In this document: piece by piece, positions 1 to 64,000 of the stretch
Numbering within the stretch: position 1 is the stretch's first letter
How the letters are laid out: each line of letters starts with the position of its first letter
Origin: Candidatus Aenigmatarchaeota archaeon
Lineage (GTDB): Archaea; Aenigmatarchaeota; Aenigmatarchaeia; QMZP01; QMZT01
DNA length: 64,000 bases
Direction: 5' to 3'
Assembly: GCA_026397315.1 (NCBI GenBank)
Contig: JAPLVC010000005.1
Span: forward strand, 2,088 to 66,087
Notes under the pieces: model-generated
Told to the model about the DNA's origin: nothing
Seen by the model: only the letters and a program-made list of their open reading frames with translations
The model's database searches: none
Program-made: the position numbers and the translations under genes

Positions 1-185
1 TTGTAAATTCAAAGGGAACTGATGAGTGCACGACATTAAGCGACTGCACGGATTTCCATTACGAATGCTCACTGGACGACCTATACCTGTGTGAAGCTGT
101 GCCGGGACCAGGAACTAATCAATGCAACCCCGCCAAGCCAACCGATTGCGGAGGCAAAATTTTGCCTGAACAGCCCGTGGCGTAA
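1..185 (+). CDS. 3' end of an ORF truncated by the window edge: Cys-rich C-terminal fragment of a probable secreted protein
   Basis: Frame 3 is open from nt 3 to TAA at 183-185. The translation VNSKGTDECTTLSDCTDFHYECSLDDLYLCEAVPGPGTNQCNPAKPTDCGGKILPEQPVA has 6 Cys in 60 aa, similar in style to the Cys-rich module of the 6104-6919 protein. Confidence 0.3.
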   Translation, partial: VNSKGTDECTTLSDCTDFHYECSLDDLYLCEAVPGPGTNQCNPAKPTDCGGKILPEQPVA

Positions 186-266
186 TTCTCTTAAACCAGC
201 GCCGCCATAGGGTGCCTTGTAAAGCCATTTATAAATACGCCCCGGATTATTTTATTACGTGATTTT

Positions 267-683
267 ATGGCGAACGAGAAGCTCAACGAGAAATACGTGA
301 TCTACCAGATCCTGGCGCAGAATCTCGAAGCGCTTAAGCAGCAGATACAGATTGTCGAGCAGCAGCTGATAGAGCTCAGGTCTACCATGCTTTCCATGGA
401 GGACCTTGAAAAGCTGAAGGACGACAACGAAATCCTCGTCCCCATAGGCGGCGGGTGCTTCAGTCGCGGTAAAATATCGGACAACAGGAAAGTCATAGTT
501 AACGTCGGGGCCGGCATATTCTTGGACAATGACATGGCGACCGCGAAGAAGCTGATGGACGAGCGCTTCAAAGAAGTGGAGAAAGCCGGCATGGAAATAG
601 AAGAGCAGATGAAAAACATAGTCGGCCAGATGAACACGCTCGCCACCGAAATACAAGACCTGGCCCAAAAAGCGCAGCGCTGA
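267..683 (+). CDS. pfdA: prefoldin alpha subunit
   Basis: 138 aa. Terminal heptad coiled coils flank a central beta-hairpin block (LVPIGGGCFSRGKISDNRKVIVNVGAGIFLD), as in archaeal prefoldin alpha. TATA-like TTTATAAATA lies at 228-237, about 30 nt upstream of the ATG. Confidence 0.75.
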   Translation: MANEKLNEKYVIYQILAQNLEALKQQIQIVEQQLIELRSTMLSMEDLEKLKDDNEILVPIGGGCFSRGKISDNRKVIVNVGAGIFLDNDMATAKKLMDERFKEVEKAGMEIEEQMKNIVGQMNTLATEIQDLAQKAQR

Positions 684-721
684 TTCTTAATTTATTTACA
701 TGGGCACGGCAATAATATTAT

Positions 722-952
722 ATGATACTTGCACTGCTCTCGATACCTATAGTGCTATTCAGTCTGCTGGCAGTCCGAACCAAAGACCTTCTGCACGCGG
801 TCATATTCTTAGCAGTCGCTTCGATGTGCCTGGCAGCGACTTTCCTTGCGCTCCAGGCGCCTGACATAGCCATAACCGAAGCGGCTGTCAATGCAGGCCT
901 TTCGACGCTTATTTACGTAATAGCCATACGCAAGACGGGGAGGCATGAATGA
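722..952 (+). CDS. small membrane subunit of an Mrp/Mbh-like complex (MnhB N-terminal/DUF4040-like, MbhD-like)
   Basis: 76 aa with 2-3 TM helices. It is first in a tightly overlapping operon with MnhB/C/D and NuoB/C homologs, and TATA-like TTAATTTATTTA lies about 25 nt upstream. Confidence 0.55.
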   Translation: MILALLSIPIVLFSLLAVRTKDLLHAVIFLAVASMCLAATFLALQAPDIAITEAAVNAGLSTLIYVIAIRKTGRHE

Positions 953-1233
953 AAGCGCCCGAAAAGCTGCTGCTGGTCGCATGCCTGATAGCCATTTTCG
1001 TAGTCATAACAGGCGTTTTCTCTTCGCCTATTTTCATGAAATGGGAGAACAAAAAGGTTGCCAGATACTACAACGAGAACGGTCTGGAAGAAACAGGTTC
1101 GTCCAACATAGTGTCGGCGATAGTCTGGGATTTCAGGGGTTTCGACACGATGGGCGAAGAGACGGTCCTGTTCGCGGCCGCGGCCGGCGTCCTAGCCATA
1201 ACCGGGCTCAACTTCGTCAGGAGGAAGAAATAA
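949..1233 (+). CDS. small membrane subunit of an Mrp/Mbh-like complex (MbhE-like)
   Basis: 94 aa. The motif NIVSAIVWDFRGFDTMGEE resembles the MnhB-family DYRGFDT motif. Its ATG overlaps the upstream stop (ATGAATGA) and GGGGAGG lies upstream. Confidence 0.55.
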   Translation: MKAPEKLLLVACLIAIFVVITGVFSSPIFMKWENKKVARYYNENGLEETGSSNIVSAIVWDFRGFDTMGEETVLFAAAAGVLAITGLNFVRRKK

Positions 1234-1625
1234 TGGACGTCATAATACGAACCGTCATAAAGGGCATCGCTCCATTCGTAATCCTGCTGGGCGTGGCCAT
1301 AATGTTTCACGGGCACCTGACACCAGGCGGCTCTTTCCCCGGGGGAGCGATGGTCGCGTCGGGATTCGCCCTCATAGCCGTCGCCTTCAGCGCTGACGAG
1401 GCCGAGGGTAAGATAAGCGAAAGGGCGATACATATACTCGAAGGCCTGGCAGTCCTGGTAGTAGCGTATGTCATAATATTCGAAACTTTTGTGCGCAGTT
1501 ACTCCGGTCTCTTCGGGCTTTTCGGCCTGTGGAGTTCAGTCGAGATAGTGACGCTTAACGTGGCCGGAGGTTTCATGGTCATGGGAGCGCTGACTCTCGT
1601 CGTCATCTTGCTGTTAAGGGAGTGA
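1233..1625 (+). CDS. MnhB/MbhF-like membrane subunit
   Basis: I take the internal ATG at 1233 (TAATG overlap with the previous stop). The product MDVIIRTVIKGIAPFVILLGVAIMFHGHLTPGGSFPGG matches the MnhB-type GHxxPGGGF core. The 5' extension from 945 is Arg-rich junk that overlaps the previous gene. Confidence 0.6.
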   Translation: MDVIIRTVIKGIAPFVILLGVAIMFHGHLTPGGSFPGGAMVASGFALIAVAFSADEAEGKISERAIHILEGLAVLVVAYVIIFETFVRSYSGLFGLFGLWSSVEIVTLNVAGGFMVMGALTLVVILLLRE

Positions 1626-1629
1626 GTCG

Positions 1630-1980
1630 ATGATAATAACGCTGATAACCGCGGCATTGCTTGCAGTGATAGGTGCATATTGCGTGGTTGTCAAAAAAAA
1701 TCTGCTCAAGAAGCTGATAGGCCTGGGCATATTCACCAATTTCATACATCTCATGTTCATTTCCATGGGCTACCTGGAGGGCGGCATAGCGCCCATAATC
1801 ACTCCTGAAAACCTGTTGTCGTTCCCCGTGCGCGCGGTCGACCCGATTCCGCAGGCGTTAGTCCTCACGTCTATAGTAGTCCAGCTCAGCGTCACAGCGC
1901 TCGCGCTGAGCGTCACGATACTCGCATACCGTCATTTCAAAACGCTCGACACAGATAAGATGAATGAACTCAGTGGTTAA
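1630..1980 (+). CDS. MnhC/MbhG/NuoK-like membrane subunit
   Basis: 116 aa with three TM helices, of NuoK/MnhC size and pattern, sitting immediately upstream of the MnhD-like gene. Confidence 0.7.
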   Translation: MIITLITAALLAVIGAYCVVVKKNLLKKLIGLGIFTNFIHLMFISMGYLEGGIAPIITPENLLSFPVRAVDPIPQALVLTSIVVQLSVTALALSVTILAYRHFKTLDTDKMNELSG

Positions 1981-3402
1981 ATGATTGAATACGCCATAGT
2001 CGTTTTGCTTGTAGGCGCTTTCCTTACGCCAGTCTTCAAGCGAAGCTTCGTTCCGCTGGCTGCTATATTATTCTCATTTCTTGTCATGGCCTCAGTTTTT
2101 ATGCAGGGCCAGACAGTGATAATGAAGTTCAGCGGGTGGAGCCCGCCATTCGGCATCGTGTGGGTAGTCGATAGCTTCAACGCTCTCATGGGATTGCTAG
2201 TGACCGGCATGGCCATGCTGGTTGCCATCTATTCCACTAAATACGTACGGGAACGCAAGAGCCGTTTCTTCACGCTGTTGTGTCTCATGACGGCCGGCCT
2301 TCTCGGCGTGACGCTCACCGGCGACGTGTTCAACATGTATGTTTTCTTCGAGATACTGTCCATAGCCTGCTACGGTCTGGTCGCCTTCAACACGGACAAG
2401 GAAGCGATAGAGGGCGCGCTTAAATATATAGTGCTCGGGCCGCTGGCTTCCTCTTTCATCCTTCTGGGAATAGCCATGCTCTACGGCCTGACCGGGACGC
2501 TGAACATGGCGGACATAGCCCTGAAGGTCGGGCCTGACATCGCGTTCAACGTAGCGTTCGGGTTCCTGATAGGGGGCTTTGCCCTCAAGTCAGCAATAGT
2601 GCCGTTCCACTTCTGGCTGCCGGACGTGCACCCGGTCGCGCCTAGCCCCATATCCGCGATGCTTTCCGGTGTGGTGGTGGGAACCGGCGTGTACACTGTC
2701 ATGAGGATAATATTCACAATATTCGGCTTTTCGGGCATCATGTGGATGTTCGTGGCATTCGGGGTTTTGACTATGATTATCGGAGGCATAATAGCCATAG
2801 TCCAGACGAATGTTAAACGCATGATAGCATATTCGACCGTCAGCCAGAGCGGCTACATTTTCCTGGCGTTTGGCCTAGGCACGCATCTCGGCGTCTCGGC
2901 CGCGATATTCCACCTTGTCAACAACATCGTAATCAAATCGTTGCTTTTCCTGGCAGCGGGCATAATCATATGGCACACGGGTAAGAAAGACATGCGCGAC
3001 CTCGGCGGCCTTGGAAAGCAGCTCCCGCTGGTCATGATATGCTTTGGCATAGGAGCGCTGAGCATAACAGGCCTTCCGCCCCTCAACGGTTTCGTGTCAA
3101 AATGGATGATTTACTCGGCCACATGGGAAATAAGCCCTGTCCTGACTGCGATAGCTGTGATAGTTTCCGCCATGACGTTGATTTACTACATGAAGGCATT
3201 CTCATGTGTTTTCCTGGGTCACAGCAAATGTGAGATAAAGGAAAAGACGCCTTTAGCGATGCTACTGCCCGTCATCATACTGGCCGCTGTATGCGTGTTT
3301 TTAGGCGTTTTCCCGCAGTTGGCGATTGGCGTCATTGAACGAGCGACAGGCGCTTTATTAGACCAGAGCCAATATATAACTGCCGTGCTGGGAGGTGGAT
3401 GA
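1981..3402 (+). CDS. MnhD/MbhH/NuoN-like proton-conducting antiporter subunit
   Basis: 473 aa and polytopic. Antiporter-like blocks such as FFEILSIACYGLVAF, SAIVPFHFWLPDVHPVAPSPISAMLSG and AYSTVSQSGYIF are typical of the NuoL/M/N-MrpA/D family. Confidence 0.85.
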   Translation: MIEYAIVVLLVGAFLTPVFKRSFVPLAAILFSFLVMASVFMQGQTVIMKFSGWSPPFGIVWVVDSFNALMGLLVTGMAMLVAIYSTKYVRERKSRFFTLLCLMTAGLLGVTLTGDVFNMYVFFEILSIACYGLVAFNTDKEAIEGALKYIVLGPLASSFILLGIAMLYGLTGTLNMADIALKVGPDIAFNVAFGFLIGGFALKSAIVPFHFWLPDVHPVAPSPISAMLSGVVVGTGVYTVMRIIFTIFGFSGIMWMFVAFGVLTMIIGGIIAIVQTNVKRMIAYSTVSQSGYIFLAFGLGTHLGVSAAIFHLVNNIVIKSLLFLAAGIIIWHTGKKDMRDLGGLGKQLPLVMICFGIGALSITGLPPLNGFVSKWMIYSATWEISPVLTAIAVIVSAMTLIYYMKAFSCVFLGHSKCEIKEKTPLAMLLPVIILAAVCVFLGVFPQLAIGVIERATGALLDQSQYITAVLGGG

Positions 3403-3698
3403 TGTTCGAAAACTGGTCGCATTTCATTCTGGCTTTCCTTGGCTTCATCTGCATTGGCCTGATAATATACCTATTGGGCAACAGAAGCAAAAAAACTGAA
3501 GGCTGGAAGAACGAGCCTTACACGTGCGGCGAACCTTTTCCAAGGACGGATGTCGGCGCGGAGAATTTTTACGCGGCGATAAGGCAGAACCTGCGCATAG
3601 ATGAAATACGCAAGCTCCATTCCGGCAGGCTGACAGACTACCTTTTATGGATGGTTGTGGGAGTGACCGCCATACTAATCATGGTGATATTTTTATGA
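3399..3698 (+). CDS. small membrane subunit (MbhI/NuoA-like)
   Basis: 99 aa with an N- and a C-terminal TM helix. The EPYTCGEPF motif is reminiscent of the NuoA PYECG motif. ATGATG overlaps the upstream stop. Confidence 0.5.
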   Translation: MMFENWSHFILAFLGFICIGLIIYLLGNRSKKTEGWKNEPYTCGEPFPRTDVGAENFYAAIRQNLRIDEIRKLHSGRLTDYLLWMVVGVTAILIMVIFL

Positions 3699-4171
3699 AC
3701 GAGGAAATGCTCAAAATATATGAAACTAAAGAAAAACATTCCGGTAAATGGAAAAAAGGCGGCCTGCACGGCTTTTTCAGGAGGAAGTCCGCATGGCTGC
3801 TGCACATCGGCGCCAGCGGTTGCAATGGATGTTCCATCGAAATCGTCGCTGCGCTTTCGCCAAAATACGACGTGGAGCGCTTCGGCATACTCGCAAAGGG
3901 TTCACCAAGGCATGCCGACATACTGGTCGTGGAAGGGCCCGTCAATGCCAAAATGAAGGAGCGTTTGCTAGCGATATACCAGCAGATGCCCAACCCCAAG
4001 TACGTCATCGCTTATGGAGCGTGTCCTATATCCAAAGGCGTGTTTTACGACAGCTACAACGTGGTCGGGCCATTGGACAAAATCCTGCCGGTCGACGTTT
4101 ACGTGCCGGGCTGCCCGCCGAGGCCTGAAGCCCTGATAAACGCAATAGTCAAGGTCATGGAAAGGATGTGA
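3695..4171 (+). CDS. NuoB/MbhJ-like [4Fe-4S] small subunit (group 4 hydrogenase / complex I module)
   Basis: I take the ATG at 3695 (ATGA overlap). All four cluster cysteines are present (GCNGCSIE, YGACP, PGCPPRP), with overall NuoB/PSST-like sequence. Confidence 0.85.
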   Translation: MNEEMLKIYETKEKHSGKWKKGGLHGFFRRKSAWLLHIGASGCNGCSIEIVAALSPKYDVERFGILAKGSPRHADILVVEGPVNAKMKERLLAIYQQMPNPKYVIAYGACPISKGVFYDSYNVVGPLDKILPVDVYVPGCPPRPEALINAIVKVMERM

Positions 4172-4178
4172 TTGTCAT

Positions 4179-4568
4179 ATGCATGTCGAAAGCTATATAG
4201 AAAAGCTCAACCCTAAAATGGAAAACGGCAACTACTGGATCGAGACGAGCGCGGAAAAGCTCATACCGCTTCTGAAACACCTGAAAGCGATTGGCCTGGA
4301 GCGCATATCAGCTATTACGGGCAATGATACCGGCAATAAAATAGACGTGATTTACCACTTCATCCACAAAAAGAAAACGATTAACATACGCGTTTCTCTT
4401 GACAAGAAAAAAAGCGAGATAGAAAGCATCACAGGCATCTATCATGGTGCGAATCTTTTCGAGCGCGAGCTGCACGAGATGCTGGGTGTCGAAATCAGGA
4501 ATCACCCGAACCTGAAGAAGCTGTTTTTATGTGACGAGTCGCCGCAAACGCCCCTTAGAAAGGACTGA
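4179..4568 (+). CDS. NuoC/MbhK-like (30 kDa subunit-like) protein
   Basis: 129 aa. The blocks IDVIYHF...ANLFERELHEMLGVEI are characteristic of the NuoC family. It is the last gene of the operon, because the next gene is on the opposite strand. Confidence 0.75.
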   Translation: MHVESYIEKLNPKMENGNYWIETSAEKLIPLLKHLKAIGLERISAITGNDTGNKIDVIYHFIHKKKTINIRVSLDKKKSEIESITGIYHGANLFERELHEMLGVEIRNHPNLKKLFLCDESPQTPLRKD

Positions 4569-4570
4569 AT

Positions 4571-5374
4571 TCACTTGAAGCCAATTGCATAATAGGCGAC
4601 CACCGATGAATAATCCCCCGTTGCGTCGCCTGAATTGGTCTTGTTTATCAGGATTGCTTTCTTCAAGCCGCTCGCTTTCGCCGCGCTCATCACGACAGCG
4701 ATGGGCGCGTAGCCGCAGACGGAGGCTCCTGTTTTTTCCAGTGCGTTGAAAAATCCGTTCACATCCAGTTTTTCTATCATGGCGAAAGCCTTTGTGTCTT
4801 TATTGTCAGCGACGCTGACTGGCAGGTAGTGTGAAAAATCAGACGATGCTATGATGCCAATATCGCCTTTCGCAACCGTTGCGATGTGTTTACCTAGCGA
4901 GACGCATTTTTCCAGAAATTCTTCGGAGTAATCCGTGCCTGAAATGCTTATCGGAACGAACCTGAAATTTTTGAACTTATGCTGCAGAAACGGGAGTTGG
5001 ACCTCTATGGAGTGTTCATGCGCATGCGCTAGGCTGTCTTCTTCGAGAATCGGACATTTTTTAAGCTGTTGCGCTAGCGAAGTATCGATTTCCACCGTTC
5101 CTAACGGCGTGTGCCAGGACTCGGAACTCATTATGGAGAATTCCGGTCCGATGAGATTGTGATTGGGGCCGAGAATAATGAAGCTCTTTGCCGGTTTCAG
5201 TGAACTTATGGCGAGTGCGGCCGTTCTGCCGGAATACTGATAGCCGGCATGCGGTGAAACCACGGCTGAAAACGTTTCTTTCCCTGCTCCACGAAAAAGA
5301 GCCGTCAGAGCGTTTCTTAAATCATTTTGTCCACTAGGATAAAACGTGCCCGCGACAACCGGCTTGCGCACCAT
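4571..5374 (-). CDS. AmmeMemoRadiSam system protein B (Memo-like)
   Basis: 267 aa. The N-terminus MVRKPVVAGTFYP, VVSPHAGYQYSG and HEHSIEVQLPFL are hallmark Memo1-family motifs. Confidence 0.85.
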   Translation of the reverse strand: MVRKPVVAGTFYPSGQNDLRNALTALFRGAGKETFSAVVSPHAGYQYSGRTAALAISSLKPAKSFIILGPNHNLIGPEFSIMSSESWHTPLGTVEIDTSLAQQLKKCPILEEDSLAHAHEHSIEVQLPFLQHKFKNFRFVPISISGTDYSEEFLEKCVSLGKHIATVAKGDIGIIASSDFSHYLPVSVADNKDTKAFAMIEKLDVNGFFNALEKTGASVCGYAPIAVVMSAAKASGLKKAILINKTNSGDATGDYSSVVAYYAIGFK

Positions 5375-5430
5375 GTTTCCTAATTGTTTTCCGGTTTAAA
5401 ATTTATTAAACAGCATAACAAAAGAATAGT

Positions 5431-6093
5431 ATGAGAATTCCGACAGGCATAACAGGCCTTGACGACCTGATGGAAGGCGGCTTCGATGAAAGCAGCATAA
5501 ATCTCGTGACCGGCAAGACGGGCACCGGCAAATCCATTTTCTCCTCACAGTTCATCTACATGGGTGCCAAAAAATACAATGAAAAAGGTCTTTACATAAC
5601 CGCCGGAGACACTGCAAAAAACATAAGGAAGCAGGCCACCAAGATCGGATGGGATATGGAAGCCCTTGAGAAAAGCGGTTCAGTGAAGATAGTAGAGGTC
5701 GAACCTTACGACATAGAGAAACTGCTTGAAAACGTGTCCATAAGCAAGGAGATGACCCAAGCAAAGAGGATAGTCATAGACTCTATCAGTATGTTCGAGC
5801 TTTACGTCCAGGAGCCTTACAAAATAAGGAAAAACCTTTTCGCAGTCCTGCAAAAGCTGAGGGACATGGGGAAGACCGTGCTCGTCGTCGCTGAAATACC
5901 AGAAGAGAGTAAAAACCTTTCAAGAACCGGCGTCATCGAGTTCATGGTCGACAGCATCGTGATCCTGCAGTTCATGGGCATAGCCAAATACAAGAGATCG
6001 CTTGCCATAAGAAAAATGAGGGTTACAAATCACTCGAGCGACATACACCCATTCGTCATAGGCGACAATGGCATAAAAATAATGCGGATTTGA
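5431..6093 (+). CDS. KaiC/RecA-superfamily ATPase (single KaiC-like domain, ArlH-like)
   Basis: 220 aa. It has the N-terminal IPTGITGLDDLMEGGF, Walker A GKTGTGKS and a Walker B-like RIVIDSIS. Confidence 0.75.
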   Translation: MRIPTGITGLDDLMEGGFDESSINLVTGKTGTGKSIFSSQFIYMGAKKYNEKGLYITAGDTAKNIRKQATKIGWDMEALEKSGSVKIVEVEPYDIEKLLENVSISKEMTQAKRIVIDSISMFELYVQEPYKIRKNLFAVLQKLRDMGKTVLVVAEIPEESKNLSRTGVIEFMVDSIVILQFMGIAKYKRSLAIRKMRVTNHSSDIHPFVIGDNGIKIMRI

Positions 6094-6103
6094 TTTTTTT
6101 CCG

Positions 6104-6919
6104 CTAAATGTATGATATTTTCAGTTTCTTCTTTACGTGTTTCTGCGGCTCGCGGATATAGAAGTCGAAATCACACGTCAGCTTGCTCCTCACCTTGTAA
6201 TTTTTATTGATTATTCTCATCCTGAATTCGACGGCCTTGCTTATGTTAAGCTCGCTGACGTCTATTCTCCACCTGAGTTCTTTGGAATAGAATGAAGTAT
6301 AAATCGAGTAGTCTGCGCTGTCAAACCTGTTTTCAAAGCCGAATTCAGTGTAGTCTTCCACGGCTTCGACTCTGTCCACGACTATGCTGTCTATCTTGTG
6401 ACCCGTCGCCGAGTCGGTGCAGTTGTAAGTGGCGCGTATGTTGCGGAGTTTTACCTTGTCGGCGGTTATGTTAAGGTAGAAATCCGGCTTCTTGTCGGTC
6501 TCGTTGCTGCCCGTGTGTATGAACACGTAAGTGTCGTTTTCCATGTAATCCGGGCCTGTGTATGATTGCATGAAATCCGTCATCTTTATGACGGTGCAGT
6601 CCTCTGGGCATTCGTTGGCGTTGTCTTCCGCACTCTCGCACACGTCATTGCCGCAGCATGGTGTTATGTTTTTGTGGGCGCACTCGAAATTCGTCTGGAC
6701 TGAACAATCGTCGCTCGTGCATTTGTTCGCATCGTCACAGGATGCAGGGCACGACCGCTCGTTTATGTCGCAGACGCCGTTATCGTCGTTGTCAAAACAG
6801 CACGAACCTTTCACTAGTTTTTCAGGCTCGGTGCACTGCTGCGCGCCCTGCTCTTCTATGGCTATGCACCCGGCTACCAGTATAACGGAAACCAGTAAAA
6901 AGGCAAAAATATATTTCAT
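6104..6919 (-). CDS. secreted/lipobox-anchored Cys-rich protein of unknown function
   Basis: I take the ATG at 6919 because the longer ORF begins with TTG. The signal peptide MKYIFAFLLVSVILVAGC has a lipobox-like VAGC. It is followed by a roughly 90-aa acidic Cys-rich module (CCFDNDDNGVCD...CPEDC) and a Cys-poor beta-rich C-terminal domain. Confidence 0.6.
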   Translation of the reverse strand: MKYIFAFLLVSVILVAGCIAIEEQGAQQCTEPEKLVKGSCCFDNDDNGVCDINERSCPASCDDANKCTSDDCSVQTNFECAHKNITPCCGNDVCESAEDNANECPEDCTVIKMTDFMQSYTGPDYMENDTYVFIHTGSNETDKKPDFYLNITADKVKLRNIRATYNCTDSATGHKIDSIVVDRVEAVEDYTEFGFENRFDSADYSIYTSFYSKELRWRIDVSELNISKAVEFRMRIINKNYKVRSKLTCDFDFYIREPQKHVKKKLKISYI

Positions 6920-6952
6920 AATTAAATTATGAGGTTTCCCCAATAAAAGACT

Positions 6953-8647
6953 TCACATCCTATCGAGTGTGCTTATGCCGAGAAGATTCATGCCTGATTT
7001 AAGAACTAAAGCCACCGCTTCGACTAGCGCCAGTCTGGCGTGTTTCATGTTTTCTTCCGCCTTGAGGACCGGCACGAACTGGTAGAACTCGTTGAACCTG
7101 GTGCAGATGTCGTAGCAGAAATTCGCTATGTAATGCGGCCTCATATCCTCGGCTGCTTTGGCGACTGTTTCAGGGAATTCCGATAGTATCCTGAAAAGAT
7201 GCCTTTCATGCGGTTCCTTCAGGAGCGACATATCGAAAGCGCTTGGCCTTTTTCCTGCGTTTTTAAGTATGGAGCGAGCGCGCGCATATGTGTAAAGCAG
7301 GTATGGTGCTGCATTGCCCTCGAAATCGAGGGCGCTCTTCCAGTCGAAGATTATGGTCTTGCTTGGAGACGTCTTGATCATGTCGTATTTGAGCGAGGCG
7401 AGGGCTATCGTTCTCGAGGCTTCGCTGAGCTCGCTGCTTTTCATTTCCTTGTTTCTCTTCTCGGTTTCCTCGTGCGCGTGCTTCTCCAGCTCGCTCAGCA
7501 CGTCTTCGTAAAGTATGACCACGCCCTCCCTAGACGCCATCTTGCCCGTGGGAAGGTTGACCAGTTCATAACACAGGTGGTGGCTCTTGCCTGCGAGCGG
7601 CGAGCCCATCAGCTCAAATGTCTTGAACAGCTGCTGAAAATACATCTTCTGCTCTGAGCCGACCACGTGTATGGATTTGTCTATCTTGTATTCTTTCGCC
7701 TTGAGTTCGGAAAGCCCGAGGTCCTTGGACGAATAAAGGGGGGTGCCGTCGGATTTAAGCAAAAGGTAGATACCGAGGCCGTATTTTTCCAAGTCGATGA
7801 GTATCGCACCCTCACTCTCCTTGGCCACGCCTTTTTTCAGCAGCTTTTTGGCTATCTCCGTCCCGGGCTTCTCGGTCTCGCTCTCGAAATAGAAGCGGTC
7901 GAATTTTATGCCAAAACTCCTGTAAATTGTGTCAAAATAATCAAGGCTCCACTGCCTCGTTTCTTTCCATATTTTTGCAAGCTCGTGGTCGCCCGCGTAA
8001 ATTTTCCTGTTTATTTCGTTCACTTCTTCTTCCAAACCAGCGTCGTCCTTTATTTTTTTGCTGGCTTCAGCATATACGGTTCCGAGCCATTTTCCCCTCT
8101 CGCCTTCAGGGCCTTTGCCGCCATGGAGTTTGGTGAGTCCCCAGACGCATCTCGCGACATGCGGCCCTATGTCTCCCTGGTAATTGACGCGTATGACCTT
8201 GTATCCGGAAAATGCCAGTATTCTTGAAAGCGACTCGCCAAGGCACGCCGTCCTTATGTGGCCGATATGGACGGCCTTGTGCGTGTTGAAGTGGCAGTAT
8301 TCCACCATCACGTTCCCTTTCGCTTGGCCGCGTCCGAAATTCTCCTCGTCCTTCAGCACGGTCTCGACTGTTGATTGACCTATCTTGTCCCAGTTCGCGA
8401 AGAAATTGACATAACCGCCCTTCTGCTCGGCCCGCGTTATGAGGCCGTGCGGCTTCATCTTATCCGACATTTCCATCGCTATCGCATCGGGAGCTTTCCT
8501 GAATTTTTTCGAAAGCATGAAACACGGGAAAGCCAGGTCGCCCATGTCTTCCGGAGGCTTTTCCAGCGTTATCTCTTCGCTTTTCAGGCCTGTCTCTTTC
8601 GTCAGCGAAGCCACGACCTCTTTCCTGAATTCGTCAAAACTGCTCAT
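6953..8647 (-). CDS. argS: arginyl-tRNA synthetase
   Basis: 564 aa. It has a class I HIGH-type motif (HKAVHIGHIRTA), a GKMASREG (KMSK-like) motif and a DALR-like anticodon-binding C-terminus. Confidence 0.95.
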   Translation of the reverse strand: MSSFDEFRKEVVASLTKETGLKSEEITLEKPPEDMGDLAFPCFMLSKKFRKAPDAIAMEMSDKMKPHGLITRAEQKGGYVNFFANWDKIGQSTVETVLKDEENFGRGQAKGNVMVEYCHFNTHKAVHIGHIRTACLGESLSRILAFSGYKVIRVNYQGDIGPHVARCVWGLTKLHGGKGPEGERGKWLGTVYAEASKKIKDDAGLEEEVNEINRKIYAGDHELAKIWKETRQWSLDYFDTIYRSFGIKFDRFYFESETEKPGTEIAKKLLKKGVAKESEGAILIDLEKYGLGIYLLLKSDGTPLYSSKDLGLSELKAKEYKIDKSIHVVGSEQKMYFQQLFKTFELMGSPLAGKSHHLCYELVNLPTGKMASREGVVILYEDVLSELEKHAHEETEKRNKEMKSSELSEASRTIALASLKYDMIKTSPSKTIIFDWKSALDFEGNAAPYLLYTYARARSILKNAGKRPSAFDMSLLKEPHERHLFRILSEFPETVAKAAEDMRPHYIANFCYDICTRFNEFYQFVPVLKAEENMKHARLALVEAVALVLKSGMNLLGISTLDRM

Positions 8648-8734
8648 AATAATCTATTAACGGCACGACGATTATAAATTATACCCTATTCCGATTGCTG
8701 AAAAAAATAAATGTAAAAACAAATCGTGCATGTT

Positions 8735-9013
8735 TCAGGTTTTTACCTTCTTCAAAGACAATGCCAGGTTACAGCCGCAAAAATCCATGCGCGCATCTGT
8801 GGGCGGTAGTCCGGATCCGTTCTGAAGGTAGCCTGATATCGCGTCCATTTTTTGGGCGTATGGTCCATCCGGCACGGTATCTTTGTATGCCGGTAGTCCC
8901 CAGAACCACGGTTTGGGCCAATCCTGCGAATTCGAATTTTTTTCTGTCATTCCGCTGTCTATGTCCGACAACGTTTTTATAGCTTCCGGCTCATTTATGA
9001 CATTATGGAACAT
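8735..9013 (-). CDS. hypothetical small protein (weak call)
   Basis: This is the only protein-like ORF in the largest non-coding gap. It encodes 92 aa of non-repetitive Trp/Pro-containing sequence (DWPKPWFWGLPAYKDTVPDGPY). The opposite-strand ORF 8695-8982 is Arg/Cys-rich junk. I recognise no family. Confidence 0.3.
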   Translation of the reverse strand: MFHNVINEPEAIKTLSDIDSGMTEKNSNSQDWPKPWFWGLPAYKDTVPDGPYAQKMDAISGYLQNGSGLPPTDARMDFCGCNLALSLKKVKT

Positions 9014-9036
9014 TTTTGTTCCATTTGTGACAACAT

Positions 9037-9648
9037 ATGAAATCCAAAGCTTTCGGCTCCATTTCAGTATCTGAAAAGGTGCGGCTCTATATCAAGGGAA
9101 AGCCGTACCTGCAGGAAGCGCTTGAAAGAAACATAGTGAACTATTCAGCGCTCGCGAGAGTAATAGAAGGGGAAATGGGCGGTAAAAAATTCGACGCCGT
9201 AAAGGCGGCTCTCATGAGGCTTGGCAGGAGATTCGCAAATGAAAGAAGGAATGCCGAGCAGAGGATGCTGAAAGTCGTCAGGTCTAGCAGGCTTGAAATG
9301 CGGGACAGGATAGCCGTAATCATCTCGGGTGGCAGGCTGGACGTACCTGCCATAGCTTCCGCTAAAAGCGCAAGCGGTTATACCTATATAATAGATGAGC
9401 GCGATGCGGATAACGTCAAAAACAGAAATCTGCTTAAAGTTCAGACTGGCCTGAGCATGATAACCATCATCAGTCAGGAGTCACTAGAGGACACGCCCGG
9501 CGTGATAGCCTATTTTCTGTCGTCGCTCGCGGCCGAGAACATAAACGTCGTCGAGTTCGTTTCCTGCTACAGGGACACGTTGCTGGTTTTCAAGGACGCG
9601 AACGTGACAAAAGCGATAGAAATATTGTCCGGGAATCTAAAGGTGTGA
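9037..9648 (+). CDS. ACT domain-containing regulatory protein
   Basis: 203 aa. The C-terminal 70 aa (LSMITIISQESLEDTPGVIAYFLSSLAAENINVVEFVSCYRDTLLVF) fit the ACT fold pattern, and an N-terminal helical/HTH-like region precedes it. Confidence 0.6.
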   Translation: MKSKAFGSISVSEKVRLYIKGKPYLQEALERNIVNYSALARVIEGEMGGKKFDAVKAALMRLGRRFANERRNAEQRMLKVVRSSRLEMRDRIAVIISGGRLDVPAIASAKSASGYTYIIDERDADNVKNRNLLKVQTGLSMITIISQESLEDTPGVIAYFLSSLAAENINVVEFVSCYRDTLLVFKDANVTKAIEILSGNLKV

Positions 9649-9650
9649 TT

Positions 9651-10040
9651 ATGATAAATTACGAGCGTGCTCCGGACATAGACAAGCGTGCGCGTGAAAT
9701 AATAGCGAAGCTCGGCATGGAGCACATCGACCTGTCGCGCGTGTGGTTCATGCGCTCGCGCGGCTCGCAGAGTCGGTATACGTTAGCGCGGATACACGTC
9801 CTCCCTCGCATAATGCAGAAGGCGCTCGGCATTCCTACACAGTATGTCATAGAAGTAATAACGGAAAAATTCGACCGGCTACCATACGACGACCAGACCA
9901 AGACAATAATACACGAGCTGATGCACATACCAGAGTCGTTTGGTGGCGGCTTCCGCCATCACAGGCCTTTTGTCAACAAGAAAACAGTTGAGGAAATGCA
10001 CAGAAAATACACCGGCAGAAAAAGGCTGTTCGATTTCTGA
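9651..10040 (+). CDS. predicted zinc metallopeptidase (SprT/Wss1-like, HExxH)
   Basis: I take the ATG at 9651, with AAGGTG upstream, because the ORF-track start at 9645 is GTG. It carries an HELMH zinc-binding motif in a roughly 130-aa archaeal putative-metallopeptidase architecture. Confidence 0.7.
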   Translation: MINYERAPDIDKRAREIIAKLGMEHIDLSRVWFMRSRGSQSRYTLARIHVLPRIMQKALGIPTQYVIEVITEKFDRLPYDDQTKTIIHELMHIPESFGGGFRHHRPFVNKKTVEEMHRKYTGRKRLFDF

Positions 10041-10041
10041 A

Positions 10042-10818
10042 TCAGAAGCGAACGATATCGAGCATTTTTTTGTGAAGTTCCGGGTTCGCCGCTAGGACGC
10101 CCATCCTCACCATTTCCAAAGGCGCGCCGGAAGGCGACGTGACTTTAGCTCCGGCTTCCTTGGCGATAAGCGAGGACGCCGCGAAATCCCAAGGGCTGAG
10201 GACGTATTCCCAGTAGCCGTCCACGCGGCCGCATGCTACGTAGCACATATCGAGAGCGGCAGCGCCATCCCTGCGCACGCCGTGAACATTTCTTGTCAGG
10301 AAGTCACCCATTTTTTCCAGCGTTTTGCGCATGATTTTCCCGCGCTCATAATAGAAGCCAGTGACCAGAAGCGAGTCTTTGAGTTCCGTCGCTTTCGAAA
10401 CGCTTATCCTTTTGCCGTTGAGATACGCTCCGTGACCAGCAACGGCGTGGAACATCTCGTCCCTTAGCGGGTCATAAACCACGCCCAGCGACTGTACTCC
10501 ATTCCTTACGAGGGCTATGGAAACGCAGAAGAAAGGGTAACCGTGGGTGAAATTGGTTGTCCCGTCGAGGGGGTCGATTATCCACATGTTTTCGTTGTTT
10601 TTTATGCTGCTCCCCTCTTCAGCCATTATGCCGTGGCCTGGAAAACGCTTCCTTATCAGCGATGTTATCAACTTCTCGGAGTTTTTGTCGACGTTTGTGA
10701 CAAAATCATTCTCTGATTTGAACGCGAGAATTCTCCTGCTGTCGGCCTGGCTCACGATGAGTTTTCCAGCCTTCCTGGCGGCCTCCTTGGCGAAAACTAG
10801 CTCTTTATTTTGTTTCAT
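10042..10818 (-). CDS. suhB: inositol monophosphatase / fructose-1,6-bisphosphatase family protein
   Basis: 258 aa with the signatures WIIDPLDGTTNF and the C-terminal WDFAASSLI. Confidence 0.9.
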   Translation of the reverse strand: MKQNKELVFAKEAARKAGKLIVSQADSRRILAFKSENDFVTNVDKNSEKLITSLIRKRFPGHGIMAEEGSSIKNNENMWIIDPLDGTTNFTHGYPFFCVSIALVRNGVQSLGVVYDPLRDEMFHAVAGHGAYLNGKRISVSKATELKDSLLVTGFYYERGKIMRKTLEKMGDFLTRNVHGVRRDGAAALDMCYVACGRVDGYWEYVLSPWDFAASSLIAKEAGAKVTSPSGAPLEMVRMGVLAANPELHKKMLDIVRF

Positions 10819-11116
10819 CTTCTATCCACTTGGTGAACTCTTTCGAGCCTCCGATAATCGGAAGCGCTATGATCTCCGGGTTGGTGTACTGGTGCACAGA
10901 TTTGACTTTTTTTATCAGTTCGCGAAGGACGGTTTTCTTTGTCTTCACGACTAGTAGCGCTTCGTCTGCCATGTGTATTTTGCCTGTCCACCAGAACTTG
11001 GACTTGAGGCCGGGAATTATGTTCACGCACGCGGCCAGGCGCTCCCTGAGAAGCATGTCCGCTACCCTTTCGCCTTCTTCCCCGCCCGGACACGTTATCA
11101 GCACAACAATATACAT
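10805..11116 (-). CDS. cutA: divalent-cation tolerance protein CutA
   Basis: 103 aa. LAACVNIIPGLKSKFWWTGKI and the HQYTNPEIIALPI blocks are typical of CutA1. It overlaps the start of the downstream suhB by 14 nt. Confidence 0.85.
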   Translation of the reverse strand: MYIVVLITCPGGEEGERVADMLLRERLAACVNIIPGLKSKFWWTGKIHMADEALLVVKTKKTVLRELIKKVKSVHQYTNPEIIALPIIGGSKEFTKWIEDETK

Positions 11117-11126
11117 ACAGCAACCT

Positions 11127-11807
11127 TCATTCTATGGATGTGCCGGTGAAACCCTTGCAACTTATGGCTTTTTTCATGTTCTCCAGATTCCTCCCGTCCA
11201 GCAGTATGGCCCTTATTTTGGTTTTTTCAAGCAGTCGTGCGGCAACCTGGTCCATGACGATCAGGGGGCCGGCAACATGCTTCTTGACCTTCACCATGCG
11301 GTAAAGATCCTGAGTTTTTATATTCTTTATCATCTTGGCGCTTTTGTATTTCCTCGGGTCTTTGTCGTATACACCCTTGACATCGGTGCCTATTATTATC
11401 AAATTCGCTCGGAAGAACTGGGCCGCGGCCACTGCGACGGCGTTAGTCGTCTGGCCCGGCACGGTGCCGCCCATGACCACGACCTTGCGTGTGAAAATGC
11501 CGTGCTCCAGCTCTTCCTTGTTTTTGACGATTTTCGGATATGCGTGCTTCCCTAGCGATGCCATCACGACCATGGCGTTCATGCGCGCGCCCAGAATGCC
11601 CATGCTGTCGAGCAGACTCTCGGAAGGGTTGAGCGTCCTAGTAGATCGTATGTAGTCCTTGGTCATCTTGCCGCCGCCGACTACGATGATTATGTCGTTT
11701 TTTCTTTTAATTTCCAGCAGGAATTTTGAAAGCTTTTTGACATAATTAATGTCCGGCACGCCCCTCGGACATATTATCGAGCCGCCTATTTTGAAAACTA
11801 TGCGCAT
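11127..11807 (-). CDS. pyrH: UMP kinase (archaeal type)
   Basis: 226 aa. It has the amino-acid-kinase fold N-terminus MRIVFKIGGS, and VVGGG and GTDVKGVYDKDP blocks. Confidence 0.9.
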   Translation of the reverse strand: MRIVFKIGGSIICPRGVPDINYVKKLSKFLLEIKRKNDIIIVVGGGKMTKDYIRSTRTLNPSESLLDSMGILGARMNAMVVMASLGKHAYPKIVKNKEELEHGIFTRKVVVMGGTVPGQTTNAVAVAAAQFFRANLIIIGTDVKGVYDKDPRKYKSAKMIKNIKTQDLYRMVKVKKHVAGPLIVMDQVAARLLEKTKIRAILLDGRNLENMKKAISCKGFTGTSIE

Positions 11808-11870
11808 ACCAACACCTCGGTAATAATATGGTTTCCTGATATTTATTTTTCAAAATCAGGTGGGAGCGAT

Positions 11871-12386
11871 TTACGCCTTTCTGAGGCCGCGCATTTTCTT
11901 GCCGGACGATGTAAGGCCTTTGTAAACTCTGCCGGCATGCTGCTTCTCGGTAATCCAATTTCTTTCGCTGTCGCTCGCTATGACCGGGCTTTCAGGATCG
12001 ACCAGTATGACTTCAAACCACTCGAACTGGCCGTCTTCTCCGACAAAATAAGAATTAAGTATCTCCATGTTGGGGAACTTCCTTGCAGCGCGCTCCTCGC
12101 CCATTATCTGGTTGGACTTGCCGGACGAGAAGAAGCGTCCTCTCTTGCTGGGTCCGCGGCCGCCCGTGAATTTGGGACGCTTTCGTTTGCCCTTCATGAC
12201 GCGCACTCTGGCTACGACGAAGCCCTGCTTGGCCTTGTAACCAAGCGTCCTGGCCCTGTCGATCCTGGTCGGCCCGTCCAGTTTGATGACTACATTCTCG
12301 TTCCTCCAGGCAATAATCCTTTCCTTCCACAGGCTGCCCAGATTCTGCCTCGGTTTCTTCCATAACTGCTTCATGTTTCTGATCAT
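11871..12386 (-). CDS. rpl15e: ribosomal protein eL15
   Basis: The sequence is strongly basic, with WKKPRQNLGSLWKERIIAWR and RGRKRPKFTGGRGPSKRGR blocks typical of L15e. I prefer the ATG at 12386 over the GTG at 12395. Confidence 0.9.
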   Translation of the reverse strand: MIRNMKQLWKKPRQNLGSLWKERIIAWRNENVVIKLDGPTRIDRARTLGYKAKQGFVVARVRVMKGKRKRPKFTGGRGPSKRGRFFSSGKSNQIMGEERAARKFPNMEILNSYFVGEDGQFEWFEVILVDPESPVIASDSERNWITEKQHAGRVYKGLTSSGKKMRGLRKA

Positions 12387-12490
12387 ACCGACCACTGTAG
12401 GAATGATTTAGAATGATTAGATATTTAAACATATTTTGGCATGAAAGCTATAAAAACTTATACGGCCAATTCTATTTCAGAGGTGTAAAT

Positions 12491-12769
12491 ATGCACGCAG
12501 TAGTGAAAATAATATTGGGACTTGTGCTTGTGCTGGTTGGTCTTGGGCTTTTCGTTGACTCGGTTTACCCCATAATGGGCGTAAAGGGAACGTTCGGGAT
12601 AGACTGGCTTAGCAACTTCGTAATCGTGCTCACGGGCGTCATACCGATATTCCTGATACTCATCGGCCTGTTCATAGTGTGGCTGGAAGCCGATGAAATG
12701 AAGACCGCCAAGGAATTCCAGGAGCCGATTGAGGAAGTAAAGGAAGAGAAGAAGCGCAAGAAGAAATAA
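12491..12769 (+). CDS. small two-TM membrane protein with a Lys/Glu-rich tail
   Basis: I take the ATG at 12491, preceded by AGAGGTG. It has two clear hydrophobic helices and a charged C-terminus (EEVKEEKKRKKK). Confidence 0.5.
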   Translation: MHAVVKIILGLVLVLVGLGLFVDSVYPIMGVKGTFGIDWLSNFVIVLTGVIPIFLILIGLFIVWLEADEMKTAKEFQEPIEEVKEEKKRKKK

Positions 12770-12770
12770 G

Positions 12771-14495
12771 CTACAAATCGGTTCTCTGAACAATGGAATC
12801 CTTTATATCTACATTCTTGTCTTTTTTCCTGATTTTTTCCCCTATTTTTGAACGTTGAACTATAGAATCTATTATGTTTATGGTCTCGCTGACCTCGATT
12901 TTCTGTATTTCAGTCGCCAGCGACATGGCTATGACCGTGTATTTGACTATGTCGGCAATCTTTTCTGCCAGATTTTCAAGCTCTTCGTCCTTAGATGAGT
13001 ATAGCTTGAAGGCGACGTGAACAAGACCGTCTTCTTCTCTGAGCACGCAGGTAAGAAGGTAAGTGTCGCCGTCGCTGGACTCGCCGGAAAAAAGATACAG
13101 CCTTTCATTGTCGAACTCGTGACCTGCGACCGGCGCGAAATCCCTGCATTCCTCCAGGACGTGGCTCGAAACCGTCTTTATGTTGGTGCCTTTTAGCGTG
13201 TATCCTTTTATCGCCGAGCGGAAGCCTGCCTTCATTTTCACATACTCGTGCTCGCTTATTTCTTTCGGATGCATGAAGTTCTGCAGGAACCTCCTGAATT
13301 TCTGGGTATAATTGAGCTTGTCCATGTTCTCTTTACTGGCCTGGCCGTCGCTATCGGCTATCGTAGTCGCCTGCTTCAGCGACTCTTCGAGGACGAATGG
13401 CTCCATATCCTTGATGAAATTTCTGCCGCACAGGTCGTGGAAGCTTACCGTGGGTTTGAGCACCGTTTTGCCCGTGACCGTCGGCAGTATTTTGAAAACG
13501 AAGCCCTTCTCCTCTCCGGGATTTATCTTGTCTATTTCGTAACCGCTCACCGGGTCGACCTTGATTTCAACCGGAAAATTCATGACCAGGTTTACATCAC
13601 CTATGGGTTGCCTGGAATTATTGGAGACGGAAACCACGAAATATGATTTCTTGCCGACTTCCAGCTTTTCCCTGAGATACGGCCTCACATCGATGTTCGG
13701 AATGACGCACATTCTCGGCGGCTCTATCTCGCTTTCCATGCGTTCGCCCCTGGCGTTTTTCCATTCAACTTTGGCGTAAAGCGGCTTCGCGTTTTCGGAA
13801 GGTGTGATCATGTAGCTGAGCGCTCTGGACTCGCCGGGCTTCATGGAGGCCACGTTCTCGAGGACGTTCGCCTTTACGCCGAGTATCCTTATATCACTGA
13901 GTGTCTCTTTCGTGTCGTTTCTCAGCGTGAGTGTCATTTTTACTTTTTCGCCTTCCTTTACCACGTTGCTTTCGCAGGTATGGCTTATGCTGAGATGCGG
14001 GGCGATTCTGGCGATGTCATGTATCCTTTTTTCTATCTCCTCGCTGTACTCGATATCGAGGGATTTTTTGTAGTTTTTGATTGCCAGATTGTAATCTCCC
14101 ATCTTCTCGGCCGCCTGCCCCATCAGGTTGTAGCACCACTGGATCGCATAAAGGGAGCCGGCGTGAGTGAAATAGTCTATCGCCTTGTTTGCGAAGCTTA
14201 TGGTATTGTTTAAGTCGCTGAAAGAGAACGAGTAAAAAGCAGCGGACTTGTATGCCCAGCCCACGTTGAAATCCTTGCCCAGCTTGAGGTTGCACTGCAC
14301 CTCTTCAAGACAGAAATCTACCGCCCTTTTGTCGTTTATCGATTCAGCCAGTCTGGCGGCCTCCTGATAAATTTCAGCCGCTTCAGCGCACTTGCCTGAC
14401 TTGGCCATTTTTTCCGCTTTTTTGGCCAGGTTTTCCATTTCTTTGGCAGTCTTTTTTATTTCCTTCGCATTGGCGGGGGACTGTTGTTTGTCCAT
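12771..14495 (-). CDS. cytoplasmic TPR/MIT-like plus tandem beta-sandwich (CARDB/DUF11-like) protein, third gene of the ESCRT-III/Vps4 operon
   Basis: 574 aa with no signal peptide. The N-terminal roughly 170 aa are helical-repeat (AEIYQEAARLAE, YNLMGQAAEKMGDYNLAIKNYKKSL). Two Ig-like segments follow (VKEGEKVKMTLTLRNDT..., KKSYFVVSVSNNSRQPIGDVNLVMNF...). The C-terminus carries a duplicated DSIVQR(S/T) motif. Its start is 38 nt downstream of the vps4 stop. Confidence 0.7.
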   Translation of the reverse strand: MDKQQSPANAKEIKKTAKEMENLAKKAEKMAKSGKCAEAAEIYQEAARLAESINDKRAVDFCLEEVQCNLKLGKDFNVGWAYKSAAFYSFSFSDLNNTISFANKAIDYFTHAGSLYAIQWCYNLMGQAAEKMGDYNLAIKNYKKSLDIEYSEEIEKRIHDIARIAPHLSISHTCESNVVKEGEKVKMTLTLRNDTKETLSDIRILGVKANVLENVASMKPGESRALSYMITPSENAKPLYAKVEWKNARGERMESEIEPPRMCVIPNIDVRPYLREKLEVGKKSYFVVSVSNNSRQPIGDVNLVMNFPVEIKVDPVSGYEIDKINPGEEKGFVFKILPTVTGKTVLKPTVSFHDLCGRNFIKDMEPFVLEESLKQATTIADSDGQASKENMDKLNYTQKFRRFLQNFMHPKEISEHEYVKMKAGFRSAIKGYTLKGTNIKTVSSHVLEECRDFAPVAGHEFDNERLYLFSGESSDGDTYLLTCVLREEDGLVHVAFKLYSSKDEELENLAEKIADIVKYTVIAMSLATEIQKIEVSETINIIDSIVQRSKIGEKIRKKDKNVDIKDSIVQRTDL

Positions 14496-14533
14496 AAGAA
14501 AAATTGAACGCTAAACTTTATAATGTCAGCGTC

Positions 14534-15637
14534 TCAGACGCTGAGGTTTTCCTTCCAGTCATCGTATCTCTTTATCAGTTTCTGGCTCACGGTCTTCTTT
14601 ATTTTTGAAAGCGCGTATGTAAAATCGTCTTTCGTCAACGGCCTGTATTTAATGGCGTATTTCTCTACCTGTGTCGCTGTCATATCTTCGAGATTCGGGT
14701 TCTGCTCGCGTATCATGAACATTATGGCCTCGCGACATATGCTGGCTATATCCCTTCCGGAATAGCCCTCGCTTATTTCTGCCAGACCATCCGCGGTGAT
14801 GCCGGAGAGCGACGAGCCTTTCACGTGTATTTCGAATATCTTCCTTCTCGAATCAACATCAGGCAACGGCACGTATATCTTCCTCTGGAACCTCGATATC
14901 ATAGCGTCATCGAGATCCCATGGCCTGTTCGTGGCGGCCATTATTATGACCTTCTCGTCCTTCTTGGTCGAGAAGCCGTCTATCTCTACGAGCAGCTGGG
15001 ATATGACCCTTCTCGTCGCCTCGTGAACGCCAGCTTCCCTCGTGATCATTATTGAGTCGAACTCGTCCATGAAAATAAGCGAGGGCTGGTTTTTTCTTGC
15101 CTTGTCGAAAAGCGCGCCTATGATCTTCTCGGATTCGCCATAATATTTGGAGAGGAGAGTCGATGTCTTCGCCTCGAAAAAATTCGCTTTTAGCGTGTTG
15201 CTGGCCGCCTTGGCTAGCAGCGTTTTTCCGGTTCCCGGAGGACCGTAAAGCAGTATCGTGCGCGGCACCTCCACAAACGCCGGTTTGCCGACGATCATGG
15301 GGAGGATTATAGATTCCCTGACCTCGCGCTTCGCTTCCTTGAGGCCGCCTATGTCCTCCCACTTCGTCGTGGGCTTTTCGTAAACTATCATCTTGTCTAT
15401 TGGCTGCTCGGACTTCGCCTTTCCAGCGCCGCTAACGCCTTCGAACTGGTCTGCCGAATGGAACAGCGACTCTGCCTCGTTTCTGGGAGATATGTAAGCC
15501 AGACGCCTGTAAATAGATGCGGCAACCTTGTAATGCGTTGTCGCCTGCTTTGATTTGCCGTCCGCTTCAAGCTTCCTTGCAGTATCCAGTTCGTGCTGGA
15601 GCTGCTGTTTCAAAAGCGACTCTCTCAGTTCGCCCAT
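14534..15637 (-). CDS. vps4: Vps4/CdvC-like AAA+ ATPase (meiotic clade) with an N-terminal MIT-like domain
   Basis: 367 aa. It has an N-terminal three-helix region, Walker A GPPGTGKT, Walker B LIFMDEFD, and the SRFQRKIYVPLPD block characteristic of the Vps4/katanin/spastin clade. Confidence 0.85.
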   Translation of the reverse strand: MGELRESLLKQQLQHELDTARKLEADGKSKQATTHYKVAASIYRRLAYISPRNEAESLFHSADQFEGVSGAGKAKSEQPIDKMIVYEKPTTKWEDIGGLKEAKREVRESIILPMIVGKPAFVEVPRTILLYGPPGTGKTLLAKAASNTLKANFFEAKTSTLLSKYYGESEKIIGALFDKARKNQPSLIFMDEFDSIMITREAGVHEATRRVISQLLVEIDGFSTKKDEKVIIMAATNRPWDLDDAMISRFQRKIYVPLPDVDSRRKIFEIHVKGSSLSGITADGLAEISEGYSGRDIASICREAIMFMIREQNPNLEDMTATQVEKYAIKYRPLTKDDFTYALSKIKKTVSQKLIKRYDDWKENLSV

Positions 15638-15656
15638 CAGACCACCAGAAGAAAAA

Positions 15657-16268
15657 TCACTCTGTGTCCTCTTCCTTCTTTTCCTCTGTTATTGACTTCG
15701 CTTTCTCGCCGGCCATGCGCATTGCCGTTTCTTCGTCTACCTTTTCCAAATCGTTTATGGCGTGCATGAGCTCCTGCGATTCCTCATCGACAAGCATCTG
15801 CTGTTTGCCGAAGACCCGTTCCAGCTTTTCCTTTACCTTGTCCAGGCGGCCTTCTTCCAACGCTTCCCTGACGTCGGTATCGGTAAGCACTTCACTCAGC
15901 CTGTCCATGTCCGTGTCAAGAATTTCCTTCGCGATGGATGAAATCTGTTCACTCTTCTCGCGCTGTTTCATGGCCTGGACAAGCAGTATGAGCTGCAGTT
16001 CGCGGAGAAAATGAGACGCTTCAATCTGCTTCGTGCGCGACTCGAGGCTCAATGCCTTGATCTTCTGCACGTTCAGCATCTTGAGCGTGTTGGGCTGCCC
16101 TTTGGATTCGAGCATGAGCTTCTGGATTTTTTCGGCAATGCCCCTGAGGTCGTCAGAAATCCTCTCAATTTCCTTTTCTATTTTGAGGCGTTCCTTGAGC
16201 AAATCGTTGTCTTTTATGGAAAAAATGTCCTTGCCGAATCTCGATTTGATGAATTTCTTGAAATCCAT
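15657..16268 (-). CDS. cdvB: ESCRT-III (Snf7/CdvB)-like coiled-coil protein
   Basis: About 203 aa from the ATG at 16268 (the ORF-track start at 16277 is GTG, and GGTGA lies 6 nt upstream of the ATG). The N-terminal helical hairpin is basic and the C-terminus is acidic (EEKKEEDTE). An MDRLSEVLTDTDVREALEE segment resembles the Snf7 alpha4-5 region. The gene sits 19 nt upstream of vps4. Confidence 0.6.
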   Translation of the reverse strand: MDFKKFIKSRFGKDIFSIKDNDLLKERLKIEKEIERISDDLRGIAEKIQKLMLESKGQPNTLKMLNVQKIKALSLESRTKQIEASHFLRELQLILLVQAMKQREKSEQISSIAKEILDTDMDRLSEVLTDTDVREALEEGRLDKVKEKLERVFGKQQMLVDEESQELMHAINDLEKVDEETAMRMAGEKAKSITEEKKEEDTE

Positions 16269-16313
16269 CGCTCTCACCTTGATATTTATTTTGACTGTCT
16301 TAAATATAAAGGT
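16269..16313. promoter_or_regulatory. 45-bp shared divergent control region with two interdigitated TATA-like boxes
   Basis: The sequence is CGCTCTCACCTTGATATTTATTTTGACTGTCTTAAATATAAAGGT. ATATTTATTTT (16282-16292) lies 22-32 nt upstream of the plus-strand ATG at 16314. TTTATATTTA on the minus strand (16301-16310) lies 32-41 nt upstream of the cdvB ATG. Confidence 0.6.
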
Positions 16314-19300
16314 ATGAAAGGTTTTCTGCTATCGCTCGACGCAATTGTGGCGATAACTTTGTTGCTATCGGTGTCGCTTTTTTTGGCCGGAATTTCGTTC
16401 ACGTATTCGACACCCGAACTGCGCTATCAACGCTATTACTATGCCGGCAAGGACGTCGCCACGCTTTTTCAGGAGGCCAAAATGAGTTCCGTCTCCGGCG
16501 TCGTCAACCTGACCAAATACAACCTCACCCAGGAGGAGATGAACAGGACAATACTTGACGTGATAGGTTCTTTCTGGGCCAGCGGCAACATGAGCGCGGC
16601 CAGTAATCTGACAAGGGACATTTTCAGTGAGGTTTTAGGAAACACTGGTCTCAACTACGAGGTTTCTTTCAACGACGAAACGATATACGCCAGCAACGAC
16701 TCATATTCGGATTTTGTTGCCAGGCTGTCTACAATCGTTTCAGGTTATGAAAAAACGAAGCCCGTCAATGGTTATCTTGCGAAGGTTTATGTCACAAAAG
16801 TCTCGAAAACCAATTCGGAGTTCATATATTTCGGTGGCTACGAGGGAGACGGCAACATAACCAAGATCATCACACTCCCCGTTGACGTGAACGTGACCGG
16901 GGCTTACCTTGAAATGAACGTCGGCAACAATTTCATGCTTTACATCAACGACCAGCCTGCGGGGGCATATTCCAAGAGTGCTGCCAATTTCTCGGCGGAT
17001 AACTGGACCATATGCTCGAAGGCGAATCCAACATACTGTTCATACTTTGCGGCCGGCCAGAACATAATACAGCTGAATTTCACCACGAATCAGAGCACCT
17101 ACATAGGTGGTGGCTATCTCAAGGTCACTTACAAAACTTCCGAGCTTACGGAATACACAACCAGCGACAATGCCAGCGATTACTACGATTTTCCCGGCAT
17201 ACGAGGCATTATCAACCTTTATTCGTCTTTCTACGTGCCGGGCACGCTGAAAAACATAAGCGCCAGGCTGCATTACAACAACAACCTCAGTCTCAACGGC
17301 CAGGGCGTGCCGGTCTATTTTGTTATCGGCTCAAAGGAGATATACAGGAGCAACGCAACTGGCGAACAGGTAATTGAAATCCCGGAGAAAAACATATCCG
17401 ACGCTTTCGGTGGCAAAACAAATCTTACAGACAAACTCAGCAACGCGACCATACCCATACGCTTCGGCACGGACACGTTCGCCTTTACAAGCGGCGAAGG
17501 GACGAGCGATTCAGTTCTTATAACAGACGTGTCAGGCAGCATGGGCGACTCTTGTGATGTCGAAACTTCGTCATGCCTTCACACTGACTGTAACACCGCA
17601 AGCGGTTGCCAGAACTACAGGATAGACGTAGCAAAGGATGTTGACAAAAACTTCGTCTCTATGGTTTTGAATTACACAGGCAACAGACTGGGATTGGTGA
17701 GCTATACAACGTCCACAGAAAGGACGCATTATCTTAGCAACAACAGCGTGTCTCTAAGCACTCAAATAGATAAGTATACGGATATAGATAACACCTGCAT
17801 TTCATGTGGTATAGCCGATGCGACAAGCATGCTTCAGAACAACACAAAAGCTTACAATAGATTAATTACAGAAAAAGCGACGTGGTTGTATAATACGAGT
17901 TTTCCGAATGAAACCCCACCAATAATAAACGGGACTTCATGGAATGAACATAATTACACAGATACGGGATGGGACGAAGGTCAGGCCATACTCGGTTTTG
18001 GTTCAGTGGACACTGATATAGGAAATAACGGAGGTGATTATTATTTCAGAAAACACTTCAACATCAGCAACGTCGATACCATAGAATCGGGTGAATTATA
18101 TGTTCTCTCGGATGATAATGCGGAAATTTATCTTAACGGCCATATCATAGATAACGATACCCAGCAGCACAATGGACAATACTGGAATAGGGGTGAACAA
18201 ATAATTTTTTCTGACAACTTCGAAAACTATTATTCTACCGGCCAGAACAGGCTGTACTCTAACGAAATAAACACGACGCCCGGATATTGGATTGTTAATG
18301 GTACCCCATCGGCCGATAAGGAAGTTTTCATAATGGCCGATGTTTCAATGTATCCGGCAAGTAGCGGAAATGACGTACTTGTTTTTAGGGATATGGACTC
18401 ATATGGTTATGCCGAAAAAAAAATAAATCTCACCGGTGAGGAAAATCTTATGCTCTCATATTGGTGGAGAATGGGACCGAATTCGATTGAAAGTGGCGAA
18501 TATGCGAACGTGCAAATATGGGATGGCAGCTGGAAAACTGCCAGAATGTACAACGGCAGCCAATTTTATGGTCCTGCGCTTAGAGGTGAAATAAATCTTT
18601 CCGGATATAATATGGTCGACAACTTCACGATAAGATTTGGCTTAAGGTCGAGTGATGATGATGAAAGGTTTTACATTGATGATCTTGAAATAAAAAGGGG
18701 AGTGATACTGGTAAACAACTCGTATTTCAAAAATGGAGATAATGTGATAGCGGTAAAGCTGCGCAATGATGACAGTGTGAATGCGGGTTTCGATCTTTCA
18801 CTTAACGTGACATCGAAAAGATACAAGGCAATGCTGGTCATGAGCGACGGGTTGGCAAACGAGTGTTTACCTAGTGGAGCGACTTGTTCCAATTATAACG
18901 CAAGCAACCAAGCAATAATGAAGGCATGCGAAGCGAGAGATAACTTCAGCATAAACGTCTATGCTGTGGGATTCGGCTCAGGTGCAAACATGACTACTTT
19001 AAGCAAAATAGCGTGCTGGAACTGCTCAGCAAACAATTGGATTTCCGGATGCAGCAGGTATTACAACAGCACCAATGCCGATGAGCTTGAAAAAATTTAT
19101 AGGGACATAGCAAGAGACATAGCCAACGCCAGCTATGCCGGCCAGCTCTTCAACTTCACCGGCAATGTGTCCCTGAACAACATTTTATACACGGACTCTT
19201 ACATATATTTCGATTACACGCCAGTTGTCAGGACGCCGGAATACGGGGAGATAACCCTTAATTTCGAATCTCCGCGCCTGAGCGCATCCACAGGCAACAA

Positions 19301-20060
19301 CATGACGACTGACAACGAAACCGGGACCAAGGAAGGCTGGTTCTTCATACCAGGCGATACTGAAGTCTCGACGGAAGTGCTTGATTCAAAAATAACATCA
19401 TACTCATCGTACTACTGGACGGACAGGCTTTGGGTCAACTCGTCCAGCACGCCTAATCAGAACTGGACGCGTGTATACTGGCTCGCAAACTATTCGAGCG
19501 ATTACGAAAAGCTGGGAGACCCATATATCGTGCAGATACCGCCCAACCTTCTTACAGCAAATGGCAACAACTCATTTAAAATAGGCACTGGACTTCGTCC
19601 GACTCCGCTGTCCGGGGGCAAAGGCGCCTCGCCGGACGACAGGATAATTTACACGCTGGGTATAAAAGGCATAAGCCTCACGCAATACAGCGACGTTTTT
19701 GCCAAGGCCAAAGGTTCGACTGTCACTATATATTACGATGCGAACGGCGATAACATCGCGGACAGCTCTGCCGTCGTGGAGGTCGGACCGGAACCAGGTG
19801 ATAATTTCGACCCCATGAACGACTCGATAGACAACGGCTTCATGAAACTCATGGACAGGATGAATTTCATGAGCGATGTTAATTCAGGCGTAGTCGATTT
19901 AAACTACACGACATCAGGGCCAAGCGGAACCGGCGACGGCTCATTCGGCAATCCTGTCGACCTGGAAATAACCGAAGACGTGAATTTCAATTCGGATTTC
20001 ATATCACAAATATCATCCATGTGGGGGCCCGCTATAATGGAGGTAAAAATATGGGGATAA
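16314..20060 (+). CDS. giant pilin-like (class III signal peptide) surface protein with a vWA domain and dense N-glycosylation sequons
   Basis: 1248 aa from the ATG at 16314. The 5' extension to 16011 overlaps cdvB on the opposite strand. The N-terminus MKG/FLLSLDAIVAITLLLSVSLFLAG fits a prepilin-peptidase (K-G then hydrophobic) signal. The vWA MIDAS motif is LITDVSGSMGD, with MLVMSDGLANEC and VYAVGFGSG. A jelly-roll-like block reads GGDYYFRKHFNIS...LSDDNAEIYLNGH. I count about 52 N-X-S/T sequons by eye. Confidence 0.85.
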   Translation: MKGFLLSLDAIVAITLLLSVSLFLAGISFTYSTPELRYQRYYYAGKDVATLFQEAKMSSVSGVVNLTKYNLTQEEMNRTILDVIGSFWASGNMSAASNLTRDIFSEVLGNTGLNYEVSFNDETIYASNDSYSDFVARLSTIVSGYEKTKPVNGYLAKVYVTKVSKTNSEFIYFGGYEGDGNITKIITLPVDVNVTGAYLEMNVGNNFMLYINDQPAGAYSKSAANFSADNWTICSKANPTYCSYFAAGQNIIQLNFTTNQSTYIGGGYLKVTYKTSELTEYTTSDNASDYYDFPGIRGIINLYSSFYVPGTLKNISARLHYNNNLSLNGQGVPVYFVIGSKEIYRSNATGEQVIEIPEKNISDAFGGKTNLTDKLSNATIPIRFGTDTFAFTSGEGTSDSVLITDVSGSMGDSCDVETSSCLHTDCNTASGCQNYRIDVAKDVDKNFVSMVLNYTGNRLGLVSYTTSTERTHYLSNNSVSLSTQIDKYTDIDNTCISCGIADATSMLQNNTKAYNRLITEKATWLYNTSFPNETPPIINGTSWNEHNYTDTGWDEGQAILGFGSVDTDIGNNGGDYYFRKHFNISNVDTIESGELYVLSDDNAEIYLNGHIIDNDTQQHNGQYWNRGEQIIFSDNFENYYSTGQNRLYSNEINTTPGYWIVNGTPSADKEVFIMADVSMYPASSGNDVLVFRDMDSYGYAEKKINLTGEENLMLSYWWRMGPNSIESGEYANVQIWDGSWKTARMYNGSQFYGPALRGEINLSGYNMVDNFTIRFGLRSSDDDERFYIDDLEIKRGVILVNNSYFKNGDNVIAVKLRNDDSVNAGFDLSLNVTSKRYKAMLVMSDGLANECLPSGATCSNYNASNQAIMKACEARDNFSINVYAVGFGSGANMTTLSKIACWNCSANNWISGCSRYYNSTNADELEKIYRDIARDIANASYAGQLFNFTGNVSLNNILYTDSYIYFDYTPVVRTPEYGEITLNFESPRLSASTGNNMTTDNETGTKEGWFFIPGDTEVSTEVLDSKITSYSSYYWTDRLWVNSSSTPNQNWTRVYWLANYSSDYEKLGDPYIVQIPPNLLTANGNNSFKIGTGLRPTPLSGGKGASPDDRIIYTLGIKGISLTQYSDVFAKAKGSTVTIYYDANGDNIADSSAVVEVGPEPGDNFDPMNDSIDNGFMKLMDRMNFMSDVNSGVVDLNYTTSGPSGTGDGSFGNPVDLEITEDVNFNSDFISQISSMWGPAIMEVKIWG

Positions 20061-20062
20061 AT

Positions 20063-20761
20063 ATGAAAAGACTGGCCACACTTTCAATTGTGCTGGTGAC
20101 TTACACCATTTTAGCAATTTTAATTTCACACGCTGCTGCCGCGCAGGAAGGAGGTACAGAGGTATGTCTCGTATACTTTACCAGTTATGCTTGCGGCGAC
20201 GACTGCAGTTTGACCGACACTTTCATGGATGGCCTCATGAGCGAATACACCGGAAACCTGACAGCGATCGTATACTATACTGATGTCCAGGGCAACGCGA
20301 ACGTTTTTCAGGCTTACAGGAGAACTTACAACCTTCCCGACAGCGTGCCGCTCGTGCTTTTCGGCAGCAACAACTATCTTCTCGATATTGATAATATCTA
20401 TCAAAACACGGAATCAAAAATACTGGATTTCATCGATGCAAACGGCACAAACTGCCCTCTTGACTCCGGATATGTCCCTCCGTGGCAGGTTGGTGCTGGT
20501 AGCCTTCCCGGACAGGCTATGATACTTACAACAGGGGGACAGTTAAAACGCGATGACATCAAAAAAAATAATACAGTACCAGCGGATGAGAGTAAAGAAA
20601 ATATTTCATCCGGGAATGAAACAGATAAAACAGAAAATGTTTTTGAGCTGAATGAACCCATGAAAGAAACCGTCTTCTCTCTTGTAATTATAGGGATTGT
20701 GCTGATGGTGGTGGCTGCCATCATTATTTATGTCTGGGACAAGACACAGGAAAGTTTATGA
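20063..20761 (+). CDS. secreted, C-terminally membrane-anchored protein with a thioredoxin-like-fold N-domain (tentative)
   Basis: I take the ATG at 20063, 2 nt after the upstream stop. It has a signal peptide MKRLATLSIVLVTYTILAILISHAAAAQ, the segment CLVYFTSYACGDDC...VPLVLFG, an Asn/Lys-rich linker and a C-terminal TM helix (VFSLVIIGIVLMVVAAIIIYVW). Confidence 0.5.
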   Translation: MKRLATLSIVLVTYTILAILISHAAAAQEGGTEVCLVYFTSYACGDDCSLTDTFMDGLMSEYTGNLTAIVYYTDVQGNANVFQAYRRTYNLPDSVPLVLFGSNNYLLDIDNIYQNTESKILDFIDANGTNCPLDSGYVPPWQVGAGSLPGQAMILTTGGQLKRDDIKKNNTVPADESKENISSGNETDKTENVFELNEPMKETVFSLVIIGIVLMVVAAIIIYVWDKTQESL

Positions 20762-21138
20762 AAGATAAAACAAAGGCTTTCATTTTTCTTTCGCTGGCGA
20801 TAGCCGAGACTCTCGTTCTGGTCTGGTTCTCGCTACAGCCATCAGCAGCCTTCGTCCCCAGCGCCGGCTTTCTGCGGTCCGGTGACCTGGAACATTTAGT
20901 GGCTTATGTTGTGTATGGCTTCATGTGGTCTGCTTTTTTCCTCACTTATAAAAAAAGACCCGGTGTCGCAATGACTATTCTGCTGTCGCTAGCGATAGGT
21001 TCCGCAATCGGAGCGCTATGCGAAACACTGCAGCTTTTCGTCCCCACGCGCGTGGCCGACCCGCTTGACTGGGCAATAGACTCGCTTGGCTCGCTTTGCG
21101 GCGCAGCTGCGGCCGTTAAAGCCAGAAACCTTTTTTAA
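20758..21138 (+). CDS. VanZ-like family membrane protein
   Basis: 126 aa with 4 TM helices. DLEHLVAYVVYGF and ETLQLFVPTRVADPLDWAIDSLGSLCG match VanZ-like motifs. An ATGA overlap joins it to the upstream gene. Confidence 0.7.
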   Translation: MKDKTKAFIFLSLAIAETLVLVWFSLQPSAAFVPSAGFLRSGDLEHLVAYVVYGFMWSAFFLTYKKRPGVAMTILLSLAIGSAIGALCETLQLFVPTRVADPLDWAIDSLGSLCGAAAAVKARNLF

Positions 21139-21178
21139 AGTCAAAACCGAATCTGATTATATTGATGTTAGTGATGAC

Positions 21179-21676
21179 ATGAAAACTCCAATATGCGGTA
21201 TTTGCATGAATTCGGACATGCTCTGCATGGCATGTCAGAAAAAGCTTGATGATGGTAGCATAAGTGAGGCCGACGTTCGTCTGGCCAGGGCAGTCAAGAC
21301 GCTAGCATCCACTTTCAAAGTTCTGGACAACATAACCATAAAAAAAGTCCTGGAAGGCAGTACCATCATTGTAATGCTGTGCTGCAGGGGTGACAGGCCG
21401 AAGTTGGTGGGAAGGGAAGGCGTCGTGATAAACAGACTTTCAAAAATGATGGGAAAAACCGTAAGGGTCATAGAGGAGACAGAAGACATGAAGGAATTCA
21501 TAAAAAATATCATACATCCGGTCCCGTTAGAAGGGATTAACGTAGTTTACAGTACGGACGGGGAAAACCTGAAAGTTATAATCCCGCGCAATAGGAATTT
21601 GCCGATGTCCGAGTTGTCATTCAGAGAAATCATCAAAATGGTTTTTGGCAGGAATGCAGTCGTCGCAAAAGCGTGA
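21179..21676 (+). CDS. Zn-ribbon plus KH-like putative RNA-binding protein (NusA-like KH, tentative)
   Basis: I take the ATG at 21179. It has an N-terminal CGIC...CMAC zinc ribbon and a LVGREGVVINRLSKMMGKTVRVIE segment resembling a KH GxxG-type motif. Confidence 0.45.
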   Translation: MKTPICGICMNSDMLCMACQKKLDDGSISEADVRLARAVKTLASTFKVLDNITIKKVLEGSTIIVMLCCRGDRPKLVGREGVVINRLSKMMGKTVRVIEETEDMKEFIKNIIHPVPLEGINVVYSTDGENLKVIIPRNRNLPMSELSFREIIKMVFGRNAVVAKA

Positions 21677-21686
21677 AGTGATATTC

Positions 21687-23459
21687 ATGGGTAGAAAAAG
21701 AATAGTCGTTTGTGACAGGGAATTATGCAGGTTCGAGAAGTGCGGCTATCGCTGCATAAAATCATGCCCTGTCAACCGTTCCGGCGAAGAATGCATAGTG
21801 AAAGAGGATAGAAACTATCCGATGTTCAATGAAGAACTCTGCATCGGCTGCGGCCTCTGCGCCAAGGCATGCGATAAAGCCGGTTTCAGCGCCATAACTG
21901 TCGTCAACCTTCCGAAAGAGCTTGAAGAGGATCCCATTCACAGATACGGTAAAAATCAGTTCGCTCTTTACCGCCTGCCCATTCCTAAGAAAAACATGGT
22001 CATGGGTCTTATAGGTCCTAACGGCGTGGGTAAGACCACCGTGCTTAACATACTATCAGGGAATCTCAAACCGAACATGGGAATTTTCAAGGGTAAAGTA
22101 GAATGGCAAACCATAATCGAGAAGTTCAAGGGAACGGAGCTGCAAGACTACCTAGAGAAGCTTGCGACCAGCGGAGTGAGTGTAGGTTACAAGCCGCAGC
22201 ATGTCGATTTTATTCCAAAAATGTGGAAAGGCAAAGTGATAGACCTACTCAAGAAGCATGGCGGCTATGAAAAAGTGGCTGAACGGCTTGGCATAGGTGA
22301 AATGTTTGAAAAGGAGATAAAGACGCTTTCCGGCGGAGAGCTGCAGCTTCTCGCCGTGGCCGCTGTGCTTTCAAAGGAATATGATTTTTATTTTTTTGAC
22401 GAGCCTTCGAGTTACCTCGATGTACGACAGCGCTTGACTGTCGCCAGAGAAATACGGGAGCTGGCCAAGAAGCATGAGGTAATGGTAGTGGAGCACGACC
22501 TGGCGATACTCGACTACCTGAGCGACCACGTGCATATACTTTATGGCCAGCCCGGCGCCTTCGGTGTGGTATCCAACCCATACGGGGTACGCGTAGGCAT
22601 AAACACATATCTGGAGGGCTTCATAAATGAGGAGAATGTCCGCTTCCGTGACAAACCCATTCTCTTTTCAAAGACCGCGAGGCCGGCATCCAAGGACCGG
22701 CTTCTTACGGAGTTCACCGGATTCGAAAAGAAATTTGGCCAGTTCGACATAAGAACTGAACCTGGCGAGATTTACAAGGGCGAGGTGATCGGTATTCTGG
22801 GGCCCAACAGCATAGGCAAGACTACATTCATCCGCATGCTCGTGGGTGAACTGGAAGCCGACAAAGGCAAGCCTGTCGAGATGCTGCTATCTTACAAACC
22901 ACAGAGACTAATTTTCGAAGGCGAGGACCTCGATGTGGGGGAATACATAAGGAAAGCCATCGGTGACAAGATTGAGGACGCGGAATACAAGCGGATGCTT
23001 TCTGCGCTGAACATAGAGCGCAACATGGATAAAAAAATGAAAAACCTTTCCGGCGGAGAGCTGCAGGCAGTATTCATAGCGTGCACCCTGGGCAAAGAGC
23101 ACGACATACTGCTGCTCGACGAGCCTTCCGCTTTTCTTGATGTAGAGCAGCGTCTGAGAGTGGCAAAGATAATAAGGTCTCACGTCGAGGGACGCGAGAC
23201 GTCGGCTTTCGTAGTCGACCACGACCTGCAGCTCATCGATTCCGTTGCGGACAGGATTATGGTCTTCGAAGGGGAGCGCGGCGTGAGCGGCCTTGGAAAA
23301 AAGCCGTGCTCGCTGAACGACGGCATGAACCGTTTTCTTAAGACGCTGGACATAACTTTCCGCCGCGACCCGCAGACCGGTCGCGCCCGCGCGAACAAGC
23401 CGGAATCGCAGAAGGATAGGGAGCAGAAGGAAAACAACCAGTATTATTATTCAGGCTGA
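21687..23459 (+). CDS. abce1: ABCE1 / RNase L inhibitor (ribosome recycling ATPase)
   Basis: I take the ATG at 21687. It has an N-terminal double [4Fe-4S] ferredoxin domain (CIKSCP, CIGCGLCAKAC), two ABC cassettes (GPNGVGKTT, GPNSIGKTT) and two LSGGELQ signatures. Confidence 0.95.
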   Translation: MGRKRIVVCDRELCRFEKCGYRCIKSCPVNRSGEECIVKEDRNYPMFNEELCIGCGLCAKACDKAGFSAITVVNLPKELEEDPIHRYGKNQFALYRLPIPKKNMVMGLIGPNGVGKTTVLNILSGNLKPNMGIFKGKVEWQTIIEKFKGTELQDYLEKLATSGVSVGYKPQHVDFIPKMWKGKVIDLLKKHGGYEKVAERLGIGEMFEKEIKTLSGGELQLLAVAAVLSKEYDFYFFDEPSSYLDVRQRLTVAREIRELAKKHEVMVVEHDLAILDYLSDHVHILYGQPGAFGVVSNPYGVRVGINTYLEGFINEENVRFRDKPILFSKTARPASKDRLLTEFTGFEKKFGQFDIRTEPGEIYKGEVIGILGPNSIGKTTFIRMLVGELEADKGKPVEMLLSYKPQRLIFEGEDLDVGEYIRKAIGDKIEDAEYKRMLSALNIERNMDKKMKNLSGGELQAVFIACTLGKEHDILLLDEPSAFLDVEQRLRVAKIIRSHVEGRETSAFVVDHDLQLIDSVADRIMVFEGERGVSGLGKKPCSLNDGMNRFLKTLDITFRRDPQTGRARANKPESQKDREQKENNQYYYSG

Positions 23460-23461
23460 GG

Positions 23462-24412
23462 TCACTCAAACTGGGTTGGCTGGCTTTCGACTTTAACTGA
23501 AACTATTTTGTATATGGAGAGAAACATGAGCGCCGTCCCGAGCCACTGGCCCGGCGAAAGAGTTTTGCCGTAAATCGCGAACTCGAGTATTATCGCGGTA
23601 ATGGGGAATGCCAGTTCGTATATGGTCGATTTTGACGCAGGCACATGCTTAAGGCCGTAATAATATATGAAAATCGCCACGCCGCCCGTGGTGAAAGCTA
23701 TGAGCAGTAAAGTCGCGATGTTCGCCGGAGCGACGGCCGCGAATTTATCAAAGCGATTCGTCGCCGTTATAATCAGTAACATGATGAGCGTGGTTATGCC
23801 GAACCTGAGGTACGTTCCAACACGAAAGTTCACTTTGTGTATCGCCCTCTTGCTGAATGTTGTCGACGAGCCAAACGCAAACGCCGCTAGCAACGAGAGT
23901 CCTGCGGCGATTAACGTCTTGTTTTCGAGGCTCAGCACAGGCTGCTCAAAGCCGAATGCCAGCAGATAGCTGCCAACCAGAGCGACGATGGCCCATATGA
24001 AAAAGTTCTTATGCGGCTTTTCTCTGAGCACGAGCGCCGCGAGGAGAATGGCAAAAACCGGTTGTAGCTTTTGCAATAGAATCACGACTGAAAGCTGGAT
24101 GAAACCAACGAAGAACAGTGCGGATGTTATGGCCATTGTGCCTATCGCGCCGCCGAAGAGGCCGACCCACGCGAACGAACCCCAGTCCTTGAAATTAAGT
24201 TTTTTCAGCTCTTTGCGCTCGATAAACAAAAACACTGCCATGTAGCAAAATGCTATCGCATGCTCAATGAAAACGACGACTGCGACGTCGAGATGATAAA
24301 GCGACGGCCGCAGCAGGACGCCATCGATCCCCCAGAGCGCTGCGGCAAACGCTATAGCAACCGCGCCGATTATAGGCATGGATTTTTTGTCAAATGAAAA
24401 CACAAAAATCAT
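23462..24412 (-). CDS. EamA/DMT-superfamily transporter
   Basis: 316 aa with about 10 TM helices in two homologous halves, as is typical of the EamA family. It lies 12 nt downstream of the riboflavin kinase/regulator gene on the same strand. Confidence 0.8.
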   Translation of the reverse strand: MIFVFSFDKKSMPIIGAVAIAFAAALWGIDGVLLRPSLYHLDVAVVVFIEHAIAFCYMAVFLFIERKELKKLNFKDWGSFAWVGLFGGAIGTMAITSALFFVGFIQLSVVILLQKLQPVFAILLAALVLREKPHKNFFIWAIVALVGSYLLAFGFEQPVLSLENKTLIAAGLSLLAAFAFGSSTTFSKRAIHKVNFRVGTYLRFGITTLIMLLIITATNRFDKFAAVAPANIATLLLIAFTTGGVAIFIYYYGLKHVPASKSTIYELAFPITAIILEFAIYGKTLSPGQWLGTALMFLSIYKIVSVKVESQPTQFE

Positions 24413-24424
24413 ATCCCCAGTTAA

Positions 24425-25081
24425 TTATATCCTTATTTCGACATGGACGTAATCGTCCTCTTTCAGGCAAAGCGATTTCCTGAGGTCTTCCGATGCTATT
24501 ATTTCAACGATGTCTGTGGCATGGTGTGTCCTTTCGGGAATTATGACCGCGCCCCTGGCCTTGCGGTTTATCATGCACGGATAAGAGCGGATGTCGCCGA
24601 ACGCTCTGTTGTCTTTTTTGAAGCCGCGTATGGTTATGGGTCGCATGTTTTCCATCTCGTCTTTTGCCTTAACGTCCTGTACCGTTTTCAGGCGTACGTT
24701 AAGCGTGCCGAGAAACGGACGAAAACCCAATTTTTCATGGAACTGCAAAAAGTATTCGTCCTGGCCCACGTAATATCTGCCTTCGCCGGATCCCGAAACG
24801 AGCACGCCTCCGAATGCGATGGATTCGGTTTTAGGCCGCTCGACAATTTCCCTAAGTTCCAGATATTTTTTTCTTATGAACTTCGCGCCTTCGTCCGTAA
24901 GCGATACGAACTGGCCTTTGGCGGCTGTTTCGCGCTCTATCAAATCAAGGCTCTCCAGCTCGCGTATCTTGCGCGACATGGTCTGCTGCGATGAACCGAG
25001 CCTCTTGGCCATATCCAGCGTGGTGACCCTGGTCTTTTTTTTAGCCAGCTCAACGAGCACATCGAACATCTCGCACTTCAT
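24425..25081 (-). CDS. ribK: CTP-dependent archaeal riboflavin kinase fused to an N-terminal winged HTH (RbkR-type)
   Basis: 218 aa. An N-terminal wHTH (LDMAKRLGSSQQTMSRKIRELESLDLIE) is followed by the archaeal riboflavin kinase barrel (PFLGTLNVRL, IPERTHH). Confidence 0.85.
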   Translation of the reverse strand: MKCEMFDVLVELAKKKTRVTTLDMAKRLGSSQQTMSRKIRELESLDLIERETAAKGQFVSLTDEGAKFIRKKYLELREIVERPKTESIAFGGVLVSGSGEGRYYVGQDEYFLQFHEKLGFRPFLGTLNVRLKTVQDVKAKDEMENMRPITIRGFKKDNRAFGDIRSYPCMINRKARGAVIIPERTHHATDIVEIIASEDLRKSLCLKEDDYVHVEIRI

Positions 25082-25137
25082 GCAAAGATATTGTCAGAAC
25101 TCACTTAAAAATGTTATGCTTAACATAATTGGGTAGT

Positions 25138-25635
25138 TTATTCGACCTCAATCGATCCCATGCTGTAAATTTCCTTGATGACGGCTATGAATTTTTCCGA
25201 CATGGCCTTGCATCTCTCTATCATGGCCTGCCTGACGGTATTGTAGAAAATGTGCCAGTATATCCACCAGAAGAACATGACAAGCTTGTTCCCTTCAAAA
25301 GTGTGCCTGACCACAGGTTCTATCTCCATCTTGAAAGTTCCCTCGTTTTTCGCCTTGCCCTTGAAGCCCACCATCTTTATGCCGACGAGTATTTGGGAGA
25401 ACCTGCCAGTCGTCCTGTTGTGCTTGGCTATGCGCCAGTAATACATCTGTATCGGGTCTCCGCCCCAGTCCCACATCCAGCGCGGCTCGCCTGTTCCGGT
25501 GGTAGTGACCTCGAAAACGGAACGGAGAATCGACGTCCCCTCCCTCGTCCAAGCAAGCGGATCGGGCCCTGCATAATCTATCCATCTGTTCCTGCGCGGA
25601 GCAAAACAATCGTCTTCAACTACGAACTTGCCCAT
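25138..25635 (-). CDS. uncharacterised Trp-rich protein, paralog 1 of the pair
   Basis: 165 aa, alignable by eye to the upstream 172-aa protein: VEDDCF/IQEDCY, IDYAGPDP/INYVGPNP, LRSVFEV/MKAVFRA, WxWG, IxPVxR, and an aromatic-rich C-terminal helix. Its start is 14 nt after the paralog's stop. Confidence 0.65.
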   Translation of the reverse strand: MGKFVVEDDCFAPRRNRWIDYAGPDPLAWTREGTSILRSVFEVTTTGTGEPRWMWDWGGDPIQMYYWRIAKHNRTTGRFSQILVGIKMVGFKGKAKNEGTFKMEIEPVVRHTFEGNKLVMFFWWIYWHIFYNTVRQAMIERCKAMSEKFIAVIKEIYSMGSIEVE

Positions 25636-25649
25636 GGCCCACCCCGGGA

Positions 25650-26168
25650 CTACCCGCTCTCGTCCCTCAGCTGTCTCAAGAACTCGTGAACGTTCCTGTT
25701 GAAAATAGTGACCATGTTTCTGCAGTCTTCCGCATACTCTTCTCTCTTGCGGAAATAGAACGACCTGTGCCAGAAGACGCGGAGCATCTCATAAAACAGG
25801 GAACGCTGCCATATCGTGTCCTGCGGGTATTCGGTCCTCATGACTGGCTTTACCCTGATCTCGGCGTTGCCGGTTTTCTCGTCTCCGTACCCGGAAATGT
25901 CAACCCTTATGAAAACATAGGTGTATGGGTCAATGTCCTTGTGAACATACCATCTTACCTTGAACTTCTCCTTTTCTCCCTTACCCCAGCTGTATTTTTC
26001 TTCCTGTATGTCGGAATCGGCGGCTCTGAAGACCGCCTTCATGAGGTCGTAAACCTTGTAATAAAGCTTCATGGGATTCGGGCCCACGTAATTTATAGTG
26101 ACCCTTTCCGGTCTTTCCCTGTAGCAATCTTCCTGTATCAGCAGCTTCGTTCGCGCAAACTGGGGCAT
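25650..26168 (-). CDS. uncharacterised Trp/Tyr-rich protein, paralog 2 of the pair
   Basis: 172 aa. It is the first gene of the two-gene minus-strand operon, and I recognise no family. See the paralog alignment in the feature above. Confidence 0.65.
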   Translation of the reverse strand: MPQFARTKLLIQEDCYRERPERVTINYVGPNPMKLYYKVYDLMKAVFRAADSDIQEEKYSWGKGEKEKFKVRWYVHKDIDPYTYVFIRVDISGYGDEKTGNAEIRVKPVMRTEYPQDTIWQRSLFYEMLRVFWHRSFYFRKREEYAEDCRNMVTIFNRNVHEFLRQLRDESG

Positions 26169-26243
26169 GACAACACCTTCTTAATTATTTATATTCAAAA
26201 ACGAAATTATAAATTGCTATGGTATGTGCTTGAGGATGTTTTT

Positions 26244-26444
26244 ATGCTCTGGTGGCTTGTTTCAAAAATAATCGCCCTCGTAATGATAGCTGCGGGCGGT
26301 TTCCTGGTGTTCTTTTTTCCAAGCATATCTGCACAGCAGGAGGCAGGCGCTTCCGCTTACCCCCAGACGAATTTCGGCGTGGCTGGCATAGTGATAGGCC
26401 TTGTCCTCATAATAGCAGGCGGTTTCCTGTTATTCAGTCCGTGA
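26244..26444 (+). CDS. small two-TM membrane protein with an internal repeat
   Basis: 66 aa from the ATG at 26244. Two hydrophobic helices each end in a repeated motif (IAAGGFLVFFFP / IIAGGFLLFSP). An A/T-rich promoter-like tract lies upstream (TTAATTATTTATATTC). Confidence 0.45.
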   Translation: MLWWLVSKIIALVMIAAGGFLVFFFPSISAQQEAGASAYPQTNFGVAGIVIGLVLIIAGGFLLFSP

Positions 26445-26488
26445 CACGCTAGTAATACTTTTATCTCTTTCTTCCACAATTAATTATT

Positions 26489-28222
26489 ATGGCTGACACA
26501 GAACTTGAGAAGCCACTCGACCGCATGGCCAAAGAAGAAAAGGCAAGACAAAAAAAGGAGGCGGAAGAGCACAAGAGGGAAGCAAAGGTTAAATGGTGGA
26601 AAAACCAGCTCGAAGAATATGACACAGTCCTGGAATATCTTTTCGCCAAGGCTAGGGAAACCGGCGGCATCTATGGCGATATTGTGATAAGCCCCGCTCT
26701 CATAGACCAGATAGTGACGCTTAATCCGGTCGCGCTTGAAGGCCAGGCGGAAATAATTTTCAATGTTTTCATGTACAGGCTGGCCAAATGGCATTATCTT
26801 TTTGAAAAGGCGGACGAACTGATAAGGGTCACGCCGGTAGCGCCGCCCGCTTTCGCCCCGATGCTGGCGCAGAAAGAGAAGTTGGAAGGCCATATAAAAG
26901 CGGGCCTCGCATCCGCAGCGCAGGCTGTCGCGGACTACGAGCTGTTGAAGCACGACGAAAGGAAATACAGGGAGATTCTAGATTATTTCAAGATGGGGGA
27001 AAAGGACCAGCACGTGCTGCGCGCGCTCTATATTGACAGAGTCGACGCCTACATGGGCGAGGGATATTCGATGGTCACGATGACAAAGCGCTGGCCCACC
27101 ATAATAGGCGACTTCCTGAAAATGCAGGATGAATGGACCGACACGAAGCTCATAAGGGAAAAGCTGAGAGTGACGAACGTCGAGGCGAACGTGCTCAAAA
27201 CAAAGAACGAGCTTTTCAAGGAGTGGAAGAAGCTGTTCTTCCCCGACGTGCGCGAGCGCTACGGCAGGATAAAGAACCTGCTCGATTCGAGGAAGCGCTC
27301 CGTCGACGAATACAGGGAATGGCTCAAGCCGTATTTCAACAAGCTCAAGCTGATACGAGAAGAGTCGGAGTTGAAGGATGCGGCAACAGATTTCACGGAT
27401 CCGCTCAAATTCGGCTTCACGCCGAACGGCGAAGTTAATGCGAAGCTCTGGTTCTGGAAGCCCATCAGGCCGGAAGAGACGGGCAAGCCGCTAATAATAC
27501 AGGGATGGGGCGAGATACCGATATTCGACGACTGGGTGAAGGACATGCTTCCTGCCCTAGAGGCGAAATATGAAGTCAAGTGGACCGAAAAGGAGGTGAA
27601 AAAATTTGTTGCCGAAAAACAGCGTGGCACTCCCAGTTCAAGGACGAGCAAGCGAAAGGAATTGCTGACCATATACCCGGCACAGGACATAGACGAGAGA
27701 TTCCTGTATTATTTTTTCGTGGACTTGGACTACCAGTGTCAGTACAAGAAAGGCTCTACAGGACCAATGGTTATAGAGGACCAGTACTGGCACTTCCATC
27801 CGTTCCTGCTCTCTAAAAACGTCATCCTATTCATGCTGCTAGAGCTTGCAAGCAAAAATAAAAAGCTCAAACTGGAGATAGAGAAAATCATCGGCGTGAA
27901 AAGCATCGAGGACGAATACATAAAGAAAGCGGAGGAGGATTACAGACTGAAAAGCGAACACGTCGAAAAGGATGAAAAGAAGACTCTCGCAAATTGGAAA
28001 GATAACTGGGAAGGCAGCAAAATATCATGGAAAGCCAGGAGGAGAAAGCTCAAAAAGACGCTACAGCCCCTGCTCAAATTTTTCTTCAAGCCGGGCCCGT
28101 ATGAGATAAACGTCGCAGAGAGAGTGTCGAAAACGTATGGCCTATATTTCGGTGCCCAGGTGGAAGAGATGAGGGAACTCATCAAGGAAACTGCTTATAG
28201 AATAAGTGGTCAGAGACCATAG
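26489..28222 (+). CDS. uncharacterised 577-aa mostly helical, Lys/Glu/Trp-rich cytoplasmic protein
   Basis: This long ORF has protein-like composition, with no P-loop, TM segment or signal peptide. Both termini are charged and coiled-coil-like (KEEKARQKKEAEEHKREAK, KKLKLEIEKIIGVKSIEDEYIKKAEEDYRLK). I recognise no family. Confidence 0.75.
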   Translation: MADTELEKPLDRMAKEEKARQKKEAEEHKREAKVKWWKNQLEEYDTVLEYLFAKARETGGIYGDIVISPALIDQIVTLNPVALEGQAEIIFNVFMYRLAKWHYLFEKADELIRVTPVAPPAFAPMLAQKEKLEGHIKAGLASAAQAVADYELLKHDERKYREILDYFKMGEKDQHVLRALYIDRVDAYMGEGYSMVTMTKRWPTIIGDFLKMQDEWTDTKLIREKLRVTNVEANVLKTKNELFKEWKKLFFPDVRERYGRIKNLLDSRKRSVDEYREWLKPYFNKLKLIREESELKDAATDFTDPLKFGFTPNGEVNAKLWFWKPIRPEETGKPLIIQGWGEIPIFDDWVKDMLPALEAKYEVKWTEKEVKKFVAEKQRGTPSSRTSKRKELLTIYPAQDIDERFLYYFFVDLDYQCQYKKGSTGPMVIEDQYWHFHPFLLSKNVILFMLLELASKNKKLKLEIEKIIGVKSIEDEYIKKAEEDYRLKSEHVEKDEKKTLANWKDNWEGSKISWKARRRKLKKTLQPLLKFFFKPGPYEINVAERVSKTYGLYFGAQVEEMRELIKETAYRISGQRP

Positions 28223-28229
28223 GGTATTT

Positions 28230-29996
28230 ATGATCAAGGTCGGAGTCACGACTGGTTTGTATTACATTGCCAGGGCGGAAGAGCTAGCGACGTCGCTGAA
28301 GAAAATAGGTTATGCCCTGTCGAAAGGTGCGAACTCCATCGAGATTTCCGGCGACACTCCGCACGAGATAGATTATACGATAGGTCAGGAGATACGCGAC
28401 CTTGCCTTCAAACAGGGCATCGACCTGTGTTTTCACGGCTCGCTAACCACGCCTTTCGAAATTCCCGAGCGAAGCGATTGGCGTGACGCACAGGAGCACG
28501 TAGAGAAGTCGATACGTTCCGCTGTTTTCTCAGGCTCAAAATACGTCCTGTTCCATGCCTGTCTGCACTTCTGGCTTGAGATGATAACGTTCACGTCATC
28601 GAAGCTCGAGATAGTCATGTGCGACCACGCGGGCCGCATCATATCTGATATATTGAAGGATGATGAACGCCTTAGGAACTGGTTTTCAATTAAAATGTGG
28701 GAATACGAAAGGCAATATCCTCACCTGATTCTTAGAGAAGAGGACCAATATGAAGCGAATCTGAGAGCGGCAGAAGAGCTGCGTCTCTGGGCCGACAAAG
28801 AAACAATAAGAAGAATCAGAGAGGAACGAGAAAAAAATCCGCCAAAAAACGAGCTTGAGGAAAGACTTCTGGAAGCGCGCATGCAAGCAGAAGTGAGCAA
28901 GGAAGGAAGTAAAAAACAGTCCATAAAACAGAAAGAATACCAGACGAAAATGGCAAAAGAAAGGATGGCAAGCGATGACCCCGAAAAAAGGAGATGGAAA
29001 GTCGAAACTTACGGCAAGATGACCGACTGTTATGAAATAATAGCGCATCACATGTTCTACAGAAAAGACCCGATATGGATGGCCATGGCCGACGTTTACA
29101 AGGACGTGCTAGCCACCTATAACCTGGATTATAACGACGACTGGGCATTGGACAAGGCATGGAGAACGGCGCAGGACAGTAACGACCGCCAGTTTAAGGA
29201 GTTCTGGTATGCCACGATGGGCGCGAAGTTCCTCGAAGGCCACATGAAATCAGCTCTGGAATATCTGAACGGGGGGTTGATTAAACATCTGAAACAGTTT
29301 CCTGATGCGGAAAAGCTGATAGACATAGCAAAAAAGCTGAAAATAACGATAGAGATGCCGGACGCCAGAGATCCGAGATACGCCGGACAATACATATTAT
29401 GGCACCCAAAGCAGATTTACGCCGCCATAAAAACCATAAGAAAAACGCTCAACACCGACAGGATTTTCATGACCATCGACTGGGAGCACATAGCCGGCCA
29501 GGGAGTCGACCCGCTGATAGAGATTGACAATCTTAAGCGATTGGCGCCGGACTTCGGCAAATACGTGCTTTCCGTCCATTCCAACGCTCCAAACCCGCTG
29601 CACGCCCATTACCCCATAGAACTTGGCGACACCGAGGTTTACAAACTAAACTATTTTTTGCGTAGCACCGGCTTCGGCAAGCAGCTTGGATACAACGTGT
29701 ATCTCTGGTTCGAGCGCGGCGGCGGCGACGACCCGTTCCGCCAGTCAGTCGATACGCTCAAACTATGCGCCAAATTTCTCGAGCAGGACGTACCTCCGGA
29801 CAAGCTGCCGGAAGAATATTTCGGCATAAAACTGACGGGCATGGACTTCTGGAGGCAGGAAAACATAATGAGAGACCACAGGTTCGAGCCGCTAAAGGAC
29901 CTGCTGGAAATGCCTGAAGAGGAATGGGGCATGCTCTCCTCGGTAGCGATGAGAAAGGGCAAGACAAAGGAATTCAAGAAGGAAGAACTGAAATAA
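28230..29996 (+). CDS. xylose-isomerase-like / Endo IV-like (AP endonuclease 2 family) TIM-barrel protein with a large charged insertion
   Basis: 588 aa from the ATG at 28230, 7 nt after the upstream stop. The blocks follow the metal-ligand order of this fold: CFHGS (His69), VLFHAC (His109), ITIEMPDA, TIDWEHIAGQG, LSVHSNAPN, HAHYPIELGD, LWFERGG. Roughly 230-250 residues of Lys/Glu/Arg-rich helical sequence lie between LFHAC and IEMPDA. Confidence 0.75.
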   Translation: MIKVGVTTGLYYIARAEELATSLKKIGYALSKGANSIEISGDTPHEIDYTIGQEIRDLAFKQGIDLCFHGSLTTPFEIPERSDWRDAQEHVEKSIRSAVFSGSKYVLFHACLHFWLEMITFTSSKLEIVMCDHAGRIISDILKDDERLRNWFSIKMWEYERQYPHLILREEDQYEANLRAAEELRLWADKETIRRIREEREKNPPKNELEERLLEARMQAEVSKEGSKKQSIKQKEYQTKMAKERMASDDPEKRRWKVETYGKMTDCYEIIAHHMFYRKDPIWMAMADVYKDVLATYNLDYNDDWALDKAWRTAQDSNDRQFKEFWYATMGAKFLEGHMKSALEYLNGGLIKHLKQFPDAEKLIDIAKKLKITIEMPDARDPRYAGQYILWHPKQIYAAIKTIRKTLNTDRIFMTIDWEHIAGQGVDPLIEIDNLKRLAPDFGKYVLSVHSNAPNPLHAHYPIELGDTEVYKLNYFLRSTGFGKQLGYNVYLWFERGGGDDPFRQSVDTLKLCAKFLEQDVPPDKLPEEYFGIKLTGMDFWRQENIMRDHRFEPLKDLLEMPEEEWGMLSSVAMRKGKTKEFKKEELK

Positions 29997-30060
29997 ACCA
30001 GCGACTGTTTGTATAAATTTATAGAAAAATTTAAATGAAAGGCAAAAATCAATGCCGATT

Positions 30061-30846
30061 CTATTCAGCCCACGTGGTGTTGAAGAATGGTTCCACGAAG
30101 CTCTTGATGGCATGCTGGGACTGGGCCCAGAATGCGACATCCTGTGTCTGGTGCACCTTTTTGTCGTCCGTGAGGGCAAATAACACATGTTTGTCGTCGA
30201 TTGTGTAAATCCTGTTAAGAGGTTTGTTAATGTTCTTCATCTCGGCTATTTCCGCGAATGCCTTAACGGGTGCAGTTTCGCCCATGGGTGCAAGAATTCT
30301 GAGCTTCACACCTTTCTTTGAAATGCGCTTGAGAGAATTGTAGTGGTGGGAATAAAGCTCGTTCAGCCCGCTTTCGGTGGTTATGATTCTTATTTCTTTT
30401 GTTGCCTTCTTGAACAGCGAACCAAGGTGCTGGTTTATGGAATGCCTGCCCTTAAGGGTGCCTGTCATCTCGAAAGGCTGTACCAGATTGAGGCCATTCT
30501 TGTATATCGCTTCAAGCTCATTTATCACGGGGGACGTCTTCATGGTTTCCATCCTTTCAACCATTTCTTCGTGTCTCTTCTGCATGTTGTCCATGGTCCT
30601 TTCGAGAGCGTCCTTCGGAGCGAGCGCCACGTATCTTATCGGCTTCGACGGCTGAACAATCACGAATCCTTTCTCGGCCAGCGATTCAAGAATGTCGTAA
30701 GACCTGGATCTCGGAACGTTCGCTATTTGGGAGAGTTCGCCAGCAGTTGCTACGCCTCTTGCTAACAAAGCCACGAAAATTTTCCTCTCGTAGAGGTTCA
30801 GACCGATACTCCTCAACGCATCCAGAGTTTTTGTCGTCGCTACCAT
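30061..30846 (-). CDS. TrmB-family transcriptional regulator
   Basis: 261 aa. It has an N-terminal TrmB wHTH (LGLNLYERKIFVALLARGVATAGELSQIANVPRSRSYDILESLAEKGFV), a coiled-coil linker and a C-terminal effector-like domain. Confidence 0.85.
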   Translation of the reverse strand: MVATTKTLDALRSIGLNLYERKIFVALLARGVATAGELSQIANVPRSRSYDILESLAEKGFVIVQPSKPIRYVALAPKDALERTMDNMQKRHEEMVERMETMKTSPVINELEAIYKNGLNLVQPFEMTGTLKGRHSINQHLGSLFKKATKEIRIITTESGLNELYSHHYNSLKRISKKGVKLRILAPMGETAPVKAFAEIAEMKNINKPLNRIYTIDDKHVLFALTDDKKVHQTQDVAFWAQSQHAIKSFVEPFFNTTWAE

Positions 30847-30984
30847 TTTCTCACCTTACCGATAGTAATATTGACTACGGTTATATAAACATTTTCTTAT
30901 ACTTTTATTTGCGGCGAAAGCTTTATATAGGTTTATTACTCCTTAGTGAATATATTTAAAGGATGCCTGTGCCCATAAATGCCG

Positions 30985-32709
30985 CTAGAATGCGGATTTT
31001 CTGCCCCTCTGCTGGCTGTAAAGCCTTTCTATGCGCCCTACATCGTCTGCCTCTTCGGGCGACTTGTCCGTTCGCACTCTTAACAGCCGTGGGAAGCGCA
31101 GGGCGAAACCCGAGGAATAAGTGGGCGACTTCTGTATCTCCTCATAGGCGATTTCTACAACGATTTTGGGCTTCACCTTGACTTCGTTGCCCTTCTTCGA
31201 TATTATATATAGTTTAAGCTGCTCTGTAAGCTCATCGAAAGTCACGTCTTCATCGACGGACTTTTTCTCCTTTATGCCAGTGCCCATCATGCCGCATTCG
31301 GCAAACCCCTCGTCACGCCTGCACGAGAGTATGAACGTTCCGAACCAGCTGGTGCGCTTTCCTGTTCCCCATTCCGCGCCCGTGATGACCAGGTCAAGCG
31401 TCTCCATTATCGGCTTTACCTTAAGCCAGTAGCCCACGCGCCTGCCCGGCTGGTAGCTCGCATCGAGATTCTTGACCATGACGCCTTCCTGCCTAGCTTT
31501 GAGTGCGCGTTCGTAGAATTTTTCAGCCTCTTTGATATTCTTTGTCACAAGCTTCTCAGCAAGCTGGAACTTACCGGGAATTACATTAATCACGGATTCG
31601 AGCAGCTTCTTTCGCTTTTCCAGCGTCTCCGAAAAAAGATCCCTGCCATCCAGATAAACAATGTCGAAAAGATTTACCTGTATAGGGATTGTGCGGGCCA
31701 TCTGTTCTATGTCATACTTTCTCTTTATCCGCTGGGATAGCTGCTGGAAAGGCAGTGGGCTGCCGCTCTTCGCGTCTGTGCCCAGCATCTCGCCTTCGAT
31801 TATGCACTCATGCGCTTTAATCCCCGAGGCGACTAGCTTGACCAGGTCCGGAAACTGCTTCGTCACGTCTTCGAGCCTTCTGGTATAAAACCAGAGCTTG
31901 CCGCCTTTTTTATGGATGCACACGCGAGCGCCGTCGTATTTGAATTCTAAAATCGGTCTTTCGAATGTATTCAGCGCCTCTTTAAGATCCTGCGCTTTTT
32001 CGGCCAGCAAGACCTGATATGGCTTGCCCACCTCGACCGTCACTTTCTCGAGCCCGCGGAGGCCGTGCTCTTTGGCGATTTTTGCTATCTCGGCATAATC
32101 AGGCCGCAAGAACCATGCCCATTCGATGGCGCTTATTGTTTTTTTCTTCTCTTCCTGGTCCTTGAATTCGAAAAATGCCGAGGCTATCGAATCGCGCAGC
32201 ACTCCTTCCGCGACTCCGACACGCATCTGCTCAAGCACCGTGCGCACTATGTATTTCGCTTCCTTTGGCTGCGCACTGGAAATAAGTTCTTTTATGAGTG
32301 ATATCTTGGAATCCTGAGAACCTTTCCCCTCGACGGACGCTAGTTTCTGCAGGTTTTCGAAAACTTTCGTCACGTCAAGCTCGCGGTTCACCAGATTTTT
32401 CTGTTTTTTGACCGACAGCATTTTTTCCACGGCGAGGCCGAGATCGCCTGTTTTTCTGAATTCATTCTCCACTTCACTTTGTGAAAACCCAGCGGATGAG
32501 GCAATCACCTTTATCATCAGCTTATCGGCGACGCCCATCTCCTTTTCGGAATATGGAGGGAACACTTTTCCCTGCATCAGCAGCACGACTTTGTCAAGTG
32601 TTTTGGCGTCCGCTTCCCTGAAGAAAGCCGCGATTTTCTCTATTTTGCTCAGGCGGGACGGCGTCTGCTCCAGATATTCGTAAAGCCCGACGAGTTCAGA
32701 ATATTTCAT
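30985..32709 (-). CDS. lig: ATP-dependent DNA ligase
   Basis: I take the ATG at 32709 (MKYSELVGLYEYLEQT, a typical ligase N-terminus). The adenylation motif is EFKYDGARV, and EGVMVK and LDLVITGAEWGTGKR blocks are present. Confidence 0.95.
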   Translation of the reverse strand: MKYSELVGLYEYLEQTPSRLSKIEKIAAFFREADAKTLDKVVLLMQGKVFPPYSEKEMGVADKLMIKVIASSAGFSQSEVENEFRKTGDLGLAVEKMLSVKKQKNLVNRELDVTKVFENLQKLASVEGKGSQDSKISLIKELISSAQPKEAKYIVRTVLEQMRVGVAEGVLRDSIASAFFEFKDQEEKKKTISAIEWAWFLRPDYAEIAKIAKEHGLRGLEKVTVEVGKPYQVLLAEKAQDLKEALNTFERPILEFKYDGARVCIHKKGGKLWFYTRRLEDVTKQFPDLVKLVASGIKAHECIIEGEMLGTDAKSGSPLPFQQLSQRIKRKYDIEQMARTIPIQVNLFDIVYLDGRDLFSETLEKRKKLLESVINVIPGKFQLAEKLVTKNIKEAEKFYERALKARQEGVMVKNLDASYQPGRRVGYWLKVKPIMETLDLVITGAEWGTGKRTSWFGTFILSCRRDEGFAECGMMGTGIKEKKSVDEDVTFDELTEQLKLYIISKKGNEVKVKPKIVVEIAYEEIQKSPTYSSGFALRFPRLLRVRTDKSPEEADDVGRIERLYSQQRGRKSAF

Positions 32710-32788
32710 AATAGAATATTGTAAGGACTTTATAAAAATCGGTTGGAACAATAAACCGTTAAAAATCTAAACGGCAATTGACTCGATA

Positions 32789-33112
32789 ATGAAAATTATA
32801 AAATTAGATTTGAGAGAAGAATATTTGGCACCGACAATGAAAGAAATGAAAGAGAGAATGCAATTTGGTAATCTTAAGCAGGTTCCGCTCGATAAAATCA
32901 GAAATGAGACCGAGAGGATAAACTCGCGACATCAAATACGGGTGAAAAGGCACGGCATACAACTAATAATAGAATATGATGGTTTCACGTCACCCGATCT
33001 ACCGGTGTGGTTAGACTCTGTCTGCGTCCTGCCTAATGACTACAGGCATGCTGAAACGCCAAATGGCAAAGTTTATGCAAAATTGAAGCCGGGTTTCTAT
33101 CTTTTTCAATAG
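32789..33112 (+). CDS. hypothetical protein
   Basis: 107-aa ORF with ordinary composition and no recognisable motif, directly upstream of the pilin-like gene. Confidence 0.4.
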   Translation: MKIIKLDLREEYLAPTMKEMKERMQFGNLKQVPLDKIRNETERINSRHQIRVKRHGIQLIIEYDGFTSPDLPVWLDSVCVLPNDYRHAETPNGKVYAKLKPGFYLFQ

Positions 33113-33140
33113 TTTTAATTAATTCAATTCATATAAAATT

Positions 33141-34334
33141 ATGAGAGGCCAGTTTTATTCTGCAATCGCGATACTCATAGCCATACCCATCATCGTGTTC
33201 ATTTCCCTTTATGTAGCCACCCAGGGCGGCGAAGACGGCATCTACCAAGCGATAGTCGCGGACCAGATACACCAGGTGGAAAAAGGCATAGAGGACGATT
33301 TCGGCAAGGCCGTCGTGACTTCGGGAAAACGCGCCATGATAGCCGGCGACGATTACGTGGTCATGAGCGGCAAGGCTTTGACCGATGCCGTGGGGGGTAT
33401 GAAAGAACTGATGCAGTACGGCACGATAGAAGGCAACGAAATCATACTCATGTACAATAATACCATTTCCAACTGGACCAGTAAAATACTGGCCATACCA
33501 TCAAATTTCGACATCAACATAACTTACTGGGGACTCGACGTCGCCAGCTCGGGGGCATTCCACATCAAAGCTTCTGCGAAAATAAACGTTTCTGTTGCAG
33601 ACGAGATCGGCATCGCGCGCATAGACAAAATCGGCGAGTATTATGAAGCGCTTGTTCCGATTGAGGGGACCGAAGATCCTGTGTTCACCCTGAAAACAGG
33701 CGGCCTAATCACTAGAACAATCAAGCTTTCACCTTATTCTTACAGAGCAAAAAAACTGGTGATTGGCGGTCTTAACTCGAGCGGCAACTGTACGGGCAAC
33801 TTCACGATGAACAAAAGTGACTGTTCGTCGAAAATACTGGTTGCGGAAAACACGAGCGGTGTCGCATTATCATGCTTCTCCGGCTTCATAATAGAAGAAT
33901 CTATAAATCTCAGCTCTGATTCGGACTGCTATATCACGGGCAACATCAATGCGGTTGAAATTATAACACAGGCCCTTGCGGAAACGAATTACAATAAAAT
34001 GTACATAGACGGTCCGACAAAGGCGGCATGGCATCTGCCCATACGCGATGAGATAGACGAGAAGTATTATTTCAGCGGCAGTGGCCCATTGTTTTTGAAG
34101 AGATTGGAAGGCAATCTCAACCAGACGACCGAGGGTTTGGAAACTTTCGTGAACCTGCCGGAACTGGAAAGCAACCAGATTCCGCTAAAGCAGAACGTCA
34201 TCTCCGTGGATTATATATATTTTGGGGAACAAGACTATATTGGGTATCCGGTCAGGGGTTTGCAGGGCTGGTTCAGACTTAACAGGACTTTTACGGACAA
34301 ATATAATCTCACCGAATTGTGCAATGGTTGTTGA
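33141..34334 (+). CDS. large pilin-like protein with a class III signal peptide
   Basis: 397 aa. The N-terminus MRGQ/FYSAIAILIAIPIIVFISLYV fits an archaeal prepilin signal. The protein has many N-X-S/T sequons and several Cys pairs (NSSGNCTGNFTMNKSDC, SDSDC, ELCNGC). Confidence 0.65.
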   Translation: MRGQFYSAIAILIAIPIIVFISLYVATQGGEDGIYQAIVADQIHQVEKGIEDDFGKAVVTSGKRAMIAGDDYVVMSGKALTDAVGGMKELMQYGTIEGNEIILMYNNTISNWTSKILAIPSNFDINITYWGLDVASSGAFHIKASAKINVSVADEIGIARIDKIGEYYEALVPIEGTEDPVFTLKTGGLITRTIKLSPYSYRAKKLVIGGLNSSGNCTGNFTMNKSDCSSKILVAENTSGVALSCFSGFIIEESINLSSDSDCYITGNINAVEIITQALAETNYNKMYIDGPTKAAWHLPIRDEIDEKYYFSGSGPLFLKRLEGNLNQTTEGLETFVNLPELESNQIPLKQNVISVDYIYFGEQDYIGYPVRGLQGWFRLNRTFTDKYNLTELCNGC

Positions 34335-34335
34335 T

Positions 34336-35190
34336 ATGAAAAAAGAGAAAGCTGAAGTAACCTCCACGGAAACGAAAGATAAAGATGCAGGTGAAAAAAC
34401 GAAGGGTTCTGGGAAGAACGATATTCTGGAAAAAAAGTGGGAGGTTCTTGTGAAAGAGTCCACAAAGGATTCTAAACAAACCAAAGACGCGGGCACGAAA
34501 GGTGAAGACCGAAAAGGGGATTTGAAGAAAGAGGGGCAAAAACAGGAAAAACCAGCCAAAAGGTTGCCTGTAAAAAAAGAGACGTCTCCTAAAAAAACAA
34601 AGCCAGCAGAAAATGATGAATTGGACGAAGATGAAAAACAAGACACTGTCAAAAAGAAAAAGGGTGAAATAAAGGATCATCTGGAAACCGATGTAGATAA
34701 ACTCTATGAACTCACAAGGGACAAGGGAATAATAAAAATAAATGAAGCTGCAAAACTACTGAAAATAGATATAGATCAGATTGAAGAATGGGGCAGGATA
34801 CTGGAAGAACACAAGCTCGTCAGATTGCGCTATCCACCTGTCGGGGAACCGGTTCTGATACTGAAAAAATTCATGACTGACACCGAAAAAATAAAGGAGA
34901 TAAAAGAGAAAATAAAACTGAAACCGAGGAAGAGGGTGTTCATGATAAACATTATCATACTCGCTTGCTTCATCGTTGCTGTGTCATTCTATACCATAAG
35001 ATTCGGAGCCATACGCATCACTTACACCCAAGCTTATTTAGCGGCGGCCGTAATTATTATAATAGCCGGGGTTTTGATTTTCAAGTTCAAAATAAAGAAA
35101 AGGATAAAAAAAGATGATAAAAAAAATACCGAGGTTTCCTCAGAAGGGGAGCAAGGAGACCGGGGAAAGCCAGCCAGAAAACCGTCCTGA
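34336..35190 (+). CDS. membrane protein with a Lys-rich disordered N-terminus, a winged-helix-like segment and two C-terminal TM helices
   Basis: I take the ATG at 34336, 1 nt after the upstream stop. About 130 aa are K/E/T-rich, followed by DKLYELTRDKGIIKINEAAKLLKIDIDQIEEWGRILEEHKLVRLRYP (wHTH-like) and two TM helices. Confidence 0.6.
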   Translation: MKKEKAEVTSTETKDKDAGEKTKGSGKNDILEKKWEVLVKESTKDSKQTKDAGTKGEDRKGDLKKEGQKQEKPAKRLPVKKETSPKKTKPAENDELDEDEKQDTVKKKKGEIKDHLETDVDKLYELTRDKGIIKINEAAKLLKIDIDQIEEWGRILEEHKLVRLRYPPVGEPVLILKKFMTDTEKIKEIKEKIKLKPRKRVFMINIIILACFIVAVSFYTIRFGAIRITYTQAYLAAAVIIIIAGVLIFKFKIKKRIKKDDKKNTEVSSEGEQGDRGKPARKPS

Positions 35191-36673
35191 GGAAAGAAAA
35201 ATAATAGAGGATTACAGCATAGATTATCAGAATGTATCGGCCTCCGTTAAAATATATCACGACCCGCAGGAGTACGTTCCTATTTATGATCTCAAATACC
35301 CCAAGATAGAGGAAGCTACCTGGGCGATTCTCGACTCCATCAGGGAAAAAATAGTCACCGAGCTCGCTTTCAGGACGGACGACATTCTGAGCACTGAAGA
35401 AACCGGGGACGTCAAGAAAAAATTCGTGCAGAAGGCCACCACCCTTATCCATGCGGAACTACCAAGCCTGTCGAAAAACGACGTCGACATACTTGTCGGC
35501 ATTCTTTCACAGGAATCGCTTGGCCTGGGCCCCATAGAATTCATGCTTAAAGACAATGACCTCGAAGAGATAGTCATAAACAACGCCAAGGAACCTATAT
35601 GGGTTTACCACAGGACTTACGGCTGGCTGAAGTCGAACGTAATACTGAGCGACGAAACCAAAATATACAATTATTCCGCCCAGATAGGCAGGAAGGTCGG
35701 GACCCAGATAACAAATCTCAATCCCCTCATGGACGCTTATCTGACGACAGGCGACAGGGCCAACGCGACACTTTTTCCAATATCATCAAAGGGCAACACG
35801 CTGACGATAAGAAAATTCGCCAGAAGGCCATGGACCATAACGGATTTCATAGAAACGAATACCATAACCCCGGACGTCGCCGCGTTCCTTTGGCTGGCTA
35901 TACAGTTCGAGATGAACATAGTATGCACCGGCGGCACGGCTTCGGGCAAGACGTCTTTCCTCAACGTCCTTTGCATGTTCATCCCGCCGAGCCAGCGAAT
36001 TCTATCCATCGAGGATACGAGAGAAATTCAGCTTCCACCATTCCTTCACTGGGTCCCCATGACTACGAGGCCGCCGAACATCGAAGGCAAAGGCGAGGTC
36101 ACGATGCTTCAACTCATGATAAACGCGTTGAGGATGAGGCCAGACAGGATGATAGTCGGCGAGATACGCAGGTCAAAAGAGGCAGAAGTCCTGTTCGAAG
36201 CTATAAACACAGGCCACTCTGTTTATTCAACACTTCACGCCAACACCAGCGAAGAAACGCTCAAGCGTCTCATCAACCCGCCCATAAACATCCCCATATC
36301 GCTTCTCACGTCGCTCCAGCTGATAGCGGTCATGCACAGGGACAGGCGCAGGAGAATAAGAAGGGTCCTGGAAATAACCGAGCTCATACCTTCCGGCGGG
36401 CTGGACGAAATGAAAATCGAACTGAACAACGTGTTCAGGTGGATACCATCCAAGGATCAGATAGTCGAATGGGGCAAATCGAACCGCGTCCTCAATGACA
36501 TCAAGCTATTTTCCGGGATGGAAGACAATGAAATAAAGAAAAACCTCGAGGAAAAAAAGAGCATCCTCGTGTGGCTGGTGAAAAACAAAGTCAACACGAT
36601 AGACAAAGTCGGCAGGACTATATCCGATTACTACAAGGACCAGGAAAAGATTCTCAGGATGATAAAGAAATAG
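35114..36673 (+). CDS. type IV pilus/archaellum-type secretion ATPase (ArlI/FlaI/PilB-GspE family), copy 1
   Basis: 519 aa. It has Walker A GGTASGKTS, SIEDTREIQL, an Asp/His-box-like IVGEIR and TGHSVYSTLHA. The only ATG start overlaps the upstream gene by 77 nt. Confidence 0.9.
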   Translation: MIKKIPRFPQKGSKETGESQPENRPEERKIIEDYSIDYQNVSASVKIYHDPQEYVPIYDLKYPKIEEATWAILDSIREKIVTELAFRTDDILSTEETGDVKKKFVQKATTLIHAELPSLSKNDVDILVGILSQESLGLGPIEFMLKDNDLEEIVINNAKEPIWVYHRTYGWLKSNVILSDETKIYNYSAQIGRKVGTQITNLNPLMDAYLTTGDRANATLFPISSKGNTLTIRKFARRPWTITDFIETNTITPDVAAFLWLAIQFEMNIVCTGGTASGKTSFLNVLCMFIPPSQRILSIEDTREIQLPPFLHWVPMTTRPPNIEGKGEVTMLQLMINALRMRPDRMIVGEIRRSKEAEVLFEAINTGHSVYSTLHANTSEETLKRLINPPINIPISLLTSLQLIAVMHRDRRRRIRRVLEITELIPSGGLDEMKIELNNVFRWIPSKDQIVEWGKSNRVLNDIKLFSGMEDNEIKKNLEEKKSILVWLVKNKVNTIDKVGRTISDYYKDQEKILRMIKK

Positions 36674-36678
36674 GCCTT

Positions 36679-37260
36679 TTACCTGTACATCGTCTGGATG
36701 TTCTCAAATCTGGGCACAAATATTCTGTATTTGTCCTTATCTTCGAGCTCCTCTAGAATTCTCTTTATAATCATTTTTTCCGGGTCGGGCAGCATGCTGA
36801 CACGCTTCTTCAGGTCTTCAAAACTCGCGAATATGTTTTCTTTTCTCGCGGAAAGTATTTCCCATAGATGTTTCTTGCCTATGCCAGGAAGCAGTTCCAG
36901 CTGATGGAGCCTGGTCGTTATGGGTCCGGCTTTGTTAAAGAAATCCAGAAACTTCTGCGGCGTGGATTTGACTAAGCTCTCGACTATGTCCGTCACTTCT
37001 TCCTTTGATGCGGTCGTCAGGTCTTTGTAATCTATCCTTCTCTTGATGAACTTGACCTCGTCCCTTTTGCCGTCGCCAATATAAACAGAAGTACCGACTT
37101 TCAGGTAAACTCCTTCCCTGACTATCACCTCGAGCAGTGAAAAATACAACTCCCCTATCACCTGGGCCACGGGTTGCGAAACTTTCATGCCGTAATATCC
37201 GTGGGGAAGATAATCTAGCACTATCGCCTTCTCATCCTTCTTGATTTCTCTCTGAATCAT
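36679..37260 (-). CDS. DUF655-family nucleic-acid-binding protein (OB fold plus HhH)
   Basis: 193 aa. AIVLDYLPHGY and LELLPGIGKKHLWEIL (HhH) are typical. It sits in the conserved archaeal eL21-RpoF-DUF655 gene order. Confidence 0.8.
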   Translation of the reverse strand: MIQREIKKDEKAIVLDYLPHGYYGMKVSQPVAQVIGELYFSLLEVIVREGVYLKVGTSVYIGDGKRDEVKFIKRRIDYKDLTTASKEEVTDIVESLVKSTPQKFLDFFNKAGPITTRLHQLELLPGIGKKHLWEILSARKENIFASFEDLKKRVSMLPDPEKMIIKRILEELEDKDKYRIFVPRFENIQTMYR

Positions 37261-37306
37261 CCTTCCGCTCCCTTTTTTATAAAGTTAGAATGCGTCTTTA
37301 AAAGCG

Positions 37307-37633
37307 CTACTTGTTGTCTTTTATAATTTTGATTATTTTTTTCTTGTCGTCCTCTGTCAAAACTAGTCTGTCATTGGCAAACAGAACCCTGATGTCGTTC
37401 TGGTTGTCAGGCAGGAAATTTATTATGTTGACTATGTGCCTCTCCTTGAGCTTTTCTATGCCCCTGAGTTCCTCTATCATCTTTTCGTATTTCTTGTCCG
37501 GGAGCTTGCAGAATTTTCTAAGGTGATCGAGAGCATTCTTCTGTTCATAGACGAGTTCCTTCTTCTTCTCGCTTTCAGAAAGTATTTTCTTGGCATCTGT
37601 CCAGCTCGTCACTTTTTCATCTTTAACATTCAT
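37307..37633 (-). CDS. rpoF: DNA-directed RNA polymerase subunit Rpo4/F
   Basis: 108 aa with a helical Rpb4-like pattern (ALDHLRKFCKL...HIVNIINFLP...IRVLFA), positioned between eL21 and DUF655. Confidence 0.8.
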   Translation of the reverse strand: MNVKDEKVTSWTDAKKILSESEKKKELVYEQKNALDHLRKFCKLPDKKYEKMIEELRGIEKLKERHIVNIINFLPDNQNDIRVLFANDRLVLTEDDKKKIIKIIKDNK

Positions 37634-37641
37634 GAAACCAC

Positions 37642-37929
37642 CTACTTTTTCAGGACCAGATGCTCCGGCCTGGATATTACTTCTTTCAGGCTGTTGCCTA
37701 TCCTTATTTGCACCACGTACGCGTCCCCTCTCCTTGCTTTTATCACTCCGGTCAAGCCCTTGAATTTGGGGAAGGGCATGCCCTTGTGCGATGAGGGATT
37801 GGGCTTCAGCGTCACTCTGTCTTTTATCTTGAATTCCGTAAGATATGGCGTGACCTTGAACTTGTGCCTGAGGGTTTTCTTCAGCTTCCTTCTCGTGGAT
37901 CTCCTGAATCCCATTGTCGCTCTTACCAT
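37642..37929 (-). CDS. rpl21e: ribosomal protein eL21
   Basis: I take the ATG at 37929 because the longer ORF begins with TTG. MVRATMGFRRSTRRKL...HKGMPFPKFKGLTGVI matches the L21e SH3-like core. Confidence 0.9.
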   Translation of the reverse strand: MVRATMGFRRSTRRKLKKTLRHKFKVTPYLTEFKIKDRVTLKPNPSSHKGMPFPKFKGLTGVIKARRGDAYVVQIRIGNSLKEVISRPEHLVLKK

Positions 37930-37933
37930 ATTA

Positions 37934-39097
37934 TCATCCTTTTTTGATGCCAATCAGGTCGAATTCCTTCATATGCGCCTGGTTTTCAAGCAGTTGCGAT
38001 ATTGAAGGTTTCGTCCTGCCGCCGTCGCCGGTTATGAGTTCCTGCAGGTATAAGCCGGACTCTGCGGTTATATCAAATTGGTATCTTTTAGTATTAATCC
38101 TTTTCCATTTTATATTTTTAACCTTTTTATGCTTTGTTTTGTCGGGTTTTGCCCCCAGAATCCTGTTAGGCGTCCGCTGTTTTATGGCGCCTACTATGCC
38201 TTTGAGGCGCTCCGGTTTTTCCACGGGCGTCTCGAAATCCACTACAACTCTGTAGACTTTGAATGGATTCTGTGCCTTTAGCTCTGCCACTTTTTTTCTG
38301 GTGGAAAGGCGGAGTCTGGCAACCCTTACTTTAGCGCTTTTGTTTATGGCACTTTCCATCTTTTTAAGAGGCAATTTCCTCATAAGCGGCTGCTTCAGCT
38401 CAACGATGAACGGTCTCCATGCCAGGCATCTGGCATCCCTGTCCTCCCTGCCTTGCGCGTGCAGCACGTGTTCCCTTGATTTAGTCACCTTCATGAGCGG
38501 TCTGGCTATGATGTCCTCCACGGAGTCTTTGAATTGTCTCGAACTCGTCTGCGGGAGGCCGCGAACGAGCTTTTTATATTCACCGTAGATAAACAATGGG
38601 TTGTAAAAAATCTCGGCACTCATTTTCTGGACGTCGAAAGTTATGATTATGTTTGGGTGTTCGGTGTCCTGTTTCTTGCCGGTTTTATGCACTATTAGTT
38701 TTCCGAGCTCCCGCGCTATCTCGGTCTTCAGTGGCTCGCAGTATTTTATGCCGATTTTCCCCCAGAGCGCCTCCTCCTTCATGACGAGCGAATCGCTCAT
38801 TCTGACGCCTATCATGAAAGTCGAAAAACCGGCAGGTTTAATCTTTTTAACAATATCTGAAGCGGTTGTCCTGATGCCGGCTATTGTGTTTTCGCACAAC
38901 GGGCACGAAGCATCTTTGTGATCGGCTGGCAGCGCACGCCCGTCTTTACCTATCATGGTGCGTATCTTCCTACCCCTTTCGCTATTGTCCGCCGCTCTGA
39001 TGACCCTAGTGAATTGCCTGCCGAGGCATGAGTCGCACACGTCCCCCGTCTCAAAAATTTTCAGAGCTAGCGACATTATCTCTTTGGCGTTTTTCAT
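37934..39097 (-). CDS. pus10: tRNA pseudouridine(54/55) synthase Pus10
   Basis: 387 aa. It has an N-terminal Zn-binding CDSCLGRQF...CPLCEN, a THUMP-like middle and a C-terminal catalytic domain (EDRDARCLAWRPFIVE). Confidence 0.9.
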   Translation of the reverse strand: MKNAKEIMSLALKIFETGDVCDSCLGRQFTRVIRAADNSERGRKIRTMIGKDGRALPADHKDASCPLCENTIAGIRTTASDIVKKIKPAGFSTFMIGVRMSDSLVMKEEALWGKIGIKYCEPLKTEIARELGKLIVHKTGKKQDTEHPNIIITFDVQKMSAEIFYNPLFIYGEYKKLVRGLPQTSSRQFKDSVEDIIARPLMKVTKSREHVLHAQGREDRDARCLAWRPFIVELKQPLMRKLPLKKMESAINKSAKVRVARLRLSTRKKVAELKAQNPFKVYRVVVDFETPVEKPERLKGIVGAIKQRTPNRILGAKPDKTKHKKVKNIKWKRINTKRYQFDITAESGLYLQELITGDGGRTKPSISQLLENQAHMKEFDLIGIKKG

Positions 39098-39121
39098 AAT
39101 ACCATCTTGTCCGCCTTGTTT

Positions 39122-39877
39122 TTAAGTTATTTTAAGGCCGAAAACCCCGATCGCGTTTTCCTTGGCGGCGCGCAGGATGTTCTCAACGCTGTCGCCTCTC
39201 AGCTCCGCTATTTTGGCTGCGGAAAGCTTTATGTTCCAGGGGTAGTTGCGCGGGTCCTGCTCTTTGTTTGGCGAAAGGAATGGGGAATCGGTCTCCAGAA
39301 GCATCCTGTCGAGCGGTATGTCCTTTGACATCTTGCGTATGTTTTTTGAGAAAAGCACCATGGTGGAAACTGATATGTAAAACCCGCGCTCCGTTATTTC
39401 TTTCGCCAGCTCTCTGGATCCGGAAAAGCAGTGAAAAACCGCTTCGACTCCCGCGTCCTTAACCATCTGGAAGCACTCATTTTCAGCGTCCCATGAGTGT
39501 ATGACCAGCGGCTTTCCGATGGTTTTAGCAAGCTCTATGAAACGCGAAAATATCTCCTGTTGTTTCGCCTGTTTTGATACATCCTTCTCCCAGTGATGGT
39601 CAAGGCCAACCTCGCCCACGCCGACGATCCTGTCCGAGTTTGCCTTTATGAGGTTCATTATTTTTTCAGGGTTCTCGCCGCCTTCAGTTGGATGATAACC
39701 GAGCGTCGGGAAGACGAAGCCGTGGTTTTTTCTGGACAGTTCCAGTGCTTTCACACCTTCGTCGTATCTGGCCGTCCCTACTATGACTGCAGACATCTCC
39801 CTGCGGCATCTCGCCAGTATTTCATGCATGTCCTTGTCGTAATCACCGAAACACAAATGGGCGTGAATGTCAATCAT
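39122..39877 (-). CDS. tatD: TatD-family metal-dependent hydrolase/DNase
   Basis: 251 aa with MIDIHAHL, GEVGLDHHW, PLVIHSWDA and ETDSPFL motifs. Confidence 0.9.
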   Translation of the reverse strand: MIDIHAHLCFGDYDKDMHEILARCRREMSAVIVGTARYDEGVKALELSRKNHGFVFPTLGYHPTEGGENPEKIMNLIKANSDRIVGVGEVGLDHHWEKDVSKQAKQQEIFSRFIELAKTIGKPLVIHSWDAENECFQMVKDAGVEAVFHCFSGSRELAKEITERGFYISVSTMVLFSKNIRKMSKDIPLDRMLLETDSPFLSPNKEQDPRNYPWNIKLSAAKIAELRGDSVENILRAAKENAIGVFGLKIT

Positions 39878-40700
39878 GTGCCATCCCTCCGAAAAAATAA
39901 ACCAGCGCCTCTTCTATGTTTTTGACTTCCTTTATTTCAATGCCGGCCTCTTTGGCTATATCGATACTGACCGGCACTTTCTCCGTGGTGCATACTGGAG
40001 CGGGACCTGCCTGCTCGCAATATTTTCTGGTCTCATAAATTATTTCAGTGCCCTGGCCGCTAGGCACGAGAAGCGTGCTCGCGCCGGTTTCCTTCGCAGC
40101 TTTTGCTTTCATTAGCACGTGGCTGACCGGACCTATTGTGCCATCGTGATTTATTGACCCGGTTATCATGACACGCGTGCCGACGTCTTTATGTATTAGT
40201 GAAGCTATCGTGGCTATCGCTAGCGCAGCGCCTGCCGACGGGCCTTCGACGGATGTTGAGTTTGTCTCAATATTGTATATTATATCATATTTTGAAAGGT
40301 TCACGCCAGTTATGTTTGAGGCGACTTTGCTTGAAATGCGTATTGAGTTCTGGATGTCAGTCCAGAAAAGCATTTTGTCTATGTTGGCCAGAACCCTTCC
40401 ACTGCCTTCCATCGTCTGGACAGTGAGTGTAGTTATCATGCCCATATCATCGTCGTCAACTGCAGGAACGAGTATTGACGCGAACGAAGCGTTGGTGCCA
40501 TAGTCAACCGGTTTGTAAGGGGTGTAATTTATATCTCCGGCGAGCCTTGTTTCATCGCGGTATATTATCAGCGTCTTGTTTGTGGCGCCGATCATGTAAC
40601 CGGCCAGGAATATTGCGGCTGCAAAAAATATTACAGCGTATTTTCTGGTCTTGCTGTCCGGCTTCTTTTTTCTCACGGCGTCCTTCCTGTATTTATACAT
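39870..40700 (-). CDS. membrane-anchored Lon-type (S16) serine protease domain protein
   Basis: 276 aa. An N-terminal TM helix is followed by a Lon proteolytic domain with catalytic Ser in VEGPSAGAALAIA and Lys in VLMKAKAAKETGASTLLVP. Confidence 0.75.
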   Translation of the reverse strand: MYKYRKDAVRKKKPDSKTRKYAVIFFAAAIFLAGYMIGATNKTLIIYRDETRLAGDINYTPYKPVDYGTNASFASILVPAVDDDDMGMITTLTVQTMEGSGRVLANIDKMLFWTDIQNSIRISSKVASNITGVNLSKYDIIYNIETNSTSVEGPSAGAALAIATIASLIHKDVGTRVMITGSINHDGTIGPVSHVLMKAKAAKETGASTLLVPSGQGTEIIYETRKYCEQAGPAPVCTTEKVPVSIDIAKEAGIEIKEVKNIEEALVYFFGGMAHD

Positions 40701-40724
40701 AAAACCACGAGAGCGCTACGGGTC

Positions 40725-40738
40725 TATATATTTAAATA
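40725..40738 (+). promoter_or_regulatory. TATA-like box for the SRP RNA gene
   Basis: TATATATTTAAATA lies about 20-30 nt upstream of the predicted SRP RNA 5' end. Confidence 0.5.
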
Positions 40739-40756
40739 CGGCCTCTCGGATTATTA

Positions 40757-41041
40757 ATGCAGGGGCCTCCAACCATGGGGCTAGGCCTACCGTACCTTCG
40801 GGTGGCAAACGGTCTTCACGGCCGGTTGTAGTTTGCGGATGGTTTTGCGTTGAACTGCAAAGCCCTGACTGCCAACGTAGAAGCCTTGTCCTGCAGGATC
40901 ATCTTCATGACGAACCGGGTCAGGGTCGGAAGACAGCAGCTCTAAGTCATGTCGGCGGTGCTTGCAGGGTAGCAGGGTGGAGAAGGCAATCAGGTTAACT
41001 TTCGGTTTTGTGCAAAGTCTACCGCAAACATGTCCCTGCAT
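40757..41041 (+). ncRNA. ffs: signal recognition particle RNA (archaeal 7S RNA)
   Basis: This GC-rich island lies between protein genes. It has an Alu-domain-like 5' element GGGGCTAGGCC, and a helix 8 signature CAGGGTCGGAAGACAGCAGC (40918-40940) with the opposing GGTGCTTGCAG. The 5' ATGCAGGGGC pairs with the 3' GTCCCTGCAT. Ends are approximate, within about 10 nt. Confidence 0.85.
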
Positions 41042-41092
41042 CCTGTTTCGCTAGTGCGGACCGCTTTTTATATGCGAATGCAATATTTTAAT

Positions 41093-41971
41093 ATGTCTTC
41101 CATTTACAGAAAAATTTCCCTGCTTTTTTTCGGAGGGATGGTCAACAAAAACATAGAATCTTTCAGGCCACTCGAGCCGCACATAAGAAACGCCAACATG
41201 AAAATCCTGCTGAAGACGTGGGTGAGCATGCTCTTCTTCTCGACGGCAATCGCTTTTATTGTGTCTTTCACCGCTATATACATCCTGCTTTCATACGTTT
41301 TCCAGGTGGAGTTTTACATATACATATTCAGCGTCATATTCTTTCCCGTGTTCGTCGCATCGCTAGTATTCATATCGTTTTACCTGTATCCGGTTCAGAA
41401 GGAGCGGTCGAGGCAGAAGTCTATTGAGAACAACCTGCCTTTCGCTATAACTCACATGGCCGCTATATCATCATCTGGCATACCCACAGAGTTTATGTTC
41501 GAGCTGCTGACGGGTTTCAAGGAATACGGAGAGATAACACAAGACGCGAAGCTCATAATGCGCAACATAAAAACGTTCGGCATGAGCTCCGTTGACGCGA
41601 TGAAGGAAGTCGCCGATCGTACGCCATCGCAGGCTTTCAGGGAATTACTGCTCGGCATAGTCAACACCACAGAGACCGGCGGGGATATGATAGAATATCT
41701 CCACGGCATGGCGGAGAAGGCACTTTTCGATTACAGAATAAAGAGGGAGAAATATCTCAAGACGCTTTCTACGTATGCCGACATATACACCGCCCTGCTG
41801 GTTGCCGCGCCGCTGATGATGCTGTCAATGTTGGCATCGATGAGTATAATAGGTGGCAGTGTAATGGGCCTTACCATAGAAGAACTGATATTGCTCATGA
41901 CGTGGGTTTTGCTGCCCGCGATGAATACGGGATTCCTGGCATTCATCCATGTCACATATCCTGGTGTGTAA
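41093..41971 (+). CDS. type IV pilus platform protein, TadB/TadC (T2SS F-domain, ArlJ-half) homolog 1
   Basis: I take the ATG at 41093, downstream of the SRP RNA. It has two N-terminal TM helices, a cytoplasmic helical T2SSF-like domain (LPFAITHMAAISSSGIP...) and C-terminal TM helices. Confidence 0.8.
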   Translation: MSSIYRKISLLFFGGMVNKNIESFRPLEPHIRNANMKILLKTWVSMLFFSTAIAFIVSFTAIYILLSYVFQVEFYIYIFSVIFFPVFVASLVFISFYLYPVQKERSRQKSIENNLPFAITHMAAISSSGIPTEFMFELLTGFKEYGEITQDAKLIMRNIKTFGMSSVDAMKEVADRTPSQAFRELLLGIVNTTETGGDMIEYLHGMAEKALFDYRIKREKYLKTLSTYADIYTALLVAAPLMMLSMLASMSIIGGSVMGLTIEELILLMTWVLLPAMNTGFLAFIHVTYPGV

Positions 41972-41972
41972 A

Positions 41973-42830
41973 ATGGAAATAAGCAAGACGTTCGTATTTG
42001 AACTATTGTTCATATGTGCAGGAACAGCAATATTGCTGCTGAATTTTTTTGTAATCGGAAACATATTTCCTTTCATAATGCCTCTGTTCAATGTCCTTGG
42101 GGCGCTGGTGGCGATAGTGCCTCCCTTTCTCATTTTCTACGGCCGCTACAGGGTCAGCAAGGAAATAGAGGAGCAGTTCATCATCTTCATAACCGACCTG
42201 ACTGAATCGATAGATTCAGGTATGACTCTTCCCATAGCCCTCAAGCACATAGGCAAGAAGGACTTCAGATCCATGTCCCCCTTTGTCCACGAGATAGCGA
42301 GCAAGGTGGAGTGGGGCATACCTTTCGAGAAGGCGCTAAAGATATTTTCCGAGAAGGTGAAGTCGACTCCCATCAGGAGGTCCGTCAGCACCATAATAGA
42401 AACCTATAAGGTTGGTGGCAAGATATCCGACACACTGAGAGCTATAGGCCAGTCTCTTATCGAAATAAACAAAATACGTCAGGAGCGTTCCGCATCGGTG
42501 CAGTCTCAACTCGTGACCTCATACCTGATATTCTTCGTCTTTATCTTCATTCTGGTCGTACTGAAAACGTTCCTGATACCCAGTTTCGGCACCATGCAGA
42601 CGACCCCGTCGCTTCTCGGTGAAGAACAAGCCCCCGTGTCAACGCCGGCCGAGATGTATAACCAGGCTTTCGTCAACTTCATCATTGTCCAGGGTTTTTT
42701 TGCCGGCCTTGCTACCGGCAAGATGGCCGAAGGCTCCATCGTGGCTGGGTTAAAACACAGCATAGTGCTGATAGTGGTGGGCTATACTATATTCTCCCTT
42801 CTCGGCCAGATACAGATATCAATCTTTTAA
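41973..42830 (+). CDS. type IV pilus platform protein, TadB/TadC (T2SS F-domain) homolog 2
   Basis: I take the ATG at 41973, 1 nt after the upstream stop. It has the same architecture as the preceding gene (FITDLTESIDSGMTLPIAL...). Confidence 0.8.
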   Translation: MEISKTFVFELLFICAGTAILLLNFFVIGNIFPFIMPLFNVLGALVAIVPPFLIFYGRYRVSKEIEEQFIIFITDLTESIDSGMTLPIALKHIGKKDFRSMSPFVHEIASKVEWGIPFEKALKIFSEKVKSTPIRRSVSTIIETYKVGGKISDTLRAIGQSLIEINKIRQERSASVQSQLVTSYLIFFVFIFILVVLKTFLIPSFGTMQTTPSLLGEEQAPVSTPAEMYNQAFVNFIIVQGFFAGLATGKMAEGSIVAGLKHSIVLIVVGYTIFSLLGQIQISIF

Positions 42831-42869
42831 ATACTTATAGTGAGGAATAAGTAATATTGCGGTGAAATT

Positions 42870-43070
42870 ATGGGAAGGATAAAAACGATTCCTATCAAGT
42901 CACTTGGAGACCGTCTCCTTGAAGAACATGCTGACAAATTCACGACTGATTTTGAAAAGAACAAGAAAGTCATTGACAGCTTGAAGGACATGACATCCAA
43001 GAAGATGAGGAACATACTTGCCGGATACATAACCAAAGAAGTACAGAAAATGAAAAAGGCCGGTCAGTGA
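42870..43070 (+). CDS. rps17e: ribosomal protein eS17
   Basis: 66 aa. MGRIKTIPIKSLGDRLLEEHADKFTTDFEKNKK matches the S17e N-terminal domain. GGTGA lies upstream. Confidence 0.9.
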   Translation: MGRIKTIPIKSLGDRLLEEHADKFTTDFEKNKKVIDSLKDMTSKKMRNILAGYITKEVQKMKKAGQ

Positions 43071-43074
43071 TTTT

Positions 43075-44169
43075 ATGAAAATAGAAGAAATACTGGAAAG
43101 CGCGTTCGTGGTCAAGCCAGATGACACACTTTCTCACGTGGTTGCCAGAATGACCGAAGAGAAACGCTACGAGGCTTTTGTTTTTGACGGTGAGAGCCGC
43201 GGCATCGTCACCATGGACGACATAATAAGAAAGAACGTCAGTGAACCGCAGAAGATGAAAATATCATATTTCATGAAGCCTATAAACGTCTTCTCCATAG
43301 AGACGCCGGCCGAGGACATAATAAACTACATGCTCGTGAGCGAATACAGATCCCTGCCCGTCGAGAAAGACGGCAAAATATATGCAATAACCAAGCCGAA
43401 GCTTCTCGGCTTCATAAAAGACGAGGTCTTCGAGGGCAAGAACGCCGAGGATATAATGCAAAAGCCTTTCTGCGTGAAAACGGATGACTCGCTTAACACT
43501 GTGCTTTCCGTCATAAAGGACGGCGGCAACAACAGGGTCCCCGTAATAGATGATAAAGGCAAGTTCGCCGGTCTAGTCGATAGCCTCAGCCTTTCCGGCA
43601 TAATAATTGGCAGGGAAAGGCTAAGTCTTGGGGCGCGCAGCGACGGTGAAAAGAGCAGGATAGGCGACTTGAACATAAGCAAGTTCGCCACCACCGATGT
43701 AGTGAGTGTCGGACCCGAAGAGAGCGTCAAGAAAATCGTCAAGGAGATGTCAAGCAAGGAAGTTTACAATGTCGTCGTCGAAGATGACGGCAAGTTCATG
43801 GGCATAATAACCATAAAAGACATTCTCAAACTCATAGGCAAGTCACTCGAAACCGTATACATAAGGGTCAGCGGCCTCGGAGACGAGGATGAATTCGTCA
43901 GAAAAAAAGTGGACGAACTCATTGAAAAAAGCATACAGAAGGTTCTCAAGGTAATAAGGGTCTCATATGTAGTGATACATGTAGAAACGCACAAAAAAAA
44001 GGAAAAAAGCGACAGTAAAAAATACTCGGTCCAGGGACGTTTCGTTACGGACAAGGGCAATTTCTACGCCAATGACTATGAATGGGAACCGATAAGTGCC
44101 ACCAAAATATTTCTGGAAAGAATGGAAACCGAAATATTCAAACAGGTAAGCAAAGAACGCGGGCGCTAA
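43075..44169 (+). CDS. four-CBS-domain protein with a C-terminal RaiA/HPF-like (ribosome-associated inhibitor fold) domain
   Basis: 364 aa with four CBS repeats over residues about 1-250. The C-terminal roughly 105 aa (VYIRVSGLGDEDEFVRKKVDELIEKSIQKVLKVIRVSYVVIHVETHKK...KYSVQGRFVTDKGNFYANDYEWEPISATKIFLERMETEIFKQ) follow the beta-alpha-beta-beta-beta-alpha pattern of YfiA/HPF proteins. That domain assignment is inference. Confidence 0.75.
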   Translation: MKIEEILESAFVVKPDDTLSHVVARMTEEKRYEAFVFDGESRGIVTMDDIIRKNVSEPQKMKISYFMKPINVFSIETPAEDIINYMLVSEYRSLPVEKDGKIYAITKPKLLGFIKDEVFEGKNAEDIMQKPFCVKTDDSLNTVLSVIKDGGNNRVPVIDDKGKFAGLVDSLSLSGIIIGRERLSLGARSDGEKSRIGDLNISKFATTDVVSVGPEESVKKIVKEMSSKEVYNVVVEDDGKFMGIITIKDILKLIGKSLETVYIRVSGLGDEDEFVRKKVDELIEKSIQKVLKVIRVSYVVIHVETHKKKEKSDSKKYSVQGRFVTDKGNFYANDYEWEPISATKIFLERMETEIFKQVSKERGR

Positions 44170-44172
44170 GGC

Positions 44173-45642
44173 TTAAAATATTTTTTTGCCTGAAAAGAAT
44201 TCGCCTAATGCATGTTGCAGATCCTTTATTTTGACGCGTATCTGCTTCATCGAGTCGCGGTCACGGAGTGTGACGTCGTCATTCTTAAGTGAATCGTAAT
44301 CCACGGTTATGGCCAGAGGGACGCCAAGCTGGTCGTATATGACGTAGCGCTTTCCTATCGACTGCTTCTCGTCGTACTTGGTTTCAAAAAGGGTTTTTAA
44401 CGCTTCATTTATTTCATGTGCCTTTTCGTCTATGCCGTCTTTCCTGACCAGAGGCAGTATGACTACGTCAAGTGGAGATAGGCTGCGCGGGAACTTGAGC
44501 ACAGGCTTGCCTTCTCTTTCCGAAACAGAATTCTCGAGTACGGTGTAGAAAATCCTGTCGAGACCCATGGAGAGTTCAAATACGTGGGGTGTGAGTTTTT
44601 CCTCATCCTCTACGACGGACAGGTCGACGCCCGAAACTTTCGCGTGCGAAGACAGGTCATAATCGGTCCTGTAATTGCACGCTACCAGCTCCAGCCATCC
44701 AGTGCTCGTGTTAACCTCAATATCCCAAGTTTCCTTTGAATAGAATGCCCTCGCGTTTTCCTCCAGCTCGCGGAAGCGTATGTCCTTCGGGTCGAAACCG
44801 CATTTCTCCATGAACATCTGTGCCACGGCCAGATAAAAGCCGATAAGCTTGCCTGACACTATCTTTTTGTCTACGGCTTCCTGGACACTTATCGAATGCG
44901 TTTCTTTGCCGACAAGCTTAAGCCTGAGCTTGAAATCTTTATACTTGTTGAAACCGTGAAAGTCGTTTATTTTTTTAGGGTTGAAGAAGACCTCGGTTTC
45001 GAGCTGCGTGAATTCTCTGGTGCGTATGAGCCCCTGGCGCGGCGAGATTTCATTGCGGAATGAGCGCCCGGCCTGGGATATTCCCAGCGGTAGTGAGACT
45101 CTCGCAGTCTTGTATATCTTGAGAAAATCAGCAAATATGTTCTGGCAAGTTTCAGGCCTCAGGTATGCATTTTTTTCGTCCGTCAGCGGGCCTATTGAAA
45201 CGCCTATCATCATGTTGAATTTCTGGACTTTCGCTAGCGAACTTTTGCACTCAGGGCATTTGACACCGTGCTTATCTATGAGGTTGTTGAACTCTTCGGA
45301 TGACATGGCTTCAGGAACCGTGCTGCCTGTTGCACCCTCTATAATCTTGTCGGCTCGGAATATCTTGTGGCATTTCTTGCACTGCACGAGCGGGTCCACG
45401 AAATTTTTCAGGTGTCCGGACGCCTCGAAGTTTTTTTTGGGCAGTATGAGACAGCCGTCGATTTCAAGCGAATCCGTTTTCCTCACGACCTCTGCACGCC
45501 AGAGTTCCGTGATTTTTCTCTTCATCACGGTTCCCATATGACCGAAATCCAGGAATCCCGAAAGCGGGGAGTGAATTTCAGCCGTGGGGAAGAATATGCC
45601 GCGCTGGTCTGCAAGTTGCTGTATATGAGTAAATTTGTCCAT
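44173..45642 (-). CDS. glyS: glycyl-tRNA synthetase (archaeal/eukaryotic alpha2 type)
   Basis: I take the ATG at 45642 (MDKFTHIQQLADQRGIFFPTAEIH, a typical GlyRS N-terminus). The longer ORF would overlap the divergent PHP gene. Class II motif 2 is FRNEISPR. Confidence 0.9.
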   Translation of the reverse strand: MDKFTHIQQLADQRGIFFPTAEIHSPLSGFLDFGHMGTVMKRKITELWRAEVVRKTDSLEIDGCLILPKKNFEASGHLKNFVDPLVQCKKCHKIFRADKIIEGATGSTVPEAMSSEEFNNLIDKHGVKCPECKSSLAKVQKFNMMIGVSIGPLTDEKNAYLRPETCQNIFADFLKIYKTARVSLPLGISQAGRSFRNEISPRQGLIRTREFTQLETEVFFNPKKINDFHGFNKYKDFKLRLKLVGKETHSISVQEAVDKKIVSGKLIGFYLAVAQMFMEKCGFDPKDIRFRELEENARAFYSKETWDIEVNTSTGWLELVACNYRTDYDLSSHAKVSGVDLSVVEDEEKLTPHVFELSMGLDRIFYTVLENSVSEREGKPVLKFPRSLSPLDVVILPLVRKDGIDEKAHEINEALKTLFETKYDEKQSIGKRYVIYDQLGVPLAITVDYDSLKNDDVTLRDRDSMKQIRVKIKDLQHALGEFFSGKKIF

Positions 45643-45685
45643 TAAATCACATATAAATTTATTGCGAGTGCTTTTATAAGATATT

Positions 45686-46345
45686 ATGCCACACAAGAAC
45701 GGCCTGAAAGTCGATTTTCATGTACATTCACATTTCTCCTCTGACGGCGACATGACACCTGAAGAAATAATAAGATACGCCAAGGAAGCCGGTCTGGATG
45801 CAATAGCAGTCACTGATCACAATAGCCTGCGCGGGGGTAAGGAAGTGGAGAAGCTTTCAAAAGACCTTATTGTTCTCGTCGGTTCTGAGATAAAAACCGA
45901 TGTCGGGGAAATCATAGCTCTCAACATAAAAAAGGATATAGAACGTGATCTGGATCTCGAGGAGACGTGCAGGCGGGTCAAAGAGCAGGGCGGTTTCATA
46001 ATAATTTCCCATCCATTCGACAGGTTCAGAAGCGGTATAGGAAACGAGGCTGAAAAAATAGTAAAATACATAGACGCGGTCGAGGTTTTCAACGCGAGGA
46101 CTATGGTCGGAAAATTCAACGACGACGCGCTCGCTTTCGCCAGGAGGCATAAATTACCATGTGTCGCCGGCTCCGATTCTCACTTCGCCTCAGAACTGGG
46201 TTCTGCCTACACCCTGGTCATGGCTGAAAATAAAAAAGGCATATTCAAGGCCATACGTCAGGGCAGGACTGAAATAGCAGGCAGGAAAACAGGCATAATG
46301 CCACATTGGAAGACGTTTGTCAGGAAAATGAGCAAGAAATTATAA
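45686..46345 (+). CDS. PHP-domain metal-dependent phosphoesterase
   Basis: 219 aa with VDFHVHSHFSSDG, AVTDHNS and SDSHF motifs. Confidence 0.85.
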   Translation: MPHKNGLKVDFHVHSHFSSDGDMTPEEIIRYAKEAGLDAIAVTDHNSLRGGKEVEKLSKDLIVLVGSEIKTDVGEIIALNIKKDIERDLDLEETCRRVKEQGGFIIISHPFDRFRSGIGNEAEKIVKYIDAVEVFNARTMVGKFNDDALAFARRHKLPCVAGSDSHFASELGSAYTLVMAENKKGIFKAIRQGRTEIAGRKTGIMPHWKTFVRKMSKKL

Positions 46346-47371
46346 TCACTTATTAACTGTCGCATTTGTGATATTCTCTATTCCGGTTTCTATTTCTGAC
46401 TGTATGTCGTCGATTGTTTTGTATTTGCCAAGGCCATCTGTCAGGTTGGTCACAGGCTCCATGATGTTTTCAGGTATTTCATTCACCACAATCTCCTTGT
46501 AACTATCTATGGTATTGGCAATCTTCTCATTCGCCTGGCCGACGAATGGCACCATCAGGACGAGGAATGAAATTATCACCACCGGAAGGAGCAGGTATTC
46601 TATCACTATCATGTTGTTTATCTTGTGGAACTCGATGTCTATTTTTTTCATGAGCAGAAGTATTGAAAGGGGAATGACTATCAGAAGGATCATGCTCAGC
46701 GGGAAGCCGTACTGTAGGAAAGAAACCACATATGAAAATGCGCCCAAAAGGCCGATTGCCGCGAACATCTTTTTGTTGCCTTTTATGATGCTGCCCTTGA
46801 ATTTGAATTTGTATATCAGGTAACTTGCCATGTAAACCAGGGAAAACGCCATTATTATCCAGAATGGGAATTTGGATATGTCAGACGTGAGAGCGAACCA
46901 GCCGCACGAGTATTTTAGGAACTCTATGGCCGTCATGTTGACCGCTGTCTTGCGCAGGCTTTTCTTGAAGCGCGCGTGCGGCGACGAGTGCAGCAGATTG
47001 AGGAAAAGCATTGCCGCTATCATCAGGAAAAACCACTTGCTTATGAAAAATGACAGACCCATGCCGGCCACGATGAAAATGGCCAGTAGTATTTTGGCCC
47101 GCTTAAGGTTAATCATGTCACCGGCCACGAGCTTCCACTTCCTCTTTTCGGAATCATTCCTGTCTTCCTCGTGGTCAACGATGTCATTGTAAACATATAC
47201 AGCCGAATAGGATATCAGAAAAGCTGTTAAAGAGGCGAGCGTCAGAAAGATATCCGGAACTCCCAGTAAAAACCAGAACAGTGTTATACCCAGAAGGAAT
47301 TGGACCATGTTCTTGGGAAGGCTTATGGTTATGCTGTTGAAAAGGACTTTCTTTATTGTCATAAGCATCAC
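46346..47371 (-). CDS. UbiA-family prenyltransferase with a C-terminal soluble extension
   Basis: 341 aa and polytopic. It carries an Asp-rich motif YNDIVDHEEDRND and a roughly 60-aa non-membrane C-terminal tail. Confidence 0.75.
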   Translation of the reverse strand: MMLMTIKKVLFNSITISLPKNMVQFLLGITLFWFLLGVPDIFLTLASLTAFLISYSAVYVYNDIVDHEEDRNDSEKRKWKLVAGDMINLKRAKILLAIFIVAGMGLSFFISKWFFLMIAAMLFLNLLHSSPHARFKKSLRKTAVNMTAIEFLKYSCGWFALTSDISKFPFWIIMAFSLVYMASYLIYKFKFKGSIIKGNKKMFAAIGLLGAFSYVVSFLQYGFPLSMILLIVIPLSILLLMKKIDIEFHKINNMIVIEYLLLPVVIISFLVLMVPFVGQANEKIANTIDSYKEIVVNEIPENIMEPVTNLTDGLGKYKTIDDIQSEIETGIENITNATVNK

Positions 47372-47380
47372 ATATAGATT

Positions 47381-48145
47381 TCAGGCCAACTCCCTTTTAT
47401 GCATTTCCCTCACCTTTCTTGCCCGGAATATTATGGTGGATGCAAAAGTCGTTTTCCTGGCGAACGCGGAATCGACAGCGTTCCATAGCTTTTCCTGCCA
47501 TTTTTTGCGCGAGCCGTCCGCCATCACCGGAGTGCCTTTTACCCTTTCAACCGAGAAACCATGCATCTCCAGCAGCTCTTTGAGAGAGCGCTTTGTGAAG
47601 GCGTGTATGTGGCCTACGCCCTCCTTTATGAAAGGGTTGCCCGTATACGTTTTCAGAGACGACTCTATCCAAGTTGGCATGAAGCCCAGAAAAAGGAAGC
47701 CACGGTTATACCATGATGCTATGTTCGGCACGGAAATGACCAGGCACCCATTCGTCTTAAGCGAATGGTTTATGTTGGCGAGAAGGTTCTCGGTATCGTA
47801 AATATGCTCTATCACGTCGCCGCAGAAAACGGCATCGAAGCTGTTTTTTTCGAACGGGAATTCCTTGTCTATGTTGGCGGCCTTGGCGTCTATCCCTTTT
47901 TTCCTGGCCTCAGCCACGGCATCCGCGCTTATGTCTATGCCGTAAACCTTTGCCCATGTCTCCTTGGCTATGACAGCCGAGATGAAACCGTCACCACAAC
48001 CCACGTCCAGGATTTTTCCGTTCTTCTGGTCGCTGAAAAACTCCAGGACTACTTTTATTTTTTTCTCCTGTATTTTGTAGTATTTTCCGGCTTCCTTGGC
48101 GAAAATATTGGAGTAGAAATTCTTGTTGTATTCGTTTGTGTCCAT
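47381..48145 (-). CDS. class I SAM-dependent methyltransferase
   Basis: 254 aa with motif I ILDVGCGDG and post-I/II motifs (DAVFCGDVIEH). Confidence 0.85.
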   Translation of the reverse strand: MDTNEYNKNFYSNIFAKEAGKYYKIQEKKIKVVLEFFSDQKNGKILDVGCGDGFISAVIAKETWAKVYGIDISADAVAEARKKGIDAKAANIDKEFPFEKNSFDAVFCGDVIEHIYDTENLLANINHSLKTNGCLVISVPNIASWYNRGFLFLGFMPTWIESSLKTYTGNPFIKEGVGHIHAFTKRSLKELLEMHGFSVERVKGTPVMADGSRKKWQEKLWNAVDSAFARKTTFASTIIFRARKVREMHKRELA

Positions 48146-48206
48146 GGTAAAGGATTGTGGCCTCCAGTTATAAAAACGTATAAAAACGGAACGTCATTAT
48201 ATTTGT

Positions 48207-49715
48207 ATGGATTTGGTGAAAGCGCTGGAATCGCTGAGTCCCGTTGAAAGGAGCGTGCTGCCGTACATCAAAGACGGCATGGAGCTCCGCGCAATAGCAA
48301 GGGACGCTAAATTGCAGGAAATAGAAGTCATGCGCGCCATCCAGTGGCTCGAAAACAAGGGCATGATAAAAGTTTCATCTTCTACAAAAGACGTCATTGT
48401 CGCCGGAGTAAATGGCAAACTTTACATGAAAACCGGTCTCCCGGAGAAAAGGTTTCTGGAAGCGCTTTCAGGGAAAATGAGCATTGACGGCATCAAAAAG
48501 GCGACCAAGCTCGACGATAATGAGATAAGGATATGCCTTGGCCTGCTGAAAGCCAGATACGCGATTTCCATACTTGGTAATGCAATAGAGCCCACGAGCG
48601 AACGGGACCGCATACTGAAAGAGGGTTTTGCGGAAGAAGCGTTTCTCCGAAGCCTGCCGAAAAACTTCGACGAGTTGACTGAGAATGAAAAGATGCTTTT
48701 CGCCAGGCTTGCGAAAAGAAGGAACATCGTCATGAAAGAAACGACGAAGCTGAGATTTGTGGAGCTCACCGAGCTCGGCAAAAAGCTTGCTGCCGGCTCA
48801 AAAAAAATAAAGATGGACCTCATAGAAACTCTCACGCCACAGATGTTGAAGGGTAAAACATGGAGCGGCAAGAAGTTCAGGAGGTATGACATAAAGACCG
48901 GTGTGCCGAAAATAAACCCCGGCAAGAGGCAACCGTACAGCGAATTCTTGCAGGACGTCAGGGAAAGACTGGTGTCGCTTGGATTCGAGGAAATGCACGG
49001 ACCGGTAATAGAGACTGAATTTTTCAATTTCGACGCACTTTACCAGCCGCAGAACCACCCCGCAAGGGACTGGAGCGCGACCTACAGGATAAAGGAACCT
49101 AAATATGGCGATCTGCCTGAAAAAAGCATAGTTTCGTCAGTCAAAAAAGCTCATGAAAAAGGCATCGGTGGCTCGAGCGGGTGGGGTTATAAATGGGACA
49201 GCAAAACCGCGGCCCGTCTGATGCCGAGAGCGCATGACACCGCCATATCGCCCAGATTCCTTGCGAAAGGCGTCAAGATACCGGGCAAATATTTCAGCCT
49301 AGTCCGCTGCTTCAGGCCGGATGTCATAGACGCAACGCATGGCGTGGAATTCAGCCAGCTTGGCGGCTTTGTCATAGACAAAGACCTTACGTTCAGGCAT
49401 CTGCTCGGTCTGCTGAAACAGTTCGTATTCGAAATAACAGGTATAGAATACGTGCGCTTCTCGCCGGACTATTTCCCTTTCACTGAGCCCTCTGTGCAGA
49501 TTGCCGCAAAGCATCCGAAGCTTGGCTGGATGGAGCTTGCCGGAGCCGGTATTTTCAGGCCGGAGCTCACGCTGCCGATGGGTGTCAAAGAGCCGGTAAT
49601 AGCATGGGGTTTCGGCATAGACAGGCTTGCCATGTTAAAGCTCGGCATAAAGGACATACGCGACATATTTTCAAATGACATAGAATTTCTGAGAAAAGCT
49701 GAAAAGGTGTTTTGA
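48207..49715 (+). CDS. pheS: phenylalanyl-tRNA synthetase alpha subunit
   Basis: 502 aa with N-terminal wHTH repeats. The class II core has FRPDVIDATHGVEFSQ (motif 2) and GFGIDRLAML (motif 3). Confidence 0.95.
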   Translation: MDLVKALESLSPVERSVLPYIKDGMELRAIARDAKLQEIEVMRAIQWLENKGMIKVSSSTKDVIVAGVNGKLYMKTGLPEKRFLEALSGKMSIDGIKKATKLDDNEIRICLGLLKARYAISILGNAIEPTSERDRILKEGFAEEAFLRSLPKNFDELTENEKMLFARLAKRRNIVMKETTKLRFVELTELGKKLAAGSKKIKMDLIETLTPQMLKGKTWSGKKFRRYDIKTGVPKINPGKRQPYSEFLQDVRERLVSLGFEEMHGPVIETEFFNFDALYQPQNHPARDWSATYRIKEPKYGDLPEKSIVSSVKKAHEKGIGGSSGWGYKWDSKTAARLMPRAHDTAISPRFLAKGVKIPGKYFSLVRCFRPDVIDATHGVEFSQLGGFVIDKDLTFRHLLGLLKQFVFEITGIEYVRFSPDYFPFTEPSVQIAAKHPKLGWMELAGAGIFRPELTLPMGVKEPVIAWGFGIDRLAMLKLGIKDIRDIFSNDIEFLRKAEKVF

Positions 49716-51388
49716 TGCCAACGATAGAAATCTCGCTGAAGGATCTGAGCAGGCTGGTGCGCAAGAAATTGTCAGTGTCGGCGCTAGCGACTGCGTTGCA
49801 ATATGTAAAAGGTGAGATCGAGTCTTCAGAAGGCGACAGGCTGAAAATAGAGATAGCTGACAGCAACAGGCCAGACCTGTGGTCTACCGAAGGCATCGCC
49901 AGGGAGTTGCGGTCGAGATATGGTAATGAAAAGAGTCTCGCTAAATTCAAAACCAAAAAGTCAGGCCTAAAGGTAATAGTCGAAAAGAACCTCAGGAACA
50001 TAAGGCCCAGAACCGTCTGCGCGGTTGTCCGTGGCCTTAAGATAGATGATGAGATTTTGTTCCAGATGATCCAGCTGCAGGAAAAAATATGCGAGAACTT
50101 CGGCAGGCGAAGAAAGGAAGTTGCGCTAGGAATATACGACTACAACAGGATTTCACCGCCAATTTATTTCAGGGCATACGGCCCGGGAGAGATAAAATTC
50201 GTGCCGCTCGACTTCAATGTGGAGATGAGCCTCAAGGACATACTTGCGGAGCATCCAAAAGGCAAGGAATATGCGCATCTCCTTGCAGGCATGAAGAAAT
50301 ATCCTGTTTTCATAGATTCGATGGACCACGTGCTTTCCATGCCGCCGGTCATAAACTCTGACTTCAGCGGCAAGGTCACGAAAGACACCAGAGACGTATT
50401 CATAGAATGCTCTGGTTTCAGCATGAAATTCCTCCTGCCAGCGCTCAACATAATGGTCGCGGCCCTCGCCGACAGGGGCGGCCGCGTGGAAACTGTCGAT
50501 GTCGTTTTCCCGGATGGCAAAATGCAGACTCCGGATTTCACCCCGGGAAAAATACTGGTAAATCCTGATAGAGCAAGGAATATTTCAGGTCTGCACGTAA
50601 CCGATGCTGATATTGCAAAGCTTCTGATGAAAGCGAGATATGATGTGAAAAACGAGCATGGCAAGCTGGCTGTTCTCATCCCGTCATACAGGCAGGACGT
50701 GATGCACGAAGTGGACGTGATAGAAGACATGATTATTTCGCACGGCTACAATAACATAGGGCCCATCACGCCCTCCCTGGCCAGCACCGGAAAGCTGACG
50801 CCGGTTAATAATTTTGTTAAAAAAATAACCGAGCTTATGATCGGCCTCGGCAACCAGGAAGTTCTTTCTTACACCCTTACCAACAAGGATAACATGATAA
50901 AGAAGATGAATATAGAAAGCATGAAAATCATAGAAATAGACAACCCGGTTTCGAAAAACTGGAGCGTTTTCAGGACGTGGATAACGCCATCTCTGATCGA
51001 ATTCATGTCGAACAACACCAACAAGGAATACCCCCAGCGCGTGTTCGAAATAGGCGAAGTGGTCATCTACGACGCGAAGGCAGAAACCAGAAGCAAAAAC
51101 CCCGTAATGCTCGCGCTGGCCTGCGCCGGATCTGACGCAAACTTTACACTAGCCAAGCAGCAATTGGATTTCGTACTGAGAACAATAGGCATTGAATACG
51201 TTGTAGAGGAAACCGAGCACTGTTCCTTCATAACAGGAAGGGTTGGCATCGTTTATGCGAATGGCCGGGAAATCGCATGCCTGGGAGAAATACACCCTAA
51301 AGTCCTTTCTAATTTTGGCATAGAACAACCGGTATGCACTTTCGAAATGAACCTGAGCGAAATTCTCTCACTGATCGAAAAGAAATAA
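49715..51388 (+). CDS. pheT: phenylalanyl-tRNA synthetase beta subunit
   Basis: 557 aa from the ATG at 49715 (TGATG overlap with the pheS stop). It shows the archaeal PheT B3/4 and B5 domain pattern (IADSNRPDLWSTEGIAREL). Confidence 0.95.
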   Translation: MPTIEISLKDLSRLVRKKLSVSALATALQYVKGEIESSEGDRLKIEIADSNRPDLWSTEGIARELRSRYGNEKSLAKFKTKKSGLKVIVEKNLRNIRPRTVCAVVRGLKIDDEILFQMIQLQEKICENFGRRRKEVALGIYDYNRISPPIYFRAYGPGEIKFVPLDFNVEMSLKDILAEHPKGKEYAHLLAGMKKYPVFIDSMDHVLSMPPVINSDFSGKVTKDTRDVFIECSGFSMKFLLPALNIMVAALADRGGRVETVDVVFPDGKMQTPDFTPGKILVNPDRARNISGLHVTDADIAKLLMKARYDVKNEHGKLAVLIPSYRQDVMHEVDVIEDMIISHGYNNIGPITPSLASTGKLTPVNNFVKKITELMIGLGNQEVLSYTLTNKDNMIKKMNIESMKIIEIDNPVSKNWSVFRTWITPSLIEFMSNNTNKEYPQRVFEIGEVVIYDAKAETRSKNPVMLALACAGSDANFTLAKQQLDFVLRTIGIEYVVEETEHCSFITGRVGIVYANGREIACLGEIHPKVLSNFGIEQPVCTFEMNLSEILSLIEKK

Positions 51389-52153
51389 TTATCTGCCGTA
51401 AAGCCAGTTGAAAAGCCTGTAGCTCAACGGTATTCTCGGTGTGTAAGTTTCTCCTATAAGGCTGGCCGCTATGGCCCTTATGTGCTGCGCCGCTGGGGAA
51501 CGCGGGTTGTAAACGACCACTGGCTCTTTCATGGCTATCGCCTTTCGTACTTCCCTGTCTTCCGGTACTGTACCTATTATAGGAAGGCCTATCATCCTCT
51601 CTATATGTTCTGCCGGGAGCTCGTGTGTTTCGTTTTTTACCCTGTTGAGAATTATGCCAAGGTTGTGTGTTGAATACTTGCTTGCCAACATGACAAGCTT
51701 GAATGCGTCCGTGACTGCCGGGAGCTCCGGGTTTGTCACTGTCAATAGCTCGTCGGCCGCTTCCATGGCTGCCATGGATTCCTTGCCCAACCCGGCTGGA
51801 GTATCGATGAGTATGAAATCATGCCCTTCGAGCAGCTTGTAAAGCACGTCGATATAATGATGGGATTTTATGTTCTTTGTTTTTCTCAAGGATATGTCTG
51901 CAGGTATGACCTTGAAGCCGGTTTTATGTGTGTAAAGAACGTCGCTGACCTTTGCCCTGCCTTCAAAAACATCATGTATGGTTTTAGGATACAAATGCAT
52001 GCCGAGATGCAGTGCCAAATTCGATGTTGTCAGGTTGGCATCGACAGCCACTACCGATTTGCCATATTGCGCCAAAGCCGCGGCGAGATTCGCGACGAGC
52101 GTCGTTTTGCCCACTCCGCCTTTGCCAGAAGAAATTGCTATTATGCGTGTCAT
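51389..52153 (-). CDS. minD: MinD/ParA-family P-loop ATPase
   Basis: 254 aa with the deviant Walker A SGKGGVGKTT and DTPAG (Walker B). Confidence 0.9.
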   Translation of the reverse strand: MTRIIAISSGKGGVGKTTLVANLAAALAQYGKSVVAVDANLTTSNLALHLGMHLYPKTIHDVFEGRAKVSDVLYTHKTGFKVIPADISLRKTKNIKSHHYIDVLYKLLEGHDFILIDTPAGLGKESMAAMEAADELLTVTNPELPAVTDAFKLVMLASKYSTHNLGIILNRVKNETHELPAEHIERMIGLPIIGTVPEDREVRKAIAMKEPVVVYNPRSPAAQHIRAIAASLIGETYTPRIPLSYRLFNWLYGR

Positions 52154-52206
52154 GCTATAGTCTTGTCTTCAAAAAGTTATAAAACTATCTTGTCAGAAAC
52201 GCGGAG

Positions 52207-52313
52207 CGGACCTGGGGGGATTTTCGCTTAAGTCTTTTGGTTAAAAGACTCGTTTCGAACCCCCGACCTTTAGCTTAGGAGGCTACTGCTCTATCCAACT
52301 GAGCTACAGGCCC
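52207..52313 (-). tRNA. tRNA-Arg (anticodon CCU) with a 33-nt non-canonical intron in the T-loop
   Basis: The reverse complement reads GGGCCTG TA GCTC AGTTGGATA GAGC A GTAGC CTCCTAA GCTAA AGGTC GGGGG TTCGAA[ACGAGTCTTTTAACCAAAAGACTTAAGCGAAAA]T CCCCC CAGGTCC G. The cloverleaf closes only if nt 52221-52253 are removed. The intron contains a hairpin, AGTCTTTT/AAAAGACT. Confidence 0.8.
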
Positions 52314-52342
52314 GTCGCTTCACCAGCAGCCGGTGTTTAATG

Positions 52343-53890
52343 TTATAGTTTGAACAGGTTTTTAAAGAAGTTTATCACGCTATCTAGCGCCGAAGAGAAC
52401 CAGTCGTCGTTTGTTTTTGAGATTATTTTTCCGGTGGGCAGGTTTATCGCGGCGCCATTTCTAGTATCGTTTTTTGAGCCATTTTTATCCGGAATATCTT
52501 TTGTTTTTTCAACATCCTTTGCCTGCTCCGTGTTATTAAGAAAATAATTTTTCAGCGCGGCGCCGTCACTATTTGAATTTTTCCCAGTAGCCTTTCCGCT
52601 AGTTACATTGCATGCCGTCTTGTTTTCGCATTTGCACGCCTGGCATGGCGGGCAGGAACACGGTTTAGAGGTTTCGATTGTTTTTGTCTTACATAAAGAA
52701 GTTGCCTGGCCTTCTATTTTTAGTTCTCCATAGTCTTGCGAATCAAGGCCTTCAATTCTGATCGCATAGCTTCCGTTCGCATAATTGCCGTCGCAGTTGG
52801 GGTTTATTTGCAGCGGGACCGTAACTGTCTGGTTGGAAAATTTTTCATAAACGTTAAGATTCGCCTTTGCTATTTTTGTTCCGGCTGCATTTTCTATCCA
52901 GATATCTATTGAACTCTTTGTCGTGTCGCCCTTGTAAACATTTACGACAATATCCACCACGTCTCCGAACTTTGCTTTTTTATCGGAGCCTGCGTCGATT
53001 TCCAGTATTTTTATTGATGATTCTTTTGCCAGTGGTTCACCGCCGACCACGACGATTTTGTCCGCATGGTTGTTGGAAGCGTCGGTGTCGTTGCATCCGA
53101 AAACAGAAAGCTGCGCCATGATGCGATACGCTTCGGTTCCTTTTGTCGCTGGAGGCGTCCACTCCCTGGAGATGTTTTCATCACATTCCATGACTGTGGT
53201 AGAGTTGTGTTTTGCTTTGATGTGCTCGCCGAACAAATCCTCTATCCAGTATTCTATGACAACGTCTTTTTCCACGCACGACTCGTCTTTTAAAAGAAGA
53301 AGATAATTCTGCTTTTCACCCGAATTGAAAAACTGTTCTGATGCTATTGCAATTGATACGTCGCACGAATCCGCACCGGTCTCATTGGTCTGGTTGGATG
53401 GTTCGCTCGCACATATGTTTTCGTGACCGGGGGTCGATACATTCTGCTGAACTAATGCATCCGCGCAAATACCATAAGAAACATTCACATCAGGCCCTGA
53501 ATATACGATGCTCTGGATAGCAACTAAATCTTTGTAGAGAGTTATGTTGTTCCCAGTGTTCGTCAGCCTCATTGACTTGCTCTCCAGCAGTTTAGCGCCT
53601 TCTGTATTCCACATCTCGCCAAATACGCTGGCGTTTCTTGTGATTAACAAATATTCTCCGGCTGAAAGCGAAATGCTAATTATCGTCTGGTATTTGCCAG
53701 TCTCCAGCATAAGGCTCTCCGCTTCGACTGGCTCGCTTATAAAAATTTCCAGCCACTCGGAACAGTCGGAGCAGTTATCGGCCGGGTCTGGCATGAACTC
53801 GCTCACGAAAACTGCCTGCGAACTTCCTGCCAAAATCAGGAAAAAGAAAGGCGTTATGGATAAAATGAGCAGTTCCGAAGCCTGTTTCAT
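52343..53890 (-). CDS. secreted protein with an N-terminal lamin-tail-domain (LTD)-like module, Ig-like repeats and a Cys-cluster
   Basis: 515 aa. A signal peptide is followed by VFVSEFMPDPADNCSDCSEWLEIF, matching the LTD consensus (NEFMPNP...EWIEL). It has multiple N-X-S/T sequons, a C-terminal CSCPPCQACKCENKTAC cluster and an Asn/Lys-rich tail. Confidence 0.75.
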   Translation of the reverse strand: MKQASELLILSITPFFFLILAGSSQAVFVSEFMPDPADNCSDCSEWLEIFISEPVEAESLMLETGKYQTIISISLSAGEYLLITRNASVFGEMWNTEGAKLLESKSMRLTNTGNNITLYKDLVAIQSIVYSGPDVNVSYGICADALVQQNVSTPGHENICASEPSNQTNETGADSCDVSIAIASEQFFNSGEKQNYLLLLKDESCVEKDVVIEYWIEDLFGEHIKAKHNSTTVMECDENISREWTPPATKGTEAYRIMAQLSVFGCNDTDASNNHADKIVVVGGEPLAKESSIKILEIDAGSDKKAKFGDVVDIVVNVYKGDTTKSSIDIWIENAAGTKIAKANLNVYEKFSNQTVTVPLQINPNCDGNYANGSYAIRIEGLDSQDYGELKIEGQATSLCKTKTIETSKPCSCPPCQACKCENKTACNVTSGKATGKNSNSDGAALKNYFLNNTEQAKDVEKTKDIPDKNGSKNDTRNGAAINLPTGKIISKTNDDWFSSALDSVINFFKNLFKL

Positions 53891-53922
53891 GAAATAATTG
53901 TGAAATATATGTTAAAATAGTT

Positions 53923-53945
53923 ATGTTTAAACATATGTTTAAACG
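53923..53945. repeat. tandem copies of the palindromic motif ATGTTTAAACAT / ATGTTTAAACG
   Basis: The tandem copies occupy 53923-53934 and 53935-53945, about 33-55 nt upstream of the LTD gene start. An identical 12-mer recurs at 62230-62241. Confidence 0.6.
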
Positions 53946-53957
53946 TTTTTCAATGTT

Positions 53958-54488
53958 TCATCTGCAGTCTGAACAAATCCATCTGCCGTCCGTGTTCCTT
54001 AATTCCTCGGAAAATTCACTACACTTCTCGCAAATGCCGGAAATTACCTGATTGGGGCGTGCGACTATTTCTGCCCTGGCTTTTAGCCTCTCCGAAAGGA
54101 TTTCGACAAGCTCCGGCGAGACAGTTATTATTTCCTTTGTCGAGACTATGCCTTTCAGCTCGCCGTTCTCCACGACCGGAAATCTTTTATAGCCGGTCTT
54201 GAGCATTTTTTTGGCGACCTTCATCATGCTCTCGTCAGAAGAAATGGTGATGAAAGGCCTTTTCATGCTGGTCCAGTAATCTCCGGCCTTGACTTTCTTG
54301 AGGTCCTTCTCCTTTGCCACTAGCGTGACTATGTCGTTTGTTGTTATGAGGCCGATGGGCTTGTTTTCGCTGATTATGACCACGCAACCGATCTTGTTAT
54401 TCGTAAGGATTTTGGCTATGGTGGACATGTTCATTTTAGGGTCAACGGTGACCACGTGCTTCTTCATTACATCTCTTACTCTTATCAT
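53958..54488 (-). CDS. CBS-pair protein with a C-terminal zinc ribbon
   Basis: I take the ATG at 54488 (MIRVRDVMKK, a typical CBS start), because the longer ORF begins with GTG. It has two CBS motifs and a terminal CEKC...CSDC. Confidence 0.8.
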   Translation of the reverse strand: MIRVRDVMKKHVVTVDPKMNMSTIAKILTNNKIGCVVIISENKPIGLITTNDIVTLVAKEKDLKKVKAGDYWTSMKRPFITISSDESMMKVAKKMLKTGYKRFPVVENGELKGIVSTKEIITVSPELVEILSERLKARAEIVARPNQVISGICEKCSEFSEELRNTDGRWICSDCR

Positions 54489-54563
54489 CGAAAACACCCC
54501 GATTATATTCACTGGCCAAACTTTTTAAACATGTTTTATGGCATCATTGCTAGCGCAATTCCG

Positions 54564-57302
54564 CTACTTTTTGGCTTTTTCCTTTATCTTCGCCTGGGCA
54601 GCGGACAACCTTGCTACCGGAATCCTGAAAGGAGAACAGGATACATAGTCCATGCCTATTCTATGGCAGAATTCTATGGTCCTTGGGTCGCCGCCATGCT
54701 CACCGCATATGCCGATTTCCAGGTTCTTTCTGGCTTTTCTGCCGCGTTCTATGCCTATCTTCATGATGTCGCCTACGCCCTGCTGGTCGATTGTCTGGAA
54801 CGGATCTTCGGCAAGTATGCCTTTTTTCAGATAGTCCTGCAGGAAGCTGCCTATGTCGTCGCGCGAGAAGCCGAAGCCCATCTGCGTCATGTCGTTCGTT
54901 CCGTAAGAAAAGAACTGCGCGACCTCGGCAAGCTTGTCGGCGACGAACGCCGCCCTAGGTATTTCTATCATCGTGCCGAACATGTGCCTTATCTGTTTTA
55001 TTTTGTATTTGGCAAGCACGTCTTTGTAAACCCTCTCCACGATTTCGAGCTGATTTTTGAGCTCTTTGGCATCTGAAACGACTGCTATCATTATCTCCGG
55101 ATATGGCTTCTTACCTTCATTTATGAGTTCCGCGGCCGCCTCGAAAATGGCGCGTATTTGCATCTCGGAAATTTCGGGGTATGTTATGCCCAGGCGCACG
55201 CCGCGGTGGCCCATCATGGGATTAGACTCATGAAGGTTCTCTGCTCGTGCTTCCAGCTCTTCCATGGTTATGCCCAGATTGCTGGCCAACTGCTGCAGCT
55301 TTTCTCTGTCTTTTGGCACAAACTCGTGCAGCGGTGGGTCAAGAAGGCGTATGACGACGGGCAGATTGTCCATCGCCAGAAGCGTTCCCTTTATGTCTTT
55401 TTTGACATATGGATAAAGCTCATCCAGCGCCTTTCTCCTCTCACTCTCTGTCTTTGAAACTATCATTTTGCGGAGCCTGAAAAGCGGCTCTTCAGAATTC
55501 TTGCCGTAGAACATATGCTCGGTCCTGAAAAGTCCGATACCTTCAGCACCGAATTGTCTCGCCTTTTCCGCGTCTTCAGGCGTATCGGCATTTGTGCGGA
55601 CGCCGAGCTTTCTTACTGAATCGCAAAGCCTAAGAAAATCGTTGAGCGGTTTGTTCTCTTTCATAGCATCCATCATGGGCAATCGTCCTTCGTACACGTT
55701 GCCTTTCGTGCCGTTGAGCGTCAGCCAGTCGCCTTCCCTGAGGATTGTGCCTTCCGCATGAAGCTCTTTTTTGGCGGCATCCACGTGCAACGCCCCTGCT
55801 CCGACGATGCAGCACTTGCCCCAGCCTCTCGCCACGAGCGCCGCGTGCGACGTCATGCCGCCGCGGGCGGTGAGAATCGCCTGTGCTGCGCGCATTCCCT
55901 CGACGTCCTCAGGGTTCGTTTCCTCGCGCACAAGTATTACTTTCTTACCTTGCCTGGCCCATTCCACCGCGTCTTTTGCCGTGAAAACAATCTGGCCATT
56001 CGCCCCTCCTGGCCCGGCAGGAAGACCTTTGGCGACGACCTTGCATTTCGCCTCTGCCTTGGTGTCGACTATGGGATGTAGCAGTTCGTCGAGCTGCGAA
56101 GGTGTCACGCGCATAATGGCTTCATCTTTCGTGATGAGTTTCTCTTTTAGCATGTCCATTGCCATGCGCACAGCGGCCGGACCGTTCCTCTTGCCGATGC
56201 GGCACTGCAGCATGTAAAGTTTGTCGCGCTCTATCGTAAATTCTATGTCCTGCATGTCGCGATAATGACTCTCGAGTTTTTTCTGATACGTGAAAAGCTC
56301 CTTGTAAAGATGCGGCATGGTTTTCTCCAGTGTGACCAGCGTTCTGTTGTGCTCCGATTTAGAATATTCATTTATCGGTGCAGGCGTACGTATGCCAGCA
56401 ACGACGTCCTCTCCTTGGGCATTTATCAGGTATTCCCCGTAGAAGTCATTTTCACCGTTGCCTGGGTTTCGCGTGAAAGCCACACCAGTCGCCGAATCGT
56501 TGCCCATGTTGCCGAAAACCATCGTTTGCACGTTGACTGCAGTCCCCCATTCGTCAGGTATGTTTTCGATGCGGCGATAGCTGACGGCGCGCTTGCCGTT
56601 CCATGACGAGAAGACCGCACTTATCCCGCCCCACAGCTGCTCGTCCGGGTCGTCCGGGAAGTTCTTGCCGAGAATGTCTTTGACCTTGGTTTTGAAAAGC
56701 CAGCAAAGCTTCTTCAGGTCCTCCGCCGTAAGGTCTGTATCGCTTTTGCATCCTTTTTCCTTTTTCACCTTGTCCATTATCTTTTCGAGTTGCTTGCGTA
56801 TGCCGGACTCGTCGTCCTTGGGTTCTATGCCCGCCGCCTTTTCCATGACGACGTCCGAGTACATCATAATAAGGCGCCTGTATGCATCGTAAACGAAGCG
56901 CTCGTTGCCGCCGCTCTGCTTGATCATGCCATGTATGGTTTTCGTGGTAAGACCGACGTTAAGGACGGTTTCCATCATGCCGGGCATCGACTTGCGCGCG
57001 CCGGAGCGCACCGAAACCAGAAGCGGGTTTGCGGGGTCGCCGAATTTCCTGTGCATGAGCTCCTCGATTTTTTTCATCGCTTTCCCCACTTCACTCTTAA
57101 GCTCCTTGGAATATTTTTTACCATTCTTGTAATAATACGTGCAGACTTCTGTTGTAATCGTAAAACCCGGAGGGACCGGAAGCCGCAAAGCAGGATGGCC
57201 CGCCATCTCTGCGAGATTCGCTCCCTTGCCGCCCAGCAGCTCCTTCATCTTCTCGTTGCCGTCAGCCTTTCCTCCGCCGAAAAAATAAACATGCTTCTTC
57301 AT
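54564..57302 (-). CDS. ppdK: pyruvate, phosphate dikinase
   Basis: 912 aa. It has an N-terminal ATP-grasp (LLGGKGANLAEM), the phosphohistidine motif GGMTSHAALVARG and a C-terminal PEP-utilising TIM barrel (FFSYGTNDMTQ). Confidence 0.95.
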   Translation of the reverse strand: MKKHVYFFGGGKADGNEKMKELLGGKGANLAEMAGHPALRLPVPPGFTITTEVCTYYYKNGKKYSKELKSEVGKAMKKIEELMHRKFGDPANPLLVSVRSGARKSMPGMMETVLNVGLTTKTIHGMIKQSGGNERFVYDAYRRLIMMYSDVVMEKAAGIEPKDDESGIRKQLEKIMDKVKKEKGCKSDTDLTAEDLKKLCWLFKTKVKDILGKNFPDDPDEQLWGGISAVFSSWNGKRAVSYRRIENIPDEWGTAVNVQTMVFGNMGNDSATGVAFTRNPGNGENDFYGEYLINAQGEDVVAGIRTPAPINEYSKSEHNRTLVTLEKTMPHLYKELFTYQKKLESHYRDMQDIEFTIERDKLYMLQCRIGKRNGPAAVRMAMDMLKEKLITKDEAIMRVTPSQLDELLHPIVDTKAEAKCKVVAKGLPAGPGGANGQIVFTAKDAVEWARQGKKVILVREETNPEDVEGMRAAQAILTARGGMTSHAALVARGWGKCCIVGAGALHVDAAKKELHAEGTILREGDWLTLNGTKGNVYEGRLPMMDAMKENKPLNDFLRLCDSVRKLGVRTNADTPEDAEKARQFGAEGIGLFRTEHMFYGKNSEEPLFRLRKMIVSKTESERRKALDELYPYVKKDIKGTLLAMDNLPVVIRLLDPPLHEFVPKDREKLQQLASNLGITMEELEARAENLHESNPMMGHRGVRLGITYPEISEMQIRAIFEAAAELINEGKKPYPEIMIAVVSDAKELKNQLEIVERVYKDVLAKYKIKQIRHMFGTMIEIPRAAFVADKLAEVAQFFSYGTNDMTQMGFGFSRDDIGSFLQDYLKKGILAEDPFQTIDQQGVGDIMKIGIERGRKARKNLEIGICGEHGGDPRTIEFCHRIGMDYVSCSPFRIPVARLSAAQAKIKEKAKK

Positions 57303-57382
57303 ATTATCACCCTCAAATTAGATTAAACCTTTTGGTCTTTTTAATTTAAAAATATATATTAGACCCGGCCCAACGTATATAT

Positions 57383-57865
57383 ATGGGCAAGAAAGGCATA
57401 TCGCCAGTTATAGCCAGCGTCCTTCTCATAGGCATAACTGTGGCGGTTGGTGTGATGCTTTCTTCGTGGATAACGCACTGGATAAGCAACAAGACCCAGG
57501 ACATAAGCAGCGCCTGTGCCACGAGCACCAACTACAAGATAGATTCCGTTATATATTCAGCAGCCACCAAGAACATGACTATAATGCTGACTAACATGGG
57601 AAGCGTCGAACTTTATGGTTTCAGCGTCCAGATTATGAACGGAACCGAGGTTATAGTTTATAACTACACTGATACTAAATTTAAAATAAGTCCCAATATA
57701 ACGCAGGACATGCCGCTCAAGCAGCAGAGATCTGCGATAATAATAGTATCCCTTGACAACAGCGGATACGAAGCCGGCCTCGGCGAGACGGCCGATATGG
57801 TAAAGGTTCTCAACAGCGCCTGCCCGGCATTTTCGCTTGAAACGAGAACCGTGACAAAGGAGTGA
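57383..57865 (+). CDS. archaeal type IV pilin (class III signal peptide), paralog 1
   Basis: 160 aa. The N-terminus MGKKG/ISPVIASVLLIGITVAVGVML is the canonical archaeal pilin N-terminal domain. Two Cys residues flank the beta-rich body. An A/T-rich promoter lies upstream. Confidence 0.85.
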   Translation: MGKKGISPVIASVLLIGITVAVGVMLSSWITHWISNKTQDISSACATSTNYKIDSVIYSAATKNMTIMLTNMGSVELYGFSVQIMNGTEVIVYNYTDTKFKISPNITQDMPLKQQRSAIIIVSLDNSGYEAGLGETADMVKVLNSACPAFSLETRTVTKE

Positions 57866-57870
57866 TGTGC

Positions 57871-58308
57871 ATGATGAGGAAAGGTATATCCCCGCTGATA
57901 GCGACTATAATGTTAATAGCTTTTACTATGATTGTTGCAGGTATAATCGCAGGCTGGGCGACGCAGTTTGTGACGCAGAGCCGTTCGGAGCTGCAGTTCT
58001 GCTCCAAGGCTCAGATGCTGATACAAAGGGCGTATTACGATAACACGTCAAAAACGCTCACTCTTGCGCTTTTCAACACGGGTGACGTTCCTCTTGACGG
58101 TTTCTCCGTGAGGATTACCTACAACAACGAGACCATAACCTCCGAGAAATTCGAGGACCTTAACATATCATATCAGGAGATAAAGACCGCGGTCGTGCTT
58201 ACTGACGACACGCTCAAACAGATAGCAGTACAATCCCTGCAATGCAGGGGCGCGCAGGATATGATAAACAGGTATGACGTCCAGGGCATAGGCTTCAAGT
58301 CGTTCTAA
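57871..58308 (+). CDS. archaeal type IV pilin (class III signal peptide), paralog 2
   Basis: I take the ATG at 57871, after AAGGAG; alternatives are 57865 and 57874. The N-terminus is MMRKG/ISPLIATIMLIAFTMIVAGII. It has the same two-Cys arrangement as the preceding gene. Confidence 0.85.
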   Translation: MMRKGISPLIATIMLIAFTMIVAGIIAGWATQFVTQSRSELQFCSKAQMLIQRAYYDNTSKTLTLALFNTGDVPLDGFSVRITYNNETITSEKFEDLNISYQEIKTAVVLTDDTLKQIAVQSLQCRGAQDMINRYDVQGIGFKSF

Positions 58309-58351
58309 CGCCCTCTACGTTCTTTTTTATTTACCTTTCACAATTCTTTTT

Positions 58352-58762
58352 ATGAAATTCCGGTTCGTCAAGGACCTGACTTCGGACGTCGTGTTCGAGG
58401 CGTTCGGCAAGGACAATAAAGAGCTTTTCGAAAACGCAGGCCTTGCCCTCATGAGCGTCATATGTCAGGTGGATAAAATAGCACCGCTGCTTTCCAAAGA
58501 CGTGGAAGTCGAAGGTGAAAACGAAAAAGACCTGCTGTTCAACTGGCTGCAGAAGCTCATAGAGATGGTTGACATCGAAAACGTTTTCTTCTCCAAATTC
58601 GAGATCAAAAAAATCAGCGGCAAACACATGATCGTCAAATGTTTTGGCGAAGGCTCCGACCCCAGCAGGGGTGGTACGCTTGTCAAAGCAGTGACTTATT
58701 ACAAGTTCAACATCGAAAAAACAAATGACGGCTTCAAGGCTACTGTGAGCCTGGATATATGA
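58352..58762 (+). CDS. archease
   Basis: 136 aa. The N-terminus F..DLTSDVVFEAFGKDNKELFENAGLALMSVI and the C-terminal VKAVTYYKF are typical of archease. Confidence 0.9.
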   Translation: MKFRFVKDLTSDVVFEAFGKDNKELFENAGLALMSVICQVDKIAPLLSKDVEVEGENEKDLLFNWLQKLIEMVDIENVFFSKFEIKKISGKHMIVKCFGEGSDPSRGGTLVKAVTYYKFNIEKTNDGFKATVSLDI

Positions 58763-58763
58763 A

Positions 58764-60176
58764 CTAGCCTTTGCAAACGCCGATCGGCAGCGCCTTTGCG
58801 ACCTTGAGCGAGATTCCCATGCCATGTACGCTTTCTATCACGTCGTCGACGTTCTTGTAAGCGCCTGGCGCTTCCTCTGCGAGGACTTCGGGATGCGTTG
58901 ATTGGGCGACGATGCCCTTTTTCGCGAGGTCGTCCTTGACCTTCCCGCCCCAGAACTTCTTTATCGCGTCGTTTCTTGACATTGCCCTACCGGCGCCGTG
59001 CACGGTCGAACCGAATGTCTTCTCTAGCGAAATTTCCGTACCTTTCAGGATGTAGCTTGACGTTCCCATGGTGCCTGCTATGAGCACCGGGTCTCCCGGG
59101 AAGCTACGCGTCGACCCTTTCCTGTGGACGTAAACCTTGCGTTTTTTGCCGTCTATTTTGTGTTCTTCTATCTTCACGACATTGTGGCAGAGACCGTAAA
59201 GCGTGTGCATGCCCATGGATTCCCAATCTCGGCCGAATACTTTTTCGAACGTTTCGCGTATCCACTGGGTCATGACCAGGCGGTTCGTGAAGGAATAGTT
59301 CACGGCGCATTTCATCGCGGAAAAATAATCCTGGGCTTCCTGTGTTTTCGCCGGCGCGCATGCCAGCTGCCTGTCAGGAAGCCATATTTTGTATTTATCT
59401 ACCGCCTTCTCCTGTATTTTCAGGTAGTCAGTCGCCACTTGATGGCCGAGGCCGCGCGAGCCGCAGTGCAGCATTATGAGGATCTGGTCCGACTTTTCTA
59501 TACCCCATTTGCTAGCGACTTGTGCATCGTAAATTTCTGAAACCTTCTGTATTTCCAGAAAATGGTTCCCGGCGCCGAGCGTTCCCAGCTGCTCGAGCCC
59601 GCGCTTTTTCGCGAGGTCTGAAACCTTTTTCGGGTCGCCGCCTTCCATGCATCCTTTTTCTTCCATGTGTTCCCTGTCGCTGGCGACGCCGTAGCCGTTT
59701 TCTATCGCCCAATTAACGCCGTGCGTGAGGACTTGCGCAAGCTGGTCATGCGTTAGTTTAAGCCTTCCATGAGCACCTACGCCACATGGTATTGCCTTGA
59801 AAAGGGCTGATATAAGTTCGTTGAGCTTCGGTTTCACTTCATCATAAGTGAGGCTGGTGCGTATGGAATTAACGCCACAGTTTATGTCGAAGCCGCACAA
59901 GCCTGAAGAAATTACACCTTCGTCAAAATCGAATGCAGATACCGCACCCATAGGGAGACCGTAGCCCCAGTGCATGTCTGGAAGGCCGATTACAGGCTCC
60001 ATCACGCCAGGCAGGCAGGCGACATTGGTGAGCTGTTCGATGGCAGCGTCTTCGAGGCCGTTTATGATCTGGCTGTTGCCCACGATTTTTGCCTTCACGT
60101 TCATCTTGGGTCTGACGTTTTTGTCAAGTTCCCACTCATAACCGGAAATCTGTTTCAGTTTGTTTTTCATCGTCAT
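58764..60176 (-). CDS. rtcB: RNA 3'-phosphate ligase RtcB (tRNA-splicing ligase)
   Basis: 470 aa with GLPDMHWGYGLPMG, GFDINCG, LHCGSRGLGHQ and STVHGAGR motifs. Confidence 0.95.
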   Translation of the reverse strand: MTMKNKLKQISGYEWELDKNVRPKMNVKAKIVGNSQIINGLEDAAIEQLTNVACLPGVMEPVIGLPDMHWGYGLPMGAVSAFDFDEGVISSGLCGFDINCGVNSIRTSLTYDEVKPKLNELISALFKAIPCGVGAHGRLKLTHDQLAQVLTHGVNWAIENGYGVASDREHMEEKGCMEGGDPKKVSDLAKKRGLEQLGTLGAGNHFLEIQKVSEIYDAQVASKWGIEKSDQILIMLHCGSRGLGHQVATDYLKIQEKAVDKYKIWLPDRQLACAPAKTQEAQDYFSAMKCAVNYSFTNRLVMTQWIRETFEKVFGRDWESMGMHTLYGLCHNVVKIEEHKIDGKKRKVYVHRKGSTRSFPGDPVLIAGTMGTSSYILKGTEISLEKTFGSTVHGAGRAMSRNDAIKKFWGGKVKDDLAKKGIVAQSTHPEVLAEEAPGAYKNVDDVIESVHGMGISLKVAKALPIGVCKG

Positions 60177-60278
60177 GTGCTCCCTCCAGAACTATGATGC
60201 GTTATTAATATTTAAAATAGTTTTTCTTATATAGGGTCATCAATTAATATATTAATGATATTGAAGGCAGGTGAATAA

Positions 60279-60533
60279 ATGAGCAGTAAACAATTCTACA
60301 AAAGAGGGTGGCACCACAACAAAGGCAGAGGAAGGGAAACGTCTGTCACATGCGGTTTCTGCGGAAGGATTGTGCCAAAATACAAGACCTTTGCTGTTTA
60401 CAGGGGATTTTCCATAACCGACCCTTCTCTCAGAAGTGAGCTTGGTGGAAGAGGCGGCTCCTTATTTTCAACCAAATTGTATGCGTGCCCTGGTTGTGCG
60501 AGGCATAGAAGGATTATAAAGAAAAAGAGATGA
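60279..60533 (+). CDS. rps26e: ribosomal protein eS26
   Basis: 84 aa. KGRGRETSVTCGFCGRIVPKYK...KLYACPGCARHRRIIKKK matches the eS26 Zn-ribbon pattern (RGHV..V.C..C...VPKDKA...KL..C.SCA.H). AGGTGA lies upstream. Confidence 0.75.
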   Translation: MSSKQFYKRGWHHNKGRGRETSVTCGFCGRIVPKYKTFAVYRGFSITDPSLRSELGGRGGSLFSTKLYACPGCARHRRIIKKKR

Positions 60534-60543
60534 CGGTGCATTG

Positions 60544-62229
60544 ATGGGCCTGAGGGGATTGCTCAGAGAAAAATTAGAAAGAAGGAAGGACGCAGGCGAA
60601 GATAGATATCCCAAAATTGAAATAAAGGAGCCCAAGAATCTGATAGTGTTCCCCGCGCTGAAAAAAGCGACGGAAATCGACATACAATACCCGCTTCTGG
60701 AGCCTTTCGTATATGCCCACGTGAGATGGGACACAAAAAAGAAAGGCCTTTTTTATGAAATAATAGAGCCTTCCCTTTCGAATACGGAGAAGGAAATCCT
60801 GGAAACCATTAAGAAAGACCTTCTGGAAATAATTGACGTCGAGCTATCGGCCATAAAGGAAGAGGGGAGGGTTTTCGAATATATACAGGAAAAACTGCAG
60901 AAAATCCTCGAAGACGAGAACATGAAACTGCCGAAAGAGTCCTACATAAAGATAACTTACTTCATATACCGCGATTTCGTTGGCTACAATGAAATCGAGG
61001 GACTGCTTCATGACCCTTACATTGAAGATATAGGGTGCCCGGGCCTCAGTATGCCTGTCTTCGTGGTTCACAGGAAATTCGGCTCCATCGAGACGAACAT
61101 CACGTTCGAAGACAGCGGCTACCTCAACAATTTTGTCATAAAGCTCGCCGAGCGCAGCGGAAGATATATATCATACGCGAAACCTCTGCTGGACGGCTCG
61201 CTTCCCGATGGCTCGAGGGTCCAGGCGACGCTAGCGAAAGATGTCACGACGAAGGGTCCGACATTCTCTATAAGGAAATTCAGGGTCGAGCCATTCACCC
61301 CGATAGACGTCATAAACTTCAACACGGCGTCCAGCGAAATCATGGCTTATCTATGGTTAATGATTGAATCGCGCGCCTCGGCCCTCGTATGCGGCGGCGT
61401 ATCAACAGGCAAGACCACGTTCCTGAACGTTATGAGCATGTTCATCCCGCCCGAAGACAAGATCGTTTCAATAGAGGATACGCGAGAGTTGAATCTGCAG
61501 CACCAGAACTGGATACCAAGCGTTTCAAGGATCGGTTTCGGCGTGCCTGAAATAGGCGGCAGGCGTTATGGAGAGGTTACGCTTTTCGAGCTGCTCAAGG
61601 AATCTTTCAGGCAGAACCCGGATTACGTGATAGTCGGAGAAGTAAGGGGCAAAGAGGCATATGTCATGTTCCAGGGTATGGCAAGCGGCCACGCATCGTT
61701 GGGAACTATTCACGCGGGCTCAGTCGATGACGTGATAAAGCGCCTCGAGATGCCGCCAATAGAACTTTCGCCGACACTGGTAGAGACGCTGGACATGGTC
61801 TTGGTCATGATACACGCGAAAGAGAAAGGCAAGTCCGCCAGACGATTGAAGGAGATAGACGAGATAGAGTCAATAGACCCGAAAACCGGAACGCCCCATA
61901 CCATAAAGGCGTTCGCGTGGAGCCCCTCATCCGATACTTATTCTGCAAACCTTGAGGAGTCATACCTACTGAAGAAGATGGCATTCGAGAAGGGAATATC
62001 ATACGACGACATGATAAAGGAACTCAAGAAACGCCAGAAGATACTTGAATGGATGAGAAAATTTGGCGTGACGAATTTCGATGATGTTTCAAAATTGATA
62101 AACCTGTATTACAAAGAGCCGGGCATAATAATAGACTGGGTGGAAAAAGATGTTCCGCCGTTCAAAACAAAAATGAAAGAGGCAAAAAAGGTGCTTGAAT
62201 CATACACTGGCCTCAAAGTAATCGAATAA
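60544..62229 (+). CDS. type IV pilus/archaellum-type secretion ATPase (ArlI/FlaI/PilB-GspE family), copy 2
   Basis: 561 aa from the ATG at 60544 (the ORF-track start is TTG). It has Walker A GGVSTGKTT, SIEDTRELNL, IVGEVRG and SGHASLGTIHA. Confidence 0.9.
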   Translation: MGLRGLLREKLERRKDAGEDRYPKIEIKEPKNLIVFPALKKATEIDIQYPLLEPFVYAHVRWDTKKKGLFYEIIEPSLSNTEKEILETIKKDLLEIIDVELSAIKEEGRVFEYIQEKLQKILEDENMKLPKESYIKITYFIYRDFVGYNEIEGLLHDPYIEDIGCPGLSMPVFVVHRKFGSIETNITFEDSGYLNNFVIKLAERSGRYISYAKPLLDGSLPDGSRVQATLAKDVTTKGPTFSIRKFRVEPFTPIDVINFNTASSEIMAYLWLMIESRASALVCGGVSTGKTTFLNVMSMFIPPEDKIVSIEDTRELNLQHQNWIPSVSRIGFGVPEIGGRRYGEVTLFELLKESFRQNPDYVIVGEVRGKEAYVMFQGMASGHASLGTIHAGSVDDVIKRLEMPPIELSPTLVETLDMVLVMIHAKEKGKSARRLKEIDEIESIDPKTGTPHTIKAFAWSPSSDTYSANLEESYLLKKMAFEKGISYDDMIKELKKRQKILEWMRKFGVTNFDDVSKLINLYYKEPGIIIDWVEKDVPPFKTKMKEAKKVLESYTGLKVIE

Positions 62230-62241
62230 ATGTTTAAACAT
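62230..62241. repeat. palindromic 12-mer ATGTTTAAACAT (third copy)
   Basis: This copy is identical to 53923-53934. It lies immediately after the ATPase stop and 43-54 nt upstream of the RPA start. Confidence 0.6.
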
Positions 62242-62283
62242 AATCTTTTATAATTTATTCTCAATCTTTATGCAGGGTTTGAT

Positions 62284-63312
62284 ATGTTCTCGCTCAAAGA
62301 GATGGTAAAGGAAATTTCGCTCTCTTCCGGTCTCAGCGAAGATGATGTGGAACTGAGAATCGAAGATAAACAGCTGGAGCTTTCCGGCCTTGTATCGCCT
62401 GAGGGGGCTGCATACATAGTCGGAAAGGAGTTGGGCGTCAGCCTGGTAAAAGAGTCGCCGAAGAGGGGGCTTAAGATAAAAAACGTCGTCCCTGGCATGA
62501 GATCGGTCGACGTTATCGGGCGCATAATACGAATTTCCCCCAGAAAGGATTTCCAGAAAGACGGCCGGTTAAATGGCGTTATAAACGTCACCATGGGTGA
62601 TGAAACCGGCATTCTCAGGCTTTCATTGTGGGACAGCGAAACCGAAATTGTCGAAAAAGCCGACATGAAGGAAAATGATGTAATGAGCATAAGGAATGCT
62701 TACGTGAAGGAAAACAACCGTGGTGATATCGAGCTCCGCCTCGGCAGGAGCGGCAGGATAAACAAGTCCGACGAAAAAATACCGGAGATTAACGATATAA
62801 GGAAGGACTTCGAGTCCGTGAATGCCAAGAGTATTGCCGATCTCAAAGAGGAAGAATTCAGCGAGATAAAAGCCTCGCTTATACAGGTGTTCAAAAGAAA
62901 CCCATTCTACAGCGTCTGCCCGTTATGTGACTCGCGCTTGGAGAATGATGGTAATGCTTCAAGATGCAAGGATCACGGCAAGGTCGAACCTAAATTCAAT
63001 CTCGTGATTTCAGGCGTCGTTGACGATGGCACAGGAAACGTACGCGTCGTGTTCTTCAGGGATATGGCTGAGAAGGTTTGCGGTAAAAGCGCAGATGAAC
63101 TGAGAAAAATCGCATTAAGTCAGGATCCTTCATCTTTATGTGAAGACGTGAAACTGGGTCATGAATTTGTGATAAGAGGCCGCGTGAAGAAAAATGAATA
63201 TGCTGACAAGATTGAACTTGTCGCCAGCAGCGTCGAGGACGTCAATCCCAAGAGAGAATCCGAGAAACTGGTGCAAAAAATAGAGACGTTAAATATTAAA
63301 AATATGAAATGA
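62284..63312 (+). CDS. rpa: replication protein A-like ssDNA-binding protein (OB folds plus Zn ribbon)
   Basis: 342 aa. The N-terminal SGLVSPEGAAYIVGKELGV is typical of euryarchaeal-type RPA. It has two OB-like segments and a CPLCDSRLENDGNASRCKDHG zinc ribbon. Confidence 0.8.
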   Translation: MFSLKEMVKEISLSSGLSEDDVELRIEDKQLELSGLVSPEGAAYIVGKELGVSLVKESPKRGLKIKNVVPGMRSVDVIGRIIRISPRKDFQKDGRLNGVINVTMGDETGILRLSLWDSETEIVEKADMKENDVMSIRNAYVKENNRGDIELRLGRSGRINKSDEKIPEINDIRKDFESVNAKSIADLKEEEFSEIKASLIQVFKRNPFYSVCPLCDSRLENDGNASRCKDHGKVEPKFNLVISGVVDDGTGNVRVVFFRDMAEKVCGKSADELRKIALSQDPSSLCEDVKLGHEFVIRGRVKKNEYADKIELVASSVEDVNPKRESEKLVQKIETLNIKNMK

Positions 63313-63339
63313 ATATTTAAGCCCTAGTGAGGTGTTGGT

Positions 63340-64000
63340 ATGGCAAAAGAAGTTGACGTGAACAAAGAGAACAAGGATATTGAAAATCTTCCAGGAGTTG
63401 GGGAGAAGACTCTTGAGAAGTTTATAGAGGCTGGTTATGATAATCTCATGGCTATAGCCGCGGCTTCTGCCGGAGAGATCGTAGCATCTACGGGTATAGG
63501 TGTCGAAACCGCCAATAAAATAATCGCTGGTGCAAGGCAGAAGCTCAAGATGGGTTTCGAGACGGCAAAAGAGGTCCTCATCAAAAGAGAAAACCTTGGA
63601 AAGATAACCACATGCGCGAAAGAGCTCGACAAACTCTTGGGCGGCGGCGTGGAAACGCAGGCCATCACTGAGATGCACGGTGCGTATGGCTCCGGTAAAT
63701 CACAGCTTGCTCACCAGCTTTCCGTTTCTGTGCAGTTGCCAAGGGAGAAAGGCGGCTTAGATGGGAAAGTGATTTTCATAGACACAGAGCAGACGTTCAG
63801 GCCGGAAAGGATAAAGCAGATGGCTGAAGGCCTTGGTCTTGAACCCGATAAAATTCTCGAGAACATATTCGTTGGCCGGGCTTACAACTCCGATCATCAG
63901 GTGATCTTGATAGAGAAGGCCGAAGAGCTCATAAAGAAAGAAAACGTCAAGCTTATAGTGGTTGACTCGCTAACATCAGCCTTCAGATCGGATTATACCG
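63340..64000 (+). CDS. radA: DNA repair and recombination protein RadA (5' part, runs off window end)
   Basis: This gene is absent from the ORF track because no stop lies in the window. The ATG at 63340 follows GTGAGGTG. It has Hh[18 protein letters not shown], Walker [10 protein letters not shown] and the [15 protein letters not shown] block. Confidence 0.95.

Follow-up and report, generated by a model that had tools for sequence, protein, structure and literature searches.

At the centre of the locus is a single large plus-strand gene encoding a 1248-residue protein with a pilin-type N-terminus, a split von Willebrand factor A (vWA) domain and a very high density of N-glycosylation sequons. 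It lies in a window of 64 kb, the whole stretch of DNA that was analysed here, and database labels place the source as a tiny freshwater-sediment DPANN archaeon of the class Aenigmatarchaeia, in agreement with the organism type proposed in the initial annotation. The ATG start, TAA stop and length of the gene were verified against the sequence. A mechanical ORF call gives 16011-20060 (+) as the frame around the gene, but the first 101 codons of that frame overlap a minus-strand gene at 15657-16277. On a Logan contig, an independent gene caller starts the protein at ATG 16314, with 1248 residues. The features of the gene and its immediate neighbour are as follows.

16314-20060, + strand: coding sequence of the pilin-signal protein, 1248 aa (TAA stop at 20058-20060)
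16314-16322, + strand: leader M-K-G, with a class III (prepilin-peptidase) site predicted after G3 from the sequence and the family motif
16323-16394, + strand: hydrophobic H-domain, aa 4-27 (FLLSLDAIVAITLLLSVSLFLAGI), 24 aa, with F+1, S+4, D+6 and A+7 conserved
16395-17504, + strand: N-terminal scaffold (aa 28-397), briefly helical and then made up of beta-sandwich domains (AF2 secondary structure)
17505-17852, + strand: vWA domain, first half (aa 398-513), contributing D405-x-S407-x-S409 (nt 17526-17540) and T494 (nt 17793-17795) to the MIDAS
17853-18815, + strand: insert in the vWA fold, aa 514-834, apparently two tandem jelly-roll CBM-like modules (AF2, Foldseek, homologs)
18816-19148, + strand: vWA domain, second half (aa 835-945), with conserved Cys residues and MIDAS D845 (nt 18846-18848) in KAMLVMSDG
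17540-19090, + strand: recombinant low-GC3 head cassette, approximately aa 410-925 (vWA plus insert), breakpoints placed to roughly ±60 nt
19149-20057, + strand: C-terminal scaffold, aa 946-1248, beta-rich (KITSYSSYYWTDRLWVNSS…; orthologs, AF2)
20051-20761, + strand: partner gene downstream of the vWA gene, its 236-aa product having a signal peptide and, at the C-terminus, a transmembrane segment

The C-terminal scaffold is the best-conserved part of the protein. A C-terminal transmembrane segment is absent from the 1248-residue product. The partner gene at 20051-20761 is conserved, and its 5' end runs across the vWA stop codon. The protein belongs to a DPANN-wide family that was previously unstudied.

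The N-terminus reads MKG/FLLSLDAIVA…, where the slash marks the predicted cleavage site, and continues as a hydrophobic helix. Class III signals are described as having a charged residue at −2, a Gly, Ala or Ser at −1, and a processing site near the N-terminus and ahead of the H-domain (PMC4371748); the vWA protein has Lys at −2, Gly at −1 and the H-domain directly thereafter. The motif [KR][GAS]/xxx[ST]x[DE] is found in 103 of 121 family members, which are elsewhere 35-90% identical, with the consensus [KR][GA]/F-x-x-[ST]-x-D-A, and leaders across the 121 are mostly 3-4 residues long. Among the 103 motif-bearing homologs, F+1 is present in 90 and D+6 in 99. The archaeal class III signal suggested in the initial annotation thus fits both the published description and the family, as a prediction. 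The acidic residue of the helix is at +6; in bacterial and Epd pilins it is typically at +5. After the helix we see no recognisable pilin globular domain, and what the protein shares with a small pilin-like neighbour is the helix alone.

The sequence contains exactly 52 N-X-S/T sequons, as had been estimated, of which 19 fall in the N-terminal scaffold. Composition-preserving shuffles (n=2000) gave 21.3 ± 4.0 sequons with a maximum of 35, well below the observed count, and the density of 4.2 per 100 aa is sevenfold that of the 47 other genes in the window (0.58 per 100 aa). At 23 positions, 30 or more of the 40 orthologs retain the sequon. From this number, and the positional conservation of many of the sites, we infer that the protein is heavily N-glycosylated.

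The motifs quoted in support of a vWA domain were all located (DVSGSMGD at aa 405, MSDGLANEC at aa 843 and VGFGSG at aa 885). The intact protein scores 22 bits against the Pfam vWA model, under the cut-off of 27, and the two halves scored singly reach 25.9 and 16.3 bits, again under the cut-offs. When the halves are spliced together, however, PF00092 is matched at 30.6 bits (gathering cut-off 23.8) and VWA_2 (PF13519) at 30.3 bits (cut-off 27), with both matches spanning the junction. Homologs that lack the insert align across this junction, 31 of them with 0 ± 2 aa at the insertion point, and PF00092 is present in all five tabulated insert-less homologs of approximately 940 aa (P0052, P0063, P0064, P0072 and P0075). 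The AF2 model likewise predicts a beta-alpha pattern on either side of the insert, as would be expected of one fold. The two halves therefore constitute a single interrupted vWA domain, as first proposed, although the length of the interruption had been overestimated at about 450 residues: the two MIDAS motifs are 438 aa apart, but approximately 110 aa of this is vWA proper, and the foreign insert is 321 aa (514-834). The MIDAS residues D405, S407, S409, T494 and D845 are invariant across 41 orthologs, and the MIDAS motif is lost in the insert-less homologs P0089 and P0092. Among proteins of solved structure, the best sequence match to the family profile is the vWA domain of the fimbrial subunit Mfa5 (E = 4e-6).

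The insert was modelled by AF2 with a pLDDT of 85. Foldseek searches with this model returned CBM4, CBM22, CBM61, CBM16, MAM and reelin domains and a gingipain adhesin domain (E ~1e-6, TMt 0.55-0.63), with a probability of 1.0 for the four CBM families but moderate TM-scores. Module 1 (approximately aa 539-640) is a widespread repeat, and module 2 (approximately aa 640-834) resembles CBM4/22 and Reelin subrepeat B. No Pfam model matches the insert at E ≤ 0.1; homologous modules give CBM-like, BetaGal_gal-bd, Glyco_hydro_2_N and PA14 matches that are sub-threshold or lack an individually significant domain. The initial annotation had proposed a galactose-binding-like jelly-roll from the motifs GWDEGQAILGFG (aa 552), GGDYYFRKHFNIS (aa 573) and LSDDNAEIYLNGH (aa 598), all of which are present, and the predicted structure together with these weak profile matches supports a CBM-like jelly-roll fold. 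Elsewhere in the family, the same position holds Laminin_G_3, DUF2341, Reelin_subrepeat-B, BetaGal_gal-bd, DUF7383 or GH114_assoc, and insert sizes range from 0 to 842 aa, interleaved on the scaffold tree. The insertion point is thus a family-wide slot that accepts either nothing or differing lectin and CBM modules. Canonical vWA topology would put the alpha3-betaD connection and the MIDAS on opposite faces, so it is not evident that the insert acts together with the MIDAS.

The central region also differs in composition. The spot GC counts given in the initial annotation (21/60, 21/60, 27/60 and 28/60) were reproduced exactly, and a sliding window gives a profile that is not flat, with GC of 0.39-0.41 across 17650-18850 against 0.47-0.51 in the flanks. 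The dip is located in third codon positions: GC3 is 0.41 for aa 516-835 and 0.60-0.63 in the flanks, and the insert is lower than every one of 105 background windows of 320 codons (mean 0.624, sd 0.047, minimum 0.469). One comparison is with a relative, P0002, whose locus is fully syntenic over 23.7 kb and 88% identical in DNA. Protein identity to P0002 is 93-97% for aa 49-400 and 946-1248 and drops to 44-68% across approximately aa 426-912, and DNA identity falls to 0.55-0.70 over 17,500-19,050, with a stepwise change at two breakpoints. The GC3 dip (0.36-0.50) is present here and in a second relative, P0001, but not in P0002 (0.57-0.71). Synonymous-site identity to P0001 is 0.83-0.96 across most of approximately aa 500-950, whereas the flanks are mostly at about 0.6-0.8 (range 0.50-0.91). 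To all other orthologs the cassette is equally distant (0.58-0.64), irrespective of their scaffold distance.

Relaxed or diversifying selection, combined with a compositional quirk of the insert, might produce such a pattern with no horizontal exchange, and the head is indeed the most divergent part in all orthologs (55-65% identity, against 72-85% for the C-terminal scaffold). We consider this very improbable, as the dip lies at synonymous third positions and beneath the whole background, P0002 has no dip in the same region, the two steps interrupt an otherwise highly identical locus, and the cassette is closer to P0001 than its own flanks are. The whole vWA-plus-insert head is a recombinant cassette, common to one sister lineage and missing from the syntenic P0002. 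The earlier suggestion of a mosaic, recently acquired centre is hence upheld as regards exchange, but not as regards acquisition of the insert alone, since the vWA halves are included (approximately aa 410-925). A diversity-generating retroelement was sought, but the gene tables contain no reverse transcriptase and no direct repeat in the 64 kb involves the vWA gene.

Gene neighbourhoods in other lineages provide independent support for the link to the pilin pathway that had been drawn from the N-terminus. In three of four distant DPANN lineages (L008, L010 and L011) a vWA homolog lies inside a type IV filament cluster; in the fourth, L012, a distant homolog is outside any such cluster. The genes flanking the L008 homolog are three small class III genes (RG/QVSLEYL, KG/QVALEF and RA/QIWSLDLF), a T2SSE gene and two T2SSF genes. 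The order in L010 is vWA gene, 407-aa gene, 207-aa gene, T2SSE, and in L011 the genes from the vWA gene to T2SSE are on a single strand throughout. At Aenigmatarchaeia loci, the vWA gene is found between an ESCRT-like cluster and ABCE1, with no adjoining filament genes, and within our window the orthologous filament cluster is 13-25 kb away. The filament-related features of the window are listed below.

33141-34334, + strand: 397-aa class III protein (MRG/QFYSAIAIL…), 13 sequons, 39% identical to the L010 407-aa protein
34336-35190, + strand: ORF for a membrane protein belonging to the type IV filament module (41% identity in the module comparison; start uncertain)
35114-36673, + strand: assembly ATPase of type IV filaments (T2SSE family), sharing 61.5% identity with its counterpart beside the L010 vWA homolog
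41093-41971 and 41973-42830, + strand: two adjoining T2SSF (TadC/FlaJ-like) platform-protein genes
57383-57865, + strand: candidate archaeal type IV pilin, 160 aa (MGKKG/ISPVIASVLLIG…), 5 sequons
60541-62229, + strand: second T2SSE-family ATPase, with a PilB3_C domain

The product of 33141-34334 is the ortholog of the gene directly after the vWA gene in other DPANN lineages. The ORF at 34336-35190, which was missed by the contig's gene caller, has homologs in the L010 207-aa, L011 325-aa and L008 298-aa proteins. For the pilin candidate, the Pilin_N match is weak (E = 0.016) and under the cut-off.

Overall, we favour, with a probability of roughly 60%, a reading in which the protein is a pilus-associated, N-glycosylated modular adhesin of a DPANN type IV filament system, with an exchangeable specificity head. 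[quoted passage not shown] The N-terminal helix (F+1 … S+4, D+6) would then dock the protein in or on a type IV pilus, or else keep it membrane-held; if it is docked, its bulk makes a position at the pilus tip most plausible. The ectodomain would be heavily N-glycosylated. The intact and invariant MIDAS may bind an acidic residue of a ligand via a bound divalent cation, and the two CBM-like jelly-rolls in the alpha3-betaD connection could add glycan recognition. The constant scaffold would interface with the filament machinery, and in this lineage the head was probably replaced by recombination with a lower-GC relative. With the head cassette exchanged and the scaffold constant, specificity, probably for the surface of a host or partner cell, would change by exchange. 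As judged from its sequence, a protein with a pilin-type start, a putatively glycosylated surface and swapped sugar-binding-like modules is a good candidate for gripping a host cell.

A less likely but serious alternative is that the protein is a membrane-anchored adhesin or envelope protein that never enters a pilus, its helix being either an uncleaved anchor or cleaved but retained in the membrane. Its bulk, at 1248 aa with no pilin module behind the helix, is consistent with this, as are the separation of the gene from filament genes in Aenigmatarchaeia and the stand-alone L012 homolog. A class III signal peptidase was sought with the Pfam A24 families and as a hydrophobic ORF bearing a GxGD[VI]K-type motif, and neither the 64-kb window nor the 12 fetched loci yielded one. 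Sulfolobales, moreover, have non-pilin class III substrates (PMC4371748), and the class III sugar-binding 'bindosome' proteins of Sulfolobus offer a model for such a membrane-retained helix. Yet G(−1), F(+1) … D(+6) and A(+7) are near-invariant even though identity elsewhere is only 35-40%, which is beyond the needs of a plain anchor, and three other DPANN lineages carry the gene in filament operons beside small pilins. Rather less probable is a PilY1/TadG-like accessory factor, with a role in filament biogenesis, priming or mechanosensing rather than specific adhesion, which would initiate assembly, block retraction or sense tension through the vWA domain. In its favour, vWA proteins with such roles attend bacterial type IV and Tad pili (PilY1, PMC8806160 and PMC9210963; TadG, mentioned in PMC4858521), and a 2026 preprint reports PilY-like adhesins at archaeal filament loci. 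Conservation of the scaffold points the same way, as does the conserved order in which the genes for the vWA protein, the 397/407-aa class III protein and the ATPase occur. Against it, a variable lectin/CBM slot and head exchange mark a shifting ligand specificity that a pure assembly factor would not need, and no PilC/PilY1 beta-propeller is detected by Pfam at E ≤ 1. Adhesive and accessory roles are compatible and need not exclude one another.

Among the known systems closest to the adhesin that we propose is Streptococcus sanguinis PilB, which combines a class III signal and hydrophobic helix with a bulky vWA domain carrying a MIDAS that is functional in PilB, and which is thought to act at the pilus tip as a direct adhesin (PMC8179133). 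The PilC pilin of the same species bears a ConA-like lectin module, following the same logic of module grafting (PMC8179133). By contrast, PilB is a far smaller, bacterial protein that has the N-methylation motif and a canonical pilin globular module. Beside the MIDAS its vWA domain bears two small arms, whereas the archaeal protein has a predicted 321-aa double jelly-roll in the alpha3-betaD connection, and beyond the vWA fold no sequence homology between the two emerged here. The Pseudomonas and Neisseria PilY1/PilC proteins and TadG are also large vWA proteins with genetic and physical ties to filaments, implicated in adhesion and surface sensing, and TadG has a pseudopilin-like N-terminus. 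These systems are those of diderm bacteria, however, and PilY1 is a non-pilin with a C-terminal PilC beta-propeller to which our protein has no Pfam match. Mfa5 of Porphyromonas gingivalis is a vWA tip or ancillary subunit, and the family-profile match sits in its vWA region, while Streptococcus pneumoniae RrgA is, as described in PMC8179133, a nested multi-domain adhesin whose vWA domain hosts inserted elements. Both belong to unrelated assembly pathways (type V fimbriae and sortase pili, respectively), and their inserts differ in position and fold. The Epd pilus, or TFF 'system 1', of Methanococcus maripaludis has a split platform of two T2SSF genes, one ATPase and many class III pilins, some of them with G/Q-x-S-x-E as in L008; the preprint describes no large split-vWA protein (bioRxiv 10.64898/2026.04.22.720090). 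Finally, the predicted fold of the insert recurs in phage tail-fibre and receptor-binding proteins and in CenC-like carbohydrate-binding tips. Unlike a phage fibre gene, the vWA gene is cellular and sits in conserved chromosomal synteny with no viral genes around it, but both kinds of protein, by analogy only, join a conserved scaffold to a recombining specificity head.

The mechanical open reading frame of the vWA gene spans 16011-20060 on the forward strand, where 101 codons at its beginning overlap a gene on the minus strand (15657-16277). A start at 16011 was rejected because of this overlap with a gene on the opposing strand, and also because the N-terminal extension is not kept in most homologs. 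An independent gene call, on a public contig with an identical gene, begins at the ATG at 16314 and gives a product of 1248 aa, and the equivalent Met is the start of nearly all homologs. The organism is archaeal, with an archaeal SRP RNA and archaeal housekeeping genes in the window. From 8000 candidates scored, 371 homologs were recovered at E ≤ 1e-3. Full-length homologs are 35-92% identical and are labelled Aenigmatarchaeota or Aenigmarchaeota (the closest lies on a contig named Aenigmatarchaeia_QMZP01), and more distant ones are labelled Micrarchaeota, Nanohalarchaeota, Woesearchaeota, Nanoarchaeota or Altiarchaeota. Source annotations read only 'hypothetical' or 'VWA domain-containing', and no description of the family was found in the literature searched. 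Direct sequence search with the whole protein gave no match among PDB chains, and NCBIfam returned only noise. The identical gene is carried by a freshwater-sediment metagenome; the public runs that contain the gene, with fragmentary contigs, are all of this type, with no RNA runs among them. In a relative, the gene sits on a contig of 1.1 Mb, as would fit a small genome.

The class III (prepilin) signal proposed in the initial annotation is supported as a prediction. The N-terminus, M-K-G-F-L-L-S-L-D-A-I-V-A… followed by about 24 hydrophobic residues, agrees with all of the published class III signal criteria applied, and the motif [KR][GAS]xxx[ST]x[DE] is present in 103 of 121 family proteins. 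Within these 103, Phe occupies position +1 in 90, Asp position +6 in 99 and Ala position +7 in 94. Leaders in the family are mostly 3-4 residues long, and most members that lack the motif have K-x-G or truncated gene calls. As this N-terminus is conserved in proteins that are otherwise only 35-40% identical, the sequences argue that it serves processing and assembly and is not just a generic anchor. The N-terminal 149 aa were also considered as a homolog of a neighbouring small pilin-like protein in locus L008, from a relative; this was rejected, the likeness being limited to the signal and helix. In a related strain (public sequencing run X3, another freshwater-sediment metagenome), a CAC (His) codon is inserted after codon 2, at 16319, giving the start MKHGF…, as in the homolog P0001.

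Every motif quoted in the initial annotation, MIDAS or other, was found at the expected residue, and D405, S407, S409, T494 and D845 are invariant in 41 orthologs. The intact protein gives a sub-threshold match to Pfam VWA_2 (aa 401-515; 22 bits vs 27). Alignment to insert-less homologs placed a foreign segment precisely at aa 514-834, bounded by the helix …CISCGIADATSMLQN and the strand KAMLVMSDG. The vWA domain is indeed interrupted as had been suggested, by 321 aa and not by some 450. When this insert was removed in silico and the halves were joined, PF00092 matched at 30.6 bits (cut-off 23.8) and PF13519 at 30.3 bits (cut-off 27), with matches that cross the junction; the halves score 25.9 and 16.3 bits separately. 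That the joined halves exceed the Pfam cut-offs across the junction counters the concern that the MIDAS-bearing segments do not form one vWA fold. AF2 predicts the beta-alpha alternation expected of a vWA domain in the segments to either side of the insert. Among solved structures, the family profile matches best to the vWA domain of Mfa5, a fimbrial subunit. From canonical vWA topology, the alpha3-betaD connection would lie on the face opposite the MIDAS.

Foldseek searches with a 1200-residue multi-domain model gave low-TM mixed matches (reelin, BcsB, Cry toxins, GH2) that did not map to particular regions, so the insert had to be modelled by itself. The AF2 model for aa 514-834 is all-beta (pLDDT 85, pTM 0.69), and matches CBM4-2, CBM22, CBM61, CBM16, MAM domains, reelin repeats and a gingipain adhesin domain (probability 1.0, E about 1e-6, TMt 0.55-0.63), as well as phage tail-fibre and CenC-like modules. 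This agrees with the jelly-roll-like module noticed earlier in the centre of the protein, and the model supports a CBM-like jelly-roll fold class; as the query insert has no Pfam match, the support extends to fold class and not to family membership or sugar binding. Module 1 of the insert (about aa 539-613), which holds the GWDEGQ…YYFRKHF…EIYLNGH block, is a widespread repeat with 1229 representative matches and up to nine copies per protein. Its relatives include bacterial T9SS-sorted proteins, and show weak matches to CBM-like (PL4), BetaGal_gal-bd, Glyco_hydro_2_N and PA14 models. In the homologs P0088 and P0111, the counterpart of module 2 is scored as Reelin_subrepeat-B. A word-indexed search with the 321-aa insert alone returned nothing, though P0001 is 93% identical there; we took this to be an index limitation, and used an exhaustive representative search instead.

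Across 120 homologs, the scaffold (query aa 1 to ~513 and ~835 to 1247) is conserved and the segment between is variable. This slot measures 0 ± 2 aa in 31 proteins (the five of these that were tabulated, of about 940 aa, have PF00092) and 30-46 aa in 5; the query type has about 290-340 aa, another type about 450-530 aa, and the maximum is 842 aa. Its other occupants include Laminin_G_3, DUF2341, Reelin_subrepeat-B, BetaGal_gal-bd/DUF7383 and GH114_assoc modules. A neighbour-joining tree built from the scaffold only, which carries no support values, shows the slot states interleaved, with insert-less forms sister to ~320-aa, ~500-aa and ~590-aa forms in several clades. This pattern in the sequences implies repeated gain, loss or replacement at one slot position.

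The four 60-nt spot GC counts that first suggested an A/T-rich centre were reproduced exactly, and windowed values confirm the dip: GC is 0.39-0.41 over 17650-18850 vs 0.47-0.51 on either side. The difference sits in third codon positions (GC3 of 0.41 in aa 516-835 vs 0.60-0.63 in the flanks), and the GC3 of the insert is below that of all 105 background 320-codon windows from 18 other genes (mean 0.624, sd 0.047, min 0.469). Locus L004 (GCA_043808015.1), which encodes the homolog P0002, is collinear with the window over 23.7 kb at about 88% DNA identity. The longest divergent stretch between the two is 17,500-19,050 (identity 0.55-0.70), with smaller patches at 8,564-9,000, 19,964-20,560 and about 28,700. 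P0002 and the query protein are 93-97% identical over aa 49-400 and 946-1248, compared with 44-68% over about aa 426-912. GC3 is flat in the P0002 gene (0.57-0.71), and the dip (0.36-0.50) is common to the query and P0001, which are sisters on the scaffold tree. Synonymous-site likeness between these sisters is 0.83-0.96 over most of about aa 500-950, and lower in the flanks (mostly about 0.6-0.8, range 0.50-0.91). In the query, the head, or cassette, that comprises vWA domain and insert (~aa 410-925) stands at much the same distance (0.58-0.64) from all the other orthologs, however near or far their scaffolds are (0.64-0.94). For the centre of P0002 the closest proteins are P0007 and P0009 (0.71-0.72); by scaffold (0.76-0.79), these two rank among the nearest relatives of P0002 outside the query/P0001 pair.

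We see in these comparisons clear sequence evidence of head exchange between lineages. The simplest reading is that the whole vWA-plus-insert head was imported via homologous recombination from a lower-GC, unsampled relative, and that a further transfer between the query and P0001 lineages, or parallel acquisition by them, followed. A dip of non-recombinational origin, set beside the divergence from P0002 and the synonymous-site pattern, seems very improbable. The mosaic centre first proposed stands as an acquired tract, of wider extent than the insert, since it includes the vWA halves. A diversity-generating retroelement was rejected as the source of head variation, as gene tables and a repeat search gave no reverse transcriptase and no template/variable repeat. 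In run X3, contig pieces at 17,604-18,471, within the cassette, are 16-29x deep vs 0-8x upstream of 17,400, and there are no pieces from about 18,700 to 21,290; this pattern agrees with a cassette shared among strains, and is too fragmentary to count as evidence.

The protein has exactly 52 N-X-S/T sequons, as the initial count had it, where 2000 same-composition shuffles gave 21.3 ± 4.0 and at most 35. The density is 4.2 per 100 aa vs 0.58 per 100 aa in 47 other window genes, the other sequon-rich genes in the window all being predicted secreted proteins, and the sequons at 23 query positions are retained in ≥30/40 orthologs. Another candidate surface glycoprotein is encoded at 52343-53890 (-): a secreted Cys-rich protein of 515 aa that has 17 sequons (3.3 per 100 aa) and matches nothing in Pfam.

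Genes of the type IV filament machinery and immediate neighbours of the vWA gene in the window
12771-14495, minus: 574-aa protein with TPR/MIT-like repeats and CARDB/NPCBM_assoc-like beta-sandwich matches
14534-15637, minus: Vps4-like AAA ATPase with Vps4_C
15657-16277, minus: 206-aa coiled-coil protein, no Pfam match
20051-20761, plus: 236-aa partner with signal peptide, Cys-containing N-domain and C-terminal transmembrane segment
33141-34334: 397-aa protein, start MRG|QFYSAIAIL
35114-36673: filament assembly ATPase (T2SSE)
41093-42830: two adjacent platform protein (T2SSF) genes
57383-57865: small pilin candidate, start MGKKG|ISPVIASVLL
60541-62229: second T2SSE ATPase

Three loci from other DPANN lineages have the vWA homolog within a filament gene cluster of this kind. 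In L008, three small class III genes are followed by the vWA gene and a 316-aa class III gene, alongside a divergent T2SSE-T2SSF-T2SSF set. The order in locus L010 is vWA gene, 407-aa gene, 207-aa gene and T2SSE, and in locus L011 it is vWA gene, 623-aa gene, second vWA protein, 650-aa, 354-aa and 325-aa genes and T2SSE. The L010 module has orthologs in the window at 33141-34334 (39% identity), 34336-35190 (41%) and 35114-36673 (61.5%). A 2026 preprint (bioRxiv 10.64898/2026.04.22.720090) describes an archaeal 'system 1 / Epd-like' filament, present in DPANN, that has a two-gene platform, a single ATPase and numerous class III pilins; compared by description, the machinery of the window and its relatives fits. 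The second vWA protein of the Altiarchaeota-labelled L011 (6056-8776; 906 aa) has the same type of N-terminus (MENRGYAILLDSLMALIL…) and lies two genes downstream of the homolog, so paralogous pairs of the family exist within one filament operon.

The neighbourhood holds further conserved genes. The ESCRT-like trio (12771-16277, minus) directly upstream of the vWA gene has the same arrangement in L004, L006 and L009, but not in L007, and its 206-aa coiled-coil member could be ESCRT-III-like. Throughout the Aenigmatarchaeia loci (window, L004, L006, L007, L009), the vWA gene is followed not by filament genes but by the 236-aa membrane-protein gene, at 23-28% identity to the L007 and L009 copies. 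In the window the start of this gene overlaps the vWA gene stop, and a separate divergent, low-GC patch (19,964-20,560) shares only 0.56-0.68 identity with L004 there. Two charged, apparently cytoplasmic proteins of 577 and 588 aa (26489-28222 and 28230-29996, +) keep their synteny in L004 and L006, and Pfam gives no match for either. KaiC-family ATPase genes lie near the vWA and filament genes in three lineages (window 5431-6093, +; L008 1241-1954; L007 5966-6670), and Makarova et al. 2016 (PMC4858521) put forward a regulatory role for KaiC-like ATPases in archaeal type IV pili. An Oxidored_q6 (NADH dehydrogenase 20-kDa subunit-like) gene in L009 (1-1338) carries an intein (Intein_splicing and LAGLIDADG_3); the window copy (3647-4171) has none.

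The model best supported by these sequence data is a modular pilin-like adhesin. A constant scaffold would interface with the filament machinery via its conserved N-terminal helix and bear an exchangeable head, in which the MIDAS vWA domain would provide cation-mediated binding and plug-in CBM-like modules would address glycans, with N-glycans shielding the whole ectodomain. The protein might instead be an envelope-anchored adhesin that is not on pili. The vWA homolog in locus L012 is stand-alone, away from any filament cluster, and Pfam tables and a motif scan of hydrophobic ORFs turned up no peptidase A24 gene, either in the window or in the loci compared with it; set against the near-invariant signal and the filament loci of L008, L010 and L011, this alternative strikes us as possible but doubtful. 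A role as a biogenesis or mechanosensing factor appears less probable still. The insert-less proteins P0089 and P0092 have lost the MIDAS DxSxS (TTSRVDAMN and TTSRVSDMG) and retained the scaffold, and, judging by these residues, only some family members would be capable of metal-mediated ligand binding. With the modular adhesin preferred, the overall interpretation in the initial annotation is largely sound, save for the insert size and the extent of the mosaic tract. To a broader reading, in which this protein would found a class of 'cassette adhesin' spanning DPANN, we give a probability of roughly one in four. A pilus would present the vWA scaffold, which has a slot dedicated to domain insertion; lineages would exchange the lectin/CBM head by homologous recombination, and the head would both set and switch the host to which an episymbiotic archaeon attaches.

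Little is known about host recognition and attachment by DPANN archaea; imaging has shown pili-like connections (PMC7906910), and the molecules behind them are not identified. The large size of the vWA family proteins, their conservation in several DPANN phyla, the pilin-type N-terminus, the genetic tie to type IV filament machinery and the modular, recombining binding head make the family a concrete candidate for host attachment. If the cassette adhesin reading is true, the head would be a genomic marker for predicting DPANN-host pairings.

A modular vWA pilus adhesin is known in kind. Among the closest functional analogues are S. sanguinis PilB (PMC8179133), a modular pilin with a vWA module, together with PilY1, TadG, Mfa5 and RrgA, and the bacterial principle of a binding module grafted onto a pilin would extend to Archaea. 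Less expected are the archaeal and DPANN-wide occurrence, the head exchange between lineages and the fixed insertion slot inside the vWA fold, the last a further unusual feature. For the logic of head exchange the analogue is found in phage tail fibres, and a cassette adhesin, if real, would be a cellular analogue of tail-fibre host-range switching.

Follow-up and report, generated by a model that had tools for sequence, protein, structure and literature searches.

The question raised by this locus is what a module of five tightly packed genes, spanning ~5 kb and laid out as A- B- <> C+ D+ E+, does in the Aenigmatarchaeota, which are uncultured, genome-reduced, tiny symbiotic DPANN archaea with a barely known cell biology. 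We analyzed the module within a window of 64,000 nucleotides from an Aenigmatarchaeota MAG; no prior description of the five genes as a module was found in the literature. The open reading frames match the coordinates given in a preliminary description of this DNA, and the features of the module are collected in the table below. A and B are separated by 14 nt and D and E by 7 nt, and alignment of homologs supports the ATG at 28230 as the start of E and disfavors an upstream GTG at 28206. The regulator of the TrmB family that was said to end convergently just past the module is also present, at 30061-30846 (PF01978, 2.9e-20), and the neighborhood otherwise consists of housekeeping genes, including ABCE1, DNA ligase and riboflavin kinase.

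Coordinates of the five-gene module and of the segments of gene E within the window
Feature	Position	Strand	Size or composition	Basis
Gene A	25138-25635	-	165 aa	ORF
Gene B	25650-26168	-	172 aa	ORF
B<>C divergent intergenic region	26169-26243	no strand	75 bp, 73% A+T	sequence
Gene C	26244-26444	+	66 aa	ORF
Gene D	26489-28222	+	577 aa	ORF
Gene E	28230-29996	+	588 aa	ORF
E residues 1-112, barrel strands 1-4	28230-28565	+		AlphaFold strands 2-7, 36-40, 65-69, 105-109
E residues 113-369, all-helical insertion	28566-29336	+		AlphaFold secondary structure
E residues 370-502, barrel strands 5-8	29337-29735	+		AlphaFold strands 371-375, 412-417, 446-450, 490-494
E residues 503-588 and stop codon, C-terminal extension	29736-29996	+		AlphaFold helices 503-587

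The spacer between B and C, which is as long and as A/T-rich as first described, contains two TATA-like octamers: TTATAAAT at 26207-26214, which faces C, and AATATAAA in the minus-strand reading at 26188-26195, which faces B. No Rfam family was detected in this region. The positions of the octamers suggest that the spacer is a bidirectional archaeal promoter giving rise to leaderless or nearly leaderless mRNAs, and B-A and C-D-E would then be two transcription units diverging from one shared promoter region.

To assess whether the five genes belong together, we compared the locus with those of related genomes. The module was found in nearly every Aenigmatarchaeota genome, usually at one locus per genome, and apparently nowhere outside this phylum; D was recovered from 85 species-level genomes and E from 112, essentially all of them Aenigmatarchaeota MAGs. 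Each family has >200 database homologs and about 100 species-level genomes show the same arrangement, and therefore the five-gene set lies far beyond chance. At the 108 loci with enough flanking sequence on either side of the module, E directly follows D in 101, two A/B genes lie divergently upstream in 95, and both arrangements are kept in 91, which gives a strong positive answer to the suggestion in the preliminary description that these genes might be neighbors in other archaeal or DPANN genomes. The D-E gap across loci is most often 0 nt, and 92 of 156 scanned loci have the common layout A- B- C+ D+ E+, in which a short ORF that matches the profile of C separates B from D. Two loci have the rearranged order E- A- B- C+ D+ (L042 and L049), with the genes still together, and three others have the order B- C+ D+ E+ A'+ (L221, L223 and L226), in which A', a member of the A/B family, abuts the end of E.

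These comparisons bear on whether A/B and C/D/E, or D/E alone, might be two unrelated units that are adjacent merely through unscrambled gene order. ABCE1 is often kept near the module at other loci, as are other neighbors, indicating that local synteny is generally conservative, and some genomes separate D/E from A/B (L021, L027, L198, L201, L235, L236 and L238) or D from E (L039 and L046); the exceptions in which D lacks an adjacent E, or D-E an adjacent A/B pair, are L019, L021, L027, L039, L046 and L054. However, the layout persists down to 37-40% protein identity, in genomes whose flanking genes are not the same, rearranged loci keep the genes together in new orders, and all four protein families share one narrow phyletic range, so that we consider two unrelated units quite improbable. 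Even less credible, to the point of being almost dismissible, is that the module represents a mobile element, a provirus remnant or an anti-virus defense system. While uncharacterized families beside a nuclease-like enzyme are typical of defense islands, the module contains no match to PADLOC defense systems or PHROGs phage families, D has no viral structural match, and neither a patchy within-species distribution nor flanking integrases or repeats were seen. The module is, moreover, near-universal, occupies a conserved chromosomal context beside housekeeping genes, is indistinguishable from its flanks in base composition, and includes a gene, B, that is under very strong purifying selection.

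A and B are true paralogs, as was proposed earlier from a manual alignment, every quoted motif of which is present; they align by BLASTP over 160 residues with 22% identity (E=4e-12). The product of gene A has a pI of 9.1 and contains 5.5% Trp. B is the better conserved paralog, with a phylum-wide mean column identity of 63% and >50% identity across recovered homologs, and almost all of its 246 homologs are in Aenigmatarchaeota MAGs. An exhaustive HMM search with the B family returned just 203 representatives from 1.84 billion proteins (54-222 aa, the full-length ones about 150-220 aa), none of them fused to another domain. The pair Cys15/Cys149 of B covaries. Searches with A found no match in Pfam, NCBIfam, PADLOC or PHROGs, and the A/B family as a whole had no sequence or profile match to a described family in these libraries or in PDB; by such searches, A and B constitute a small protein family without known relatives. 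Their adjacency suggests that the two products probably form a heterodimeric accessory factor.

C was described as a two-TM protein with an internal AGGFL repeat, and its sequence agrees with this: it has two hydrophobic segments, each containing A(A/I)GGFL, and a Kyte-Doolittle maximum of 2.81 (19-residue window). Among the five proteins, C alone reaches membrane-grade hydrophobicity, and signal peptides and TM segments are absent from A, B, D and E. All of the 25 homologs of C that were compared share the residues G18, P26, Q32, G52 and G59. No family match was obtained in Pfam, where all matches were sub-threshold, or in NCBIfam, PADLOC or PHROGs. At a guess, C may tether a complex of the other products to the membrane.

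D is a Lys/Glu-rich protein that AlphaFold predicts to consist of long helical hairpins with small beta-sheets or few strands (pLDDT 78.5, pTM 0.71), consistent with its first description as a helical protein free of a P-loop and TM segment, and neither was found. The conservation profile places the conserved core of D, for which 271 homologs were recovered, at residues 141-280, and this core includes the apex motif DRVDAYxGEGYSMxTMxKRWPT. Sequence and profile searches of Pfam, NCBIfam, PADLOC, PHROGs and PDB yielded no match to D, and Foldseek returned nothing at E<0.1 in PDB or at E<0.001 in BFVD. Sub-threshold matches were to helical-hairpin families, namely WD_0736 in 27 and ESAT-6-like in 11 of 66 members, and D has SMC arms, AhlB, EmrA and ESAT-6-like proteins as its weak structural or profile neighbors, all of the coiled-coil, pore-forming or hairpin kind. 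The earlier statement that A, B, C and D have no assignable family therefore stands for Pfam, NCBIfam, PADLOC, PHROGs and PDB, on the basis of sequence searches with all four and a structure search with D; likewise, the genes were consistently neighbors and no known pathway was found to contain them.

E was proposed to be a TIM barrel of the Endo IV/xylose-isomerase type that is interrupted by an insertion, and Pfam, the predicted structure and Foldseek all agree with this at the family level. The AlphaFold model contains eight strands (pLDDT 84.4, pTM 0.82), and the sequence blocks first used to recognize the barrel map to predicted strands 3-8, at their C-terminal ends. PF01261 was matched by 55 of 60 full-length homologs, which are 47-90% identical to the window protein (best E 1e-10), and is precomputed for many E homologs; the window protein itself gave no match to it at E<=1. 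Foldseek against PDB found many members of the xylose-isomerase-like superfamily with a probability of 1.0 and a target-normalized TM of 0.55-0.65, the best E-value being just 7.5e-4 because the insertion is unmatched, and gave partial matches to the Endo IV-type AP endonuclease of ASFV. These results support the assignment of E, at the family level and in part from a predicted structure, to the xylose-isomerase-like/AP-endonuclease-2 TIM barrels.

The insertion comprises 257 residues, close to the 230-250 first estimated, and lies between strands 4 and 5, where it replaces helix 4; among E homologs its length is 235-303 aa. Its flanks are conserved, with the motifs CDHxGRFISEIL..LRxWF and NDRxFKEF.Y....AKFLEGH, and its center is a predicted coiled-coil hairpin (about residues 161-260) that is poorly conserved and variable in length. 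Column identity is 0.7-0.8 in the barrel, the most conserved part of E, and 0.3-0.5 in the coiled-coil hairpin. The C-terminal extension of 85 residues is helical and conserved (column identity 0.65-0.77) and has a Lys-rich tail. As a separate observation, the first ~66 residues of the insertion gave a weak local match to residues 84-149 of human PriL (E=0.0037 with an insertion-only profile), and the archaeal PriL model matched 1 of 60 E members at 6.8e-4 and 0 of 29 insertion segments. The insertion had no significant match over the N-terminal domain of the DNA primase large subunit and was not accepted as that domain; at the sequence level, the likeness is an unexplained resemblance.

Next, we considered the candidate active site of E. 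Across 60 sequences, H69, H109, E375, D417, H420, H450, H458 and E495 do not vary, and H460 is conserved in >=90%. In the AlphaFold model, all of these candidate ligands map to the beta7-alpha7 loop or to the C-terminal end of a strand; H69 ends strand 3, H109 ends strand 4, and E375, D417, H450 and E495 (Glu, Asp, His and Glu) end strands 5-8. The ligands of C. pneumoniae Endo IV are His75, His115, Glu153, Asp187, His190, His224, Asp237, His239 and Glu269, with a spacing of 40, 38, 34, 3, 34, 13, 2 and 30 (PMC13113976). The spacing in E is 40, [insertion], 42, 3, 30, 8, 2 and 35, and at the motif level the residues follow the Endo IV pattern H-H-E-D-xx-H-H-D-x-H-E in the same order and at similar distances, with eight of the nine ligand types present and H458 replacing an Asp. 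E. coli Nfo likewise shows the Endo IV ligand motifs. An hhalign comparison of E with E. coli Nfo paired H69/H69, H109/H109, DxxH/DxxH and H450/H216, and E scored 20.4 against this protein and 26.3 against the Nfo family profile versus 14.5-15.4 against three E. coli sugar isomerase/epimerase controls, none of these comparisons reaching statistical significance (best E=0.0097, probability 4%). The NCBIfam nfo model (TIGR00587) did not match the window protein, and it matched 1 of 60 homologs below its cut-off (E=0.053). In a comparison of sequence positions made without superposition, H69 of E is followed by invariant L72-T73, and Nfo has Y72-L73 there; Arg37, Tyr72 and Leu73 are the DNA-inserting residues of E. 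coli Nfo. The resemblance of E to Endo IV is thus one of motif order and spacing.

Another hypothesis is that E, as is the case for most of the xylose-isomerase-like superfamily, is a sugar or sugar-phosphate isomerase/epimerase. The module would then function in the metabolism of carbohydrates or envelope glycans; D would be its scaffold, and C would anchor it in the membrane close to where glycans are assembled. Among full-length alignments, the best Foldseek matches of E are in fact ketose 3-epimerases and not Endo IV, i.e., D-psicose, D-tagatose and L-ribulose 3-epimerases, YcjR, and 3WQO, an archaeal (M. jannaschii) D-tagatose 3-epimerase-like protein (target-normalized TM 0.55-0.65), but sequence identity to these enzymes is 7-11% and the E. 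coli representatives scored under Nfo in hhalign. The E-D-H-E quartet, which is invariant in the E family, is equally compatible with isomerase chemistry, whereas five further invariant or near-invariant His residues fall, at the motif level, at the extra-metal positions of Endo IV. JGI calls many E homologs 'sugar phosphate isomerase/epimerase', and in the clade of the window a regulator of the TrmB type, a sugar-responsive family, lies just downstream; however, this adjacency is confined to one subclade, and related loci show no conserved sugar kinase, transporter or glycosyltransferase beside the module. On these grounds an isomerase is unlikely, and from the motifs of E we lean towards a phosphodiester over a carbohydrate substrate.

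The conservation of E also bears on whether it could be a pseudo-enzyme within a structural assembly (cytoskeletal, division or cell-contact) of coiled coils anchored by C. Long helical hairpins dominate both D and the insertion of E, the weak neighbors of D are of the kind named above, and the operon includes a small membrane protein. However, the candidate catalytic and metal residues of E are invariant or nearly so throughout the phylum and the barrel is its best conserved part, which is the pattern expected of a working active site, and we regard a purely structural role as very unlikely.

Our preferred explanation, to which we assign a probability of roughly 0.4, is that the module encodes a housekeeping complex with a three-metal phosphodiesterase at its center, and that the five genes are a single, vertically inherited signature of the phylum Aenigmatarchaeota. 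E would be the catalytic subunit, its strand-end residues forming a nine-ligand, three-metal site of the Endo IV type; with such a site, hydrolysis of a phosphodiester (or 3'-phosphoester) would be expected, and E would probably not be a sugar isomerase. The substrate would most probably lie in nucleic acid, and possible roles include the processing of abasic sites or blocked 3' ends, or the degradation of acquired nucleic acid. D, whose long helical hairpins are highly conserved and which appears to be translationally coupled to E, may form a stable complex with it and serve as a scaffold or substrate-binding arm, and the insertion of E itself includes the predicted coiled-coil hairpin, which protrudes; the D-E contact, like that between A and B, is inferred from gene order. 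A more specific version, which we consider rather doubtful, is an essential machine exclusive to Aenigmatarchaeota, in which an Endo IV-type three-metal phosphodiesterase, rebuilt with a helical domain (bearing the PriL-like motif) and a coiled-coil arm, would act with D, an A/B heterodimer and a two-TM anchor in a nucleic-acid transaction unprecedented among known repair or salvage systems. This transaction might be repair, end-processing, or the breakdown of host-derived nucleic acid for nucleotide-auxotrophic symbionts; Aenigmatarchaeota are unable to synthesize nucleotides, amino acids and lipids for themselves (PMC8407114).

Retention of a 5-kb module in the roughly 1-Mb genomes of about a hundred species, together with the identity of B across its homologs, indicates that the module must serve an indispensable need. 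Three of its four protein families (A/B, C and D) are invisible to all of the family and structure libraries searched, which makes the module a well-delimited part of archaeal "dark matter" that is open to testing, and the five genes together are a handy genomic marker for Aenigmatarchaeota. With its domain-sized insertion and putatively obligate partners, E would represent a new architecture of the Endo IV/xylose-isomerase barrel, and if it is an AP-site or 3'-end processor or a scavenging nuclease, it bears on how these symbionts maintain their genomes or feed.

Among known systems, Endo IV is similar to E in its (beta/alpha)8 barrel, in the placement of the candidate ligands H, H, E, DxxH, H, [D/H]xH and E at the same strand positions, and in the local motifs FH(G/D)S, (L/N)FH, IE, IDxxH, (V/M)H(S/L)N and HxH..LG(D/E). 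Unlike the compact, lone Endo IV of ~280-300 aa, E is twice as long, at 588 aa, with its insertion (residues 113-369) and C-terminal extension (residues 503-588), has a His at what is presumably the position of the ligand Asp229 of Nfo (E. coli numbering), and is encoded with four partner proteins; we know of no partners that Endo IV needs. The ketose 3-epimerases and sugar isomerases, including UlaE, have the E-D-H-E metal quartet at strands 5-8 in common with E, but they are single-metal enzymes of sugar operons, with two catalytic Glu residues and without the insertion or extension, and, to our knowledge, they lack both the HxH loop and a His at the ends of strands 3 and 4. The CbiR phosphodiesterase (NF041277), which likewise has no insertion, was the commonest weak NCBIfam match of E homologs (8 of 60, best E 0.019); these matches are far under the cut-off, cobamide genes are absent from the window and related loci, and E was not taken to be CbiR. 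This enzyme illustrates that the superfamily includes non-DNA phosphodiesterases with one to three metals (PMC7733943). Finally, Mre11-Rad50 and SbcCD, which have no homology to the module, may offer an analogy, of organization only, in which the gene for a metal-dependent phosphoesterase lies beside that for its presumed binding partner, a long protein of coiled coils whose apex is conserved. Neither an ATPase head nor a zinc hook is present in D, and the fold of E is that of a TIM barrel and not of a calcineurin-like phosphoesterase.

The preliminary description had placed five genes in a divergent arrangement, and an ORF listing together with reading of the sequence bore out all five (see the table below). 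For E, the TIM-barrel protein, the ATG at 28230 opens the homolog alignment (MxxKVGVTTGLYY) and the GTG at 28206 does not. The spacer between B and C contains two TATA-like octamers, each ~20-30 nt from one of the start codons, and the position of these elements suggests a bidirectional archaeal promoter yielding near-leaderless transcripts.

Features of the module and its surroundings, in window coordinates
Feature	Position	Strand	Description
ORF	12771-14495	-	574 aa
ORF	16011-20060	+	1349 aa
ABCE1	21645-23459		
Gene A	25138-25635	-	165 aa, A/B paralog
Gene B	25650-26168	-	172 aa, A/B paralog; A-B gap 14 nt
B-C spacer			75 bp, 73% A+T
Octamer AATATAAA	26188-26195	-	in B-C spacer, minus-strand reading
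Octamer TTATAAAT	26207-26214	+	in B-C spacer
Gene C	26244-26444	+	66 aa, two-TM protein
Gene D	26489-28222	+	577 aa, helical-hairpin protein; 44 nt past C
Gene E	28230-29996	+	588 aa, TIM barrel; D-E gap 7 nt
PriL-like stretch of E	28620-28817		E residues ~131-196
ORF	33141-34334	+	397 aa
Type II/IV secretion-family ATPase	35114-36673		

We consider it extremely improbable that the module is a defense or mobile element. Its neighbors are housekeeping genes (ABCE1, an EamA transporter, a CTP-dependent riboflavin kinase, TrmB and an ATP-dependent DNA ligase), and its GC content is the same as that of its surroundings. Direct searches with A-E against Pfam, NCBIfam, PADLOC and PHROGs gave nothing significant for any of the five; none of them contains a P-loop, and no Rfam RNA family was found across the module region.

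Elsewhere in the window, ARAGORN found no tRNA genes, and the three large ORFs listed in the table matched nothing in Pfam at E<=1e-5. One of them, of 397 aa, is immediately 5' of the secretion-family ATPase and, from this adjacency, may be part of a pilus/archaellum-like locus.

Searches of large databases recovered 244 homologs of E, 271 of D and 246 of B, nearly all of them in MAGs labeled by their submitters as Candidatus Aenigmatarchaeota or Aenigmarchaeota; a few carry the labels of other DPANN phyla, or are short contigs that appear misbinned. The closest relative is ~90% identical (locus L002), and together with the Aenigmatarchaeota homologs this identifies the window as part of an Aenigmatarchaeota genome. 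With one genome taken per GTDB species, 85 species carried D and 112 carried E, virtually all of them Aenigmatarchaeota MAGs. The phyletic range is narrow and common to all four families.

ORFs were called in loci fetched from other genomes and scored with HMMs for A-E, and 108 loci had room on either side of D, some genomes being counted twice because two scans overlapped. The gene neighborhood recurred: E was found directly 3' of D in 101 of these loci, a divergent pair of A/B-family genes upstream of D in 95, and both the pair and E in 91. The D-E gap was most commonly 0 nt; in the remaining loci it was short or the two genes overlapped. A 519-kb JGI contig whose D is 38% identical has the same layout as the window, and the arrangement was kept down to 37-40% E identity (L224-L240). 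Two loci (L042 and L049) show the order E- A- B- C+ D+. In one divergent lineage (L221, L223 and L226), a single paralog lies upstream (B- C+ D+ E+) and the second abuts the E stop codon on the same strand (~5773-6354), giving a C-D-E-A' operon. That the locus comprises two unrelated units is quite unlikely in our estimation; a handful of genomes carry D/E apart from A/B, or D apart from E. The persistence of the genes together after rearrangement, combined with their shared narrow range, argues for one functional unit rather than residual synteny.

One genome, the 1.05-Mb Aenigmatarchaeota chromosome CP070801.1, has two A-B-C-D loci, owing either to genuine duplication or to a fault in the assembly; D has no E downstream in one (L039) and enters a masked run of N in the other (L078). 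In about half of the loci the ribosome-recycling ATPase ABCE1 is encoded no more than a few kb from the module, and the two rearranged loci still have it as a neighbor, now on the opposite flank (E- A- B- C+ D+ ... ABCE1-). Such proximity could be ordinary synteny, or it could hint at a functional connection.

E had been described as an AP endonuclease 2 / xylose isomerase-like TIM barrel, an assignment that held up, with PF01261 detected in 55 of 60 homologs (best E 1e-10). The AlphaFold model (pLDDT 84.4, pTM 0.82) has eight strands; a predicted all-helical insertion (residues 113-369) separates strand 4 from strand 5, and the C terminus is extended by further helices (residues 503-588). The barrel is the best-conserved part (column identity 0.7-0.8), and the center of the insertion (~residues 161-260) is a long helical hairpin of variable length with column identity 0.28-0.48; across homologs the insertion spans 235 to 303 aa. 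A Foldseek search of the PDB returned this superfamily as the only one at probability 1.0 (target-normalized TM ~0.6). Ketose 3-epimerases ranked first, DgpB-C, YcjR, UlaE and the archaeal 3WQO protein were also found, and the Endo IV-type AP endonuclease of ASFV was matched in part.

Sequence and profile searches of E against the PDB gave nothing except a weak PriL-like stretch at the start of the insertion, where an invariant motif, CDHxGRFISEIL..LRxWF, together with the helix after it, locally and repeatably matched the N-terminal domain of the eukaryotic DNA primase large subunit (residues 84-149 of human PriL) (E=0.023 with the full profile, 0.0037 with the insertion only). Among 60 E homologs, the NCBIfam archaeal PriL model matched one (6.8e-4) and Gins23 two (0.008). 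NCBIfam searches with insertion-only segments did not reproduce these matches, and we reject a PriL or replication reading beyond, at most, this 66-residue motif, which could be a coincidence, a product of convergence or a trace of common descent.

The candidate metal ligands of E, placed on the strands of the AlphaFold model, are H69 (end of strand 3), H109 (end of strand 4), E375 (strand 5), D417 and H420 (strand 6), H450 (strand 7), H458 and H460 (beta7-alpha7 loop) and E495 (strand 8). All are invariant in 60 E sequences except H460, which is conserved in at least 90%. To our knowledge, an E-D-H-E quartet supplies all the ligands in the superfamily's sugar isomerases and epimerases. A sugar isomerase or epimerase role for E, with which the Foldseek ranking would agree, appears unlikely. 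The three metals of endonuclease IV are coordinated by H, H, E, D, H, H, D, H and E, which in the C. pneumoniae enzyme are His75, His115, Glu153, Asp187, His190, His224, Asp237, His239 and Glu269 (PMC13113976). Successive ligand spacings are 40, 38, 34, 3, 34, 13, 2 and 30 in that enzyme and 40, 266 (the insertion), 42, 3, 30, 8, 2 and 35 in E. The Endo IV ligand motifs are readable in E. coli Nfo, and its local motifs resemble those of E (IDTCH/IDWEH, MHLND/VHSNA and DRHHSLGEG/HAHYPIELGD, respectively). As read from these residues, the putative ligands of E follow the pattern of the three-metal nuclease branch.

Profile alignment with hhalign of insertion-trimmed E and Nfo paired H69/H69, H109/H109, DxxH/DxxH and H450/H216 with a score of 20.4, which is not significant; the score against an Nfo family profile built from 80 gamma-proteobacterial sequences was 26.3 (E=0.0097), also not significant. 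The E. coli controls YcjR, UlaE and Hyi scored 14.5-15.4, so that Nfo ranked first with none significant. Members of the superfamily bind one to three metals, and one of them, CbiR, is a non-DNA phosphodiesterase (PMC7733943). CbiR was the commonest weak NCBIfam match of the E homologs (8 of 60).

The AlphaFold model of D (pLDDT 78.5, pTM 0.71) shows very long predicted helices (120-186 and 230-287) along with other helices and a small number of minor sheets. Foldseek found no similar structure in the PDB (best E>0.1) or BFVD (5.8e-3), with poor TM scores; matches to generic coiled-coil proteins and to SRPBCC/START-like fragments of ~75 columns had E>0.1 and were not relied on. Sequence and profile searches of the PDB found nothing for D, and profile searches of the PDB, Pfam and NCBIfam gave weak, sub-threshold matches to helical-hairpin families. 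A structural assembly with a pseudo-enzyme is very unlikely in our view. The D core (residues 141-280), which holds the apex motif DRVDAYxGEGYSMxTMxKRWPT, has column identity of 0.73-0.90. Coiled coils with a purely structural role are seldom so well conserved, which suggests a specific binding surface.

Below the cut-off, residues ~141-185 of D weakly matched the Wolbachia WD_0736 family in 27 of 66 homologs and a pore-forming ESAT-6-like family in 11 of 66 (alignment A1), probably reflecting helical-hairpin shape only. Homology of any part of D to A/B was ruled out by hhalign.

The proposed paralogy of A and B was confirmed by BLASTP (E=4e-12, 22% identity over 160 residues), and B orthologs have a mean column identity of 63% across the phylum. 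When 1.84 billion representative proteins were searched exhaustively with an A+B HMM, only 203 matched at E<=1e-3. Those listed were 54-222 aa long (full-length ~150-220 aa) and all single-domain, which rules out fusion to known domains among them. A Pfam scan of 128 of the 203 showed no recurring family, and sequence and profile searches revealed no link to the PDB. A Cys pair (C10 and C142 in A, C15 and C149 in B) is present in 41 of 128 members of the wider family (alignment A5), a single Cys in three, and members without the pair carry V/I/L and G/A/S there. This joint presence or absence disfavors a metal or Fe-S site; rather than forming a universal active site, the two residues seem to join the N-terminal strand to the C-terminal helix, by a structural contact or possibly a disulfide. 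C is the sole protein of the five with membrane-grade hydrophobicity, in two segments that each contain AGGFL.

Altogether, we favor, with a probability of roughly 0.4, a housekeeping complex built on E, which would act as a three-metal phosphodiesterase. In this model D would bind E, as suggested by the translational coupling of their genes and by the long helical hairpins present in each; C may anchor the complex in the membrane, and A and B would serve together as an accessory heterodimer. The pI of A, B and D is ~9, though basic proteins are common in DPANN proteomes. Nucleic acid would be our first choice of substrate, since the ligand pattern of E is that of Endo IV. Aenigmarchaeota base-excision enzymes in a supplementary listing include Nth and UDG (PMC8407114). 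The table in that supplement is apparently one of horizontally transferred genes rather than of presence and absence (ABCE1 is 0 in many genomes), and is therefore unusable for the absence of canonical nfo or xth from Aenigmarchaeota. Its Aenigmarchaeota gene lists (file 6) contain arCOG04291, 'Sugar isomerase related protein', which in one genome lies not beside D but directly next to genes for a uracil-DNA glycosylase and for an acylphosphatase; arCOG04291 is either E or a separate, ordinary TIM-barrel protein.

A literature search for the module found no description of it. A, B, C and D are without detectable relatives in any library used, at the sequence level in the case of A/B, and the module as a system, judged from its genes and the predicted structures of D and E, fits no known category. 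Two defining features of Endo IV, a match to the curated nfo model and a compact, stand-alone protein, have no counterpart in E, which cannot be placed firmly in the Endo IV family proper. E is a member of the AP endonuclease 2 / xylose isomerase-like superfamily and a new architectural variant of it.
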